From NCBI RefSeq assembly GCF_006345805.1, contig NC_043021.1:3348001-3412000 (forward strand): a stretch of 64,000 nucleotides of DNA. Reading direction: 5' to 3'. The DNA is from Octopus sinensis. Taxonomy: Eukaryota. The first letter of the stretch is position 1. Each line of letters opens with the position of its first letter. Shown here piece after piece: positions 1-64,000 of this stretch. The notes beneath the pieces were generated by a model. It had not been told where the DNA came from. It was given only the letters and a program-made list of their open reading frames with translations, and ran no database searches. Both the position numbers and the translations under genes were made by a program.

Positions 1-416
1 ACACGTTTGCTCTGTACCTACAATCTTAGAATTTCGTCTCCCCGATTTTCTTTTTTTTATTAAAAAAAAAACAAACTAATTAATTTTTGTCTTAACAGTT
101 GAGCCTACAAACCGCATAATCCTCATAAAAGGCTGCAGTTTCGCACTTCCTCCTTGAAAAACACATTTTTTGGAAAAAAAAACATTTTGGTAAAATTTTC
201 TTAACCAAAATTTGTTCGGATTCCTACGTTTTAGATTATAAGAGATTACGAATATGTAAAAAAAATTTTTTTTTATTTCACCCTCACCCCAACAATTAAA
301 ATTTTTGATTGTTTACTTTAAAGAAATTGGAGCGAAATGACGAACTTATACAAATCGAAATTAAATACAGACAAAACATCAAAGTGAAGAGAATGTGCGT
401 TTTACTTCCTGTTTGC

Positions 417-770
417 CAAGTAGCTTGCTTACCAACCACATGGTTCCAGGTTCATTCCCACTGCGTGGCACCTTGGGCAAGTGTCTTCTACTATAGCCAC
501 GGGTCGACCAAGGCCTTATGAGTGGATTTGGTAGACAGAAACTGAAAGAAGCCCGTTGCGTATATGTATGTGTGTGTTTGTCCCCCTAGCATTGCATGAC
601 AACCGATGCTGGTGTGTTTACGTCCCCGTAACTTAGCGGTTCGGCAAAAGGGACCGATAGAATAAGTACTAGGCTTCCAAAGAATAAGTCCCGGGGTCGA
701 TTTGCTCGACTAAAGGCGGTGCTCCAGCATGGCCGCAGTCAAATGAGTGAAACAAGTAAAGGAGTAATTA
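417..770 (+). mobile_element. SINE family A, 5'-truncated
   Basis: Aligns to 2605-2993. Confidence 0.85.
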
Positions 771-1089
771 AATGTAAATTGAATATACACCATTTTATGA
801 GAAACAAACAATGTTTAATAATTAATGTTATAAAGTTTAATAAGGGACTCAAATTTCACTCCTCCCCAATTTTAAATCTCTTATCTATTTTTTCCTGTCC
901 GTTTATTGTTGTTGTGACCCCCTTCGGTCATGAATGACCATGGGATTGCACCTAGAAAGTTACCCTCCGTGGCACAAGGAAGACCAGCAGTCGCCCATGC
1001 ATACCAACCTCCATTTTCCATGTCATTGATGTTATCCAAGGGAAAGGCAAAGGTCGATACTGCTTGGCACCAGTGACATCACAACTCAT

Positions 1090-1530
1090 TATTAACGTGC
1101 AAATGGCACACAGACACGTGTACCCTTAGCGTAGTTCTCGGGGAGAGTCAGCGTGACACAGAGTGTGACAAGGCTGGCCCTTTTGAAATACAGGTACAAC
1201 AGAAACAGGAAGTAAGAGTGAGAGAAAGTTGTGGTGTAACAAGAACTGGGATCGATTCATTCGGTTGCAGTCTTAATCCCCGGAACGAGTACAAGATAGC
1301 CAAGGCCTTTATTGTATACTTACTACGTTTATTGGGGGAGGGGGTGATCCCTGCTGTACTCTTTCACCACAACTTTTTCTCACTCTTACTTCCTGTTTCT
1401 GTTGTACCTGTATTTCAAAGGGCCGGCCTTGTCCTTCTCTGTGTCACGCTGAATAACCCCGAGAACTACGTTAAGGGTAGAAGTGTCTGTGGAGAGCTCA
1501 GCCACTTACACGTTAATTTCACGACTCAAT
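1090..1530. mobile_element. Two partial family B SINE fragments in opposite orientation
   Basis: Minus piece about 1090-1245, plus piece about 1340-1530. Confidence 0.75.
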
Positions 1531-2160
1531 TTAACTGTGTGTAGAAATTATTTCTAACAGGCTGGATGCTCTTGTTCTTATCTTTGTTGTTATCGAGGAG
1601 ACAACTGCACTAACTTCGAAATTATGAGAGTTCTCTCCCTTGCACCCTCCGAGAAAATTTTTTATTAACGTTATTGATTTGTTTTCTATTAATTGAAGAA
1701 ATTATAACAATTTCAATTAATTAATGTTCGCAGTATTACCTGGAAACGAAAACCAAAAAAAAAAATATAGTGTGATGGGTGTAAAAAGAAGTGTATGAAG
1801 CGAATATGAAAACAAAAATGTGTGCAAACCAACCGGGGTGGGAGGAGAGGGCTTTCGGAAAATTCACAAGATCCTAGTTTTTTTCCTTGTAGCTCTGAGG
1901 AAAATGGATATCTTTGAATGAAATTTTATATAGATACCTTTCAAACCCCGCATACCTTTCTATTCAAACAAAATACTGAGCCTGAAAAAGTGTATTGTTC
2001 GACTCGCAATGTAACCTGGCTACTTCAAACAATATGTCGCTCGGTTTCCTTTCATACGGGCTATCTCACTGCCAACCCAGCGACTTCGTAAGTTTCTTTT
2101 GGAGGCTGCAAGACTATACCCATGTTCCTGATGACACAGAAGAAATGTATACCAGTTCTA

Positions 2161-2410
2161 GCTTTCTTTCGATATAACTCGACAAAAATCAAAACACTTC
2201 ACTTCGGGTATTTCCGGGGAAGCAAATGACAGTTCGATTCTGTTTTCTGCTTGGAAATTTGCGGATTTTACTTAGACACATGAAACAGGTAAGAACGAAT
2301 ATGCAAGGCTTTTTTTTTTCTTCAAGTTTAAAATGAAACATTGACTTCACAACCCACGGAAATATCCGAAGTGAAATGTCTCGACCATGTCAAGCTATAT
2401 CGAAGGAATG
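2161..2410. repeat. Small inverted-repeat element (arms about 2161-2228 and 2340-2410)
   Basis: ttcgatataactcgaca..ttcacttcgggtatttccg vs cggaaatatccgaagtgaaa..tgtcaagctatatcgaa. Confidence 0.6.
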
Positions 2411-2604
2411 CCCCAGTTCTTAATGTCGTTCACCCATAACTCCTTAAAAATACGTTGATGGTTTGCATTAGGAAATAGAAAACGGTGCTATACTTATTCT
2501 ATCGGTTTCTTTTGCCACTAAGTGACGGGAAACGTAAAGAAACCAGCATCTGTTGTGAAGATGTGGTGGGGATAAATACCAAGATAAAATAGATTACATA
2601 CATA

Positions 2605-2993
2605 GGCGCAGGAGTGGCTGTGTGGTAAGTAGCTTGCTTACAAACCACATGGTTCCGGGTTCAGTCCCACTGCGTGGCACCTTGGGCAAGTGTCTTCTAC
2701 TATAGCCTCGGGCCGACCAAAGCCTTGTGAGTGGATTTGGTAGACGGAAACTGAAAGAAGCCCGTCGTATATATGTATATATATATGTGTGTGTCTGTGT
2801 TTGTCCCCCTAGTATTGCTTGATAACCGATGCTGGTGTGTTTACGCCTCCGTCACTTAGCGGTTCGGCAAAAGAGACCGATAGAATAAGTACTAGGCTTA
2901 CAAAGAATAAGTCTAGGGGTCGAGTTGCTGGGTTAAAGGTGGTGCTCCAGCATGGCCGCAGTCAAATGACTGAAACAAGTAAAGGATAAAGAG
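2605..2993 (+). mobile_element. tRNA-derived SINE family A (head GGCGCAGGAGTGGCTGTGTGG, internal (TA/TG)n, tail AAAGAGT), near full length
   Basis: A/B boxes, ccttgggcaagt core-like segment; ~20 copies in the window. Confidence 0.9.
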
Positions 2994-3213
2994 TACATAC
3001 GCACGCGCGTGTGTGTGTGTATACACTACAACGCACACGCGATAGGCTTCGTTCAATTTCCATTTACCAAATCCAGTCACAAGTATAATGGAAGAATTTT
3101 GCCCAAGCTGCTGTGTAGTAAAACTGAACCTGAAACCACGTGAATGGGAAACAGATTTCTTACCACACAGCCACACCTGAACATCTTTTGATTAATTTTA
3201 TTAGCATCGTTTA

Positions 3214-3600
3214 GCTGGCAGAATCGTTAGCGCGCCGGGTGAAATGCTTGGCGGTATTTCGTCTGCCGTTACGTTGCGAGTTCAAATTCCGCCGAGGTCG
3301 ACTTTGCCTTTCATCCTTTCGATGTCGATTAAATAAGTACCAGTTACGCACTGGGGTCGATATCATCGACTCAATCCGTTTGTCTGTCCTTGTTTGTCCT
3401 CTCTGTGCTTAGCCCCTTGTGGGTAGTAAAGAAATAGTTATTTCGTCTGCCGTTACGTTCTGAGTTCAAATTCCGCCGAGGTCGACTTTGCCTTTCATCC
3501 TTTCGGGGTCGATAAATTAAGTACCAGTTGCATACTGGGGTCGATCTAATCGACTGCTCCGCCTCCCCCAGAATTTCGGGCTTTGTGCCTAGAGTAGAAA
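3214..3600 (+). mobile_element. SINE family D with a partial second body
   Basis: gagttcaaattccgccgaggtcgactttgcctttcatcctttcggggtcgataaattaagtaccag present twice. Confidence 0.85.
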
Positions 3601-3768
3601 AGATTATTTATCGATCTCCAAAATGTAGTTGACCTCGCCAAGATTTGAACAGAGAACCCATAGAAACTAGATCAAAACATCGCAAAGGTCATTCCAACAA
3701 TTTTGTCGATTCGTTGCCAAGAATGGTGGTTTCTGATGGTGCAGAATAGATTACTAGTAGATGAGAAA

Positions 3769-4532
3769 GGCGGCGAGCTGGCAGAAACGTTAGCACGTTG
3801 GGCGAAATGCTTACGTTGTGAGTTCAAATTCCGCTGAGGTCGACTTTGCCTTTCATCCTTTCGGGGTCGATAAATTAAGTACCAGTAATGCACTGGTGTC
3901 GATGTAATCGTTGCCAAGAATGGTGATTTCTGATGGTGCAGAAACGTTAGCACGTCGGGCGAAATGCTTACGTTGTGAGTTCAAATTCCGCCGAGGTCGA
4001 CTTTGCCTTTCATCCTTTCGGGGTCGATAAATTAAGTACCAGTAATGCACTGGGTCGATGTAATCGATTTAATCCCTTTGTCTGTCCTTGTTTGTCCCCC
4101 TCTAGGTTTAGCCCCTTACTCTTTACTCTTTTACTTGTTTCAGTCTTTTGACTGCGGCCATGCTGGAGCACCGCCTTTAGTCGAGCAAATCGACCCCGGG
4201 ACTTATTCTTTGTAAGCCCAGTACTTATTGTATCGGTCTCTTTTGCCGAACCGCTAAGTGACGGGGGACGTAAACACACCAGCATCGGTTCTCAAGCAAT
4301 GCTAGGGGGACAAACACACACACACACATTATATATATACGACAGGCTTCTTTCAGTTTCCGTCTACCAAATCCACTCACAAGGCATTGGTCGGCCCGGG
4401 GCTATAGCAGAAGACACTTGCCCAAGATGCCACGCAGTGGGACTGAACCTGGAACCATGCGGTTGGTTAGCAAGCTACTTACCACACAGCCACTCCTGCG
4501 CCACTCCCCTTGTGGGTAATAAAGAATTATAT
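3769..4532 (+). mobile_element. tRNA-derived SINE family D (head GGCGGCGAGCTGGCAG) with an internal duplication and a nested family A copy
   Basis: 16-bp TSD tagtagatgagaaagg at 3755 and 4533. Confidence 0.8.
4118..4502 (-). mobile_element. SINE family A nested in a family D SINE
   Basis: Full length; cccctt duplicated at both ends. Confidence 0.88.
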
Positions 4533-4974
4533 TAGTAGATGAGAAAGGTGAGGGGAGGAAGAAAATAAGAATAAGACAGATGGTAAAGGTGGTGGGACGA
4601 CATGTGTCGCGAGTTGGTCTGCGGTCAAAGAGAAACGCTAGTAATGTAAAAGAATAAGAAAGAAGGGGGGGAAAAACGGTTAAGAAGGGAAAAGAAACCA
4701 AAGAATGATTAATATGAACCAGATTGCCAAATTTCAGTAGAAGGGGATTGTAGGGGCTGCTTAACTGTCAGCGAGGGTTTCCTCTACGAGTACAAGAGAC
4801 GCTCGTTAAATATGATACTGTCGCCTCTCCCTATCTGAAAGGTGAAAAGGCCAGTGTTTCTAACCTCAAAGGAAGGAAGATAATGGTTTAACTGGAGCCA
4901 TGGAAGGAGGAGCTTTCGGCACGGTCGTTCGACGTGCTAGAAACAGTAGCTAAATCTCTTAATCTATATAATTT

Positions 4975-5420
4975 GTAGTTTATTCTCTTATTCTTTTACT
5001 TGTTTCAGTCATTTGACTGCGGCTATGCTGGAGTACCACCTTAAAGGGTTTTAGTCGAACAAATCGACCCCCCCAGGACTTATTCTTTGTAAGCCTAGTA
5101 CTTATTCGATCGTCTCCTTTTTGCCGAACCGATAAGTTACGGGGACGTAAACACACCAGCATCGGTTGTCAAGCAATGGGGGTAGGGGGCGCAAACACAA
5201 AGACACATAAATGTATACATACATACACACACATACATGTGTGTTTGTCTCCCCGCCATCGTCTGACAACCGATGTTGGTTTGTATACGTCCCCGTAATC
5301 TAGCGGTTCGGCAAGACAGACCGATAGAATAAGCACTAGGCTTACAAAGAATAAGTCCTGGGGTCGATTTGTTCGACCAAAGGTGGTGCGCCAGCATGGT
5401 CGCAGTCAACTGAAACAAAA
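4975..5420. mobile_element. Two partial family A SINE 3' halves, back to back
   Basis: Minus piece about 4975-5225, plus piece about 5225-5420. Confidence 0.75.
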
Positions 5421-6019
5421 GAATATATATATATATATATATGTATATATAAATATTATGTTTTGTATTAAAAATAATTTAAATGGCGGTGCCCCAGCAT
5501 GGCCACAGCTCATGAGCTGAAACTAGAATCAATCAATCAACCGATGTTGATCAAAAGTTATCTCCATTTTTTGCGAATTTGAAATTGATTACTGATAAAC
5601 TTTTGTTTATTCTGTTATTACCTGTACCCTATGAGCATCGTGTGCTTGCATACCCCTGCCCAGGGTTAACATAAGTAAATGATATCGGCAGTAAGAACGG
5701 ATACACTTATCCTTTAGACGGTTATTCCAACCGTTAGCTCTGCTTACCACACAAACGTAGTTCTCGAGGAGATTCAGCGTGACACACAGTGTGACAAAAC
5801 TGACCCTTTGAAATACAGGTACTACTCATTTTTGCCAGCTGAGTGGACTGGAGCAACGTGAAATAAAGTGTCTTGCTCAAGGACACAACGCGCCGCCGGG
5901 AATTGAACTCACAACCTTACGATCACGAGCCGAATGCCCCTAACCACTAAGCCACGCGCCTTCACTTACATACATACATACTGACTATGGCCCGTTAAGT
6001 CTGGTTGTTAGCTATTCCT

Positions 6020-6308
6020 TTTTGGATCGTCTGGCACCTGTGTCGGTGGCACATAAGAAAAACACCGAAAACACCATATCCGAGCGTGGCCGTCTGCCAG
6101 CCTCGTCTGGCACCTGTGTCGGTGGCACATAAAATCACCCACTACACTCTCGGAGTGGTTGGCGTTAGGAAGGGCATCCAGCTGTAGAAACACTGCCAGA
6201 TCTGACTGGCCTGGTGTAGCCTTCGGGCTTGCCAGACCCCAGTTGAACCGTCCAACCCATGCTAGCATGGAAAGCGGACGTTAAACGATGATGATGATGA
6301 TGATGATG
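6020..6308 (+). mobile_element. Retroposon family C with (GAT)n 3' tail; further copies at about 34091-34345 (-), 37576-37755 (-), 46994-47310 (-), 48880-49338 (+), 52545-52790 (+), 54610-54910 (-) and 55310-55592 (-)
   Basis: ggcatccagc.gtagaaac..ccgtccaacccatgc.agcatggaaagcggacgttaaacg(atg)n; the tail type matches the RTE fragment at 50.9 kb. Confidence 0.85.
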
Positions 6309-6310
6309 AA

Positions 6311-7200
6311 TGGACCGCACAAATCTACCACCCACAGGCCAACAGATTAGTGGAGAGATTTCACTGCCACCTGAAGGAATAGATGACAACCAGACTTAGC
6401 GGACCAAATTGGATTGACAAACTCCCATGGGTGATGCTGGGAATCCTCATCGACCCAAAAGAAAATCTCAACACTTCCTCCGCGGAAATGGTGTATGATG
6501 CCCCTCTTACAGTGCCAAGAGAGTTCCTTCCGAATACGAAGTTGGACTCGAATGTCAAAAGGTACCTCGCTCAACTGAGGGACAGCGTGGCCCAGTTGCG
6601 CCCTGTCCCCATGTCGACACACGGTACATCCAGATCATCCGTACCAAATGACCTCCGCACGGCTTAACTTTGTGTTTGTTCGATGTGACACACGGCGAAA
6701 ACCCCTCCAGGCACCCTACGATGGTCCATATCAAGTCATACATCCGGGAGATAAATCACTCCAACTCCTAATCGGCGGACGACAAGACAGTCTCCATCGA
6801 TAGGTTGAAACCTGCCCGTCTCGATATTGATAGCCCCGTTCAGGTAGCCCAGCCACCAAACGGGCCGCCGCGGCCATATCATACCAACCCTTGACAAGGA
6901 ACAGTCATCAAAGAACCGAGTAACCACATGCATGGGCAGGACAATTAAAACGCCTTCCCGGTTCCAATGACAGTCAACAGTTATGGAGTGGGGAGCTGGA
7001 TTCATGACAGACTAGACTGTAGACAGGAACTTTGATGCGGGTTAACTAGGGAGGAAGTCATACATCCGGGAGCTATGGGGCAAGAATTAAAGTCACAAAT
7101 GAATGCAAATGAGAGAATCTAAACGATAAACAGGTGCAAACAAATCTGAATTCAAAACAATTGTGGAAATCACAACACCTAACGGTAGATATTGGAACTA
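6311..7200 (+). mobile_element. Gypsy LTR retrotransposon remnant: integrase C-terminal half, pol end and probable PPT/LTR
   Basis: YHPQANRLVERFH..WIDKLPWVMLG..AEMVY; pol ends GRTIKTPSRFQ* at 6970; purine-rich ggagtggggag follows; stops and frameshifts present. Confidence 0.85.
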
Positions 7201-7705
7201 CCAATGCAATATGAGTTCCGTCATTCCACTGCTTTGAGGTGAATTGGGAACCCCGATTGGATGAGATGCTGTCTGGGACACCGAAACGGGCGACCCAGTT
7301 GGCCATGAAGGCTCGGCTGATTTCTTGTGTTTCTGTGCTACGGAGAGGAATAGCCTCGGGCCAGCGGATGTTGCGGTCTACCAAGGTCAGTAGATACGAG
7401 CAACCTTGTGAAGGTGGTAGGGGGTTGACATGGCTGAATCGAGCCAGTAATGGTTCATAGTTGCCGAGGAGTGCTTTGGTGTGTTGATGGACCTTGGGTT
7501 GTTGAAAGGGGATGCAAGTCCTGGTCCAGTCCCCGATTTGCTTGGCCATACCGTGCCAGATAAATTTGCTTGACAGCAGCCGCCGTGTGGCTTTAGTACC
7601 TGGGTGGGGGAAGTCTGTGAATTACGCCGAAAACTTTCTTGCGCCAGGCTGATGGTACGATCGGTCGTGGCTTCCCAGTGGATACGTCATACAGTTTGGT
7701 TATTG
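7201..7705 (-). mobile_element. Gypsy LTR retrotransposon remnant: integrase N-terminal half
   Basis: DVSTGKPRPIVP..WTRTC..KVHQH..RFSHV..YLLTLVDR..RWPEAIPL..WVARFGVPDSISSNRGSQFTS. Confidence 0.9.
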
Positions 7706-7934
7706 AATTAAAAATTTTGAAAACGTGATTTCTTGCATATTCGGAATCTCCATCATCTAAAACATAGGGATAAAAAGTTTCAAAAAAGTTCAAAATTTTA
7801 AGTGGAATTAAAAAAATTTTTTTTTTTTTTTTGCATATTCGTAATCTCCGACATCTTAAACGTAGGAATCCGAAATTTTTTTTTAAAGAAATGCATTTTT
7901 CAAGGAGAGGTGCGAAACTGCATTAGCCCCGAAG

Positions 7935-9300
7935 TTACCGTCAGTAGAGAGTGAAAAAGTAAAGAATGCACGATGCTGACAAGAAAAGAAGAAAGGATAA
8001 AGATGGTACCGTCTTTCTTGCGACCGAAAGGAAAGTGCTGCTCTTGGTCATGGCTGACGCAAAAGAGGTAGAGATGGGAAATGTTCTGTGTTATATAGAC
8101 TATGGTCAGTAATGTAGGTCAAACCCTAAACAAAGGACTGACCTTTCTTTGACCAGCACGGGTGCTTGGTGATCAAGTACTGCCTCATCAATCATCGGGT
8201 GTGGAGAGATTTTCCCGCTTGCTTTGACAAGCAGCAAGCGGGTATATTTGGTTTCAAATCTCAGGCAGGGCGAAGCGAGGTCCCTACACTACAGACATTC
8301 AAAAGGAGAACATTTAGCAGAAACCATGTTATAAAAATAGGTGAACAATGCGTGTGCAGGGAATGTGCAATGCCAGTGGCCAACGAGAAAACCTTTTTTT
8401 TTTATAAAAATATAGAACATTCAAAAACATACGCTTATGAATTTACTTGTTTTAGTAAAATGAAGCGTCGCGGAATTGTTAAGTGTAAACAAATGAAGGT
8501 GTGCAGTGTAAAGAAATCAGAATGAAAATGACAAACTTAGCTAGAAAATGTCCTGGTTTTGAAAGGCTAAAAAAGTAGCGTTTGAAATGCAAAAATATAT
8601 GTATGCAAAAAAAGTTGAAGTCAATGTACAAAAGTTCACGTGACATGCAGGGCTGCGTTTGAGAAGTCAAGAGAACGTTTCATGTGCAGGATCACATCGG
8701 AGTCGCCAATAGCAGCGGGATAAGGTGATGTGCCATATCAATTCGATATGATGTAGCCCAGTACCGAATGTAACGTGTAGATGAAACGCTAAAAGGTTCT
8801 CGCGTCGGACTAATCAGCGAACATCGAAGAATCAACACCAAGAACGAAGAAATATTACTTACATATATTTATTCGTTTGCCCGACATGTAGTTAGAGACA
8901 CAGCAGCAATGTGACAAGGATGGCTCGCTGGTTAGTAGTTGATAGTGTAGTTGCTGTGAGTAGAGACTGAAAGAGTAAAGAATGCACGAAGCTGACTAGA
9001 AAGGAAGAAAGTTATAAAGGTGGTACCGTCTTGCGGCCGAAAGGAAAGTGCTGCTCTTGGTCATGGCTGACGCAAAAGAGCTTGTTGCTCGTTGGTCTGA
9101 CTGACACAAAAGAGGTAGAGATAGGAAATTTCTGTGTTATATAGATTATGGTCAGTAATGTAGGTCAGACCCTAAACAAAGGACTGACCTTTCCTTGACC
9201 AGCACGGGTGCTTGCTTGGTGATCAATCATCTGGTGTGGAGAGGATTTCCCGCTTGTTTTGGTTTCAAATCTCGGGCAGGTCGAAGCGAGGTCGTGCACA
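7935..9300. repeat. Pair of ~350-bp LTR-like direct repeats (about 7935-8290 and 8955-9300)
   Basis: Shared gtaaagaatgcacga..ggtaccgtc..gaaaggaaagtgctgctcttggtcatggctgacgcaaaagag..ggtttcaaatctc.ggcagg.cgaagcgaggtc; TATA-like TCTATATAA on the minus strand. Confidence 0.75.
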
Positions 9301-9576
9301 GATAAAGCTTGTCATAAAAGAAAGGTAAGCGACTTTTTAGTTTATTGAAAAACAAAAAACGAACTGGTGACATGAATGAGAAATTAACCCCCAGCTGCTG
9401 ATTGAAAGATAGGGCACATGCACATATATATATATATACTTACATACCTACAAACAAACACATACAAAAATATATATTGTACATACGTACTCACACTGAA
9501 CTATACATACATATACACAAACACAAAAAATACATAAGCAAACGATTCATGAAAACAAAAATATATATATATATTG

Positions 9577-9700
9577 TTGGCGATTTTTTTTCCCTCTGTC
9601 TTCCTTTTCTCTTGGACTTTATCTATATCTCCTATTTCCGAAGAAGAGCTTCGCTCGAAACGTAAAATAACCTTTCTTTCATTGCTCGAGCGTCTAGTTC
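9577..9700 (+). mobile_element. Penelope-type non-autonomous fragment carrying a minimal type I hammerhead motif (9633-9669)
   Basis: TATTT-CCGAAGA-A-GAGC(TTC)GCTC-GAAA-CG-TA-AAATA; adjacent to a (TA)n tract. Confidence 0.65.
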
Positions 9701-9939
9701 ATACTTTGCATGTACCACGTGCTCGCGTTGTTGTTGTTGTTTTTTTCTTTTTTCCTTGTATTGTTTTATTATGGGTTCGGCTACACTGCATTGATAAAAG
9801 GCAAATACCCTGACACGTGCAGATGCCTAACCAGCGGCTGACCTCCCCTGTTCGAAGGTTATAATGGACACAGGTTCGTGTGTCATACAGCTAGCTAGAG
9901 GCGATGGCCTCTTGGAGCTAATCAACGGCAGCTTTCGCC

Positions 9940-9985
9940 CTATATTTATGGACTGCCATATTAGCTTGGCAGTCCATAAATATAG
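9940..9985. repeat. Perfect 19-bp inverted repeat with 8-nt loop
   Basis: ctatatttatggactgcca-tattagct-tggcagtccataaatatag. Confidence 0.95.
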
Positions 9986-10069
9986 AAAGACTTAGAAATA
10001 ATAATAATAATAATAATATATACATGAGGCAACAACCTCGAAACCGCGGTCCGGTGCGTATCACTTAGG

Positions 10070-10122
<53 letters not shown>

Positions 10123-10409
10123 TAATTATTGTTTTTTATATTGATTGTTGTCTCTGATTTATATCTAAGCAATTTCACTATTTCTTTTACGTCAGTTTTA
10201 CCTGTTAGTCTTTCTTTTAAATATGACGAGTGCTATGCTTCGCTGATGAGGTTACGATACGATCGGAACACGTCCGGAGTTGTTCCACGCGCTTGCTTGT
10301 TTTGCTTCTTGCTTGCTGAAATAATTAAAAACATTAAACATTTGATGTAATGTTATTTTTGATCGTCATAAACAACCAGCGTACCTGAAAAATACCTTCG
10401 TTCTTTAAT

Positions 10410-10722
10410 AGGAGCACTCCGTTGGTTACGACGACGAGGGTCCCAGCTGATACGATCAAAGGAAGAGCTTGCTCGTGAAATTAATGTGCAAGCGGCTGAG
10501 CATTCCACAGACATGCGTACCCTTAACGTAGTTCTCAGGGAGATTCAGCGTGACACAGTGTGTGACATGGTTGGCCCTTTTGAAATACAGGCACTATTCA
10601 TTTTTGCCAGCTGAGTGGACTGGAGCAACGTGAGGTAAAGTGTCTTGCTCAAGGACACAACACGTCACCGGGAAATGAACTTAGGATCGTGAGCCGATTG
10701 CCCTAACCACTAAGCCACGCGC
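10410..10722 (-). mobile_element. SINE family B' (head GCGCGTGGCTTAGTGGTTAGGG, 3' half shared with family B); further copies at about 5754-5960 and 51972-52257
   Basis: Different tRNA head and ttgtgtccttgagcaagacac segment; same gta.ctgtatttcaaa..cacgagc..gacggagtgct tail; ctttaata flanks. Confidence 0.85.
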
Positions 10723-10740
10723 TTTAATAATTCAAAGAAA

Positions 10741-11050
10741 GGCGGCGAGCTGGCAGAAACGTTAGCACGTCGGGCGAAATGCTTAGCGGTATTCCGTCTG
10801 CCGTTACGTTGTGAGTTCAAATTCCGCCGAGGTCGACTTTGCCTTTCATCATTTCAGGGGTCGATAAATTAAGTACCAGTTACGCACTGGGGTCGATATA
10901 ATCGATTTAATCCCTTTGTCTGTCCTCGTGTGTCCCCTCTGTGTTTAGCCCCTTGTGGGTAATAAAGAAATAGGTATTTCGTTTGTCTTTACGTTTTGAG
11001 TTCAAATTCCGCCGGGGTCGACTTTCCTTTTATCCTTTCGGGATCGATAA
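10741..11050 (+). mobile_element. SINE family D with a partial second body
   Basis: Aligns to the family consensus. Confidence 0.85.
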
Positions 11051-14000
11051 CAAAAATCAAACCAATTTGAAAATCAAACAGATTTTCAATGAGACCACCT
11101 AACTTTATCCCGACTTCCACTACTTGTTTTATGATCCAGAAAGTGAAACGATAGAAGTCAGCATACATAGATCGACATTTGCTGGAAACAAAGCAACGAA
11201 GCGAAAGTCTAAAATGCTTCTCTACTGATATCGACCTGCCCTATATCATTGTCTGCAGTCAACTGTTGCCCACCAAATTTACATAAGCTCCACAAGGCAA
11301 GTCTTTGTGGAATTGAGACCTCAAAAAGAGAGGAGAATCTTACCTTTGATAATAACCCCTGTATAGACAACACCCGATGGGGTTTTTTTTTCTCCCTCAT
11401 CTGAATGTGTAGCTATTCACCAAACGCACGCGTCCCTAACAGCGTATTGCTGAATTACGAATCAATTACGAATTAATTCCAACGGTGCAAGAAAGTTAAT
11501 TGTACTTCCATTCCAATGTTCATGATGTCATACAATTCTCACGGCTGCTTATTGTTTTAAGAAGTTAATCATATATTCTAAACATGAACAATTCTGAAAT
11601 AAACTTTTCAGTTCCAAAGATAAAACATTCTCCCAATTTTATTTCATCGCCGAGTTCAGTCGAGTTCTACCGAATATTATTTTACTTTTCTTTTTATTAT
11701 ACTTCTACAGTTTTCACGTTCTGACTTCTACAGTTTTCACCTTCTGAATAATGAAACGAAATATCGCACATACTTCGTAATGGAGGAACAATGCAATAAT
11801 AGCCATGAAAACGATTAGTAGTAAAATACCGAAATTAAACTAGCCTGTCTGTCTATCCATCTCCATATATGCTTGCCTGTCACTCGTAACTACTTTACGC
11901 TGTACCAAGGTAATGCTTCTTTGTCTTATAACATACAAAACAACGCGACCATTTGGTTTTCACGTTCGAATATTAGCTATCAATCTAACAGCACTTCCAC
12001 CAAGTTTATATCATTGTCAATGGTTCAAGATGAACGCAGTTCTTCAATAACGGGATTTTTTTTTCAGGCAGGTCAATTGTTTGTGCGTTCTTTAAAATAT
12101 TTGGTGAAGTTTTGGAATAACTGTCACTAACAACGCAAAGCAAAAAATTGGGGAGTGGGTTTTTTAAAAAAAAAAGCTATTTCTTTAGTATTCGTGTTTC
12201 ATTTAGGAAAAATATGATTATAAAGGTTTTTTTTTTTTCAAGAATTTGAAATTTTCTTAATTTTGACCCACCACCATCAATTTATATCTGATATTATTGG
12301 TTTCAAATTTTGACACAAAGCCAGCAATTTTAGGGGAGGGGTAAGTCTATTACACCAACTCCAGTGTTCAACTGATACTTATTTTATCGACTGTGAAATC
12401 ATGAAATGCAAAGTCCGTCGGCGGAATTTGAATTCAATGTAAAGACGGATGAAATGCTGTTTAAGCATTTCGCCTGGCGTCATTATCGGCAATATCGAAA
12501 TGTTATTGCTTTCATTATTTTACTGATAACTTTGAAAAAAAAAATGGTTTCTCTCTTGGACTGTTTATTTTAATAAATTATATTCCAATCAAAAAAAAAA
12601 TTTTTTTTTCGACTTCAAGAAGTCCAGAACACGAGTCCTTAAATTCAGCAACAACATTGTAAATGAAAAAAAAAGTTAAACGGTAGTTATGATAATTAAA
12701 ACAACTAAAAAAAAACGTTAAAATTATTAGTAATATATCTAATAAATAAATAAGCTGGAACCATAGAAAATCAATGCCGTTTTCTTATTTTGTTTAATTT
12801 CATACGAGTTGGCGGATGTGACTCAATAAATTCGGTGAGGAGATTTGACTTCTGTCGTAAAATCTAAAAGCGCCGAGAAAGAAATATTCATCCAAAAGTA
12901 ATGACTTAAAGGTAATGTTATAATGGTCTCTGTTGCAGAAAGATAAGGTAAACAAGACAGACATTGATAGAAAGGGCAAAATCAGATGAGTTGTCTGAAC
13001 CGACATTTGATCGAAAGCGTTCTCTATACATAACAATCCCTGTTTTAGTTTATCGAGAATTAAATTATCAAATGTGACAATTTCTTTTGAAATGGTCAAA
13101 TTATAAAGCTTATATTAGTGTGGTTTCTGGCTAGGATTGTAAAATACACCCAAGAACGAACGCTTCGTGTAGCCATTTTGATTAACGAACGTCTGGGGGA
13201 AAAAGAAGGGCAATAGAATTTATAGATTTAAAAAAGAATTATTTATTTATTCAGAACTTTATTGATTGTACAGTACAGGTATTTTTACCCACACACATTG
13301 ACATAATAATATCGAAGCGAAATTTTTATTTAAAAAAAAACACCTTATTTTCAGTGGCACACGACAGACGACAGACGTCTGCTTTCTTTCAGTTGAACGG
13401 TTTACTGAATAAGTAGAGTAAAAAGTTCCCACTTGAAAAAAATTGCTTCATGGAAAATAAGAACAAAAGTAAAGTGTCCGGTAAACGTATATTTTCATTG
13501 TTGTTTAATCGACCTTGAACAAACAGACATTAGACTAAAAAATATATTCAAGCTATGATCATTACCGACATTTTTCCCCCAGAAATTGCTGTTCTTTGTG
13601 GGTCAATTTTTTTGTTTAAACGATTGTGTGTTATTCAATGATGATTTGGATACTTTCTCTTCAAGCAGGTTCAACGACCTCATAAAAGTCCCCCCCCCCT
13701 AATGGCTCGCGTAAATTTTCCTACAGTGTCTATGGCGTTATTTCACATATTTGTTGTGTGTATCTCTGTGTACACACAACGTACACTTTGTACGCATAAA
13801 AGTGGAAGAAGAAGAAACGACAACATTACAAACGGCTTTCCAGACATTTTAATATCGTCGTTCGTAGGATTATTGGTAGAAATTTATTGATACGTAAAGG
13901 GGTGGAGAGATAAAGCAATTATTTCAACTGGGATCACGTATGCAGGACATTGTACATACGAGCATTGCCCAGGCTGAAAAGGTAGCCGTTAATGGCTTAG

Positions 14001-14261
14001 AATTATTCTTGAAGATATATTCACTGGAATAGAATGGTACTATTGGATTTCTCAAGAAATCCAGTAATAATCTGTGAGATTATAAAAATTAGATTATTTC
14101 CCAGTCTGGTCTTCCTTGCATTTTGCTACTTGCTCATACACACTCAATGTAAATAGTATATTAATTAATTTTAATTGTGTAAACGAAATATAATCCAAAC
14201 TTTAAATAAGGAACAAGATTAAGTAAATGTGAGAACAGTTTTATTTTATTTGGAACTTTCC

Positions 14262-14457
14262 TTACTCTTCTACTTGTTTCAGTCATTTGACTGCGGCCAT
14301 GCTGGAGCACCGCCTTTAGTCGAGCAAATCGACCCCGGGACTTATTCTTTGTAAGCCCAGTACTTATTCTATCGGTCTCTTTTGCCGAACCGCTAAGTGA
14401 CGGGGACGTAAACACACCAGCATCGGTTGTCAAGCAATGCTAGGGGGACAAACACAA

Positions 14458-14504
<47 letters not shown>

Positions 14505-14660
14505 TACGACAGGCTTCTTTCAGTTTCCGTCTACCAAATCCACTCACAAGGCATTGGTCGGCCCGGGGCTATAGTAGAAGACACTTGCCCAAGATGCCAC
14601 GCAGTGGGACTGAACCCGGAACCATGTGGTTGTTTAGCAAGCTACTTACCACACAGCCAT
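14262..14660 (-). mobile_element. SINE family A
   Basis: Aligns to the family consensus. Confidence 0.88.
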
Positions 14661-15257
14661 TGAAAATTATTTCTTAAAATTATTTTGAAGAATTAGAAGC
14701 TGGGGGTGTTGGCAAGTAAACCACTCACAGAAGCATAATTTTTCTAATGTACAAAAAATGGAATGCTCAGAGGATGACCTCACATTCAAATATTGGAGTT
14801 TCAATACATGAAGTGGTAAAGAAATGATATTAAATTGCAATGAGCCTTGGCTTATTTAATATTATATATTAGAATCTGTATGTGAAAGATCAGGCTAAAT
14901 CTCCTTGTAACATTTCATGAACTGGTTGTCCCATCGATCAGATTAACTAGAAGCCTCATTATCCTAATTGTCAGTGCCATTAGATCTGTACTTACTATAA
15001 TCTTGGTAAGTCTGAACTTCAGGGTACATAATTTTTTTTTTACCAGCAAGGGCTTAATAAAGAAATTACGGAGACTTCCAACTTTTGAACACCCCACATA
15101 AAATTATCAGAGAGTAAGCAGTATTTCTCAGGATGTCCAGTAACTGTCAATGTTTGTCCCTGAGATTTATAGACATAGCAAAGCTTAAATGTTCTGGAAA
15201 GTTAATTCTATAATCTTTACAATTGCAATTTTATAAGTGGAATTCAAGCTTATTGTA

Positions 15258-15466
15258 TTACTCTTTTTACTCTTTTTCTTGTTTCAGTCATTTGACTGCG
15301 GCCATGCTGGGGCACCGCCTTTAGTCGAGCAAATCGTCCCCGAGACTTATTCTTTGTAAGCCCAGTACTTATTCTATCGGTCTCTTTTGCCGAACCGCTA
15401 AGTAACGGGGACGTAAACACACCAGCTTCGGTTGTCAAGCAATGCTAGGGGGACAAACACGGACAA

Positions 15467-15537
<71 letters not shown>

Positions 15538-15702
15538 TACGACAGGCTTCTTTCAGTTTCCGTCTACCAAATCCACTCACAAGGCTTTGGTCGGCCCGAG
15601 GCTATAGCAGAAGACACTTGCCCAAGATGCCACGCAGTGGGACTGAACCCGGAACCATGTGGTCGGTTAGCAAGCTACTTACCACACAGCCACTCCTACG
15701 CC
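15258..15702 (-). mobile_element. SINE family A
   Basis: Full length with expanded (TA)n. Confidence 0.88.
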
Positions 15703-16278
15703 TATGGTCAATTCTGCGCCCCCTTCCCCCCACTTCAATCGGCGCCTGGGGCACATGCCCCTCTTGCATTTTTTGCGTAATTCAGATGACAGTTTATTCA
15801 CTGCACCCTGTATATACAAAGACAAACATGCACATATATGCATGCATGCACAATCATGATTGTACGGCTAAGAAGCGTCGGCTTAGTCCCACTGTGGAAC
15901 TTGAATAAGTGTCTTCTATTATAGGCTGACCAAAGCTTTGTGAATAGATTTGGTAGATAGAAACTGAAAGAAGCCTGCTGTGTCCATCACCACTGCTTGA
16001 CAACCAGTGTTAGTGTATATATGTCCCTGTAATTTAGTGATTCAGAAAAAAAACCAATAGAATTAGTACCATGCTTAAAAAAAGAAAAATAAGTACTTGG
16101 GTCAGTTCATTCAACTAAAGATCCTTCAAGGCAGTGCCCCAGCATGACCACAGTTTAATGATTGAAACAAGTAAAAAAAAAGATACTAATTCACAATCCT
16201 AGAAATAAGTTTAACCCTTTTGATACCAACCCCACCCTAAGTACCTGTCTGTGGTCCTGTGATAACAAAATCCCTGCT

Positions 16279-16505
16279 TTAACCCTTTAGTATTTAAACC
16301 GGCCATATCCGGCCAAAATAGCTAATCTGCTTTATGTTCAAACTGACCAGATCCAGGCCCTCACACCTACCCTACAATGTTATTCTACATTAAGTAATTA
16401 CACCATCAACATCTTGAAGATATGAGATAATGCATGATTAATTCAAATCAATGGGAATCAATAAGCATTATGTTTGATAGAATAATCTGTACGCTAAAGG
16501 GTTAA
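16279..16505. mobile_element. piggyBac-type MITE (a degenerate copy also lies at about 17126-17346)
   Basis: TTAA-CCCTTTAG...CTAAAGGG-TTAA termini. Confidence 0.7.
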
Positions 16506-16656
16506 AGTGATCCAAATCATTTAGGCATAAGGCCAGCAGTTCTGAAGGAAAGGGCTTAACAGATCCCATCAACCCAAGTGCTTGACTGGGTACTTTGTTT
16601 TATCATCTGCAGAGAGATGAGCATAAAGTTAACCTTGATAGGATATGACCTCAGAG

Positions 16657-17040
16657 TGGAGGCGCAATGGCCCAGTGGTTAGGGCAGCGGACTCGCGGTC
16701 GTAGGATCGCGGTTTCGATTCCCAGACCGGGTGTTGTGAGTGTTTATTGAGCGAAAACACCTAAAGCTCCACGAGGCTCCGGCAGGGGATGGTGGTGATC
16801 CCTGCTGTACTCTTTCACCACAACTTTCTCTCACTCTTACTTCCTGTTTCTGTTGTACCTGTATTTCAAAGGGCCGGCCTTGTCACTCTCTGTGTCACGG
16901 TGAATATCCCCGAGAACTACGTTAAGGGTACACGTGTCTGTGGAGTGCTCAGCCACTTACACGTTAATTTCACGAGCAGGCTGTTCCGTTGATCGGATCA
17001 GCCGGAACCCTCGTCGTCGTAACCGACGGAGTGCTTCCCA
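16657..17040 (+). mobile_element. tRNA-derived SINE family B (head GGAGGCGCAATGGCCCAGTGGTTAGGG, tail GACGGAGTGCTTCC), full length
   Basis: A/B boxes; 11-bp TSD atgacctcaga at 16645 and 17042. Confidence 0.92.
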
Positions 17041-17400
17041 CATGACCTCAGAATATAAAAAGAACCATCATAGCAAATACTGCAGAGCATTTTAGTCTGA
17101 CACTCTTATGATTCTACCAGTCCATCACCCTTAAACATTGAAACTGGCCATCTCCTACTAAGATATTCTACTAGTTTTATTGTTCAAGCTGGCCTGATTG
17201 AGCTTTTCATGCCTACCCTACAATGTCATCCTAAGAATAAACAGTCACATCATTGAAATCTCAGAGCTATGAGACAATGCACAGTTGATTCAAAACAATT
17301 AAATAAGCATTGCATTTGATAGAGTATTCTGAATGCTAAAGAGTTAATAATGTCAATTATTTTCTTAAATTCTTCACTTTTCAAAATTAATTGAAACAAA

Positions 17401-17801
17401 GTTCCGGGTTCAGTCCCACTGCGTGGCATCTTGGGCAAGTGTCTTCTACTATAGCCTCGGGCCGACCAATGCCTTGTGAGTGGATTTGGTAGACAGAAAC
17501 TGAAAGAAGCCCGTCGTATATATATATATATATATATATAGAATGATTGTCGTCATTTCTTTCTCTTTTGCCTGCGTTGTTTGCTTTTTAAGTGCTGTGG
17601 TTTTACTGGGATCTCCCTTTTAAGTAGAAAGAATAGCCAAAACTCTTTGACTGCTATTTCTAAATTCGGTGTGTGGTGAGGCAAATCGTTGCTAAACCCT
17701 TAATTACTTAAACATTCCTTGAATGGGGCTTTTACATGCCGAACTCTACTTGGTAAAATTAATGATTATTCCAAATTAATTCATTTCACCCTTTATTATT
17801 G

Positions 17802-17833
<32 letters not shown>

Positions 17834-18035
17834 TTGTGTGCCTGTGTTTGTCCTCCCAACATCGCTTGACAACCGATGCTGGTGTGTTTACATCCCCGTA
17901 ACTTAGCGGTTCGGCAAGAGAGACTGATAGAATAAGTACTAGGCTTACAAAGAATAAGTCCTGGGTCGATTTGCTCGACTAAAGGCGGTGCTCCAGTATG
18001 GCCACAGTCAAATGACTGAAACGAGTAACAGAGTA
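17401..18035 (+). mobile_element. SINE family A split by a ~265-bp insertion (17541-17805) in its (TA)n tract
   Basis: 5' half ends in (TA)n at 17540; 3' half resumes after (TA)n at ~17825. Confidence 0.8.
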
Positions 18036-18203
18036 AAGTGTGCCTCATCAGAAATGTAGTTAAGTGTTGCTTCAACTCTCTTTTCTCCTCCGTAAAAGTT
18101 ATCCTATGTTTGCAGTACTTTGCTTCTTTGATCAGTAAACATTTCCACAGTTTTATTTCATTATTTTGCTTTTTCTATATATTTACAGTTGAAAATTTTT
18201 ACA

Positions 18204-21200
18204 ATGGAAGATGTAAAGAGGAGCAATATTGCGGAAGACAGTGGAAATTTTTCAAATTCCCTCTTATCGGTTATCAACAAGAATGCCGTAAATGATACAG
18301 GCAATGCAGCTAATTTACCAAAGATTCCTGTTATTGTGGTCTCTGACTCCAGTGACACAGAAGATTCAGTGCCAAAGCGCCATCTCAAATTCCGAATGAG
18401 AATAAACAACAGTAATGAGGCTCTGTTTGTAATTCTTCCAAAGAGCATTATTTGTCTGATATGTTATAAGAAATTCCTGCGTATCTCATCATTAAAAAGC
18501 CACATCTTGTGGCATCTTCATCGTGACGATGTTCCCAGCAATAATTTATGTCATTCTTGTAAATCTAATGCTGACATATCTGACTGTCCATCATTCAAGT
18601 TGATTAAGAAGATCATGAGAAATTTCTTATTATCAACAATAAGAAAGCGACAATCTTTGAAAAATAATTCCCGAAGCTATAGAGTTGATCCAAATTACGA
18701 CAAAGTGATGATTACAGAAAACACATTTACTATAGAAAATACGACGACAGAAACATCAAGTAACAATTCCCATTTGGATAACAATAATTCACCAACTCCT
18801 TCTAATACTGCCAATAACAATAAACCAAAAGACTTGAAAGACTACAAAGGAAACTCCATCCAAGATGATTTATTTAAAGAAAAGGCTGTAACCTCTGACC
18901 AAAAGGAACGAACAACATTTGATGAAAGTTCAGCTGTCAGCGATAAGCTTTGTGTAGAACCTGTGATAGATTCAAGCGAATTTATGCTTGTAAATGGACA
19001 ATACAAATGTTTAAGTTGTTCGAAAGATTACACTCTAAACACAATCAATAATCATATAATGTGGCATTTTCACAAAGGTGTTGACTTGTGCTCTAAGCTG
19101 CACTACATAAGTTTCAGTTCTGGTGATACAATCTGCCCATTAGTAGTTCAGATTATAAACTATTTAGTATCTAAGGAAGGAAAACCAATACAAGTGAACT
19201 GGGGTAAGAATAATGATGGGAAAATAATTTTCAAAGTGAAGTTGATGAAAACTGCAACTGAATTGAATGCAGATACAGTTGTTGATAATCCTATTAGTCT
19301 GACAAAAAAAGACAATGTACCCAGTTTTCAGAGTGATAGTGTCACTCCACCAATTGCCGAGTACACCATAAATGAACCATTGGTCCAGGACCATTCTGAT
19401 AGCAGTGACACACAAAACTCAACTTGCAACTCTAAAGCTGGCTCTAGTCATCCAACAGATAAATATTTGATAAGCGAATGTTCAAACGACACTCCTACAG
19501 TGTGTGATAAAACAGATGAAAGTTTACCTTTAGAGAATGACAACCAGCCAGTGTGTAAAGAAATGACAGAAGTAACAACAGCAGGCACTGGTGGAAATAA
19601 TTTACATGTTCAGCCAGTCAGGAAACCAGATTCTTCTGCCGATGTCTGGAGTTTTTATAAATGTATGGTAACAGGGTGCAACTATTCCACTTTATTTCCT
19701 GACAATTATTTGAAACATCTGAAACAACTACATGAAAATATGCACTTTTACCAATGCACCCATTGCGACTTTACAGCTGACACCTATAGTCTTTTAGCAA
19801 AACATCTGAAAACTCATACCCACCCAACAGAATTTCTATTTCCTTGTGGTTCCAGTAATTGTAGCTATTACACAAGGGTTCTGAGCCTGCTACCCAAACA
19901 TTTTACTTCAAGTCACATCAACTGTAAAAAAGTCCTCTGCAAGCACTGTGCTACTGAATTCACAGACCTTAGCCAGTTATTGGAACACTACCATTGTAAT
20001 CTCCTGAAGTCAGTTAAATGTTCTTACTGTCCTGCACGAGACACTCTCCGTCAACGTATCCTACACCATCTCTCTTTATCTCATCCAGGGAGGCCACGAC
20101 AAATTATTGTCAGCAGCCAGCTTGTATGCAGTACCAAGAAACAAGCATCTGGGCATGTAAAACTACCGACAGAGAGTACAGTCAAAGTTATGAAAGAGAC
20201 CCTAATATCAGAACAAGAACAAACTGCAGGTTTTAAGACAAGCTGCTTGAGTAATGACGGTACAGACGATGGAGATCATCGTGCATCTGAAAAATATGTA
20301 AATGGTTTGATAAATCCAAGAAATCATACAGAAGAACTTTGTAAGACTGGGGATTGGTCTAACGAACAGAGTGAAACTAATGGTTGTTCTAGTGAACTGG
20401 GTGGGACTAGTGATTATGCTAACGAACAGTGTAATGGTTTGAGTGATTTTAAGCAGGCACAAGAACAAAAAGGTGTTAAAATGAAGCAGTTGAGAAAACA
20501 AAAGAACAGAGTAAAGACAAAATTAAAAAATTCTTCTAAAGATATCTCATCAATAGAAGGGTTTAATTGGAGTGGTGAGAGTAATGGCAGTTGTGAACAG
20601 ACGTACAATAATACTGCCCCAGTCTCTAATTTTATTAATTTTGATATAGCTGGAAGAGAACTTGATGCTTGCTTGAAGATTTGCTACGAATTTCTGGATC
20701 AGAGTTTAAAGTGCAAGCTATGCTTCCAAACTAGAAAGTCGACCCAGGAGATTCATCTTCACATTCTACAGTATCACTTCCATTGGTATCTCTGGCAGTG
20801 TTTCAAATGTAAAACAAATACGTATTCACTTGAAGAAATGCATTGGCATTACCAGCACAAACATCGAGGCTTGATTATTTGTGTGAAATTTCTTTCCTTA
20901 CCGCAGCTGGCGAAAGGTTCTGATGGCAGACTTTGCCTTCAGAAAGAACAAAAGATTGTTTCAGAGAAATCTCAGAAATCAAAGAAGTCTGAACTGTACA
21001 GACAGATACGGCAGCATTGTGTATATGAAATGGTGAATTCAAGAAATTCTAAGAAGGAGGAAGACACGGCCAATGATAAGCAGAGAAACAAAAAACTGTT
21101 TATATTTCTAAGTGACTCTCAGCCTCTGGATGAAGCAGAGAAAATTCCAGATAACGATGAAAATACTAATAATCTTGCAAAAGGTGAACTTGACTATGAA

Positions 21201-24200
21201 AAAAATTACAAACATAAAAAATTACGCAAAAGTTCTTTAAATGATAAAAGTCACAGAGAGATAAAGAAAAGGAAGATCTCTTCACTCTTGAATGAAAGCA
21301 ACATTGCAATAGATACGTCCAACACGGATTTCAAGATGGAGAAGACTATCAAACAAGGTAATAATTATAATAGAAATGGATTACTGCTTAATGTTGAAAA
21401 ACACTTAATGGTTGCTCAAAATTCGCTTCCATTCAGGAGAGGCAAAAAGGAGAAATGCTTATTGCATCTTAGGAAAGAAACATCTTTGGTTAATTATACA
21501 ACTTGGAACCAAGCCTTTCTGACTGGGAACATAAATACATCATTTGATAATAGTTGTAAAATGAGTAGTGACCCAACTGTCAATAACAAGAAGATGAAGA
21601 TCAGCCCAGATACTGTTGAACAGAGCAAAGAGGCAACTGGCTCAGATGTTAAAATCACAATAGTGAAAGCTGACTCTGATGTTGAAATTAGTAAGGTGAA
21701 GACTGGCTCACCTGTCGATAACAGTAAAACAAGGACTGGCTCACCTGTCGATAACAGTAAAACAAAAATTGGCTCACCTGTCGATAACAGTAAAACAAGG
21801 ACTGGCTCACCTGTCGATAACAGTAAAACAAAGACTGACTCACCTGTCGATAACAGTAAAACAAAAATTGGCTCACCTGTCAATAACAGTAGAACAAGGA
21901 CTGGCTCACCTGTCGATAACAGTAAAACAAAAATTGGCTCACCTGTCGATAACAGTAGAACAAGGACTGGCTCACCTGTCGATAACAGTAAAACAAAGAC
22001 TGGCTCACCTGTCGATAACAGTAAAACAAGGAATGACTCACCTGTCGATAACATTAAAACAAGGACTGACTCACCTGTCGATAACAGTAAAACAAGGACT
22101 GACTCACCTGTCGATAACAGTAAAACAAAGACTGGCTCACCTGTCGATAACAGTAAAACAAGGACTGGTGCACCTGTCGATAACAGTAAAACAAGGACTG
22201 GCTCACCTGTCGATAACAGTAAAACAAGGTCTGGTTCACCTGTCGATAACAGTAAAACAAAGACTGGCTCACCTGTCGATAACAGTAAAACAAAGACTGG
22301 CTCACCTGTCAATAACAGTAAAATAAGGACTGACTCACCTGTCGATAACAGTAAAACAAGGACTGGCTCACCTGTCGATAACAGTAAAACAAGGACTGAC
22401 TCACCTGTCGATAACATTAAAACAAGGACTGACTCACCTGTCGATAACAGTGAAACAAAGACTGGCTCACCTGTCGATAACAGTAAAACAAGGACTGGTG
22501 CACCTGTCGATAACAGTAAAACAAGGACTGGCTCACCTGTCGATAACAGTAAAACAAGGTCTGGTTCACCTGTCGATAACAGTAAAACAAAGACTGGCTC
22601 ACCTGTCGATAACAGTAAAACAAAGACTGGCTCACCTGTCAATAACAGTAAAACAAGGACTGACTCACCTGTCGATAACAGTAAAACAAGGACTGGCTCA
22701 CCTGTCGATAACAGTAAAACAAGGACTGACTCACCTGTCGATAACAGTAAAACAAGAACTGACTCACTTGTCGATAACATTAAAACAAGGACTGACTCAC
22801 CTGTCGATAACATTAAAACAAGGACTGACTCACCTGTCGATAACATTAAAACAAGGACTGACTCACCTGTCGATAACAGTAAAACAAGGACTGACTCACC
22901 TGTCGATAACAGTAAAACAAAGACTGGCTCACCTGTCGATAACAGTAAAACAAGGACTGGTGCACCTGTCGATAACAGTAAAACAAGGACTGGCTCACCT
23001 GTCGATAACAGTAAAACAAGGTCTTGTTCACCTGTCGATAACAGTAAAACAAAGACTGGCTCACCTGTTGATAACACTAAAACATGGACTGACTCACCTG
23101 TCGATAACACTAAAACATGGACTGACTCACCTGTCGATAACACTAAAACAAGGTCTGGCTCACATGTTGATAACAGTAAAACAAGGTCTGGTTCACCTGT
23201 CAATAACAGTAAAACAAGGACTGACTCACCTGTCGATAACAGTAAAACAAGGACTGGCTCACCTGTCGATAGCAGTAAAACAAGGACTGGCTCACCTGTC
23301 CATAACAGTAAAACAAGGTCTGGTTCACCTGTCCATAACAGTAAAACAAAGACTGGCTCACCTGTCGATAACACTATAACAAGGACTGGCTCACATGTTG
23401 ATAACAGTAAAACAAGGACTGGCTCACCTGTTGATAACACTAAAACAAGGACTGGCTTACCTGTCGATAACAGTAAAACAAAGACTGGCTCACCTGTCGA
23501 TAACACTAAAACAAGGACTGGCTCACCTGTCGATAACACTAAAACAAAGACTAACTTACCTGTCGATAACAGTAAAACAAGGTCTGGTTCACATGTTGAT
23601 AACAGTAAAACAAGGTCTGGTTCACATGTTGATAACAGTAAAACAAGGTCTGGTTCACATGTTGATAACAGTAAAACAAGGTCTGGCTCACCTGTCGATA
23701 ACAGTAAAACAAAGACTGGCTCACCTGTCGATAACACTAAAACAAAGACTAACTTACCTGTCGATAACAGTAAAACAAGGTCTGGTTCACATGTTGATAA
23801 CAGTAAAACAAGGTCTGGCTCACCTGTCGATAACAGTAAAACAAGGACTGGCTCACCTGTCGATAACAGTAAAACAAGGACTGTCTCACCTGTTGATAAC
23901 AGTAAAACAAAGACTGGCTCACCCATCGATAACAGTAAAACAAAGACTGGCTCGCCTGCTGATAGTAATAAAGTGAAGATTGGCTCAGTTGCTGATAGCA
24001 ACAACACAAAGACTAGCTCAACTGTTGAGCGTAATAAGGTGAAGACTGACTCAGCTGTTGATAGCAGTAAAGCGAAGGCTAACTTGGCTGTTGATAGCAG
24101 TAAAGTGAAGACTGGCTCAGCTGTTGATAGTAAAGCGAAGACTGGCTCAGCTGTTGATAGTAAAGCAAAGACTGGCTCAGCTGTTGATAGTAAAGCAAAG

Positions 24201-26585
24201 ACTAGCTCAGCTGTTGATAGTAAAGCGAAGACTGGCTCAGCTGTTGATAGTAAAGCAAAGACTGGCTCAGCTGTTGATAGTAAAGCAAAGACTGGCTCAG
24301 CTGTTGACAGCAGTAAAGTAAAGACTGGCTCAGATGTTGATAGTAAAGCAAAGACTGGCTCAGCTGTTGATGGTAAAGCAAAGACTGGCTCAGCTGTTGA
24401 TAGTAAAGCAAAGACTGGCTCAGCTGTTGATAGTAAAGCGAAGACTGGCTCGGCTGTTGATAGTAAAGCAAAGACTGGCTCAGCTGTTGATAGTAAAGCA
24501 AAGACTGGCTCAGCTGTTGACAGCAGTAAAGTAAAGACTGGCTCAGCTGTTGATAGTAAAGCAAAGACTGGCTCAGCTGTTGATAGTAAAGCAAAGACTG
24601 GCTCAGCTGTTGACAGCAGTAAAGTAAAGACTGGCTCAGCTGTTGATAGTAAAGCAAAGACTGGCTCAGCTGTTGATAGTAAAGCAAAAAGTGGCTCAGC
24701 TGTTGATAGTAAAGCAAAAAATGGCTCAGCTGTTGATAGCAGTAAAGCAAAGACTGGCTCAGCTGTTGATAGTAAAGTGAAGACTGGCTCAGCTGTTGAT
24801 AGCAGTAAAACAAGGACTGGCTCGGCTGTTGACAGCAGTAAAGTAAAGACTGGCTCAGATGTTGATAGCAATAAGTTGAAAACCAGTTCAGATGCTGAAG
24901 TCAGTAAGGAGACAACTGACTCTAAAATCACTAAGGTGAAGACTGAATTAGCTGTTGGTATCAGTATGGTGGAAAATGGTTCTGATGTTGAAATTAGTGA
25001 GGTGAAAAGTAGCTTAGATATTGACATCAATAAAATGAAAGCTCACTCAGATGTTTTTATCAGTAGAATGAAAACAGAAGGTGGTTTGGGTATTCGGGTC
25101 AGTAAGGTAAAGACCAACTCAGATGCTGAAACCATCAGCAAGATGGAAACTAGTTCAACTGTCAGTTGTCATAAGGTGAAGACTGATCCAACTATCAGTA
25201 GCAAAAAGGTGAAGATTGACTCAACTGTTGAAGCCAGTAAGGTGAAGAAGGAACCGAGTGTTGGTAACGGGAAACAATCCACAGTCAAAAATGCCTATAA
25301 AAGACATTTGTCAAGTGAAGTTACATCTAATGAGAAAAAAGTCCGTGTAAATTGTAGTACTGACAGTCAAGACAGAAAGAATAGATCAAGCCCCGATGAC
25401 TGTCATCGGATAAAGAATGCTGTATATTTTGATATTTCCAGCAAGAAAGATTTGTCGTCTACCAACATTTCTTGTGGGAAAACTATCACAACAAAATCTA
25501 ACAGTTCATTTAAATATGTTGATAGTTCTGTTACTCTTAATAAGAACAAAAACGCAACAAATGTCAGCAACTCTAGTAAGAAAATACTCAGCACCTCCAC
25601 TTCCAGTGTAGTATTCTCTAAAGCTGATAGTTCCAGTAAAAAGATTCTATCTGGTGCTCACACTTCTGATGTAAAATCTTCATCTAAAGCCAACACATCC
25701 AATAAAGAGTTTTTGTCAAATGCTGACATGTCCAGGAACAAGATTTTATCTAAAGCTGACACATCCAGTAAAAAGGACTTATCTAGAGCTGGCACATCTA
25801 ATAAAAAGACTTCATCTAAAGCCGACACTCACAGCAACAAGACTTCATCTAAAGCCGACACTCACAGCAACAAGATTTCATCTAAAGCCGACACTCACGG
25901 CAACAAGACTTCATCTAAAGCCGACACTCACAGCAACAAGACTTCATCTAAAGCCGACACTCACGGCAACAAGACTTCATCTAAAGCCGACACTCACGGC
26001 AATAAGACTTTATCTAAATCCGATATGTCCACAAAGAAAACTTCATTGATAGTTGACACTTCCCGGAAAAAGACTTTATCTGATGCCAACATATCGATTA
26101 AGCCCGTACAAAATAATACTAACATTTCTAATAAGAAGACTTTGACAAATGCAAATGTTTCACAGAAGGAAAGAGCTGATACTACTGCCACTTCATTTAC
26201 TGGGGTGGTTCATCGAAGTGTTTCTGCCTCCAAGAGAGGCTCGGATGCTGTTAGAAAACCCAGTTCTAAAAAATGTAAGTTTTGTGAATTCACATCATTG
26301 AAAAGCTTTCAACTGATTAGGCACATGACTGTGAAACATGCCAAACAATACAAAGACTTCATTACAGAAAGAGAAATAAGAATTATAAAAGATGCAATTG
26401 TCAAGAACTCGAGAAAGGAGTATGTTTGTCCATTTTGCAAGCATTGTTGCAGCATTCGCACGGATTGTAAATTACACATATATCACAAGCATTTGCATTT
26501 AAAAACTCTGAAGTGCAGCCAGTGCATGTTTTTTACAAGGTTACCATTTCAGCTCGAACAACACCTTTCATTCCATTTGAAATAA
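18204..26585 (+). CDS. Large C2H2 zinc-finger protein (~2,793 aa, ~12 atypical fingers in N-terminal, central and C-terminal groups) with a giant S/T/K/D-rich tandem-repeat region; single coding exon
   Basis: Uninterrupted 8.4-kb ORF. Splice acceptor ttacag ends at 18188 and is followed by ACA-ATG-G at 18204. Fingers include CLICYKKFLRISSLKSHILWH, CTHCDFTADTYSLLAKHLKTH, CKFCEFTSLKSFQLIRHMTVKH, CSQCMFFTRLPFQLEQHLSFH. No TGEKP linkers. The frame is open back to the acceptor, so an upstream phase-0 coding exon cannot be excluded. Confidence 0.92.
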   Translation: MEDVKRSNIAEDSGNFSNSLLSVINKNAVNDTGNAANLPKIPVIVVSDSSDTEDSVPKRHLKFRMRINNSNEALFVILPKSIICLICYKKFLRISSLKSHILWHLHRDDVPSNNLCHSCKSNADISDCPSFKLIKKIMRNFLLSTIRKRQSLKNNSRSYRVDPNYDKVMITENTFTIENTTTETSSNNSHLDNNNSPTPSNTANNNKPKDLKDYKGNSIQDDLFKEKAVTSDQKERTTFDESSAVSDKLCVEPVIDSSEFMLVNGQYKCLSCSKDYTLNTINNHIMWHFHKGVDLCSKLHYISFSSGDTICPLVVQIINYLVSKEGKPIQVNWGKNNDGKIIFKVKLMKTATELNADTVVDNPISLTKKDNVPSFQSDSVTPPIAEYTINEPLVQDHSDSSDTQNSTCNSKAGSSHPTDKYLISECSNDTPTVCDKTDESLPLENDNQPVCKEMTEVTTAGTGGNNLHVQPVRKPDSSADVWSFYKCMVTGCNYSTLFPDNYLKHLKQLHENMHFYQCTHCDFTADTYSLLAKHLKTHTHPTEFLFPCGSSNCSYYTRVLSLLPKHFTSSHINCKKVLCKHCATEFTDLSQLLEHYHCNLLKSVKCSYCPARDTLRQRILHHLSLSHPGRPRQIIVSSQLVCSTKKQASGHVKLPTESTVKVMKETLISEQEQTAGFKTSCLSNDGTDDGDHRASEKYVNGLINPRNHTEELCKTGDWSNEQSETNGCSSELGGTSDYANEQCNGLSDFKQAQEQKGVKMKQLRKQKNRVKTKLKNSSKDISSIEGFNWSGESNGSCEQTYNNTAPVSNFINFDIAGRELDACLKICYEFLDQSLKCKLCFQTRKSTQEIHLHILQYHFHWYLWQCFKCKTNTYSLEEMHWHYQHKHRGLIICVKFLSLPQLAKGSDGRLCLQKEQKIVSEKSQKSKKSELYRQIRQHCVYEMVNSRNSKKEEDTANDKQRNKKLFIFLSDSQPLDEAEKIPDNDENTNNLAKGELDYEKNYKHKKLRKSSLNDKSHREIKKRKISSLLNESNIAIDTSNTDFKMEKTIKQGNNYNRNGLLLNVEKHLMVAQNSLPFRRGKKEKCLLHLRKETSLVNYTTWNQAFLTGNINTSFDNSCKMSSDPTVNNKKMKISPDTVEQSKEATGSDVKITIVKADSDVEISKVKTGSPVDNSKTRTGSPVDNSKTKIGSPVDNSKTRTGSPVDNSKTKTDSPVDNSKTKIGSPVNNSRTRTGSPVDNSKTKIGSPVDNSRTRTGSPVDNSKTKTGSPVDNSKTRNDSPVDNIKTRTDSPVDNSKTRTDSPVDNSKTKTGSPVDNSKTRTGAPVDNSKTRTGSPVDNSKTRSGSPVDNSKTKTGSPVDNSKTKTGSPVNNSKIRTDSPVDNSKTRTGSPVDNSKTRTDSPVDNIKTRTDSPVDNSETKTGSPVDNSKTRTGAPVDNSKTRTGSPVDNSKTRSGSPVDNSKTKTGSPVDNSKTKTGSPVNNSKTRTDSPVDNSKTRTGSPVDNSKTRTDSPVDNSKTRTDSLVDNIKTRTDSPVDNIKTRTDSPVDNIKTRTDSPVDNSKTRTDSPVDNSKTKTGSPVDNSKTRTGAPVDNSKTRTGSPVDNSKTRSCSPVDNSKTKTGSPVDNTKTWTDSPVDNTKTWTDSPVDNTKTRSGSHVDNSKTRSGSPVNNSKTRTDSPVDNSKTRTGSPVDSSKTRTGSPVHNSKTRSGSPVHNSKTKTGSPVDNTITRTGSHVDNSKTRTGSPVDNTKTRTGLPVDNSKTKTGSPVDNTKTRTGSPVDNTKTKTNLPVDNSKTRSGSHVDNSKTRSGSHVDNSKTRSGSHVDNSKTRSGSPVDNSKTKTGSPVDNTKTKTNLPVDNSKTRSGSHVDNSKTRSGSPVDNSKTRTGSPVDNSKTRTVSPVDNSKTKTGSPIDNSKTKTGSPADSNKVKIGSVADSNNTKTSSTVERNKVKTDSAVDSSKAKANLAVDSSKVKTGSAVDSKAKTGSAVDSKAKTGSAVDSKAKTSSAVDSKAKTGSAVDSKAKTGSAVDSKAKTGSAVDSSKVKTGSDVDSKAKTGSAVDGKAKTGSAVDSKAKTGSAVDSKAKTGSAVDSKAKTGSAVDSKAKTGSAVDSSKVKTGSAVDSKAKTGSAVDSKAKTGSAVDSSKVKTGSAVDSKAKTGSAVDSKAKSGSAVDSKAKNGSAVDSSKAKTGSAVDSKVKTGSAVDSSKTRTGSAVDSSKVKTGSDVDSNKLKTSSDAEVSKETTDSKITKVKTELAVGISMVENGSDVEISEVKSSLDIDINKMKAHSDVFISRMKTEGGLGIRVSKVKTNSDAETISKMETSSTVSCHKVKTDPTISSKKVKIDSTVEASKVKKEPSVGNGKQSTVKNAYKRHLSSEVTSNEKKVRVNCSTDSQDRKNRSSPDDCHRIKNAVYFDISSKKDLSSTNISCGKTITTKSNSSFKYVDSSVTLNKNKNATNVSNSSKKILSTSTSSVVFSKADSSSKKILSGAHTSDVKSSSKANTSNKEFLSNADMSRNKILSKADTSSKKDLSRAGTSNKKTSSKADTHSNKTSSKADTHSNKISSKADTHGNKTSSKADTHSNKTSSKADTHGNKTSSKADTHGNKTLSKSDMSTKKTSLIVDTSRKKTLSDANISIKPVQNNTNISNKKTLTNANVSQKERADTTATSFTGVVHRSVSASKRGSDAVRKPSSKKCKFCEFTSLKSFQLIRHMTVKHAKQYKDFITEREIRIIKDAIVKNSRKEYVCPFCKHCCSIRTDCKLHIYHKHLHLKTLKCSQCMFFTRLPFQLEQHLSFHLK
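21702..23945 (+). repeat. Coding minisatellite: 68 x 33-bp unit (ACTGGCTCACCTGTCGATAACAGTAAAACAAGG; peptide TGSPVDNSKTR)
   Basis: First unit at 21702, next array type begins at 23946; 2244 bp / 33 = 68 units in register. Confidence 0.95.
24111..24875 (+). repeat. Coding minisatellite: ~25 units of 30 bp (TGSAVDSKAK) mixed with 33-bp variants (TGSAVDSSKVK)
   Basis: 24111-24848 = 738 bp = 18 x 30 + 6 x 33, plus a final degenerate unit. Confidence 0.9.
25800..26020 (+). repeat. Coding minisatellite: ~6 x 33 bp (KADTHSNKTSS) with degenerate 11-aa flanking units
   Basis: AAAGCCGACACTCACAGCAACAAGACTTCATCT repeated in tandem. Confidence 0.9.
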
Positions 26586-27626
26586 GAATATTAGGAAAAC
26601 CAGAGTCTGGCATTGTTCAGTTGAGATTAAAAATGTAAAAAATCTTGTAAAGTAGCAAAGGGATGCAGCTAGGACAATCGAGAACTGTCTAGATGCAAAT
26701 ATCAAAATGTTTAGTTTTGTCCTTCCAGTTTCTAAGTTCAAAACTTACAGAGATTCTAAATGACAGTCGTATTTCTGCAGGGTCGAGGTTAGTTTAATTA
26801 GCTGGATATCTTCTCTGAAAGTGGCCTTATGCTTGTGTAATTTATAATTCACTTAAATATATTCAAATTATGAATAGGGAAAACAAAATATGAGTTTAGC
26901 TTTAAAAAAAATAAATTCATTTTCAGATCCAAAAGCTCTTCGAGGTTTTAAACAGTTCCTAGATCTGCACTTTGAGCTGTTTTGCTAAAGTACTGCTTTC
27001 TGGAATCTGAAGAGTTGATAGTGATCTCTGTAAGTGGGGGCGTGCTTAATCATATGAAACAAACATTATAAATGTCAGAATGCATATACAGAAAAATAGC
27101 TGAGATTTTAGGCTGAGCCTTGCTTCAGTAAAGAATTATCAGAGGTGTCGTTAAAATTATCAAATTTCTTCTCCCACCAAAATATGTCTTATTTTATGCT
27201 TCTCAATGGTCCATAAAGCTAGCTTTCAAGGTGACTTGTTTTATAAATGTAAATAATAACTAAACCTTCAACAACCAATATCCTCAGTTGATTTTATTCT
27301 GAGGGTAATAAAAGTGGTTGCTTTTGGACCATACAGAAAAGATACACTGAAAGTTCATGTTACTGGTTATTTTTTTACTGTGAGGGTAGAAACACCATAC
27401 AAAGGTTATGTAAATATTTGAGCAAACTGTGACCAGAAGTCACGTTTGATTCCAAGTTAAAACTATTTGCATTGCTTCCCATTGCCAAGAACTTGGATGG
27501 ACATTCCTTTACCAATTAGTGATCACAAAATGCAGTGTGAACATTTGGTATTCAGTTCATTTGTATGAGATTAATCTGTTTCATCAGTTGTATATTAAAT
27601 GTTCTCCTTGTTTATATTTCATAATG

Positions 27627-27632
27627 AATAAA
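27627..27632 (+). promoter_or_regulatory. Candidate polyadenylation signal of the zinc-finger gene
   Basis: AATAAA ~1 kb after the stop, followed by a T-rich tract; the intervening 1 kb is free of SINEs, as expected of a 3' UTR. Confidence 0.45.
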
Positions 27633-27744
27633 TCAGTATTTTCTTAATTTCTTCTCATTTTAATTTTTAAAAAAAGGTATCCTTCATTAACCATTTTTGC
27701 TGCAGAAATCAGAAATATTTACTCAAAAGAAAAAAAAAATTCAT

Positions 27745-28270
27745 TAAGGTGGCTGTGTGTTAAGAAGCTTGCTTCCCAACCACCTGATTCCAGGTTCAGT
27801 CCCACTGTGTGGCATCTTGGGGCAAGTGTCTTCTCCTATATAGCCTCAGGCTGACCAAAGCCTTGCGAGTGGATTTGGTTGATGGAAACTGAAAGAAGCC
27901 TGTCTATATATATATAGTTAATCCAAACATGAAAACACAACAATGCGAAGACATGGAACAAATATAGTATTATTGGACGCTCAGGAAAGAAAGAAAGAAG
28001 GAGGGGTTAATATTTCGAGCGGAGCTCTTTGTCAGAAACATAGGAAAAGGAGAGATCCAAAGAAGGGAAGACGGAGCGAAAAAAATCGCCAACGGTACAC
28101 ACGCAGTCGTGTGTGTTTGTCCCCTCCATCTCTTAACAACTGATCCCTGTAACTTAGCGGTTCAGCAAGGGACCAATAAAATAACAGGCTCAAAAAGTAA
28201 GCACTGGAATCGCTAGATTCAACTAAAAATTCACGGCAATGCCCCCCAGCTGCCAGGATGGATGCATCTG
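27745..28270 (+). mobile_element. Degenerate SINE family A split by the Penelope-type fragment
   Basis: 5' half to (TA)n at ~27915; 3' half from ~28100. Confidence 0.75.
27916..28095 (-). mobile_element. Same Penelope-type family as 9577-9700, with a decayed hammerhead at 28007-28040; inserted in a SINE microsatellite
   Basis: Reverse complement GTTT-CTGACAA-A-GAGC(TCC)GCTC-GAAA-TA-TT-AA; shares gttggcgattttttt and gagcgtc..taga flanks with the 9.6-kb copy. Confidence 0.6.
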
Positions 28271-28407
28271 TCTTTGTTTTCAGTTCAAATACCTCCAAGG
28301 TTGACTTCATTTTTGGGGGTTGATAAAATAAATAACAGTTGAATCGTGGAGTCGATGTAATTTACTTACCCTTCTTTTAAAATTGCTGGTTCTCTTGTGT
28401 CTGGGGA

Positions 28408-29120
28408 GATTCTTTATGTGAGCTTGTGTGTTGAAGCATATACTGTTGTGTCTGGGGAGAGTCGTTCTTTTTTAGTGCCTTATAATTTAACACACTCACC
28501 GGTAAAATTTCCATGCATTTACTTATTTATTTTTCTAAAGTTTTCATTGCATCTTGCAACCTTTTCAATATTTGTTGCAGAGCCAAAAACTACTGAAAAG
28601 GTTGGAAGACGCAACGAAAATTTTAGAAAAATAAATAATTGAGTGGGAATTTTACCGGTGAGTAAGATGGAAGCACTCCGTCGGTTACGACGACGACGAA
28701 GGTTCCGGTTGATCCGAATCAACGGAACAGCCTGCTCGTGAAATTAACGTGTAAGTGGCTGAGCACTCCACAGACACGTGTACCCTTAACGTAGTTCTCG
28801 GGGATATTCAGCGTGACACAGAGAGTGACAAGGCCGGCCCTTTGAAATACAGGTACAACAGAAACAGGAAGTAAGTGTGAGAGAAAGTTGTGGTGAAAGA
28901 GTACAGCAGGGATCACCACCCCCTGCCGGAGCCTCGTGGAGCTTCAGGTGTTTTCGCTCAATAAACACTCACAACACTCGGTCTGGGAATCAAAACCGCG
29001 AGTCTGCTGCCCTAACCACTGGGCCTCCATTACCGGTGAGTAAAAGAAGGCACTAAAAGAGAATGGCACTCCCCAGATACAACAGAATATGCTTCAACAC
29101 ACGAGTTCACATGAAGAATC
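28408..29120. mobile_element. Palindromic MITE (centre ~28580) interrupted by a SINE
   Basis: Left arm gattcttt..gtgtgttgaagcatat.ctgttgt.tctgggga..tagtgcct..actcaccggtaaaatt mirrors the right arm; SINE inserted with TSD ttaccggtgagtaa. Confidence 0.8.
28666..29029 (-). mobile_element. SINE family B
   Basis: 14-bp TSD ttaccggtgagtaa at 28652 and 29030. Confidence 0.9.
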
Positions 29121-29350
29121 TTGCAAACCAAATCCAAAAATGAAATAAAATTGCTGGCCTTCTGCCAAAAATTGTAAAGGAAAAAACCCAAGTTCCCAGA
29201 AAAGGGTGGTGGGGTTTTTTTTTTAAGTGTGAGTCACATTTTAATGATATTGGGAGTTTCGAATTTTGAAGATCTGACTTTCGGTCTAAATCGTTGTTAC
29301 ACGGCAGATGGTTGTTAAGGGAGCAATCTTGCCTCTCACAAAATAGAAAT

Positions 29351-29401
29351 GTTTCTCATGGCAACAGCAGACAAAATGAAAAAGGTGTTGCCCCGGGAAA
29401 T
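29351..29401. promoter_or_regulatory. Two RFX X-box-like motifs in a CpG-retaining island (candidate promoter)
   Basis: GTTTCTCATGGCAAC (29351-29365) and GTTGCCCCGGGAAAT (29387-29401) approximate GTNRCC-N0-3-RGYAAC. Confidence 0.35.
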
Positions 29402-29586
29402 GCGCTGGAACAGCCACTTTGACTCACGGAAATCTCTGCTCCGTTAGCGGTGAGCAGAGAACGCCGGAGGTCTCAACTGTCACAGGCTCGACCATAAACC
29501 CATCGGAGAGCGACCGGATACCTTGACAGTTTACTTTTCTGCATCTTTTTAATCCCGGTTGCAGTGACTTCCTTTAACTTTTTTCG

Positions 29587-30523
29587 TTTAATGTTTACAA
29601 CTTACCCGGAAACGAAAATCAGAAAAAAAAATAGTGCAATGGGTGTAGGAAACGAATTTGAAAAAAAAAAGAAAAAAACAATTGCGCGCAAAACAACGGG
29701 AGGGTGGGGAGAGGACCTCGGAAAATTCCCGAATCCGAGCTTTTTCCCTTGTAACTTTTAGGAAAATTGGGGGGTTTTTTTTTTCAATGAACTTTTTATA
29801 GAAAAACCTTTCAAACGACATACATTACAATTATAAAGAAATTTGTGGGTAAAATCTTTTCCAAGGGAGAGGACTTCGGGAAATTCACAAGATCCGATTT
29901 TTTCCCTCATAACTTCTGCACAATGACATCTTAAAATATGTATAAAGAAAGGGGGTTGATGCAGTTTCGCACCTCGTCTTCAAAGGTGCAAAGATTTCTT
30001 CGGATTCCTAGTTATAGTAAAGGTGCACTTGTAAAAATTTAACGTGCGTGTCTGTATATATATATGTATGTGTGTGTGTGTGCGTGCGCGCGTATACATA
30101 TGTGTGTGTGTATATATATATCTATGTATGTATATATGTATCGCTTTCTCTATAGAAAGAAATAAAAAGTAATAACGACGGAAGGTTTAAAAAAAGCGTA
30201 AAAATAATTGAAGATAAAATTAAACAAAATTGAAGCTAAAACATCAAAAAAATATTGAAAGTGGGCAGAAATAAACACTACTTACTGTTTTTAACGAGGA
30301 AAAATTCTTGGGAATTTTCCGAAAGTCCTCTCCTCACCTCAAGATTTTCCACACAAATTACTTTATAATCGTAATGTATGACGTTTGAAAGGTATTTATA
30401 TAAAATTTCACTAAGAAAAAAAAACCCCATTTTCCAAAAAGTTACAAGGGAAAAACTCGGATCTTGTGAATTTTCCGAGATCCTCTCCTCGCCTCGTTTC
30501 CGGGTCAAGTTGTAAACATTAAC
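29587..30523. mobile_element. Foldback/MITE-like element with long imperfect inverted arms (about 29587-29895 and 30300-30523)
   Basis: Termini gtt(t)aatgtttacaac / gttgtaaacattaac; arms align as reverse complements with internal cggaaaattc subrepeats. Confidence 0.75.
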
Positions 30524-33462
30524 CCTTTTTTCTGCTAATGCTCTTCAGAAAGACGCGCACTTAATTGCATTCTATTTATGAACCCTTCCCCAATCATAGG
30601 GTATTTATGCTCAGTCAATATCAAGTCCGTTTTGTTAGGGCGTTGCGATGCAAGAGGTAGGGTGCCGTTGAGTTACAAACACAATCTGGTTTAGATTTTT
30701 CTCTTAATGCCCGCACGGTAGTTATTCTAGGAGAGGTATGAATGTCGTAATATTTCATTTCCAACTCTCACTAAAATGCTGAGCTATTTTGCCTCAAATC
30801 AAGAGAGAAACCAATATTTCTTGACCAACGAAGCCGAACTCGGAATTGTCAGCGAGAGCAAGTGCATAAGGCCAGGGGAGATAACTCCAAATTGCTTAGC
30901 TTGCAACGATCTCAGTTCTGTTAAAAAATCCTTTCTTGTAAATTTGGAAGCATTTTTAATGGGGAGGCGAGCTGCAGAATCGTTACTGTGTCGGACAAAA
31001 AAATTAGCGGCATTTCTTCCAGCTCTTTACGTTCTGAGTTCAAATACCGCCGAGGTCAACTTTGTCTTTCATCCTTTCGGGGGCAATAAACTAAATTACC
31101 AGTCAAGTACTGCGGTCGATGTAATCGACCACCCTTTCCTCTAAAATTGCTGGCCTTGTGCCAAAACTTGAAACAATTCTTAGGGATTTAATGATTCCTT
31201 TAAAATAGAAACTAGAAGAAATCACGGCGGAGGTCGGGTGTTAGTAATCTGCCTAGCTTTGATTGTTAGTTACAGGGTAAGCGGTAAGGTCAAATGATAA
31301 CGGTGGACCTTAAGAACTGAAACGGAGAATATTAAAATCCTGGCGATCTTTTGTCTCTAGTCGATTTCCGTAAAAATTTTTTTTTTACATATGGGCTTGC
31401 GGGAACTTTTGAAGTAATATACATACATATACACATACACCGAGTAAAAAATTTCAGTTATCTCTTTCTTTCACACACACTAACAGAAGCACTTCACTTA
31501 CACAACATACTGTCTGTCTCCTACACCCCATCAAACACACACACATGTACATCAATGCTTGCCATGCACGGTAACTTCAAAAGAACTTCCCTCGTCATAC
31601 AATCGCTTTCTCTTAGTCTCTTTCGCTCTCATTACTTCAAAAGTTCCCGCAAGCCCATAGGTAAAAAAAAAAAAAAATTTTTACGGAAATCGACGGAAAG
31701 GTCTACTAGAGACGAAAGATTGCCCTCCATTTATTGTACACTTTTGAAAATCTAATGTGAAACTGGTCAAGTGTATTCCTGTATTTTAAAATATAATTCT
31801 AAATAATTCTAATATATTCTCTGCATTTTAAACTTCGTTTCTTCTATTCCTCTACTTATTTGGATTAATAACGATTTTTCTACACACACACTCAGAGTAT
31901 ATTCTCTTCTACTCTAGGCACAAGGGCCGAAATTTTGGGGGATGGGTCCAGTCGATTAGATTGACCCAGTACGCAACTGCTACTTAATTTATCGACCCCG
32001 AAAGGATGAAAGGCAAAGTCGACCTCGGCGGAACACACAGTATATTAAATTAATAAAGTGATATGAGACGATGGTTGTTGTCGCAGGGCCTAACTCAACG
32101 TGAAGCAAATACCATCATGAACAATATCCAAGCTAAAATGGAGACTGCAAACCACTGGATTTGGTTAAAAGATGACGAGCAATGACTAGACGAATAGGAT
32201 CTTTTCTTTTCAATGAAGCATAGTAGCTGGCTGACCAAAGCAAATGGGGCCTCATCTCAGTGAGAGGACCGGCGTGCAAAATGTACCTTCGAGAGGAAGT
32301 ATTCGAATCTGCGCATTCTCCCTCCATAGGCCTGCTAGTGTTCGGTATGCGAAGCTTTCGATTTGTAGCACTTGTATGTGCGAGTTGTTTGCAAGTTATG
32401 TAACATTTAGAAAAATTATAAAGACACCATGGCAGATGGTGAGCACGGCGAATATAATAAACAATTTCAAGCTTATTACAAAAAGAAAAAAATAGTCTGG
32501 ATCATTCAATAACGCAATGTTCTAGCAGAGTTCGATGATGGAGAAAGACGGACTGGAATGACATCTAAATATTCATCGTCATTAGACTTTCTGCACGAGA
32601 TAAGATTTTTGCGCACAACTTGCAAATGCCAGTGTTAGCAATTGAAAGCTCTGCATACCGGATGCTAGTATACTTACGGGGTTATCAAAAGAGAAGGCAC
32701 ACCATTTCGGGGCCTTCCTCCCAATGACATTATTGCGCACCGGCCTCAAAGAGATGAGGCCACGCTTGCTAGATCAACTTGTTATTAAGTTTCGTTCAAT
32801 ATTCTTCCAGCCATTGCTCATCGTCTCTTTTTAACCGAATCTAGTTAAATCTTGCTTAATCCACTGTATAGAGACGAAAGCTTTTCGAAAAAATATATAT
32901 CCAGGAACGTGGAATTCAGTTAAAGGAAAATTTCGATACATTCGTAGCCAGGTGATACCAGGTGAGCCGTTCTCATTCACCGAGCGTCTTTGACAAAACA
33001 AAAAATCCTAAGCGAAAGACAAAGAAAAATAAATTGTATTCTGATACCAACCTACCGGAGACCGACCTTGTTCAATGATACAAACTTCATTTAAAATTGA
33101 TCTAAATTAAAACCTCTCATAAAAAATGTCGTTATTATTTTATATTCCAAACACCAGCATAATAATGACATTGTCGTTTCATTAATTTCTTCATTGTTTT
33201 CAAAATTAATTGAAATAAAGGCGATGTATTACAACATAGATTTAGCAACGAAAGGGTTCCATAAATATCGCCGTTATTTGAGAGCGTTTCTTGTATAATT
33301 TGATCGTACGTTGAGTGGTAAGTCATAAAAATTGTTGTTGTCTTAATGTTTTAAACTTTTTAGAAATTAAGGAGGACAAGAGATATGAAATTACACTGGA
33401 ACTTTGGTAAACAATATCTATACAATGGGAATTTGACAACAAGGAATATTTTTTGCAATCGA

Positions 33463-33695
33463 TAGGCGCAGCTTGCTTACCAACCACATGGTTCCGGGTT
33501 CAGTCCCACTGCGTGGCACCTTGGGCAAATGTCTTCTACTATAAGTCGTGGGCCGACCAGAGCTTTGTGAGAGGAATTGGTAGACGGAAACTGAAAGAAA
33601 CCCGTCGTGTGTCTGTGTTTGTCCCCACCACCACCATCGCTTGACAACCGGTGCTGGTGTATTTACGTCCCCGTAACTTAGCGATTTGGCAAAAA
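33463..33695 (+). mobile_element. SINE family A, 3'-truncated
   Basis: Aligns to the family consensus. Confidence 0.8.
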
Positions 33696-34090
33696 GCCTT
33701 CATCAGGTATGTTGTGGACATTTCGAACCTGGGTCCTCATTCCTAAGGTATTTTTCGATGTTATTGTTGTTGTTGTTGTTGTTATTATTCAGGTTACTGC
33801 CTGGAATCGAACTCGGAATCTTGGGGTTAGTAGCCCGTGCTCTTAACCACTATACTATATGCTCCAGTGGTTCAGAGCATGGGCTATTAACCCCAAGATT
33901 CCGAGTTTGATTCCCGACAGTGACTTGAATAATAATATTAATAATAATAATAACATCGAAAAATACCTTAGGAATTAGAACCCAGGTTTGAAATTTCCCC
34001 AAGACACTTGATGAAGGCTGGAGGGTATATCAGCTGAAAATTTGTGTTAACGACAAACAAGATGAGGACAAATATCTGTCAAATGCAAAT
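33696..34090. mobile_element. Two head-to-head copies of a tRNA-headed SINE with (AAT/AAC)n spacer and hammerhead-like 3' part
   Basis: Minus copy 33696-33862, plus copy 33863-34090; A box (AGTGGTT.AGAGC) and B box (GAGTTCGATTCC); CTGATGA/TTGATGA at 33700-33706 (minus) and 34008-34014. Confidence 0.75.
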
Positions 34091-34514
34091 CATCATCATC
34101 ATCATCATTATCATCGTTTAGCGTTCGCTTTCCATGCTGGCATGGGTTGGACGGTTCAACTGGGGTCTGGGAAGCCAGAAGGCTGCACCATGCCCAGTCT
34201 GATCTGGCAGTGTTTCTACGGTTGGATGCCCTTCCTAACACCAACCACTTCATGAGTGTAGTGAGTGCTTTCTACGTGCCACGGGCACGGCGGCCAATCG
34301 GGGCGGCGCTGGCAACGGCCACGTTCGGATGGTTCTCTTATGTACCACCGGCACTGGTGGCACATAATACTGTACATAATTCCTCATCTCTTAAATATAG
34401 ATCTGTATAACCTTTATTTCAGAAGATAATAATGGCAGACCCTCAGCTTACTCAATAAATGAAGAGGCATGCTGTCATTGTGGTCATAAAGGCTGAGCAT
34501 AGCGATTTAGATAC

Positions 34515-34803
34515 TCTTTTACTTGTTTCAGTCATTTGACTGTGGCCATGCTGGAGCACCGTCTTCAGTCAAGCAAATCAACCCCAGGACTTATTCTTTG
34601 TAAGCCTAGTACTTATTCTATCGGCCTCTTTTGCCGAACTGCTAAGTTACAAGGACGTAAACACACCAGCATCGGTTGCCAAGTGATGTTGGGGGACAAA
34701 CACAGGCACACAAACATATACACACACATAAACGCACACATATATATATATATATATGTGTATATATATATATTATATATATATATGTGTATATATATAT
34801 ATA

Positions 34804-34852
<49 letters not shown>

Positions 34853-34865
34853 ATATATATATATA

Positions 34866-34890
<25 letters not shown>
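34515..34890 (-). mobile_element. SINE family A 3' half with a long (TA)n/(TG) expansion
   Basis: Tail and 3' body recognisable; ~150 bp of TA repeats. Confidence 0.75.
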
Positions 34891-34892
<2 letters not shown>

Positions 34893-34899
<7 letters not shown>

Positions 34900-35163
34900 A
34901 ATATGTAGAAAAATACAAACTGGGACAAGAACGTAAAACATTTAGAAGACGATACAAAAAACACGGACGGGACATTCGAAGCCTTCAATCATCAGTCAAG
35001 AATCGGATCATCCTAGCAATTTCAGCCAGCCAAAATTGCTAGGATGATCCGGTTCTTGACTGAAGATTGAAGGCTTCGAATGTCCCTTCCGTGTTTTTTG
35101 TATCGTCTTGTAAATGTTTTACGTTCTTATCCCAGTTTGTATTTTTCTACATATTTATATATA
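34893..35163. repeat. ~270-bp near-perfect palindrome (arms ~128 bp, ~5 mismatches, ~10-nt spacer)
   Basis: atatgtagaaaaatacaaactggga..ggatcatcctagcaattt / aaattgctaggatgatcc..cccagtttgtatttttctacatat. Confidence 0.92.
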
Positions 35164-35269
35164 GCGGCGTCCGTACCCTCGTTGGCCTTATGTAAGTATA
35201 TATATATATATACATGCATATATACAACAGGCTTCTTTTAGTTTCCGTCTACCAAATCAAGATATATAT

Positions 35270-36329
35270 ATCTTGATTTTCAAAAGTTGTCAGATCCTTT
35301 GTCTACCTAATTTGTAAGGAGCTAGAGACTGAAGATGGAAATGTATCACCAGTATCAAAACATAAAAAGCATTCTAAACACTCTGAAATCATCAGAACAC
35401 CGGAATTTATCCAACAAGTTCAACAGACCATTGATTACAATCCCAGAAAGTCCATGAGGTCAACTGCAAAAGATTTCCATGTGTCAGAAGGAACAGTCAG
35501 AAATGTTGTTCATGAAGACATCAGATACAAATCTCATATGATAAGGGAAGATCAGTTTGTCAGAAAAAGCAAAAGAAAATCACTACATAATGTCAGATTT
35601 TTAGATCTGAAAAATCCAACAGAAGATATGATTTGGTTTTTCTCAAACGAGAAAAATTTCAACCAAGATCAAAAAGTTAACAGAAGAAATGACAGATGGT
35701 TATGTACAGACCCTACTGAATTCCAAGTGTTATGCATACAAAATTTCTTGCAACTGTCATGGTTTTAGGGGTTGTCAGCAGTGAAGGACATGTGATGCCT
35801 CCTTACTTCTTTCCACAAGGCCTTAGACTTAAATCTGCTACCTACATTGAGGTCCTGGTAACAATTGTTAAGCCCTGAATAGACAGTATATTTAATGGAA
35901 GGCCATATGTGTTTCACTAAGACTGCACTATCACACATGGCTCTAGTAACACAAGAATGGATGGCTGAAAATTTCCATGATTACATAACCCTTAACATTT
36001 GGCCTCCTAATTCCCCTGCTCTCAATCCATTGGACTATTACATGTGGAGCGGCGTTGAGAGAGAGAGGTCAATGAACATGCTCATAATACCAAAGATTCT
36101 TTGAAAGCTGCCATAGTCAGAGTGATGTCCAAAATGAACCAGGACCACTTGAATTGAGCATGTAGATGATTTAGATCTCATACAGAAGCAATTGTTGACG
36201 CTGAAGGTTGCCTTATTGAATAACATTATAGAAAAGAAGGTTTATTTTTATTCTCATAGAATTTTTTGATAAAGTTATAGGTTTTTTTATAAATATAAAT
36301 CTGTCCTCAAATATCTTACACACCTTGTA
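35270..36329 (+). mobile_element. Decayed Tc1/mariner-superfamily transposon (maT/DD37D-like)
   Basis: WFFSNEKNF.QDQKVNRRNDRW, VLGVVSSEGHVMPPYFF and WPPNSPALNPLDYY motifs with frameshifts and stops; right end atatcttacacaccttg-TA; left TIR not found. Confidence 0.85.
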
Positions 36330-36337
36330 TATATATA

Positions 36338-36728
36338 TGGAATGGAAGCACTCCGTCGGTTACGACGATGAGGGTTCCGGTTGATCTGACCAACGGAACA
36401 GCCTGCTCGTGAAATTAACGTGTAAGTGGCTGAGCACTCCACAGACACGTGCACCCTTAACGTAGTTCTTCGGGGATATTCAACATGACACAGAGAGTGA
36501 CAAAGCCGGCCTTTTGAAATACAGGTACAACAGAAACAGGAAGAAAGAGTGAGAGAAAGTTGTGGTGAAAGAGTACAGCAGGGATCACCACCATCCCCTG
36601 CCGGAGCCTCGTGGAGTTTTTAGGTGTTTTCGCTCAATAAACACTCACAACGCCCGGTCTGGGAATCGAAACTGCGATCCTACGACCGCAAGTCCGCTGC
36701 CCTAACCACTGGGCCATTGCGCCTCCAC
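36338..36728 (-). mobile_element. SINE family B inserted in (TA)n at the mariner end
   Basis: Full length, flanked by TA repeats. Confidence 0.9.
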
Positions 36729-38773
36729 TATATATATATATCAGTTAAAAGAAAAAAAAAATGGAGATGAAGAATTTAACCATTATTATGATTTACAAAT
36801 TGGTCATCTTCATTTCTTACAGCTGTTTCAATCAATACTCAACAATTCAATTACAAATTTCTACATTAAATTTGCGTTTATGTGACAGGAGCATAATTTC
36901 ATCAGAGGACAAAAAAAAAAATGTACCTTTTCCTGTAGACTAAATATTACTGCTTATAATTTGTATCACTATCTTTCCTCAATCATCTCTATTTTTACTT
37001 CATTTATTTTACTTTATTCTTAATCATATTCTAATCAATTGGTAAACCCTTTACCTGAGCATATAATAATACAAATTACGGTTTATAAACTGTAATATTT
37101 AGTCTGCTGAAATGAATTCATAGGTCAGCATATAACATCTCAAGGTACCTCATTTTTTCTCTTTTCCTCTGATGAAATTATGCTCATGTCACATAAATGC
37201 AAATTTAATGCACAAATTTTTAATTAAATTATTGAGTATTAATTGAAATGGCTTAAGAAATGAAGATGATCAATTTGCTAATAATATATAATTGTTAACT
37301 TCCTTATTGCCATTTTTTCTTCTTTTAACTGGATATAAACTATATGCTTACTATATACCTACTGTTCTAAGGGAATTTCATTCCCCAACAATACTAGGTA
37401 TTGAACCAGTATTTCCTTGGATATAACCATCCCTTCATGAGGTTAACATATTCTCTAAATTTATACATATATAAATGGCGGTGCCCCAGAATGGCCACAG
37501 CTCGTGAGCTGAAACTAAATGAAATAATAAAAAAAATTTTTTAATAAGTATATATATATATATATATATATATATCATCATCATCATCATCGTTTAGCGT
37601 CCGCCTTCCATGCTAGCATGGGTTGGATGGTTCAACTGGGGTCTGGGAAGCCAGAAGGCTGCACCAGGCCCAGTTTGATCTGGCAATGTTTCTACGGCTG
37701 GATGCCCTTTCTAATGCCAACCACTCCATGAGTGTAGTGGGTGCTTTTTACGTGCATAGCTACATATGCATAGCTACAGATGTGTACTCCCCCCAACTTT
37801 GTTGCCTCATAACTTCCAGAAAAATGGATACTTTTTAATGAAATATTCAACAAATACTGCTTAGATGCTGTGGATTCAGGATATTTAGGGATTTATCAGA
37901 ACTAGATATGTTGTCTCCTCAGCAACACTCTAGAAACCTCTCAAGCATATTTTGTATTTACTTGTCCACCAATCACTTTGCAGACACATTTTTTGTGGTA
38001 CAAGCACAAATAAGATTGCCACCCAGCAAAACTGAAAAGCCCTCACTAAGGGGGTGACATAAGATGGGTTAGGGTAGAAGAAACCACAGTATGATGGTGT
38101 GGGGGGAGCAGGAAACTGATTTGGATGAGAAGATTGTACAGGAGGAAGATATGTGACAACTGAGAGGACAGATTAGTGGAAGAGGAGACAGCAAATAGGA
38201 AAAGAAGGAAGAGTAGTGATGAGAGATATTACGAGTGATGGATTTCAATAACAACTGATGTGGGTAGTCATGTATCTCCTCCACACCGAGGCATCTGTTT
38301 CTGTCTGTCTATTCATAATTTAACCTCTCATCATCTGGCACAAAACCACCTCCCTCAATACTACTTCTACTCAGAGGGGTTTTGTCTTGCTGCTGCTGCT
38401 GCTGCAATGTAAAAAGCACCCAGTATACTCAGAGAAATAACTGGAGTTGGCTGTGTGGTTAGGGAGCTTGCTTCCTAGCTACATGGTTTCGGGTTCAGTC
38501 CCACTGCGTGGCACTTTGGGTAGGTGTCTTCTGCTATAGCCCCGAGCCGACCGGAGCTTTGTGATTGAATTCGGTAGGTGGAAGTTACTGCCGTGTGTGT
38601 ATGTATGTGTATAGCTGCTCAGTGCCTCTCCGAAAGAGAGAGAGGAAAGGCATCTGGTCACAGAAACCCTGCCAGAGCAGACACTGAAGCGTTTGGCACA
38701 ATCTTCTGATTTTCCAGTTCCTGTCAAACCATCCAACCCATGCTAACATGGAAGGAGGACATTAAAAGACAAT

Positions 38774-39155
38774 TGGAAGAACTCCGTCGGTTACGACGAC
38801 GAGGGTTCCGGTTGATCCGAATCAACGGAACAGCCTGCTCGTGAAATTAACGTGTAAGTGGCTGAGCACTCCACAGACACGTGTACCCTTAATGTAGTTC
38901 TCGGGGATATTCAGCGTGACAGAGAGTGACAAGGCCGGCCCTTTGAAATACAGGTACAACAGAAACAGGAAGTAAGAGTGAGAGAAAGTTGTGGTGAAAG
39001 AGTACAGCAGGGATCACCACCATCCCCTGCCGGAGACTCGTGGAGCTTTAGGTGTTTTCACTCAATAAACACTCACAACGCCCGGTCTGGGAATCGAAAC
39101 CGCGATCCTATGACCGCGAGTCCGCTGCCCTAACCACTGGGCCATTGCGCCTCCA
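38774..39155 (-). mobile_element. SINE family B inserted in the tail of a family C element
   Basis: 14-bp TSD cattaaaagacaat at 38760 and 39156. Confidence 0.9.
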
Positions 39156-39496
39156 CATTAAAAGACAATGATGATGATGATGGAACAGAAGGAGTGAAGG
39201 CAAGTAGCCCCAAAATGCTGATGATTGGATATGAATAGATCTGATGCAATCCCTCATTACACAGGCATCATGATGGGAGAAAGAGAGAGCTAGAATGATA
39301 AGGAAGGTGATATGAGAGGGGGACTGAATAACGATCGATCCTGTGTCACCCCTCATTACACAAGTGGTGTAGTACAGTGAATAGGGGCACAGGTGAAAAA
39401 GATGAGAGGACATCGAAGAGAGAAGAGAAGGGGAAGCATATGAACACTCAACAAGGAAAATAATAATAATAAGAGATAGAAACTGTAGAACTATGT

Positions 39497-40397
39497 TATA
39501 CTAGCAGTATCGCCCGGCGTTGCTCGGGTTTGTAAGGGAAATAACTATAAAGCATTTTTAGAGAGTTATAGCCAAAAAATAGCAAAAAAATGCATTAAAA
39601 ATGGAAAAAATATGATGGTGAATTTTTTTTAAATCGTTGACTCATCGTAGACATTTTTAGAGAATTACTTCCCTTATATTAAAAAAAATATACATTAAAA
39701 TGGAAAAAAATGATGGTAAATTTTTTTTTAAATCGTAGACTCATCGTAGACGTGCGCTAATACCCAGAAGGGCTCGATATGAATCACGACTATAAGATAC
39801 CCGGTTTTGGTTAAACTACACCGCAAAATGTGGGAGTAGTTAGGAATCTAAATCAGAGTAGACAGACACACAACCTTACTTTTATATATAAAGACTAGCA
39901 GTATCGCCCGGCGTTGCTCGGGTTTGTAAGGGAAATAACTATATAAGCATTTTTAGAGAGTTACTTCCCTTATAGATGTCAATTCGGGCTTTCTTAGCCA
40001 TTTCTGTTTTGGTGTCTTCAAGCCATGGAGTCGTTGTTCTAAAAGAACGCTGGTCTCCTTGACAACGCTTTACGATGTTGATTTCCTTACACTCCCTTCC
40101 CCACAGCTTCACGAGGGAGGGAAGAAGGGGGAGAAGCAAACAGGTGCAGGTGTGACCATGGACGCCAACTCCGCCGCCATCGACACACGAAAATTTATGC
40201 ATTAAAATGGAATAAAAAAATGATGTTAAATTATTTTTAAAATCGTAGACTCATGCTAATACCCAGACGGGCTCGATATGAATCACGACTATAAGATACC
40301 CGGTTTTGGTTAAACTGCACCGCAAAATGTGGGAGTAGTTAGGAATCTAAATCGTAGGAGACAGACAGCACACAACCTCACTTTTATATATAAAGAT
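39497..40397 (+). mobile_element. Two tandem non-autonomous Helentron/Helitron-like (HINE/DINE-type) elements
   Basis: Each starts ACTAGCAGTATCGCCCGGCGTTGCTCGGG (internal inverted repeat) and ends TTTTATATATAAAGA; copies 39497-39894 and 39895-40397 abut directly. Confidence 0.7.
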
Positions 40398-41454
40398 ATC
40401 TAGCTGTAGCAACATTTTAACATTTGTTTCGCCATACTTGCACTGGCTTTTTTCTCCAGGACTATCACCAATCAACCGACTCCTTTGACATTCTCTTCAT
40501 GTGACTCAGCATCCTGAGATCTGTCTTCAGCACTTCCTTTTTCTGTCTTCCTAGATTTACCCCTTCTACAGCATCAATTCACTTTCAAACATTCAGCATT
40601 TCTTGTACAGCTCCCGACCTTCATAAACATCACGGGCCTATACGATGCTCTCTCTAACCCCATTTGGGTCCTATTTATGTATCACATATATTTTTAATAA
40701 TACTTCAGGTATTTTTTTTTTTCAAAGAAATTTTGAAAAGATCAATGACTAATCATTCCTGAATGACCCCCTCACCCTCCAAAGCATTCAACATCACTCA
40801 TTAACTCATTCTTTTCCTCTCATCTACCAATTACTATCACGGAAAATAAAATGCCTTATTTTAAAAAAAAAAATTTCTAAGTGATGCAACAACTGTAGCT
40901 AAAGAGACTTGCCAGTCCGCCTCATGGTCCCGGCCCACAAAATGGAAAAGGTGTTGCCCCAGAGGATGGCAAGGGAGATGTGCAAAAACAGTCACTCTGA
41001 CTCACAGGGCACTCACTTGTGGATAGCCATCTCTGCCTTGGTAGCAGTGACCACAGATGTAGTACAGGGGCCATCAACGTTAGGCCTCCACTTGTACACT
41101 CTGCTTCATTGCCCTTCTATCCAGTTTTTCTCATCTCGTGTAAATTCCATCTTTTATGCATACTTCAGCAGAGCATGCTCATTTAATTTCTCTCAAGTCT
41201 TTGCAAATATTCTGCCTCAGAAGCTGTAATTTCTACAAAAAAATAATCTTTCATCTTTTATTTATTTCATTCATTGAACCACGGCTTTGCTTGGGCATCA
41301 CCTTGAAGGGTTTAGTCGAATAAATCAACCCCATACTTTTATGGGGAGAAACATATATTTAGTCTATTTTTCTTTCTTTTTCACAGATTAAGAAAACCAA
41401 TAAACTACTAATTACAAAAGTTTAGAAAATTTGAAATTCTGAATTGAACCAACC

Positions 41455-43281
41455 ATGGGTCAACTGGCAAACCATTATCAGGTAGGGCCTTCACAGAAAC
41501 TTACTGCTGCAATTGGCAAACGTAAGGACTCTAAAGCATGTGGAGGAAGAACTGTGAATCCATTTATAGTGAAAGCTCTTATTTCCAAAATGGAACGTCA
41601 AGGAAAAATTGAACAGTATACATTAAAGAAACGAATAAATAATAATAGTTTGAGTCTGGAGAAAAGATATACAGAACTTTTCCCAAAACTACCAGAATAT
41701 AAGGATATGACAACTGAAAGACAGAAGCCTTTTAGTAAAACACTTTTCAAACGATTAGCACAAGTGTTAGTGGCTTTTTATCATCTTCTTCATAAAAAAA
41801 AAGTAACCAAAGTGTCCTTTTCCGAGATGCCATTTCCACGCAAACTGACAAGAGAATTTTCCATGCAACTATTTGAAAAGAAAAAGCCTCGTTCTATAGA
41901 AAGTGAAATACATGATGCTCAGAATCAGTGGCATGCAGCAATGAATATTGCAGCTCTTATGGCCAAGATGAGAGGAGACACACTGCTTACAGAAAGTGTA
42001 GCATCAACTACTGAAGATCTCTCTTTCAATCCTGGGTTTTTCAAAGTAGATAGAGAGACAACAATACTAAGCGAAGAAGCTCAAAATATTCTGAGACGCA
42101 TTCCAGAGAGAAGAACTCCTGAAGATGTAAAAATAGTTATCAACTGTCTTCAGAATGCTGGCCTTGCCTGTTTCTGCAACTACCCAGATGAAATTCAGAA
42201 GATGATTGCCAAAATAGCAGGCTATATGGTGGTGACACCTAAACGTGTAATCATTCGGCAAGGAATACGTGCTGAACACTTCTACTTCATTATTGGAGGT
42301 CGAGTGATGCTCTCAGAGAAAGATTATAAAATAGATGGGACAGAAACAGAAAAGACAACATTCTTACAGCCAGGTTCAAGTTTTGGAGAACAAGATATGG
42401 TAAACCACACACTTCGAAGATTTAGTGCTATCAGTGTCAACACAGTTCAGTTACTCACCATTGAACGGGAAGATATGCTAATGGAGTTCACAACTTATAA
42501 AGTTGACAAACAAGTACCAGACCATATTAAATTCCTTGCACATTGTAAATTTTTGCAATTCTGGCCAGTCGAGCGTTTAAGAAACAATTTGGAGCACTGT
42601 TTTGTATATTTTTTTAAAAGAGATGAATTGGTACTTGAAGATAGTCACAATACAGATTGGATTTATATAATGAAAAAGGGTATATGTAAGGTCGTCAAAA
42701 GATTAAAAAAACCACAAACACAACGTGTTAATATTGCCAATAATAGACTGAAATTCGTCTCAAATCCCAATTTTGAACAAATATTTAAATTACCACTAAA
42801 AAAAGCATATACAAATGCCAGGGTTTTAGATAACATAGAAGTTATTGATCCATTTGCAGACGATGGAGAGTTTTCTAAAATAGTTTCAAGCATTCCTTCA
42901 ACTGATAGATTATGCAACAAAACGAAGCAGGTAAATAACGATAACAATTATGTAAATGTGCAAATTGATTTGCTTAAATGTAGAGATGTTTTTGGTCTGG
43001 ACACATTGGTTTTTGATGAATATTACATACTTCCAGCCACTGATAGTGTTAGCCTAGTCAGTGGTGGGGCAGAAATAGTGTTGCTGTCAAAGAAATTCTT
43101 CATAAAAAATGCTTCTGAACTAGTGAAATGGCAGGTACGCAAACAAGCAAATAGCTATCCTAGTAACAATGACCTTGTTGTCAAACTAGAAAGTCAACAA
43201 ATGTGGAATGATTATAAAAAGAGTGTAATGTCAGAACTAGTGAGTGGAAAATTAAAACAAAGACCAAAAAGATGGAAATAA
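41455..43281 (+). CDS. Cyclic-nucleotide-binding-domain protein (CNBD1/CNBD2-like), 608 aa, copy 1; single coding exon
   Basis: ACC-ATG-G start with an in-frame TGA just upstream; acceptor tttcacag ends at 41386. CNB domain VIIRQG..HFYFIIGGRV..FGEQDMVNHTLRRFSA keeps canonical FGE-x8-R spacing. Second degenerate CNB domain (WIYIMKKG..VFGLD). AATAAA at 43503. Confidence 0.88.
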   Translation: MGQLANHYQVGPSQKLTAAIGKRKDSKACGGRTVNPFIVKALISKMERQGKIEQYTLKKRINNNSLSLEKRYTELFPKLPEYKDMTTERQKPFSKTLFKRLAQVLVAFYHLLHKKKVTKVSFSEMPFPRKLTREFSMQLFEKKKPRSIESEIHDAQNQWHAAMNIAALMAKMRGDTLLTESVASTTEDLSFNPGFFKVDRETTILSEEAQNILRRIPERRTPEDVKIVINCLQNAGLACFCNYPDEIQKMIAKIAGYMVVTPKRVIIRQGIRAEHFYFIIGGRVMLSEKDYKIDGTETEKTTFLQPGSSFGEQDMVNHTLRRFSAISVNTVQLLTIEREDMLMEFTTYKVDKQVPDHIKFLAHCKFLQFWPVERLRNNLEHCFVYFFKRDELVLEDSHNTDWIYIMKKGICKVVKRLKKPQTQRVNIANNRLKFVSNPNFEQIFKLPLKKAYTNARVLDNIEVIDPFADDGEFSKIVSSIPSTDRLCNKTKQVNNDNNYVNVQIDLLKCRDVFGLDTLVFDEYYILPATDSVSLVSGGAEIVLLSKKFFIKNASELVKWQVRKQANSYPSNNDLVVKLESQQMWNDYKKSVMSELVSGKLKQRPKRWK

Positions 43282-44437
43282 GTTCTAATCATTATTTAAA
43301 GTCATTAATTTTGAATGAGAGGAACAAGAAATTAATTCTGAAGAGAGAAGATATTTCCATTGTTTATCAAAGAAGAAATCAGAAAGTGATATGGAAAGAT
43401 AAATCTGAAACAAAGGGAGAATGAATATCAAGTCAAACGAGAAATGATGGCATGAAATTCTTCTTTGTTGAAATCAGTTCTAACTTCTTAAAAATGGTTT
43501 ATAATAAAACTTTTCTCTTGAATGCCAATCTGTTTTTCCTTAAAACACCTTTATGTTGTTTCGTGGCTTTATTACTGTTTAACCTTCAAATGGTCCTTTT
43601 GTTGTGAACTCTTAAGTGGGTGCTAGGTGTTTAGAGAGGTTATGTGCCTATACGATAATCTATCTAACTCCATATGTCCTTGTTATGTATCACATATATT
43701 TTTAATAATACTTCAGGTATTTTTTTTTTTCAAAGAAATTTTGAAAAGATCAATGACTAATCATTCCTGAATGATTCCCCCCCACCCTAAGCATTCAACA
43801 TCACTCATTAACTCATTCTTTTCCTCTCATCTACCAATTACTATCACGGAAAATAAAATGCCTTATTTAAAAAAAAAAAATTTCTATGTGATGCAACAAC
43901 TGTAGCTAAAGAGACTTGCCAAAATGGAAAAGGTGTTGCCCCAGAGGATGGAAAGGGAGATGTGCAAAAAAAGTCACTCTGACTCACAGGGCACTCACTT
44001 GTGGATAGCCATCTCTGCCTTGGTAGCAGTGACCACAGATGTAGTACAGGGGCCATCAACGTTAGGCCTCAACTTGTACACTCTGCTTCATTGCCCTTCT
44101 ATCCAGTTTTTTTCATCTCGTGTAAATTCCATCTTTTATGCATACTTCAGCAGAGCATGCTCATTTAATTTCTCTCAAGTCTTTGCAAATATTCTGCCCT
44201 CAGAAGCTGTAATTTCTACAAAAAAATAATCTTTCATCTTTTATTTATTTCATTCATTGAACCACGGCTTTGCTTGGGCATCACCTTGAAGGGTTTAGTC
44301 GAATAAATCAACCCCATACTTTTATGGGGAGAAACATATATTTAGTCTATTTTTCTTTCTTTTTCACAGATTAAGAAAACCAATAAACTACTAATTACAA
44401 AAGTTTAGAAAATTTGAAATTCTGAATTGAACCAACC

Positions 44438-46252
44438 ATGGGTCAACTGACAAACAATTATGAGTTAGGGCCTTCACAGAAACTTATTGCTGCACTTGGC
44501 AAACAAGAGGACAGTATGGAATGTGTAGGAACAACTGTGAATCCATTTATAGTGAAAGCTCTTATTTCGAAAATGGAACGTCAAGGAAAAATTGAACAGT
44601 ATACATTAAAGAAACGAATAAATAATAATAGTTTGAGTCTGAAGAAAAGATATACAGAACTTTTCCCAAAACTACCAGAATATAAGGATATGACAACTAA
44701 AAGAGAGAAGCCTTTTAGTAAAACGCTTTTCAAACGATTAGCACAAGTGTTAGTGGCTTTTTATTGTCTTTTTCATAAAAAAAAAGTAACCAAAGGGTCC
44801 TTTCCTGAGATGCCATTTCTACGCAAACAGAAAGGAGAAAGTTCCACACTACTATTTGAAAAGAGAAGGGTTCGGTCAGATGAAGGTGAAATACACGATG
44901 CTCAGAATCAGTGGCATGCAGCAATGAATATTGCAGCACTTATGGAAAAGATTAAAGGAGACACACTGTTTACAGAAAGTGTAGGATCAACTACTGAAGA
45001 TCTCTCTTTCAATCCTAGTTTTTTCAAAGTAGATAGAGAGACAACAATACTAAGCGAAGAAGCTCAAAATATTCTGAGACACATTCCAGAGAGAAGAACT
45101 CCTGAAGATGTAAAAATAGTTATCAACTGTCTTCAGAATGCTGGCCTTGCCTGTTTCTGCAACTACCCAGATGAAATTCAGAAGATGATTGCCAAAATAG
45201 CAGGCTATATGGTGGTGACACCTAAACGTGTAATCATTCGGCAAGGAATACGTGCTGAACACTTCTACTTCATTATTGGAGGTCGAGTGATGCTCTCAGA
45301 GAAAGATTATAAAATAGATGGGACAGAAACAGAAAAGACAACGATCTTACAGCCAGGGACAAGTTTTGGAGAACAAGATATGGTAAACCACACACTTCGA
45401 AGATTTAGTGCTATCAGTGTCAACACAGTTCAGTTACTCACCGTTGAACGGGAAGATATGCTAAGGGGATTCATAAGTTATAAAGTTGACAAACAAGTAC
45501 CAAACCATATTAAATTCCTTGCACATTGTAAATTTTTGCAATTCTGGCCAGTCGACCATTTAGGAAACAATTTGGAGCACTGTTTTGTATATTTTTTTAA
45601 AAGAGATGTAGTGGTACTTGAAGACAGTCACAATACAGATTGGATTTATATAATGAAAAAGGGTATATGTAGGGTCGTCAAAAGATTAAAAAAACCACAA
45701 ACACAACGTGTTAATATTGCCAATAATAGACTGAAATTCTTCACAAATACCAATTCTGAACAAAACTTTAAATTACCACTGAGAAAATCATATACAAATG
45801 CCAGGGTTTTACATAGCATAGATGTTGCAGACAGTGTGGTTTTTCCTAAAATAGCTTCAAGCATTCCTTCAACTGATAGATTATGCAACAAAACGAAGCA
45901 GGTATATAACGATAACAATTATGTAAATGTGCAAATTGATTTGCTTAAACGTAGAGATGTTTTTGGTCTGGACACATTGGTTTTCGACGAATATTTCATA
46001 CTTCCAGCCACTGATAGTGTTAGCCTAGTCAGTGGTGGGGCAGAAATAGTGTTGCTGTCAAAGAAATTCTTCATAAAACATGCTTCTGAACTAGTGAAAT
46101 GGCAGGTACGCAAACAAGCAAATAGCTATCCTAATAAAACTGACCTTGACGTCAAACTGGAAAGTCAACAAATGTGGAATGATTATAAAAAGAGTGTAAT
46201 GTCAGAACTAGTGAGTGGGAAAAAAAAACAAAGACCAAAAAGATGGAAATAA
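44438..46252 (+). CDS. Cyclic-nucleotide-binding-domain protein (CNBD1/CNBD2-like), 604 aa, copy 2; tandem paralog
   Basis: Same architecture as copy 1; acceptor ends at 44369; AATAAA at 46447; intact ORF. Confidence 0.88.
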   Translation: MGQLTNNYELGPSQKLIAALGKQEDSMECVGTTVNPFIVKALISKMERQGKIEQYTLKKRINNNSLSLKKRYTELFPKLPEYKDMTTKREKPFSKTLFKRLAQVLVAFYCLFHKKKVTKGSFPEMPFLRKQKGESSTLLFEKRRVRSDEGEIHDAQNQWHAAMNIAALMEKIKGDTLFTESVGSTTEDLSFNPSFFKVDRETTILSEEAQNILRHIPERRTPEDVKIVINCLQNAGLACFCNYPDEIQKMIAKIAGYMVVTPKRVIIRQGIRAEHFYFIIGGRVMLSEKDYKIDGTETEKTTILQPGTSFGEQDMVNHTLRRFSAISVNTVQLLTVEREDMLRGFISYKVDKQVPNHIKFLAHCKFLQFWPVDHLGNNLEHCFVYFFKRDVVVLEDSHNTDWIYIMKKGICRVVKRLKKPQTQRVNIANNRLKFFTNTNSEQNFKLPLRKSYTNARVLHSIDVADSVVFPKIASSIPSTDRLCNKTKQVYNDNNYVNVQIDLLKRRDVFGLDTLVFDEYFILPATDSVSLVSGGAEIVLLSKKFFIKHASELVKWQVRKQANSYPNKTDLDVKLESQQMWNDYKKSVMSELVSGKKKQRPKRWK

Positions 46253-47442
46253 GTTCTAATCATTATTTAAAGTCATTGATTTTGAAGAGAGAAGATATTT
46301 CCATTGTTTATCAAAGAAGAAATCAGAAAGTGATATGGAAAGATAAATCTGAAACAAAGGGAGAATGAATATCAAGTCAAACGAGAAATGATGGCATGAA
46401 ATTCTTCTTTGTTGAAATCAGTTCTAACTTCTTAAAAATGGTTTATAATAAAACTTTTCTCTTGAATGCCAATCTGTTTTTCCTTAAAACACCTTTATGT
46501 TGTTTCGTGGCTTTATTACTGTTTAACCTTCAAATGGTCCTTTTGTTGTGAACTCTTAAGAGGGTGCCAGGTGTTTAGAGAGGTTGTGGTTTTTCTTAGA
46601 AATAAAATATTTAAGCTTGATTTAGTATTTATATTCTAAACACATTTAAAAATATTTTACTTGTTTCAGACTGCGGCCATGCTGGGGCATCACCTTGAAG
46701 AAATTTTAGTCAAATAAATCAACCCTAATACTTATTTTGATTTTTTTAAAGCTAGGTATTTATTCTATAAGTCTCTATTGCTGAACTGCTGAGTTATGGG
46801 GATGTAAACACACCAACACTGGTTGTCAAGCAGTGGTGGTGGACAAACAGACAAAAAGATACATACATAAATAAACACACACAACAGGCTTCTTTCAGTT
46901 TCCATCAACCAAATTCACTGACAAGGTTTTGGTTGGCCTGGGGCCCAACCATGTGGTTGGGAAGCAAACTTCTGACCACGTAGCCATGCCTACATCATCA
47001 TCATCATTTAGCGTCCGCTTTCCATGCTAGCATGGGTTGGACGGTTCAACTGGGGTCTGTGAAGCTGGAAGGCTTCATCAGGCCCAGTCAGATCTGGCAG
47101 TGTTTCTACGGCTGGATGCCCTTCCTAACACCAACCACTCCGTGAGTGTAGTGGGTACTTTTTACGTGCCACCCGCACAGGTGCCAGATGGAGCTGGCAA
47201 ACGGCCACGAACGGATGGTGCTTTTACGTGTCACCGGCACGGGGGCCAGGCGAGGCTGGCAATGGACACGAACGGATGGTGCTTTTACGTGCCACCAACA
47301 CGGGGGCCAGACCTACATCATATTCAAAATATTTCATTAGTTATGAATTTCATGTTTCAGTAACAATGTTTATTATGTGTGAAACTTACAACTAGAGAAA
47401 CAGATGTGACATGAAAAAGACGAACCTCCACGGAAGCAATCA

Positions 47443-47498
47443 GTGTCAAGAGGTCATGGTGTCAAGAGGTCATGGTGTCAAGAGGTTATGGTGTCAAG
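47443..47498 (+). repeat. 3.5 x 16-bp tandem repeat (gtgtcaagaggtcatg)
   Basis: Directly visible. Confidence 0.9.
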
Positions 47499-49848
47499 GT
47501 TTGTTCTAGTTCTTTAGACAGTCAGCCATCAACACATCACAAGACAATGGAACAGACAGTTCAAAAACATGGGAGGTTGGTCAAATAAAGTAACGACTCC
47601 CGAATGTCCTTCCAAGGCTATGTGATTAAAAAAAATAGATTCAACTTTTATCGGACAAGTGAATTAAGAATTTGAAGAAAATTATTGAAATTTCACCAAT
47701 TTTGCAAAATGTCCCCTATTAGCTATGCCACTTATAACAGCACATCACCGCATCCACCATTTGTTGGTGATACCCTACTCCTAGTGGATGATGATATTTT
47801 AGGTACTGAATTAGCTGAGTTATTAGAGGAGTAGAACAAAGTGCTTTAGAGTATTTATAACAACCCTTCGGCCCACTGATCTAATTGGATGGTCATTGCT
47901 GACGAGGGGTTTTACTAGGTTGGAGTGTAAATCATACCTGAAGCCTATTTTAGTTGCCTTTTACAACACTCAGAGGAAATGTGGAGTCTATTCTTTGGCA
48001 TGGCAATTCCTGGCACAATACAAGAGCAACATGAAATGAACTGTTTTGCTCAAGAATACAAGCTGCCTGGTCCAGGAATTGAACCCATGATCTGATGATT
48101 GTGAGTGCAACACCTAAAATACTAGCCCACATGCCTGAAGGAAGGGTCCAAATGGTGAAGACCTGAGTAAAATAGGCATAAAAGGGGTCCATAGGTGAAA
48201 AATGGTTGAGAAACACTGGACTAAACCCTTCAAGGCAGTGCCCCAGCATGGCAGCAGTCTGAAATAAGTAAAAGATAAAAAGATTAGATAGGTCCCTTAC
48301 CAAGTTGGGTAGCTGTGAGTTTTTGTTAAGTAGCGATTAGGGTTAGGGTTAGTGAAACACAAATACATCCAATAGGTTTCTTTTAGTTTCCATTTACCAA
48401 ATACACTCACATGGCTTTAGTCAACTCAAAACTACAAGAGAAGACATTTGACCAAGATGCAATGCAGAGGAATTGAACCCAGAACAATGTGGTTGGGAAG
48501 TAATCTTCTTAACTGCAGCAACACTGTGCCAAATTTTTATGGTAAGGACCCACCAAGACAAGTGAAGCTGTAGTCATGACAACATAAACCAAATTAGAAA
48601 GATGGAACGGGCTGGGCATGTGTAAGCTGCAAGATGAAACGTATATTGGTTTCAAATTTTGGCACGGGCCCAGCAAGTTTGACAGAAGGGATAAGTCAAC
48701 TGCATCGCCACTGGTGCTTATTTTATCAACCCTGGCAGAATTGGAACTCAGAAACTGCGTGTCACTTTGGGTAGGTGTCTTCTGCTATAGCCCCGAGCCG
48801 ACCGAAGCTTTGTGATTGAATTCGGCAGGCGGAAGTTACTGCCGTGTGTGTAGGTGCTTGTGCCTCTCTGAAAGAGAGAGAGGGAATGCCAAGACGGATG
48901 AAATGCTGCTAAGTAATGACCCACCAAGCCAAGTGAAACTGTAGTCGTGGCCGATACCAGTGTTACGTAACAGGCACCTGTGCCAGTGGCACATAAAAAA
49001 AGCACCCTTCGAATTTTGGGCCTCGCAGAGGTGATAAGTGACCAAAACCTCAGGCAATATGCTGCACTTGAGAACACCCACCAAGTCAAGGGAAATCATA
49101 GCCATGGCTGATGCTGGTGTCATGTAACAGGCACCTGTGCTGATGGCACATGAAAGGCATGCACCCATTACACTCTTGGAGTGGTTGGCATTAGGAAAGG
49201 CATCCAGCTGTAGAAACTATGCCAAATCAGATTGGAACCTGGTGCAGCTCTCCAGCTTACCAGTTTCAGTCAAACTATCTAACCCATGCCAGCATGGAAA
49301 GCAGATGAAGATGATGCTGATGATGATGATGATGATGATATACTCAGTGAAATGACTTCAATACATGTTTATCAAACTGAGAGTGATTTAGATTAGAAAA
49401 TATAGATGAACCAACTAAATAATCTGGTATTATATCATTTGTCCTTCTCTACTGAAATTTTTGGGCAAATGATAGAAAGGTTAAAAAAAAAAAAAAATCA
49501 AAACTTTTAATTTACAATTGGATTCCCATAAAAATTTATTCATTTTTTAAAGATGTTGTTGTTGTGTTATTATTTAAGTTGTAAAATACTTGAGTGGGTG
49601 AGGAGTTGTTGTTTTTGTATTTTGAGGCAGCGATTGGTGGCTCGGAATATATCTTCCAAAATCACCAAGGCAGCCAATAAACAACTAATGATCAAGAAAA
49701 AAAAAAAAAAAAGACCCAGAATGACTTATGTCTGTCACAGAAGAGAGTGTCAGCAAATGAAGGGAGTGGGGTATGATGAAGGAGATAAAGATAGACAACA
49801 CGAGAGGTAAAAACATACAAGAGGTAGAGCACCCGCCTCAATGGCCCC

Positions 49849-50400
49849 CTAAGATGGATATTGCCAAACATCTGTTGATATCTGCTCAGTCTGAATCACT
49901 TTGTTCACCCGCTTTAATTTAAAATTACGACACAGACTCAGTATTTGAATCTTCAGTTCATATTTGTCCGACTCATTTTTTATCTGCCTCAACTCTTCCC
50001 CTACAATTTTGCCAAACATTTCATCGACGTCGACCTGGACAGACGATGGCGTGGGATCTTTGAACTCATTAAATATATCGTCGCACGTGTTGAGAACTTG
50101 TACGCTACGAGTTTCAATGTGGTTGGCTGACTTGGACTTTTTGGGTTTGTCACTGTTCGTCGGTGACAGCGACCGCTTAATGAAGAGTGTGTGTGGCATT
50201 AACGAAAAGTCATCAATGTTTGGGTTCGGTTGTGCTTCATGCGTAAGACGTGGTGAGTCCTGACTCACATTGGAAGCATCTCCATTCCAACAGTCAGAAT
50301 CTCTGTTTTGGAGGTAGCTGTGTTCATCAGGCCAGCTGGTGACAGATTCATCCATTTCTCCTTGGTCCAAAGGATTCACAACATGTGCCGGAATATTCGC
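49849..50400 (-). CDS. MADF protein gene A, exon 3 (acidic linker and BESS-like C-terminal motif); full product 305 aa
   Basis: Acceptor cattccag, phase 0 matching exon 2; DEMFGKIVGEELRQIKNESDKYELKIQILSLC resembles the BESS-like tail of MADF proteins; TAG at 49849-49851. Confidence 0.8.
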   Translation of the reverse strand, partial: ANIPAHVVNPLDQGEMDESVTSWPDEHSYLQNRDSDCWNGDASNVSQDSPRLTHEAQPNPNIDDFSLMPHTLFIKRSLSPTNSDKPKKSKSANHIETRSVQVLNTCDDIFNEFKDPTPSSVQVDVDEMFGKIVGEELRQIKNESDKYELKIQILSLCRNFKLKRVNKVIQTEQISTDVWQYPS

Positions 50401-50518
50401 CTGGAATGTTAAAAACAAGAGAATATAAGAGTCAGTAAGGTGAAGACTGGGGAGGAGAAAAATGACAAAACTCAGACCTTTGTCACAGGCAATGCCTTGT
50501 CATCTTCGGCTTCATCAT

Positions 50519-51145
50519 TTAACCCTTTAGCATTCAGAAACCTGGACGTTATCAAAGAAGCTTGGGAGGCGGTTGGATGGAACCTACACTCGCCTCCTTA
50601 TGAGAGCTCAAAATCTCTCGTGGAGGCGCCATCCAACCAAAATGCAAATATATGGGAAACTACCACCTGTGTCATCTCTTGTGAAAGGTAGGAGAGTCCA
50701 GTTTGCTGGACATTGTTGTAGAGCTGAAAACGAGGTAATTTCTACTCTTCTCCTCTGGAAGCCATCTACTCGCAATACCAGAGGGCGTACACTCTCCTAC
50801 CCTGATGTAATCTCCAGGGATACAGGCATCCAGCAACAGGACCTCCGTAATGCTATGATGGACCGTGAAGTCTGGCGTAACATAGTAAATTCCATTGTCT
50901 CGACCACGGTCGAACAATAATGATGATTAGCATTCAGATTATTCTGTCAAAGGTAACACTTTTTCATTCAAACTGTTTTTAATTAATCCTGCATTATTTT
51001 GCAGCTTTGAAATTTTGATGACGTGACTGCATATTTTATAATGGCATTGAAGGGTAGGTATGATAGACTTGATCTGGATGGTTAGAACATAAAACATGAA
51101 GCATATTTGGGCCGGACATAGCCAGTTTAAATGCTAAAGGGTTAA
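50519..51145. mobile_element. piggyBac-type MITE interrupted by the RTE fragment
   Basis: TTAA-CCCTTTAG...CTAAAGGG-TTAA termini; homologous to 16279-16505. Confidence 0.7.
50539..50926 (+). mobile_element. 5'-truncated RTE-type LINE 3' end
   Basis: TWTLSKKL.RRLDGTYTRLLMRA..RRVQFAGHC..DREVWR; (GAT)n tail; 12-bp TSD ttagcattcaga at 50527 and 50927. Confidence 0.85.
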
Positions 51146-51409
51146 TGTTTATTTTTCCATGTTTGTATGGGTCAGACAAAATTTGTTGAAACAGATTTTT
51201 TTTTTTGAAGTTGGATGCCTGGCCTCTTGCCAACAGTTACTTGTTTCCATGCAAGGGGATATTTCATTGTGTGTGTGGTGTCTGTGAATGTTTATATTGC
51301 GGATTGTACATGAAAAAAGCACTGAGCTATATAGACAACCTTGTTTGTCAACAAAATCGTCCACTAACTCTGCCTTTTCAAATATTAGTGGAATGAAAAT
51401 CCCTTACTA

Positions 51410-51800
51410 GGTGCAGGAGTGGCTGTGTGGTAAGTAGCTTGCTAACCAACCACATGGTTCAGGGTTCAGTCCCACTGCGTGGCACCTTGGGCAAGTGTCT
51501 TCTACTATAGCCCCGGGCCAACCAATGCCTTGTGAGTGGATTTGGTAGACGGAAAACTGAAAGAAGCCCGTCGTATATATGTATATATATATGTGTGTGT
51601 GTGTTTGTGTGTCTGTGTTTGTCCCCCTAGCATTGCTTGACAACCGATGCTGGCGTGTTTATGTCCCTGTCACTTAGCGGTTCGGCAAAAGAGACCGATA
51701 GAATAAGTACTGGGCTTACAAAGAATAAGTCCCGGGGGTCGATTTGCTCGGGCCACAGTCAAATGACTGAAACAAGTAAAAGAGTAAAAAGAGTAAGAGT
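51410..51800 (+). mobile_element. SINE family A (intron 2 of MADF gene A)
   Basis: Near full length. Confidence 0.88.
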
Positions 51801-53109
51801 ACTTGAAAATCATACCAGGGCATCCAGCAGTAAAAACAATACTTCAATAACATGTATTTCTTCTAAGCCATGTTATTAGCACAGAGGAGTAGATGTAAAG
51901 CAAATAAACAAAATAACTGAACTTGACCTCAGCCCTGCTTCCTGGTTCTCCTTCAGTTACAATAATGAGTATTCCAGTTGATTCAATTAATGGAATAGCC
52001 TGCTCGTGAAATTAACGTGCAAGTGGCAGAGCACTCCACAGACACACGTACCCTTAAAGGGCAGTTCTCAAGGAGATTCAGCATACATATTGAATGTGAC
52101 AAGGCTGACCCTTTGAAATACAGGTACTACTCATTTTTGCCAGCTGAGTGGACTGGAGTAACATGAAATAAAGTGTCTTGCTCAAGGACACAACGCGCCA
52201 CCAGGAATCGAACTGACAACCTTATGATCGAATACCGTAATCATTAAGCCACGTGCCTCCAGTATCTTACAGTTAATAGAAAAATCACAACAGCAAAGTG
52301 GAAAAGCCTAACAATAGTTGTTATGATAAAAGTGCATCCAATGCATTTTGTGAAGTGGTGGATAAATGAAGGGAGACACCATAGAGTTGAGAGTACTTTT
52401 TGGCAGGGATACAATAGCCTCTCCAGCACTGGTGCTATGGAAAGAATATTTGCCCAGTACGCTCTACAATGGCTAATGAACGTACAGAGAATGTAGGGTT
52501 CAGGAGTATGCTTTGGTGTTTTCTTGTCAAGAACACTAACACCTCTCTAGTGCCGATGTGTGATGACAAAATGCACCCTGTACACTCTGTAGAGTGGTTG
52601 ACATTAGTAAAAGGCATCCAGCCATAGAATGTAGCAACCATGCCAAATGAAAATAGACAAAAGAGGCATGGTCCCAGGTCACACGTAGGAGGGCAGCAAC
52701 CCAAACAAGGACTCAGACTTTGATGACCTTTTCAACACATGCCAGCATGGTAAATGGATGTAAGATGATGAGTGATGTATACAAGCATACAGGGAGTTCA
52801 GGCTAAATATGATTATTTTTTTTCTTTTTCTCCTTTTTTCAGGAACAACTTGATATATTGGTGAACAGTCGACAGCATTGGAGAGCATAAAGATTTAAGT
52901 TGTAGTTGAGAAAAAGTTAACTGACATGGTGGACTGGAAACCATCTAAATATTAGAAAAGAGGTACCTATGTCATGATGATTGATGCTGGGTATTAAAAT
53001 GCCAACATCATGACTGCTGCTCAGTACTCTGTGAACACCATACATAGATACATACACACACACATTCACAGATATGCAAGCATGGAAAAGCAGATGCTAA
53101 ATGATGGTA

Positions 53110-53570
53110 TATACTCAAAGAGTCCAGAAGCTGACTACCCGCATGGTTCTTGGTCTCAAGCATTTGTCTTATGAAGAAAGGCTGAAGACACTCGACCTTT
53201 ATTCTCTAGAAAAACGACGACACTGTAGTGATCTCATTCTTGCTCACATCATAAGCGGAAAGTGTAACCTCTCGAAAGAGCTGTTCTTCACTCCTGCTCC
53301 AGAGTGTCGGCTGCGGGGTCACTCTGAAAAGATCTATCTGCGACGATTTCATCTCAATCGAAGGAGAGGGGCTTTCTCCGTCCGGGGTGCGGATCCGTGG
53401 AATAAGCTGCCGGACGAGATAGTGAAGATGCCGACGACTGCTCGGTTCAAAGTCTCCCTTGACCACAAATAGCCCGAACTCTTTGCATGAACACCACCTT
53501 GTACATAACTCCATGTCCCCCTACATGGCCTTGTTTTTGAGCCAAAAAATTAACTTAACTTAACTAACTT
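53110..53570 (+). mobile_element. CR1-type LINE 3' end
   Basis: QRVQK.TTRMV.GLKHLSYEERLKTLDLYSLEKRR..LRGHS..FS.R..DPWNKLP; (TAAC)n-like tail. Confidence 0.85.
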
Positions 53571-53675
53571 ATGTGTACATACACCCAAACTCACACACAC
53601 ATGACAATGAGAGAGATACTATTTATTATCCTAGACCTAAAAGAACAGAACATAACAAAACAGGGTAACACTAAC

Positions 53676-53863
53676 CATTTTAATCCTTGGGTGCCTTGGG
53701 TGGTAGGTACCTTGTAGAAAGTCATTTAAAGGCTTAAATAACCACCAAGTTGGGGTGTAGATTTCATCGACACTGGCACCACTTCGGATACTCTCTTGGA
53801 TTTTTCTTGTCTCCCGAGCATAGTTTGATTTCAGGGTATTCCACCGTTTTTGGACTAACTCAC
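53676..53863 (-). CDS. MADF protein gene A, exon 2 (completes the MADF domain)
   Basis: Pyrimidine-rich acceptor cttccag; phase matches exon 1; GELVQKRWNTLKSNYARE...YTPTWWLFKPLNDFL; phase-0 donor ATG|GTTAGT. Confidence 0.88.
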
Positions 53864-55611
53864 CTGGAAGTTGAGAGAAAAAGAAAACAAATATCCAAAT
53901 AGTGAATTTTGAAAATAGAAGCAATACAACAACACTAATAGATACTGACATGAAACTTTAAATATTTCCAAATGGGTTTGACATTTCATGGTACAATGAC
54001 ATTGTATATACAGAGCTGTTACTGGGAGGGGTAGAGTGGTAGACATATTCTGTTAATTTAGTAAAGTTTTTTTCTCTTTTGAGGGATCTATGTGGCTACC
54101 TACCTCTAATAAGGGAGAGAAAAGGGAAAAAGATGAATAGAAACTGCAAGAGATAGATAATGGCAATGAAGAGCCCAGGTGACCCCACAAGGTGCAAAGT
54201 GAGTAAAAGTTGGTGGGTGGGCAGTTTGCAAGACTGTATGGGAAAAAGAATGATGGGGAAGCAAACTGCCAAAATGGGTAGGGTTGAAGAGGGGATGAGC
54301 AAAGGACCATGGGCTGGAGGAAGACAGATGGATGCAAAAGAGAGTAAGGAAGAGCAGCAGGAGTAGTAAAGGTGATACAGTTGCCAAGGAAGAAGACAAG
54401 GAGAGAGAGAGGGATGGCATGATTGGGTAGTCTGAAAGAACTGAGGTGGGAGGGAAGAAGAAGCAGGCACAATGCATGAAAGGAGAGTGCGAGTTACTGT
54501 AACATGGGTGGCAAGTACAAAACAACACTTCCAGAACTCAGTTTTGCTGAGGAGGACAAGTCCTTTTGAAAATCTCACATCACCAGAAATCCTAGTCATT
54601 TGTCATCCATTCCAATCAATATCCTCATCACTTAACATCTGCCTTCCATGCTGGCATGGGTGGGACGGTTTGACAAGAGCTGGCCAGGCACAAGCCTGCA
54701 CCAGACTTTTGTAACTTTTGGCAGGATTTTTACAGCTGGATGCCCTTCCTAACTGAAACCACTCAGCAGAGTGAACTTAGGGCTCTTTACATGGCACAAG
54801 CACAGGCGAGGTCAGTTTTGGCAAGGTTTTTACAGCAGGGCGCCCTTCTAAATGCCACCCACTTTACAGTGAGGACTGGGTGCTTTTAAGTGGCACCTGC
54901 ACTGACAGGGTCCCCAAGCACTTGCAAGACAACAAATAAAAAAAAAACTACATAGATGTAGAATCAAAGAAAACCTAATTCATACTAAGAAACTTTTGAA
55001 GATAAAGAATTAAAGCGTAACAAGTGCCAGATCACACATTTATTTAACTGTTCAAAGTGCCTGAACACAAATATCTACGGCAGCCCTTACATCGAGTGAA
55101 TACAGTTGTCATGCATGAACAAACCTCCAGAAAGACCGCAAAGGGAGGAGGTGATCCACACCAAAGAATGGATAGGGAGGAAAATGGTAGATAACATGAG
55201 GTTAGTTGACAACCGAGAAAGAAGAATGTTGGTTGTTACTGGCCGTGCACCCACGATCTAACGCAGACCAAGATATGGATTAATGAAACTGAAATCCTTA
55301 AATAACAATCATCATCATCATCATCATCGTTTAACGTCCGTTCTCCATGCTAGCATGGGTTGGACGGTTCGACCGGGGATCTCGGAAGCCAGGAGGCTGC
55401 CCCAGGCTCCGGTCTTATCTGGCAGTGTTTCTACAGCTGGATGCCCTTCCTAACGCCAACCACTCCGTGAGTGTAGTGGGTGCTTTTTACGTGCCACCTG
55501 CACAGGTGCCAGGCGAGGCTGGCAACGGCCACGGTCGGATTGGTGTATTTTATGTGCCACCGGCACGGAAGCCAGTCGAGGCGGCGCTGAAATGAAATAC
55601 TCCTTTTTTTT

Positions 55612-55827
55612 GTTTACTCTTTTTTTTTATTTGTTTCAGTCATTTGACTGCGGCCATGCTGGAGCACCACCTTTAATCGAGCACCTCCACCCCGGGACTT
55701 ATTCTTTGTAAGCCCAGTACTTATTCTATCGGTCTCTTTTGCCAAACCGCTAATTGACGGGGACATAAACACACCAGCATTGGTTGTCAAGCAATGCTAG
55801 AGGGACAAACACAGACAAACAAACATG

Positions 55828-55877
<50 letters not shown>

Positions 55878-56015
55878 TACGACGGGCTTCTTTCAGTTTC
55901 CGTCTACCAAATCCACTCACAAGGCATTGGTCGGCCCGGGGCTATAGTAGAAGACACTTGCCCAAGATGCCATGTGGTTGGTAAACAAGCTACTTACCAC
56001 ACAGCCACTCCTGCA
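55612..56015 (-). mobile_element. SINE family A
   Basis: Near full length with an internal deletion. Confidence 0.85.
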
Positions 56016-56339
56016 CCTATGATTTTGATTTTGATTTTTCCAGTTTCAGCTCATGAGCTGTGGCCATGCTGGGGCACCTATGTTATTTTTTTTTTATTAA
56101 TTTTTGAAGATTAACTGATCAACACAGCTAGTGGATAATTCTACCAAATGCATCGTATTTGAAGGCATCCCCCCTTCCAACCACATTAACACGTTTTGTT
56201 GACTTTGTTTACCCGACACGAATGAGGCTGCTGATTCAAACGGAATGAAACACAAGAAAAAAGTTGCTCAAATATCACAAGAAGTTAAAAGTAATATTTC
56301 TTGTGTGCAAATTAGCTTCACTGACACTTTAACGAAAAT

Positions 56340-56710
56340 ATACACATGGTTCCGGGTTCAGTCCCACTGCGTGGCATCTTGGGCAAGTGTCTTCTACTAT
56401 AGCCCCGGGCCGACCAATGCCTTGTGAGTGGATTTGGTAGACGGAAACTGAAAGAAGCCTGTCGTATATATGTATATATATATATATTTGTGTGTGTGTA
56501 TATGTTTGTATGTCTGTGTTTGTTCCCCTAGCATTGCTTGACAACCGATGCTGGTGTGTTTACGTCCCCGTTACCTAGCGGTTCGGCGAAAAGAGTCCGA
56601 TAGAATAAGTACTGGGCTTACAAAAAGAATAAGTCCCGGGGTCGAGTTGCTCGACTAAAGGCGGTGCTCCAGCATGGCCGCAGTCAAATGACTGAAACAA
56701 GTAAAAGAGC
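56340..56710 (+). mobile_element. SINE family A, 5'-truncated
   Basis: Aligns to the family consensus. Confidence 0.85.
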
Positions 56711-57424
56711 ACCACATAAATGCTACTGTTTCGTACCTTATATATACGCTGACAGACAAAACAAAGCATGTTATTAACCACCACCCACCACCCTCGCTTA
56801 ATATAAACAAGCTAATGAATGTGCAAACGATGTCTCAACATCGATTCCTCTCTTACCTCGCATTCAATTCCGTCTCGAAAAGACATGATAACGAATCGAT
56901 ATATGATGGATATAAAAGTGATATGAAGTAGCTAGGCCAGTAGAGCACCGGATCGAATACATTAGTGCTCTGATTTTTGTCCTTTTAGAAAAACTGCCGC
57001 AGTCGATCAGGTATCCTCCCGAACTAAGGGATTCGAAAAAAACAAACACAGGGAAACGAAGTGGAGTCATTTGTGTGCCGACTAAATTCTTCCCATACAA
57101 ATATTGGCCTAGCGATTGATTGATTGATTTGGTATACAATGGCGAGTGCATGGCAGGAGAATCTGCTAGACAAGGCCAAGTCAAACCAACCCTTGCAGCC
57201 AGGTTTCGATTCCTAGTGGCAATAACTTAAAACTTATTTGCGATGCTTTTATCCTTAGAAAAGCAGAAGTCATAATAACGCACTCTTTCTCCTAATTCTG
57301 CAACTCGGGGAAATGTAAGGATGAAGATCCGGGAATAAGCAACTCACAGCTTTGTTTCGATTCCACATTGGACTCCCACCAACACCGATTTTGTTTCTTT
57401 ATTATTAAAAAAAAGGGGGGGAGG

Positions 57425-58040
57425 GGTATATTTTTGCAATGAAATTTTGAACAAATGTTTCAGATGGTGCAGATTCCGATTATATCGGTATTTATTAGGA
57501 AACAAAATTTTTTTTCGTGTGTGAAGAGAAGGGGTTTCGGAAAATTCACACACGAGTCAGTTTTGTTTACCCCCAAAGCTTTCAAAAAAAATTTGTAATT
57601 TCAATGAAAATTTCAACAACTATCTTCCACGAAAAACAAAACTGAAGGAACCGTACAGATGCATTCTAACATAATCGTATTTATCTACAAAATGAAACTT
57701 GAAATTTCGGAAATTGTGACAGTATGTATGTGTGTGTGCGTGTTCGGCATTTCTTTTTTTTTTTAATATTAAATTCCGATACAATCGTAATTTACAAACT
57801 CTGAAAGGTATTTGTAGAAAATTCCATAAAATCGAATCCATTTTCCTGAAAGTTATAGGGAAACAAAGCCGACTCGTATGAATTTTCGGAAACTCCTCTC
57901 CCAACCCGCTAAAAAAAATTTTTTGCACGACAGATTCCGATATAATCGGAACTTACATCATCCGAAGTGTATTTGGAGAAAATTTTCATTTAAAAATACT
58001 CATTTTTTAAAAGAAGTTATGAGGAAACAAAGTCGGGGGT
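57425..58040. mobile_element. Diverged foldback element of the same family, in intron 1 of MADF gene A
   Basis: cggaaaattc / gaattttc.g motifs in opposite orientation; related pieces at about 130-300, 1750-1990, 7730-7930 and 63320-63460. Confidence 0.6.
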
Positions 58041-58249
58041 GGCACACTTGTGTAGCTATGCCCCCAGATTGTATCATACTGCAGCGATCATTTCGCTTTG
58101 GCTCACTCGTGCATTCCGAGAAAAGGCTTGGACATCATTTTAATCTGATCGCATTTATTCTCCCAAACAAATTCGAGGTTTTTTTTGTGTCTCCGAAAGG
58201 AATCGATTTGCATTCATCGTTTTTGCAGATGCGAATAAACAACACTTAC

Positions 58250-58427
58250 CAGTCCATCCAGTCCCCATTTGGCTAGCGATTTCCTTCAGAGCCATGGCTC
58301 TCACTGACCGCAGATTATAGTTTTCATGACGGGGATTCCATAAAAATTCGTGTTCCCGATACAGTTTAATGAAATATTCAATTTGACGAGGAGTCATCTC
58401 TAAGTCTACTCTCTCTTTCGCGGCCAT
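58250..58427 (-). CDS. MADF (Myb/SANT-like) protein gene A, exon 1
   Basis: MAAKERVDLEMTPRQIEYFIKLYREHEFLWNPRHENY...GWT; 178 bp, phase-1 donor G|GTAAGT. Confidence 0.88.
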
Positions 58428-60035
58428 TATTTCCCCGCCCGCTGCAGTAAATACTAAGCATATCTCTTATTGGTTAATAAATTAAATTTCTATGAAATGA
58501 TTTTGTAAAAGAAAAAATTCAACAAACATAACTATCGAAATTATACTACATTAATTGTTTTATTAAACAAAAACCACTATATATTTATTTCTGCATCTGT
58601 CTCCTGCAAGATAACAGTCGTTAAACACACATACACACACATACATATATATAAACCCGTTGCTCCGTAACTATACACCTGTCTGCTACAGAAAATAAAT
58701 ATGAACCGTCCGTTTTGGATGACTAATATATACTACAGAAACATTTCTTTAAAACAATAAAAAATATGGGAATAAGTAATCAAGATTTTAGATATGCTGT
58801 TTTCATCTGCCATTGTTAGTATGGTCTCCGGTCAGCCTTGTGACAAAAGACACATCCTGCTATGACAATATCATCTGTTATTGAAACAGTGTATATCAAA
58901 AACTACTTCATTCAATGTGTTTCCTTTCTCCAAGAGAGACTGAAGTTTGCTCTGTGAGAAGAAAGAGAGAGAGAGTGTGTGAGTGGTGGGGAAAGAGAGA
59001 AAGAAAGAGAGAGAGCGACTACCGGGAGATTCCATTGTTTTCTCAATTTTCATTTGTGACTGACTTATAAGAATACTCGTGGCTGTATGGAAAGAAGTTT
59101 GCTTCCTAACAACATGGTTTCGGGTTCAGTCCCACTGTACAGCATTTTCGGCAAGCGTCTTCTACTATAAGTCTCAGGCTGACAAAAGACTGAAGAGAAG
59201 GTTTCGTAGATGGAATCTGAAAAGAAGGCCGTTGCACGTTATCACGGCTTGGAAACCGGTGTTGGTTTGTTTACTAGCGGTTCGGCAAAAATTACCGATA
59301 GAATAAGTAACAGCTTTAAAAATAAGTACAGAGGTCGAATTCCTTCGGGGCGGTGCCCAAGCATGGCTGCAATTCAATGCTTGAAACAAGTAAAAGAGAA
59401 AACGCATCGTCTAGAATTCAAAAACAATAATTTCTGCTAAGCTTTACTACTAGAAAAATCCATTTTGTTTTCGCCAAAGTTCTTAAATTTGTTTGTTATT
59501 ATTGTTTTGTCCCAAACGCTGCAGCTGGTCCAAGACTGTAGTCACGAAAACTTCAATCTAACACCCATTTTTCTTTTTCTTTTTTAAACTCGTATGACAC
59601 CTTGGGCAAGTGTCTCCTACTATAGCCTCGGGCTGACCAAAGCCTTGTAATTGGATTTGGTTGACAGAAACTGAAAGAAGCCCGTCATATATATATACAA
59701 TTCATAAATAAGGGCAAACGAAAAAATTTCTAATGCCAAATATGCCGAAAAATTGGACATATTGTCCATTAACCTTTTATTTTTTTTCACAATACGCACG
59801 CTACTCGAAAAAAGGTCGACAGAAATTTCTAAAAAATTCCATTATTACCATATCGGACCGATTTCAGGGTTAGTTCATAACAGCCCTCCCTTCGTCAGTG
59901 ATACATGTGGCAAAAGAGATAAATGAGATACTTACATTTAAATTTAACATTTAATGGTATTTTTTAATATGCTGGCCATTGATAAAATTTTTTCCGAAAA
60001 GAATTTTTTTCGAAAAAAATTTTATCCTACATTAG

Positions 60036-60067
<32 letters not shown>

Positions 60068-60454
60068 ATATATATTATCCGAATTTTATAATATTAAGTA
60101 TCCATCACGATTAGTCTTACCAATTGGTTTCGTGTAAAAAAATACAATGTAGTATGAGGTAACAATCCAATTATATAACTCTACGCTCATCAGAGATAGC
60201 CGATATCGAAGAGAATAAGGCGACTGCTTTCTGTTGTTGGAGGTGGATTAGTACAACCGGTCAGCAGCTGCTATGAAAAAGTGGTGAAATGAAAAGGGGT
60301 CCATGGGATGAAGCTGGCAAGTTATCTTGAAGTGGGAAAGTGTGTATTATTAATGTAGTGTCCCTGCGGGGAAGGGGTGTGCGGGTTATATATAATGGAC
60401 TCTCCAGTCGAAGACGACGCATGAGCAAAAGCAAAAGCTGAACGACTTGCACAA

Positions 60455-60685
60455 ACGATTTGTTTATAGTGATCAAATGTTTGTGCCGTACATTACCTCA
60501 CTCCTTTTATCAAATCGTCGTTACCTGAACAAGCGCACGAGTGTACAACACGTCAGGTGTCGAAGTGATCGCAGAACGACGCGAGATGAAGCGTTTTGCT
60601 CAAGAACACAATGCACAACCCGGTCTAGGAATTGAAACCACGACTTGCAATCACGAGCGCAACACCTTACCCACTAGACCATGCA
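60455..60685 (-). mobile_element. Additional tRNA-headed SINE
   Basis: Reverse complement gcatggtctagtgggtaagg..gtggtttcaattcctagaccggg..ttgtgttcttgagcaaaac. Confidence 0.65.
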
Positions 60686-60929
60686 CCCACTCACCCACCC
60701 CAACACACACACGCAGGCACACGATGGGCTTCTATTAGTTTCCACCTACCAAATCCATTTATAACGTATCATGCAGCGTGACTGAACCTGGAACCATTGG
60801 TCGAGAAGCAAACTTTTTACCACGCAACCACGCCTTGCGCCAATACAAATAATTTAAATTGCATTCAGATTGCAAAGCCTACTATGATGGCCCACTTGGA
60901 TGGTGAACTTAGAACGTCACCCTGTTTAA

Positions 60930-61300
60930 ATAATAATATAATAATAATAATTGTGTACAGTGCTCAGGTGTAGTTTCGGCGGATTTCGGAAAGCATGAGG
61001 GCCTTAAAGGATGCAGTGTCATGGCAGTCAACAACTGACGCAGGCAGTTTGTTCCATGCTTCAGCAACTCTGAGCGTGAAAAAATGTTTCCGAAAGCCAT
61101 GGGAGCTGTGCTGTTTTCTGACTTTGTAGGCATGTCCACATGTGTTGGACACATGGAGATCAAAAAGGTGTTCAGTGTTGTTATTGTTGGTGAGGTGGTT
61201 GATAACTTTGTGGGTGTTTACCAAGTCCGTCGCCAGACGCCGGAGCTTCAGTGAATCCATGCCCAGGGAAACAAGGCGCTCAATCTGGTTATTTTTCTTT
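60930..61300 (-). mobile_element. CR1-type LINE 3' end
   Basis: ERLVSLGMDSLKLRRLATDL..GHAYK..RKHFFTLRVAEAWNKLP; (ATT)n tail. Confidence 0.85.
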
Positions 61301-61913
61301 AGCGGATTCGCCTCTTGTTGCAAACATTTCAACCAAGCTTCCCATTTCTGAACATCAGTCTCAGAGGTCCTGGAGAGCTACTCGTAATTATAACTGATAC
61401 ACACTACGAACAGCGAGTAAAACGTGGGGAAAATGTTAGATTTATTTTAAATAGAGCTTCGCCCTAGACGGGCACACTAAGTAATACAAGTCGTTGAATC
61501 TGACAAAAGATGGAGCCAGTAATTGTATGCATTGCATTGATTATCTGCTGATCTGAAAGTATTTCGTTGAGATTTACCAATAAAACGAGGAACAGTAGAG
61601 CTGTCCATGAGCCATGCTAATCGAATTGAAACAAAGTTGAAACTAAAATAAATTTAATTTTACGAACGTCATGTAAGAAATTACCAATTTCAGATTCAAA
61701 AATTTTAAGAATGGGCTAATCGATTACATCGACTGCGGAGCTCAACTGATACCCGAAAAGATGAAAGGCGAGGTTGTCTCTGGCGGAATTTGAACCCAGG
61801 ACGTGAAGAGCTGGAAGAAATGACACTAAGCCTTTTGACTGCCGTGTTTACAAATCAACGCTTTATAGGAAAGGAGGTAATACCCCTTCATATTATAGAT
61901 ACAAGACCTGAAG

Positions 61914-62145
61914 GCGGCAAGCTGGCAGAATCGTTAGCACACCGGGCGAAATGCGTAGCCGTATTTCGTCTGTCGTTACGTTCTGAGTTCAAATTCCGCC
62001 AAGGTCGACTTTGCTTTCATCCTTTCGGGGTCGATAAATTAAGTACCAGTTACGCACTGGGGTCGATGTAATCGACTTAATCCCTTTGTCTGTCCTTGTT
62101 TGTCCCCTCTGTGTTTAACCCCTTGTGGGTGGTAAAGAAATATAG
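61914..62145 (+). mobile_element. SINE family D; further copies at about 12300-12480, 30966-31180, 31900-32030, 62150-62340 and 63600-63740
   Basis: Aligns to the family consensus. Confidence 0.85.
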
Positions 62146-62802
62146 ATACAAGACCCGAAATTTTGGGGGTGGAGGGGCAGTCGATTACATTGACGCCAGT
62201 GCTCGAACTGGAGTCATTGTAATCGACATCGAAAGGATGAAAAGACATATCAACGTCAGCAAAATTTGAACCTCAGAACGTAAAGCCGAAAGAAATGCCG
62301 CTGTGTATTTCGTCCGACTTGCTAACGATTTTTCCCACTTCGTCGACCGAGGAGGAGAAGCAATAAGGAAAAATACGTTGGACGCCATGACGAAAAATGA
62401 TTAATTGAATGCCAAGGGAAATAACTCTGTTTTTCGTAATTACCGTCAAAATTTTTTATACACAAATTATTTAGAAAAATTAATAATTTTCGATTATTTA
62501 AAAAATAACCAGTCAAGCAATAATAAAACAACAAATACATATTTGCCGAGCAATTAAAAATATTTTTTAGAAAATATATTTTGTCGCTCAATTATATTTA
62601 TTTGTTTAATGACGAATGACTCGCCGAAGATTCATATCACTGCAGTCGACATAATGAGTCAATGCATGCTTCCGACTCGTGGTAGAGTGTTTATATATAT
62701 TTTTCTTCTTTTTTTTTTTTTCTGTCTTGCTTCCTGACTCGCTTTTTAACCAATCACCATCGCGTTTATTTATATAATGAACTCTTGGGGTAGCACACAG
62801 CG

Positions 62803-62971
62803 ATGGAGCGAGTCGATTTGGCTATGAATCCGAGTCAAATTGAATATTTCATCGGGCTGTACCGCGATCAAGAGCACCTTTGGAATTCACGTCATCAGTG
62901 TTATAATATGCGGTCGGCGAGGACTCTGGCTCTTCACGAAATCGCCAGTAAAATGGGCGATGGCTGGACAG
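62803..62971 (+). CDS. MADF protein gene B, exon 1 (paralog of gene A; remaining exons outside the window)
   Basis: MERVDLAMNPSQIEYFIGLYRDQEHLWNSRHQCY...GWT; 39/56 aa identical to gene A; phase-1 donor G|GTAGGA at the same codon. Confidence 0.85.
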
Positions 62972-63551
62972 GTAGGATAATTTACGTTTTTTGCATTCGT
63001 GTTTGAACTGAAGATAAATATGTCCACTATAACATAACGTACGAGCGTGACTCCTTAAATATGTTTGGAAAGAGGGAACAAATTATAAGTTGATTTGCAT
63101 AAATTCAGATCCTACTGGCATTTGCCAGTAATCAATAATAGTTGTTTATGTGTGCACAAGTCTTCAAAGCGGAAGGTTTAGGCTTGATTGGTATTTAAAT
63201 TAATTAGCGGCCATCGGAGGGATGAAAAGCGAAGCTGACCACGGCTGAATTCGAACTCAAAGCGTAAAAAGTTTGACGTATAACTACACTTGTGTGCCTC
63301 CGCCCCATCGAATTTATTTACTCATAAGTTTCTGAAAATTTGATATTTTTCAATGAAATTTTTTTACATACACGTTTTAGATGGTGTAACTTACGACTCT
63401 GTCGGAATCTGATGTGGAATAAAAACAAAAAAAAAATAAAGAAAAGAAATTGGGAGGTGGGTATAAATGAACACTTTTTACTTTCAACTTCTGTAACTTT
63501 CTATATAATGTTTACAGGAAAATTTTGTATGAAAGGCAAGTACAATACTAA

Positions 63552-63593
<42 letters not shown>

Positions 63594-64000
63594 TTCTTTA
63601 CTACCCACAAGGGGACAAACAAGGACAGACAAAGAGATTAAGTCGATTACATCGACTCCAGTGCGTAACTGGTACTTAATATATCGACCCCGAAAGGATG
63701 AAAGGCAAAGTCGACCTCGGCGGAACTTGAACTCGGAACGTATATATATATACACTGCTCTACATTTTAGAGTGTGCTTCTACTTTCGGATTTGTTTATT
63801 ATAAACGAGATATATATATATATATATATAAAATCGCAGTCTTAATCTCTCTTTCCAACAAACTCAAAAGTAGCCCATCTATACGTGGTCTTTCAGTATG
63901 CTAGAAGTAGCAGTCAAATCCCTCTAGTTTTAGATAAGCGTGGTTTGATCGGAAATAGGAGCCAGTGGTGGTATTTTAAGCCCTAAAATATGAAAATAAA

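Follow-up and report, generated by a model that had tools for sequence, protein, structure and literature searches.

A tandemly repeated spacer, probably grown by coding minisatellite expansion, in a large C2H2 zinc-finger protein of Octopus sinensis

The gene described here encodes a large zinc-finger protein in which a long repetitive spacer separates two blocks of fingers, and the spacer is probably an ancestral disordered linker that a coding minisatellite expanded in the octopus lineage. The linker would have grown from roughly 60-180 aa to ~1,780 aa in this gene, presumably by repeated tandem duplication of a ~11-codon unit via slippage or unequal exchange. Such growth would leave old degenerate copies at the edges, young homogenised arrays in the centre (here called A, with 33-bp units, and B, with 30- or 33-bp units) and, further along, a distinct 33-bp array (C). 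As the length of each unit is a multiple of three, a change in copy number never breaks the frame and the array is free to drift; its length and sequence could change while both finger blocks stay in the protein. The spacer itself would be an intrinsically disordered, weakly basic tether that joins two zinc-finger modules.

The window (the whole 64-kb stretch of DNA that was analysed) contains an open reading frame at 18189..26585. All coordinates refer to the window and all features are on the + strand. The ORF listing and the translation place the first ATG at 18204 and the stop at 26585, and the complete coding sequence (18204..26585) runs unbroken through 2,793 codons and the stop. Given the base composition of the window, the ln P of finding no stop codon is ~ -78 over the 1,166 codons of the N-terminal part outside the array and ~ -38 over the 567 codons 3' of array B. 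The RefSeq model LOC115224209 isoform X3 (P0180) begins at the same Met and matches the ORF exactly over aa 1-1720 and 1930-2158, a total of 1,949 identical residues. Judged by this match, the locus is the O. sinensis gene LOC115224209, a real gene already listed in RefSeq as an unnamed locus; a literature search for LOC115224209 found no papers. The sequence-only reading had placed the whole gene in one 8.4-kb exon. This holds for the coding part, but a 5' non-coding exon is likely to lie upstream because an acceptor-like polypyrimidine tract ending in CAG (ttttgctttttctatatatttacag|ttgaaaatttttacaATGg, 18160..18189) stops 15 nt short of the ATG, whose context (acaATGg) agrees well with the Kozak consensus.

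The same reading had counted about nine C2H2-like fingers before the spacer and three after it, and this count is borne out. The classical ligand pattern C-x2-4-C-x12-H-x3-5-H is present at twelve sites of the protein. Within the uninterrupted ORF, matches to C-x2-4-C...H-x3-5-H begin before the spacer at aa 84, 269, 487, 518, 548, 579, 606, 837 and 866, and after it at aa 2691, 2742/2749 and 2771. The first of these (C84) is an isolated finger in module 1 (aa 70-160; 18411..18683), which has the conserved flanks HILWHLH, LC..C and CP. Module 2 (aa 255-352; 18966..19259) appears to be an extended finger domain, in which alignment A1 and an AF2 model (pLDDT 79, pTM 0.66) predict a strand, the finger at C269, helices and a beta-hairpin; a fold search with this module against the PDB gave no match (best E 0.7). 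The central tandem cluster (aa 476-647; 19629..20144) has five fingers (C487, C518, C548, C579 and C606) and is followed by a conserved motif, PRQIIVSSQ. In alignment A2 of the cluster 21 columns are invariant, namely F14 and Y15 at the N-terminal end, 18 of the 20 Cys/His ligand columns, and a C-terminal Cys, C172; the second His of finger 1 (H40) is near-invariant only. A finger pair (C837 and C866) occupies aa 815-900 (20646..20903), and the C-terminal block (26274..26582) has the three C2H2-like fingers C2691, C2742/2749 and C2771.

The window protein stays below the gathering score of every Pfam family. With the protein alone, the best C2H2 model scores 20.8 bits versus a gathering score of 25.2, and all such models are below the cut-off. 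A phmmer search of the PDB finds CTCF and HIC2 at 7e-06, and a family profile of the five-finger cluster finds CTCF at 1.7e-18 and TFIIIA at 1.1e-17; the match of the C-terminal three-finger block to CTCF is weak (E 0.004). These matches support the prediction that this is a genuine C2H2 protein and that its five-finger cluster is a true tandem array of C2H2 fingers, of the type that binds DNA. Presumably the protein is nuclear and binds DNA.

Relatives of the protein occur in Octopus, Argonauta, Sepia, Mytilus, Saccostrea, Argopecten, Pinctada, Haliotis, Pomacea, Mya, Lingula and Lineus, with 68 matches below 1e-10 and E-values of 1e-56 to 1e-44 versus P0002-P0004. P0002 is Argonauta hians Ahia01_001087600 and P0003 is O. 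bimaculoides LOC106882551 (XP_052832689.1), and P0005 and P0164 are the O. vulgaris/O. sinensis entries 'serine-rich adhesin for platelets-like'/LOC115224503. Five blocks are collinear across the family, including the cluster with PRQI-V-SQ and the three C-terminal fingers. For example, the finger pair block is collinear with P0003, P0002, P0004 and P0005, and the C-terminal block is identical to P0003 at 41 of 106 positions and to P0004 at 41 of 103. The central cluster of the window protein is 31-36% identical to the other members, versus 40-56% among those members, which makes it the most divergent in the family. By these alignments, the window protein is a fast-evolving, octopus-lineage paralog within a lophotrochozoan family of large C2H2 proteins that has yet to be characterised. 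The family is also older than the cephalopods and outside their lineage-specific tandem-ZNF burst, since it is present in molluscs, a brachiopod and a nemertean. Between the finger pair and the C-terminal fingers there are 60 aa in P0003, 137 in P0004, 163 in P0005, 182 in P0006 and ~1,780 here.

A second O. bimaculoides protein, P0001, is probably the ortholog of the window protein. The two are 86% identical overall, with 91-95% in the domains (93% in module 1 and 95% in module 2) and 76-83% in the linkers, the least conserved segment being aa 901-1140 (76%). Thus, as far as this comparison indicates, the domains are conserved more strongly than the linkers. P0001 also runs in frame into this array, with units TGSP[LV][DH]NSKTK. 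The start of the array is common to the two species, which would mean that the array has persisted since that split, an observation compatible with some function.

The spacer between the finger blocks is about 1,800 aa (~1,780) and rich in Ser, Thr, Lys and Asp. The sequence-only reading had described a repetitive spacer of ~1,200 residues, a figure that fits the visibly repetitive part and falls short of the whole. As read from the translation, the spacer starts with a non-repetitive K/S/N-rich segment (aa 901-1140; 20904..21623) that includes an NLS-like motif, KKRK. Degenerate old units (…GSDVKITIVKADSDVEISKVK, 21624..21701), a segment also found in P0001, then run into array A (21702..23978), which has 69 units of 33 bp with the consensus ACTGGCTCACCTGTCGATAACAGTAAAACAAGG (TGSPVDNSKTR). 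This array was previously reported as 68 units of TGSPVDNSKTR, most with an S-P site. Indeed, 68 units match a 27-nt core with three or fewer mismatches, where none is expected by chance, and S-P is present in 56 of the 69; most units are, however, variants of the consensus, with the exact 11-mer in only 11 of 69. A higher-order block of 10 units (330 bp) recurs within array A, at units 14-23, about 24-33 and about 38-41.

Two transitional units lead into array B (23979..24881 together; array B is aa 1948-2226), which consists of ~27 units of 30 or 33 bp. These encode the 10/11-mers TGSAVDS(S)K[AV]K, such as TGSAVDSKAK and TGSAVDSSKVK, and none has an S-P. Tandem Repeats Finder (TRF) reports a period of 33, 97.4 copies and 90% matches over 21699-24857. 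The head-to-tail 33-bp units, the 90% matches and the recurring 10-unit block are what one expects of a coding minisatellite. Degenerate old units follow array B (…SDVEISEVK…, with KVKTD, KVKTE, KVKID and VKKE; 24882..25223, read from the translation). Array C, located by TRF and motif positions at 25678..26081 (aa ~2494-2614), has ~10 units of 33 bp, (K)TSSKADTH[SG]NK or SSKADTHSNKT, with degenerate flanks. Arrays B and C are additional to the one array described before. Arrays A and B, as well as the degenerate units that flank them, have in common the motif S-x-V-[DE]-x-S-K, which provides an S-x-x-D/E context. In the 64-kb window the 33-bp unit is confined to this ORF, and within that scope we reject the idea that the exon captured a genomic satellite.

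Hydrophobic and aromatic residues (FWYILM) make up 7% of the spacer versus 23% of the N-terminal part, and the spacer is weakly basic with a net charge of +130. An AF2 model of the array from a single sequence has a pLDDT of 39, with no confident fold and no helix, which is weak evidence. The spacer is thus predicted to be disordered, from its composition and the single-sequence model, both of them weak indicators. Two other readings of the repeats were considered and rejected. Amphipathic 11-mer helices of the apolipoprotein, alpha-synuclein or LEA-like type do not fit, as the Pfam Apolipoprotein model scores 53 bits versus a cut-off of 90; each array unit has Gly and Pro, and FWYILM are only 2% of the array, which also counts against an amphipathic helix, as does the AF2 model with its lack of helix. 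An array of SUMO sites does not fit either, as psi-K-x-[DE] occurs eight times in the spacer (aa 901-2680) and never inside arrays A or B. Examples of this motif (VKTD, VKTE, VKID and VKKE) are in the flanks 3' of array B.

The multiple-of-three length changes in the arrays had been taken as a sign of selection on the protein. The observation is true, but the argument is circular: units of 33 and 30 nt preserve the frame automatically, so frame preservation is not independent evidence. Other frames of array A are open as well, among them a 1,178-aa ORF on the minus strand. We counted synonymous and non-synonymous changes, and changes by codon position, against the unit consensus of array A. 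In the true frame there are 7 synonymous and 26 non-synonymous distinct events versus 8:25 sites, i.e., a pN/pS of ~1.1, a crude measure when units evolve in concert and one based on small, non-independent counts. The three frames of array A are not distinguished by these codon-position and substitution counts. Single substitutions that create a stop number 3 of 99, so that ~1 is expected among the 33 distinct events, and none was seen; this difference is not significant, and the lack of stops was set aside as uninformative about selection. The array is without constraint at the residue level between units, and residue-level selection on its peptide finds no support. Presumably the array is largely tolerated and not selected for a motif. 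The C-terminal fingers, which are conserved with the paralogs, can only be reached by in-frame read-through of the array.

The array as it appears in the window could be in part an assembly artefact, or one allele of a length-polymorphic VNTR, so that the typical spacer is different and possibly much shorter; we consider this somewhat unlikely. Isoform X3 lacks 627 nt (23364..23990), which is exactly 19 units, and none of the three compatible junction placements has a GT-AG, a pattern that fits a shorter allele, a transcript assembly that collapsed and was aligned to a longer reference, or an artefact of the gene model. Moreover, units that are 90% identical and carry 330-bp higher-order duplications mis-assemble easily, and an older O. 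bimaculoides model ends five units into the array. However, the units have many phased diagnostic variants and are not identical copies, which favours a real sequence resolved by long reads; the flanks on both sides are in the same frame, and X3 itself retains 50 array A units and most of B.

A second alternative, close to the earlier reading, is that the array is a selected phospho-tunable linker in which proline-directed kinases acting at S-P switch the charge and extension of the tether. S-P is present in the 56 units noted above, TGSP also occurs in the O. bimaculoides units, and the units have a net charge of +1 or 0, so that one phosphate each would be expected to invert the charge; the KSP repeats of the neurofilament-H tail offer an analogy (PMC11626179, PMC11151108). 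However, neither arrays B and C nor the degenerate ancestral units have any S-P, and 13 units tolerate P-to-H, P-to-L or S-to-A/L substitutions. Throughout the spacer there are no CDK ([ST]P.[KR]) or MAPK (P.[ST]P) consensus sites, and such sites were dropped from consideration. The pN/pS of ~1.1 and the automatic nature of the frame argument also stand against this alternative, which we regard as quite improbable. Some phospho-regulation of the spacer is possible; the sequence does not argue for phospho-tuning. A broader proposal, and a very doubtful one, is that the arrays form a polyelectrolyte tether found only in octopods, maintained by selection and switched by multi-site Ser phosphorylation. 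If true, phosphorylation at S-P (array A) and S-x-x-D/E (throughout) would turn the net charge of ~100 units from positive to negative and so set the distance or multivalency of the two zinc-finger modules on chromatin, a neurofilament- or Ki-67-type 'brush' on a sequence-specific DNA-binding protein.

It is highly improbable that cryptic splice sites in the array make the main product a truncated protein with the N-terminal fingers and part of the array, the full ORF being rarely translated: X3 does have a canonical GT..AG gap of 61 nt in array B (24679..24739) that shifts the frame (to …TVKQRLAQLLIVK*) and ends the protein 13 codons later without the C-terminal fingers, and every A unit has ACA|GTAAAA and several AG dinucleotides, but a 61-nt gap within a tandem repeat is what split-read alignment typically produces as an artefact, the label 'X3' points to further isoforms, and the 567 codons past array B (ln P given above) are open in the same frame and encode paralog-conserved fingers, which would be unexpected if they were untranslated.

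The minisatellite expansion of an older linker therefore remains our preferred explanation, and by it the gene is an explainable, if unusual, variant; no result so far gives the repeat a special role, and the finding as it stands opens no long-standing question. If the array is fully translated, it would be an extreme case of natural linker inflation between two DNA-binding modules, ~20-fold within one family, and could be used to ask how much disordered tether multi-zinc-finger chromatin proteins tolerate or exploit. Errors in gene models and assemblies are likely at this locus, and length polymorphism may be large. The analysis also draws attention to a lophotrochozoan family of 2,000-4,700-aa C2H2 proteins of which no member has been characterised and which has an extended finger module without a solved structural counterpart.

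Several known systems invite comparison. Vertebrate ZNF462 (ZFP462) is a large heterochromatin-targeting protein whose C2H2 fingers are dispersed (bioRxiv 10.1101/2021.06.28.449463). The window protein is also large, with widely spaced, atypical C2H2 fingers, but the resemblance comes from Pfam finger models and is limited to single fingers. Single fingers of family members match the ZNF462-specific models with a best E of 4.2e-08; the window protein is below the cut-off (E ~7e-04, 19.5-19.8 bits versus 27). By these scores the window protein is not placed in the ZNF462 family, and the better scores of some relatives are on single fingers only.

The cephalopod ZNF expansion consists of TGEKP-linked tandem C2H2 arrays (PMC12513265). 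The window protein shares with it the presence of C2H2 fingers in a cephalopod genome and the canonical 7-residue spacing of fingers in the five-finger cluster. It differs in that it has no TGEKP linkers and one short tandem cluster, the other fingers being isolated or paired. The sequence-only reading had made this distinction, and the cluster linkers (ENMHFYQ, PTEFLFP, INCKKVL and NLLKSVK) and the limit of five fingers in tandem agree with it.

The KSP tail of the neurofilament heavy chain (NF-H) is the classic phosphorylation-regulated polyelectrolyte 'brush' (PMC11626179, PMC11151108). Here too there is a long, predicted-disordered, Lys/Ser-rich tandem array with S-P in most units (56 of 69 in array A). 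However, NF-H is cytoskeletal, its K-S-P context is conserved and its phosphorylation has been shown, whereas the window protein is a zinc-finger protein whose phosphorylation is hypothetical. S-P sits here in a G-S-P-V-D context and in only one of three arrays; S/T-P is found in most array A units, and neither conservation across the repeat region nor an extended consensus was found.

The repeat exons of SON and Ki-67, two nuclear scaffold proteins, are large exons with coding minisatellites (VNTRs). They resemble the present gene in having multi-kilobase single exons, in-frame tandem units and disordered, charged regions of chromatin or nuclear-body proteins. The unit length, sequence and protein family are different, and no homology is implied.

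The closest likeness is with the other lophotrochozoan large C2H2 proteins, which like the window protein are all large and uncharacterised. Their blocks are the same: single-finger modules of the extended type, a cluster of five fingers that ends in KPRQI(V/I)V(S/T)SQ, the finger pair, a linker rich in K and S, and the three fingers at the C-terminus. The window protein has two N-terminal modules and its family relatives have four, and its linker is 10-30 times longer and built of tandem arrays.

The open reading frame (ORF) of LOC115224209 runs without interruption from 18189 to 26585 on the plus strand, and from its first ATG at 18204 it encodes a protein of 2,793 amino acids. About one stop per 15 codons is expected in this AT-rich window; the 1,166 non-repetitive N-terminal codons (ln P ~ -78 for chance openness) and the 567 codons downstream of the second repeat array, array B (ln P ~ -38), are both much longer than chance openness allows. 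A polypyrimidine tract with a terminal CAG lies 15 nt upstream of the ATG, and therefore the coding sequence is one exon, as the sequence-only reading had proposed; a non-coding exon probably lies upstream of it. The region 5' of the gene (17400-18000) contains (AT)n/(TA)n microsatellites at ~17520-17540 and 17802-17831, and stretches of it may belong to a SINE-like interspersed repeat common in octopus genomes. The approximately nine fingers before the spacer and three after it in the same reading can be located in the translation as C2H2-type Cys/His patterns at amino acids 84, 269, 487, 518, 548, 579, 606, 837 and 866, and at 2691, 2742/2749 and 2771. In general, the observation is confirmed and its interpretation is partly supported.

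A full HMMER scan with residues 1-1160 against 1.84 billion representative proteins produced 301 hits. The top match (P0001, 1,222 amino acids), which is 86% identical across all 1,160 residues, is the probable O. bimaculoides ortholog; its UniParc number adjoins O. bimaculoides entries. Between the two proteins, identity is 91-95% in the finger blocks and 76-83% in the linkers, as expected where purifying selection acts on the domains. The other matches are very large proteins (1,700-4,700 amino acids) from cephalopods (O. bimaculoides LOC106882551, Argonauta hians, Sepia and O. vulgaris/O. sinensis LOC115224503) and from bivalves, gastropods, the brachiopod Lingula and the nemertean Lineus. 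All family matches are uncharacterized, one being automatically named 'REST-like', and by membership the window protein belongs only to this unnamed lophotrochozoan C2H2 family. A literature search found no paper mentioning LOC115224209.

Local alignments identify five collinear blocks common to the window protein and five relatives, namely P0003 (O. bimaculoides LOC106882551), P0002 (A. hians Ahia01_001087600), P0005 (LOC115224503 type), P0004 and P0006. The order is N-terminal single-finger modules, a five-finger cluster ending KPRQI(V/I)V(S/T)SQ, a finger pair, a linker and three C-terminal fingers. A profile of the cluster, built with 13 members, finds the tandem fingers of CTCF (1.7e-18) and TFIIIA (1.1e-17), and 18 of the 20 ligand positions in the 13-member alignment are invariant and one is near-invariant; the cluster is therefore a genuine tandem C2H2 array. 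Its inter-finger spacing is the canonical seven residues and its linkers are not TGEKP, which agrees with the earlier suggestion that the protein is unlike TGEKP-linked arrays. No Pfam model matches the window protein at its gathering score, and some relatives match ZNF462-specific single-finger models; a relation of the family to ZNF462-like proteins is a lead and not demonstrated. At the central cluster, no other members diverge as far as the window protein and its ortholog, which have 31-36% identity to the rest as compared with 40-56% among the others. The window gene and its paralog LOC115224503 are on one 28.9-Mb scaffold in O. sinensis (P0164/P0180), and A. hians has two paralog types with consecutive locus tags (Ahia01_001087500 and 001087600; P0002/P0016), arrangements that suggest an old tandem duplication.

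The N-terminal fingers are part of a conserved ~95-residue module (18411-18683 and 18966-19259, the latter being amino acids 255-352) that consists of a strand, a C2H2 finger with H-I-x-W-H-x-H, LC…CP helices and a beta-hairpin. Two copies are present in the window protein and four in the paralog P0003. AF2 models the module with a pLDDT of 79, and a Foldseek search of the PDB found no counterpart (best E 0.7); this predicted structure may represent an undescribed extended-finger domain. A 2026 NAR paper (PMC12774644) describes dimerisation by single C2H2 fingers that have beta-strands next to them.

TRF reports a period-33 array of 97.4 copies with 90% matches (21699-24857) and a further period-33 array (25678-26081); the codon phasing of the units separates three arrays, all on the plus strand. 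Array A (21702-23978) has 69 units with the consensus TGSPVDNSKTR, 11 of them exact; array B (amino acids 1948-2226) has ~27 units, either TGSAVDSKAK or TGSAVDSSKVK; and array C (amino acids ~2494-2614) has units (K)TSSKADTH[SG]NK. The 27-nt unit core occurs 69 times in the window, always within this ORF, with 0 expected by chance. Array A also has a higher-order block (units 14-23, 24-33 and 38-41 repeat). The last residue of its first ten units (21702-22100) alternates between R and K (AGG vs AAA/AAG) almost regularly, which suggests that a 66-bp dimer was the earlier duplicating unit. Degenerate copies of the same ~11-residue unit (…SDVEISKVK…) flank arrays A and B and indicate an old repeat region whose centre was recently re-expanded and homogenised.

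The distance from the finger pair to the C-terminal fingers is 60 amino acids in P0003, 137 in P0004, 163 in P0005 and 182 in P0006, and ~1,780 in the window protein. The short linkers of the relatives are already Lys/Ser-rich, and therefore in the octopus gene a short, presumably disordered ancestral linker has been inflated 10- to 30-fold, with tandem duplication the putative source of most of the inflation. P0001 stops five units into the same array (units TGSP[LV][DH]NSKTK), and the expansion was already under way before O. sinensis and O. bimaculoides split. The unit differences are species-typical (His6 alternates in O. bimaculoides and K/R11 in O. sinensis), which is typical of concerted evolution. 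The best explanation, which we consider probable, is that a coding minisatellite has expanded in frame and in this lineage specifically, and has thereby enlarged the ancestral disordered linker of a divergent family member.

Length changes in the arrays are indeed multiples of three, but this is automatic with units of 33 and 30 nt and so gives no independent argument for selection on the protein. Several frames are open inside the array, including a 1,178-aa minus-strand ORF (21494-25030, LLLSTGEPV…), and therefore openness within the array proves nothing; this ORF and those in other plus frames (21769-23976, ITVKQGLAHLS…) arise from the repeat itself and do not point to more genes. Array A units differ from the consensus by 30 synonymous and 106 non-synonymous changes, or 7 and 26 distinct events over 8.0 and 25.0 sites (pN/pS ~1.1). 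By these unit-versus-consensus counts, synonymous sites hold no excess of the differences, and the picture is alike in the other frames; array B (3 and 5 distinct events) has too few to judge. Indirectly, the conserved C-terminal fingers argue that the array is read through in frame, because they share the frame of the last N-terminal finger block and lie 5.4 kb 3' of it. Elsewhere in the window, two intron-less ORFs lie in tandem (608 and 604 amino acids; 41455-43281 and 44438-46252, plus strand; 87% identical), each with one cyclic-nucleotide-binding domain (Pfam PF00027, E ~1e-13). It appears that a single-exon cNMP-binding gene was recently duplicated in tandem here. In addition, a 189-aa ORF (49849-50418, minus strand) has no Pfam match.

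The whole-protein search returned P0180, 'uncharacterized protein LOC115224209 isoform X3 [Octopus sinensis]', which is identical to the window ORF at amino acids 1-1720 and 1930-2158 and differs inside the arrays only. By this identity the window belongs to O. sinensis or to a genome that cannot be told from it at this locus. Isoform X3 lacks amino acids 1721-1929 (627 nt, exactly 19 units), and none of the three protein-compatible placements of the junction (TG..GT, GT..TT or TC..TG) is GT..AG. The gap has the look not of an intron but of a shorter allele, or of a transcript that was collapsed and aligned to a longer reference. That array length depends on the allele or the assembly is possible, if somewhat unlikely, and would be compatible with the linker expansion.

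The arrays might instead be a selected, phosphorylation-regulated linker, which we think improbable. Most array A units (56 of the 69) do have S-P, as the sequence-only reading emphasized, but array B has none and the rest of the spacer only two, no spacer S-P site matches the CDK ([ST]P.[KR]) or MAPK (P.[ST]P) consensus, and 13 array A units have lost S-P by P-to-H, P-to-L or S-to-A/L substitutions. Thus, nothing in the sequence argues for phospho-tuning specifically. The context common to array A, array B and the ancestral units is S-x-V-[DE]-x-S-K, with 57 S-x-x-D/E sites in array A and 26 in array B. This resembles the minimal CK2 motif, and Pro at +1 disfavours CK2.

Truncating cryptic splicing inside the arrays would be suggested by a second gap in isoform X3 (24679-24739, 61 nt, GT..AG ends), which shifts the frame so that the model ends …TVKQRLAQLLIVK* and the C-terminal fingers are missing, but alignment often produces gaps of this kind artefactually within tandem repeats, and we regard such splicing as very unlikely.

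As for the expanded linker itself, FWYILM residues make up 7% of the spacer as compared with 23% of the N-terminal part, its net charge is +130, and AF2 run on the single sequence gives no confident structure (pLDDT 39). The spacer is plausibly a disordered basic tether, charge-invertible by phosphorylation. In its possible working, its closest analogues are the KSP tail of neurofilament-H (PMC11626179, PMC11151108) and, among nuclear scaffold proteins, their large repeat exons.

Follow-up and report, generated by a model that had tools for sequence, protein, structure and literature searches.

Tandem CNBD2/CRIS-like genes in octopus have a mosaic of fast patches and near-identical tracts, probably from older rate heterogeneity and gene conversion

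Two adjacent genes in the window (the whole 64,000-nucleotide stretch that was analyzed) appear from their sequences to be a lineage-specific tandem duplicate of octopus CNBD2/CRIS, a cAMP-receptor-type protein. The mosaic of similarity and difference between the copies probably reflects rate heterogeneity along the protein that existed before the duplication, with inter-copy gene conversion superimposed on it.

Blastn of the two units showed a 3.0-kb head-to-tail repeat (40636-43641 against 43646-46585) with 93.4% identity over 3011 columns, each unit carrying one intact, intron-less CNBD2/CRIS gene. The units, genes and domains (the domains on copy 1) are as follows:

40636..43641, + strand: duplication unit 1, with the copy-1 CDS between 819 bp of 5' and about 360 bp of 3' sequence (blastn, boundary sequences)
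43642..43645, + strand: junction filler ATGT, 4 bp (left boundary, junction and right boundary compared)
43646..46585, + strand: duplication unit 2 (blastn and boundaries), with a counterpart in O. vulgaris
41455..43281, + strand: copy 1 CDS, 608 aa, single exon, CNBD2/CRIS-like (ORF; Pfam PF00027, E=9e-14)
44438..46252, + strand: copy 2 CDS, 604 aa, single exon (ORF; Pfam PF00027, E=4e-13)
42235..42480, + strand: first CNB domain, residues 261-342 (Pfam cNMP_binding match)
42379-42423, + strand: phosphate-binding cassette with G311, E312 and R321, within the first CNB domain
42598..43089, + strand: predicted second, degenerate CNB-like beta-barrel, residues 382-545 (Foldseek; Pfam after insert removal)

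Unit 1 ends in …GAGAGGTT just before the filler, and unit 2 opens with GCCTATACG… right after it. When the left and right boundaries were compared with the junction, no repeat was seen at the breakpoints, which points to non-homologous joining: a 3.0-kb segment would have been copied head to tail, leaving the 4-bp filler behind. O. bimaculoides (L001) has a single copy at the syntenic site, and quartet sites group copy 1 with copy 2 at 59 positions, versus 10 and 5 for the alternatives; the duplication thus postdates the O. bimaculoides split. The duplication is genuine and is carried by both O. vulgaris-group assemblies, which are possibly from one species: the O. vulgaris reference (GCA_951406725.2, locus L002) shows the two copies in unchanged order, aligns collinearly at 98.3% and keeps both ORFs intact. 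Two haplotypes of one gene mis-assembled in tandem, a danger raised by the initial annotation, would explain the high flank similarity and nothing more, and this reading is exceedingly improbable, as the copies are 6.6% apart with a 12-bp coding indel and meet at a defined junction with its filler, and 107 differences are shared by copy versus 3 by species across this and the independent assembly.

The copy 1 protein is 99% identical to an O. vulgaris protein (P0001) and 78% identical to its O. bimaculoides orthologue (P0002), named CNBD2 by NCBI; abalone, starfish and crinoids have similar CNBD2-like proteins. The exact proteins of both copies were not found in the protein collection searched; the O. 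vulgaris counterpart of copy 2 is an intact 604-aa ORF, yet is annotated as 373 aa. Of the two CNB domains in the predicted protein, one is canonical and the other degenerate. G311, E312 and R321 are invariant in a 15-sequence alignment, and R321 is the counterpart of the ligand-contacting R288 of mouse CRIS (PMC3854790). An insert of about 75 residues, predicted to be disordered, interrupts the second barrel, which matches Pfam cNMP_binding (E=0.038) only with the insert cut out. The top Foldseek hits to the AlphaFold model were proteins with tandem CNB-A/B, in alignments of 350-415 columns, with PKA R subunit and PKG modules as the best structural matches to both barrels (E about 1e-14 to 1e-13), at 11-15% identity and large RMSD. 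Unlike these proteins, the octopus protein has a degenerate, interrupted second barrel and lacks any dimerisation/docking segment, inhibitor segment or kinase partner motif.

Like CRIS, the octopus protein is about 600 aa long, with one canonical CNB domain containing the cassette Gly-Glu and Arg and no further domain recognisable as catalytic or effector (PMC3854790). The Haliotis gene spans 18.8 kb, whereas the octopus coding region is intron-less; unlike CRIS, the octopus gene has a tandem duplicate in the O. vulgaris group and changes very rapidly within the genus Octopus (omega about 1). CNBD2/CRIS is needed for sperm in mice, and the 2013 paper listed molluscs among the groups without CRIS (PMC3854790). 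In other marine invertebrates cnbd2 is a marker of larval ciliary bands, not only of sperm. By analogy, the octopus protein may bind cAMP and may have a putative role in sperm or cilia; it is mouse CRIS only that suggests the label 'reproductive protein'.

Differences between the copies are concentrated in three patches, each coinciding with a segment of low AlphaFold confidence:

41455..41553 (copy 2: 44438-44536), + strand: N-terminal fast patch, codons 1-33, predicted disordered
41812..41913 (copy 2: 44795-44896), + strand: middle fast patch, codons 120-153, predicted disordered linker
42754..42894 (copy 2: 45737-45865), + strand: third fast patch, codons 434-480, inside the insert that splits the second CNB-like barrel

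The initial annotation had described this pattern, and our counts agree with it. Its roughly 230 identical bp before the ATG are 240 bp plus the first 12 coding bases, and the 300 bp after the stop, said to differ mainly by one indel, hold a single mismatch at 43307 and a 27-bp indel at about 43312, then identity up to 43616. As it reported, 12 of the first 33 residues differ and one codon differs without changing the residue, namely Ser26 (TCT/AGT), a change that no simple synonymous step can make. The block VSFSEMP..SEIHD (residues 120-153) indeed has 14 amino acid differences and three same-residue codon differences (R146, S147, H153), and the net 4-aa indel of the third patch is a 12-bp indel near 42842, inside the low-confidence segment 422-496 that interrupts the second beta-barrel. 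The first CNB domain had been called nearly invariant: residues 216-302 show no copy difference and the Pfam match (261-342) only 3. Raised dS, named beforehand as a sign of old divergence plus conversion, was seen in the middle patch (dS 0.235, dN 0.293), but not in the N-terminal patch, where dN is far above dS. There the first 30 codons have Nd=14 and Sd=1, and the patch holds about 14 non-synonymous and 0 simple synonymous changes, next to 336 non-coding bases with 0 substitutions (the sole copy difference from 41131 to 41466 is a 1-bp indel near 41214).

Non-synonymous differences in 30-codon windows were strongly overdispersed (variance/mean 4.7, p=5e-11), whereas synonymous differences were not (1.2, p=0.26). 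The two counts correlate across windows (rho 0.46-0.66), and 18 of the 91 differing codons carry 2-3 differences. In the AlphaFold model, pLDDT falls below 50 at residues 1-65, 112-151, 169-172, 174-202 and 422-496, the last flanked by strands 382-418 and 499-545, so that the three patches are the N-terminal tail, the linker and the insert of the second barrel. Amino acid differences between the copies are 3.9-fold enriched in these segments (p=5e-8), and likewise in the B-versus-X comparison, B being O. bimaculoides.

There are also three candidate tracts of homogenization:

41131..41466 (copy 2: 44113-44449), + strand: upstream tract, 20 concordant polymorphic sites, P=0.011
42099..42356 (copy 2: 45082-45339), + strand: first CNB domain core, 14 concordant sites, P=0.0006 as third-longest run
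43372..43612 (copy 2: 46316-46556), + strand: downstream tract, 15 concordant sites, P=0.005 as second-longest run

The longest concordant runs were significant by permutation (P=0.003-0.011), and this, together with the overdispersion of non-synonymous differences, shows that clustering exceeds chance. The upstream tract runs 12 bases into the CDS and ends at the first N-terminal difference; in the O. vulgaris copy pair it reaches about 40877, with a run of 24 concordant sites (P=0.003). Codons 241-300 have dN = dS = 0. Flank divergence is 8/863 between the copies and 52/871 between copy 1 and O. bimaculoides, and dS rises from 0.061 for the copy pair to 0.111 for the copies against O. bimaculoides, so about 24-28 flank differences would be expected where 8 are observed, although part of this similarity could be UTR or promoter constraint, as the flanks, the upstream tract included, are about 6% from O. 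bimaculoides against a dS of 0.11.

These patterns suggest that non-allelic gene conversion (or unequal exchange) homogenized the upstream flank, CNB-A core and downstream flank at a time when the two sampled genomes had not yet split. Conversion after that split is almost absent, with only 3 by-species sites (codon 153 is one), and the case for conversion therefore draws on the older homogeneity only. The halt of the upstream tract at the fast N-terminal patch would fit selection retaining copy-specific residues against conversion. Conversion had been proposed earlier as an alternative to selection; since its candidate tracts also cover the flanks and CNB-A core, the two are not alternatives.

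Cichlid RH2a opsins and deer-mouse globins are further duplicates with mosaic divergence shaped by conversion and selection, and human RHD/RHCE reportedly fit the model of Innan, in which duplicates are under interlocus gene conversion and selection. As in RHD/RHCE-type duplicates, homogenized tracts in the octopus genes alternate with divergence islands centered on amino acid differences, within which nearby synonymous differences persist. Unlike in those duplicates, the octopus islands are fast in the unduplicated relative too, so paralog-specific selection does not fully account for them, and the octopus copies are compared by sequence alone rather than by function.

Codon likelihoods were computed for six sequences with our own GY94/F3x4 implementation rather than PAML or HyPhy. 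Free-ratio omega was 1.07 on the O. bimaculoides branch, 1.10 on the pre-duplication stem, 1.44 on the copy 1 branch and 1.37 on the copy 2 branch; gene-wide omega was not significantly >1 on any single branch. On terminal branches omega was 0.30, significantly <1 (p=0.005). Selection keeps both reading frames open: the coding region has 1 in-frame indel per 1.8 kb versus 6 events per 1.2 kb of flank, and the probability of no premature stop under 110 random substitutions is 0.008. Site models support a site class at omega about 4 (p about 6e-7), M2a being preferred over M1a with six taxa (2dlnL=41.6), without the distant outgroup (28.65) and with one paralog only (28.6 and 28.3). These tests presuppose that the synonymous rate is uniform and that codons change one nucleotide at a time, and can be inflated because synonymous-scaled lengths rise 2-3-fold in the patches on every branch and because of the multi-difference codons. 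On the copy 1 and copy 2 branches, omega was 3.0 for the patches (p=0.019, post hoc) and far >1 for the N-terminal patch (p=0.012, region picked post hoc), but not significant for the middle patch (1.3, its synonymous-scaled branch length being 4-7 times that of the remainder) or the third (about 4). The low-pLDDT partition, with its own branch lengths, gave omega 1.84 (p=0.016), this partition being not fully independent of conservation.

The initial annotation had proposed positive selection on non-ligand-binding surfaces after duplication. Its spatial part holds up, in that the patches lie outside the ligand-binding core, an omega about 4 class is supported and the N-terminal pattern agrees; its timing does not. 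A burst of positive selection triggered by duplication, with neo-functionalization of one or both copies and flanks identical because the duplication is young, would account for the highest omegas in the tree falling on the two copy branches (significantly above the background when all other branches, the distant outgroup among them, are pooled; 2dlnL=10.3), as well as for the patch omegas and near-identical flanks. However, the copy omegas are not significantly above 1 and the patch tests are post hoc, and the burst is not duplication-specific, because omega on the single-copy O. bimaculoides branch and the stem is comparable and a clade-type model found no difference in the fast class (5.0 after duplication versus 4.0 on O. 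bimaculoides plus stem, p=0.56). A young age is also contradicted by the dS between copies, with 22 synonymous differences versus about 5-6 expected from the flanks. We regard this reading as improbable, if less so than the idea that conversion imported the patches from a more divergent, third CNBD2 copy at some other genomic site, an idea which has very little to recommend it. Import would produce clustered differences and raise dS and dN together, as in the middle patch, but derived changes at 41801-41897 are even (7 in copy 1, 7 in copy 2, 5 ambiguous), quartet sites favor (copy 1, copy 2) inside the patches as well, the protein search returned no third octopus homologue and the window contains no third copy.

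The strongest competitor, though still unlikely, dispenses with positive selection: unconstrained disordered patches would drift neutrally, perhaps with higher local mutation, while conversion or constraint holds the remaining sequence alike and the site-model signal is an artefact. The coincidence of patches with low-pLDDT segments, gene-wide omega about 1, the high dS of the middle patch, the raised synonymous-scaled lengths, the per-window correlation and the multi-hit codons all fit. Against it, M2a is preferred at p<1e-6 in all four data sets, single-paralog sets included, the low-pLDDT partition exceeds neutrality even with its own branch lengths, and the N-terminal patch combines many non-synonymous changes with unsubstituted adjoining non-coding sequence. 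We therefore favor older rate heterogeneity with superimposed conversion, and infer positive, rather than just relaxed, selection in the fast class.

Abalone lysin and sperm proteins under sexual selection are rapidly evolving reproductive proteins, and the octopus gene resembles them in its gene-wide omega near 1, a site class well >1, recurrence across relatives and lineage-specific duplication. It differs in that its reproductive role is suggested by mouse only and its putatively selected sites fall within segments predicted to be disordered rather than at a known binding interface. Overall, this would be a tidy yet ordinary case: the copies differ in bursts probably because the predicted disordered tail, linker and insert evolve at or above the neutral rate in all Octopus lineages, the single-copy one included, with a site class at omega of about 4 and constrained CNB cores, while exchange between the copies would have kept the flanks and core alike.

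The locus is a real and young tandem duplication of a rapidly evolving CNBD2/CRIS gene, of which both copies have been retained. Two head-to-tail units that are 93.4% identical each contain one uninterrupted open reading frame. The sequence at their junction is …GAGAGGTT/ATGT/GCCTATACG…, and neither breakpoint has a repeat, so the duplication was made by non-homologous joining with a 4-bp filler.

Duplicated units and coding regions (window coordinates)
40636-43641, plus strand: duplication unit 1, head-to-tail with unit 2
41455-43281, plus strand: coding region of copy 1, 608 aa
43646-46585, plus strand: duplication unit 2, head-to-tail with unit 1
44438-46252, plus strand: coding region of copy 2, 604 aa

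Both predicted proteins contain a Pfam cNMP_binding domain (PF00027) at residues 261-342 that scores over the gathering threshold (E=9e-14 and 4e-13), and no other Pfam domain was found in either. A protein search returned CNBD2 and CNBD2-like sequences of Haliotis, Patiria, Antedon and Anneissia at 39-74% query coverage (E 1e-56 to 1e-68), so that the relatives include abalone, starfish and crinoids, as well as annelids. This similarity, together with the lack of a further functional domain, points to CNBD2, a name that in these matches is the annotators' own; the direct comparison covered non-mammalian sequences. Neither window protein was present in the protein collection by exact look-up, and no paper in the literature mentions an octopus CNBD2. 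Both copies keep G311, E312 and R321 of the phosphate-binding cassette, three residues that do not vary among 15 aligned sequences from different phyla. R321 is the counterpart of R288 in mouse CRIS, the phosphate-contacting arginine whose mutation abolishes the cAMP response (PMC3854790). The domain is therefore a canonical cyclic-nucleotide-binding domain with the cassette Gly-Glu and Arg expected of CNBD2/CRIS, and both copies, with their ligand-contact residues conserved, are putative cAMP binders.

The AlphaFold model has a mean pLDDT of 60, with folded and barrel blocks at 76-90 except for 57 at residues 521-530. It contains two beta-barrels, the second made of strands 382-418 and 499-545 with a low-confidence insert (422-496) between them. 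In Foldseek the model was matched best by PKG and PKA regulatory subunits, through their tandem CNB-A/B modules; these alignments spanned 350-415 columns at TM 0.35-0.42 with large RMSD. The second barrel matched cNMP_binding below the cut-off (E=0.038) and only when the insert was cut out; the C-terminal half with the insert retained gave no Pfam match. Given the two-barrel model, the Foldseek matches and the weak insert-less Pfam match, a second CNB domain split by the insert is plausible but not proven. No solved CNBD2 structure was found, and a match to the sperm-axoneme structure 9fqr_Xk was rejected as CNBD2 since that chain is PKA RI-alpha.

The initial annotation described tandem paralogs with near-identical non-coding flanks and bursts of amino acid change, and alignment of the two copies bore this out. 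They are identical for 240 bp before the ATG, and only one 1-bp indel intervenes across 336 bp; on the 3' side there is one mismatch and a 27-bp indel, beyond which ~280 bases are identical. The first 33 residues contain 12 amino acid differences and a single same-residue codon difference, Ser26 (TCT/AGT), and even this nominally synonymous change requires two non-synonymous steps. Residues 120-153 contain 14 amino acid differences with three same-residue codon differences, the insert differs by a 12-bp indel, and the core of the first CNB domain is invariant. Non-synonymous differences are strongly clustered along the gene (variance/mean 4.7, p=5e-11); synonymous differences show no significant clustering (1.2, p=0.26), but their counts rise and fall with those of the non-synonymous ones (rho 0.46-0.66). 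More than one difference is found in 18 of the 91 differing codons. Nei-Gojobori estimates are dS 0.061 and dN 0.064 between the copies, and dS 0.11 and dN 0.12 between the copies and the O. bimaculoides gene.

Such a pattern could have been produced by two haplotypes mis-assembled in tandem, as the initial annotation had cautioned, but an independent O. vulgaris assembly (GCA_951406725.2, OX597838.1) ruled this out. The window and the O. vulgaris locus are collinear with 98.3% identity across 11 kb, and O. vulgaris has both copies in the same order with both reading frames intact. A comparison of the two assemblies sorts 107 copy-separating sites by copy and 3 by species, a result that excludes haplotype mis-assembly and shows that exchange has been nearly absent since the genomes parted. 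Identity to O. bimaculoides is 88-92%, and this species has a single copy at the syntenic site, adjoining the same MADF-domain gene. An older duplication with loss of one copy in O. bimaculoides was ruled out by quartet-informative coding sites, which unite copy 1 with copy 2 at 59 positions versus 10 and 5 for the other two groupings, also inside the divergent patches; the duplication is thus younger than the divergence from O. bimaculoides. Also rejected was a third CNBD2 copy acting as donor: none was found elsewhere within the window or among the protein-search matches, and the polarity of the changes is also against one.

Both copies are maintained as protein-coding genes. Their coding sequences differ by 110 substitutions and one indel, which is in frame, while 1.2 kb of flank differs by 24 substitutions and 6 indel events. 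The probability that both frames stay open under random substitution is ~0.008, and omega on the terminal branches is 0.30, significantly below 1. The survival of the frames, the indel deficit and the low tip omega rule out pseudogene-like neutrality, so that omega ~1 at this locus does not signify pseudogene decay.

Selection was examined by codon likelihood with our own Goldman-Yang (F3x4) implementation on six sequences: the two window copies (S1, S2), the two O. vulgaris copies (V1, V2), the O. bimaculoides single copy (B) and, at 67% identity, a sequence of another octopod taken from two 2-kb Logan contigs (X).

Free-ratio omega by branch, with p versus omega of 1
O. bimaculoides, one copy (B): 1.07, p=0.87
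Stem before the duplication: 1.10, p=0.76
Copy-1 branch: 1.44, p=0.39
Copy-2 branch: 1.37, p=0.42
Outgroup X, on a long branch: 0.39, p=3e-10
Terminal branches: 0.30, p=0.005

Site models, M2a versus M1a
Six taxa: 2dlnL 41.6; 17% of sites, omega 3.9
Five taxa, without X: 2dlnL 28.65, p=6e-7; 24% of sites, omega 4.3
Copy 1 only: 2dlnL 28.6
Copy 2 only: 2dlnL 28.3

Across the four data sets, M2a placed a proportion of 0.11-0.24 of sites in a class with omega 3.6-5.2. Because the single-paralog sets were still significant, an artefact of paralog exchange is ruled out. A site class with omega above 1, the signature of pervasive positive selection, is thus present in this analysis of six sequences with our own code and with dS heterogeneous along the gene. 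The initial annotation had read the pattern as fitting positive selection after duplication, which was borne out only in part. Omega was not significantly above 1 on either post-duplication branch, and in a clade-type model the fast class had omega 5.0 on these branches versus 4.0 on B plus stem (p=0.56), and 0.45 on the tips (p=0.001). Stronger selection after duplication than in the single-copy lineages was therefore not found. As omega on B and the stem is similar to that on the two copy branches, the acceleration belongs to the gene in the genus Octopus and was not caused by duplication.

The fast-evolving sites coincide with segments predicted to be disordered. High-posterior sites and all three divergent patches fall within segments of AlphaFold pLDDT <50 (residues 1-65, 112-151, 169-172, 174-202 and 422-496), where amino acid differences between the copies are 3.9-fold enriched, and equally so between B and X. 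Fitted with separate branch lengths, the low-pLDDT partition had omega 1.84 on internal Octopus branches (p=0.016), compared to 0.74 for the folded partition.

Divergent patches between the copies
Codons 1-33, N-terminal patch: post-duplication omega far above 1 (p=0.012, region picked post hoc); dN far above dS
Codons 120-153, middle patch: omega 1.3; synonymous-scaled length 4-7x the rest; dS 0.235, dN 0.293
Codons 434-480, insert patch: omega about 4, not significant

In the initial annotation, dS raised as much as dN was to be the mark of old divergence plus conversion; the middle patch shows such a rise in dS, but the N-terminal patch does not. Rapid evolution of the disordered segments is probably in part positive selection.

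Gene conversion, offered in the initial annotation as the alternative to selection, is supported as well. The proximal flanks differ between copies at 8 of 863 sites, compared to 52 of 871 against O. bimaculoides; after scaling by the synonymous ratio (0.061/0.111), about 24-28 differences between the copies would be expected. A young duplication cannot account for the flanks, because there are 22 synonymous differences where ~5-6 would be expected. Concordant runs of polymorphic sites were assessed by Sawyer-type permutation in the S1/S2 and V1/V2 pairs.

Concordant tracts
Upstream flank to 41464: longest run, P=0.011 (S1/S2) and P=0.003 (V1/V2)
43372-43612: second-longest run, P=0.005
42099-42356, core of the first CNB domain: third-longest run, P=0.0006

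The runs are longer than permutation gives and the tracts are less diverged than outgroup-scaled rates predict, both of which support interlocus conversion. Clustering of paralogs by species, as in ongoing concerted evolution, was not found (107 sites by copy versus 3), and this by-copy clustering places the conversion before the split of the two genomes. Codon 153 (41911-41913 and 44894-44896) is His (CAT/CAC) in the window copies, while the O. vulgaris pair has Asn (AAT), a by-species site that suggests either one short recent conversion or parallel change. The upstream tract includes the first 12 coding bases and stops precisely at the onset of the N-terminal differences; selection resisting conversion would predict such an end, which could also be coincidence. 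Conversion is thus supported, not as an alternative to rapid evolution but beside it.

In all three octopus genomes CNBD2 is encoded within one exon (O. bimaculoides L001 10001-11830), whereas a Haliotis asinina CNBD2-like gene spans 18.8 kb (L005 2001-20813). From this comparison, octopus CNBD2 may be a retrogene that displaced its parent; no second, intron-containing octopus copy was returned by the protein search. The O. vulgaris copy 2 locus (L002 13013-16410) is annotated with a spliced 373-aa product ending …CTELAELLEE, which is probably a mis-model of the intact 604-aa single-exon frame found there. An acceptor-like 'ttctttctttttcacag' lies ~70 bp 5' of the ATG at 41370-41390 (and 44353-44373) and is conserved in L003, a contig of a distant octopod; L003 has no poly(A) at its ends and is collinear with the genome through this motif. 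Given this conservation, the gene may have a 5'-UTR intron preceded by a first exon.

Several other features were observed around the duplication.

Neighbouring features
7073-7549, minus strand: 158-aa ORF resembling part of a retroelement integrase (…SNRGSQFTS…), probably a transposable-element remnant
18189-26585, plus strand: uninterrupted 2798-aa ORF with Cys/His zinc-finger-like motifs near both ends and a weak Pfam match to the ZNF462 C2H2 finger (E=0.006)
38503-38604/48754-48855: 102-bp repeat pair, 95% identical, 10 kb apart
39500-39549/39894-39943: exactly repeated 50-mer (ACTAGCAGTATCGCCCGGCGTTGCTCGGG…)
39600-40370: further repeats 5' of the duplication
~47000-52000, minus strand: region with a 189-aa ORF (49849-50418) that on its own has no Pfam match

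Inside the 2798-aa ORF, an 11-residue unit is repeated in a very long array (…SPVDNSKTRTG… then …SAVDSKAKTG…), which accounts for the strong AT skew at 20-26 kb. The repeats near the duplication, interspersed and short tandem, are probably SINE-like elements. In both other octopus genomes the downstream minus-strand neighbour encodes a protein with a MADF DNA-binding domain.

Taken together, the mosaic divergence of the copies probably reflects both long-standing fast change in disordered segments that do not bind the ligand and an older homogenisation, between the paralogs, of flanks and core. Mouse CRIS expression is restricted to sperm precursor cells, and cnbd2 is a larval ciliary-band gene in an echiuran and a hemichordate; a reproductive role for octopus CNBD2 would be borrowed from the mouse. 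A more specific reading, which we consider a long shot, is that the copies act as functionally different cAMP sensors in sperm (or in motile cilia), whose disordered partner-binding tails and linkers are under recurrent positive selection of the sexual-selection type, with selection shielding the copy-specific tails from conversion to leave an Innan-type 'divergence island' in a cephalopod CRIS retrogene. If true, the locus would be a cephalopod case of rapid evolution in a probable sperm/cilia signalling protein, of young tandem duplicates retained, and of gene conversion interplaying with selection, three themes that are well known already and that open no new kind of mechanism. The 2013 CRIS study put molluscs among the groups without CRIS (PMC3854790), a record that is corrected here: CRIS/CNBD2 is present in molluscs.
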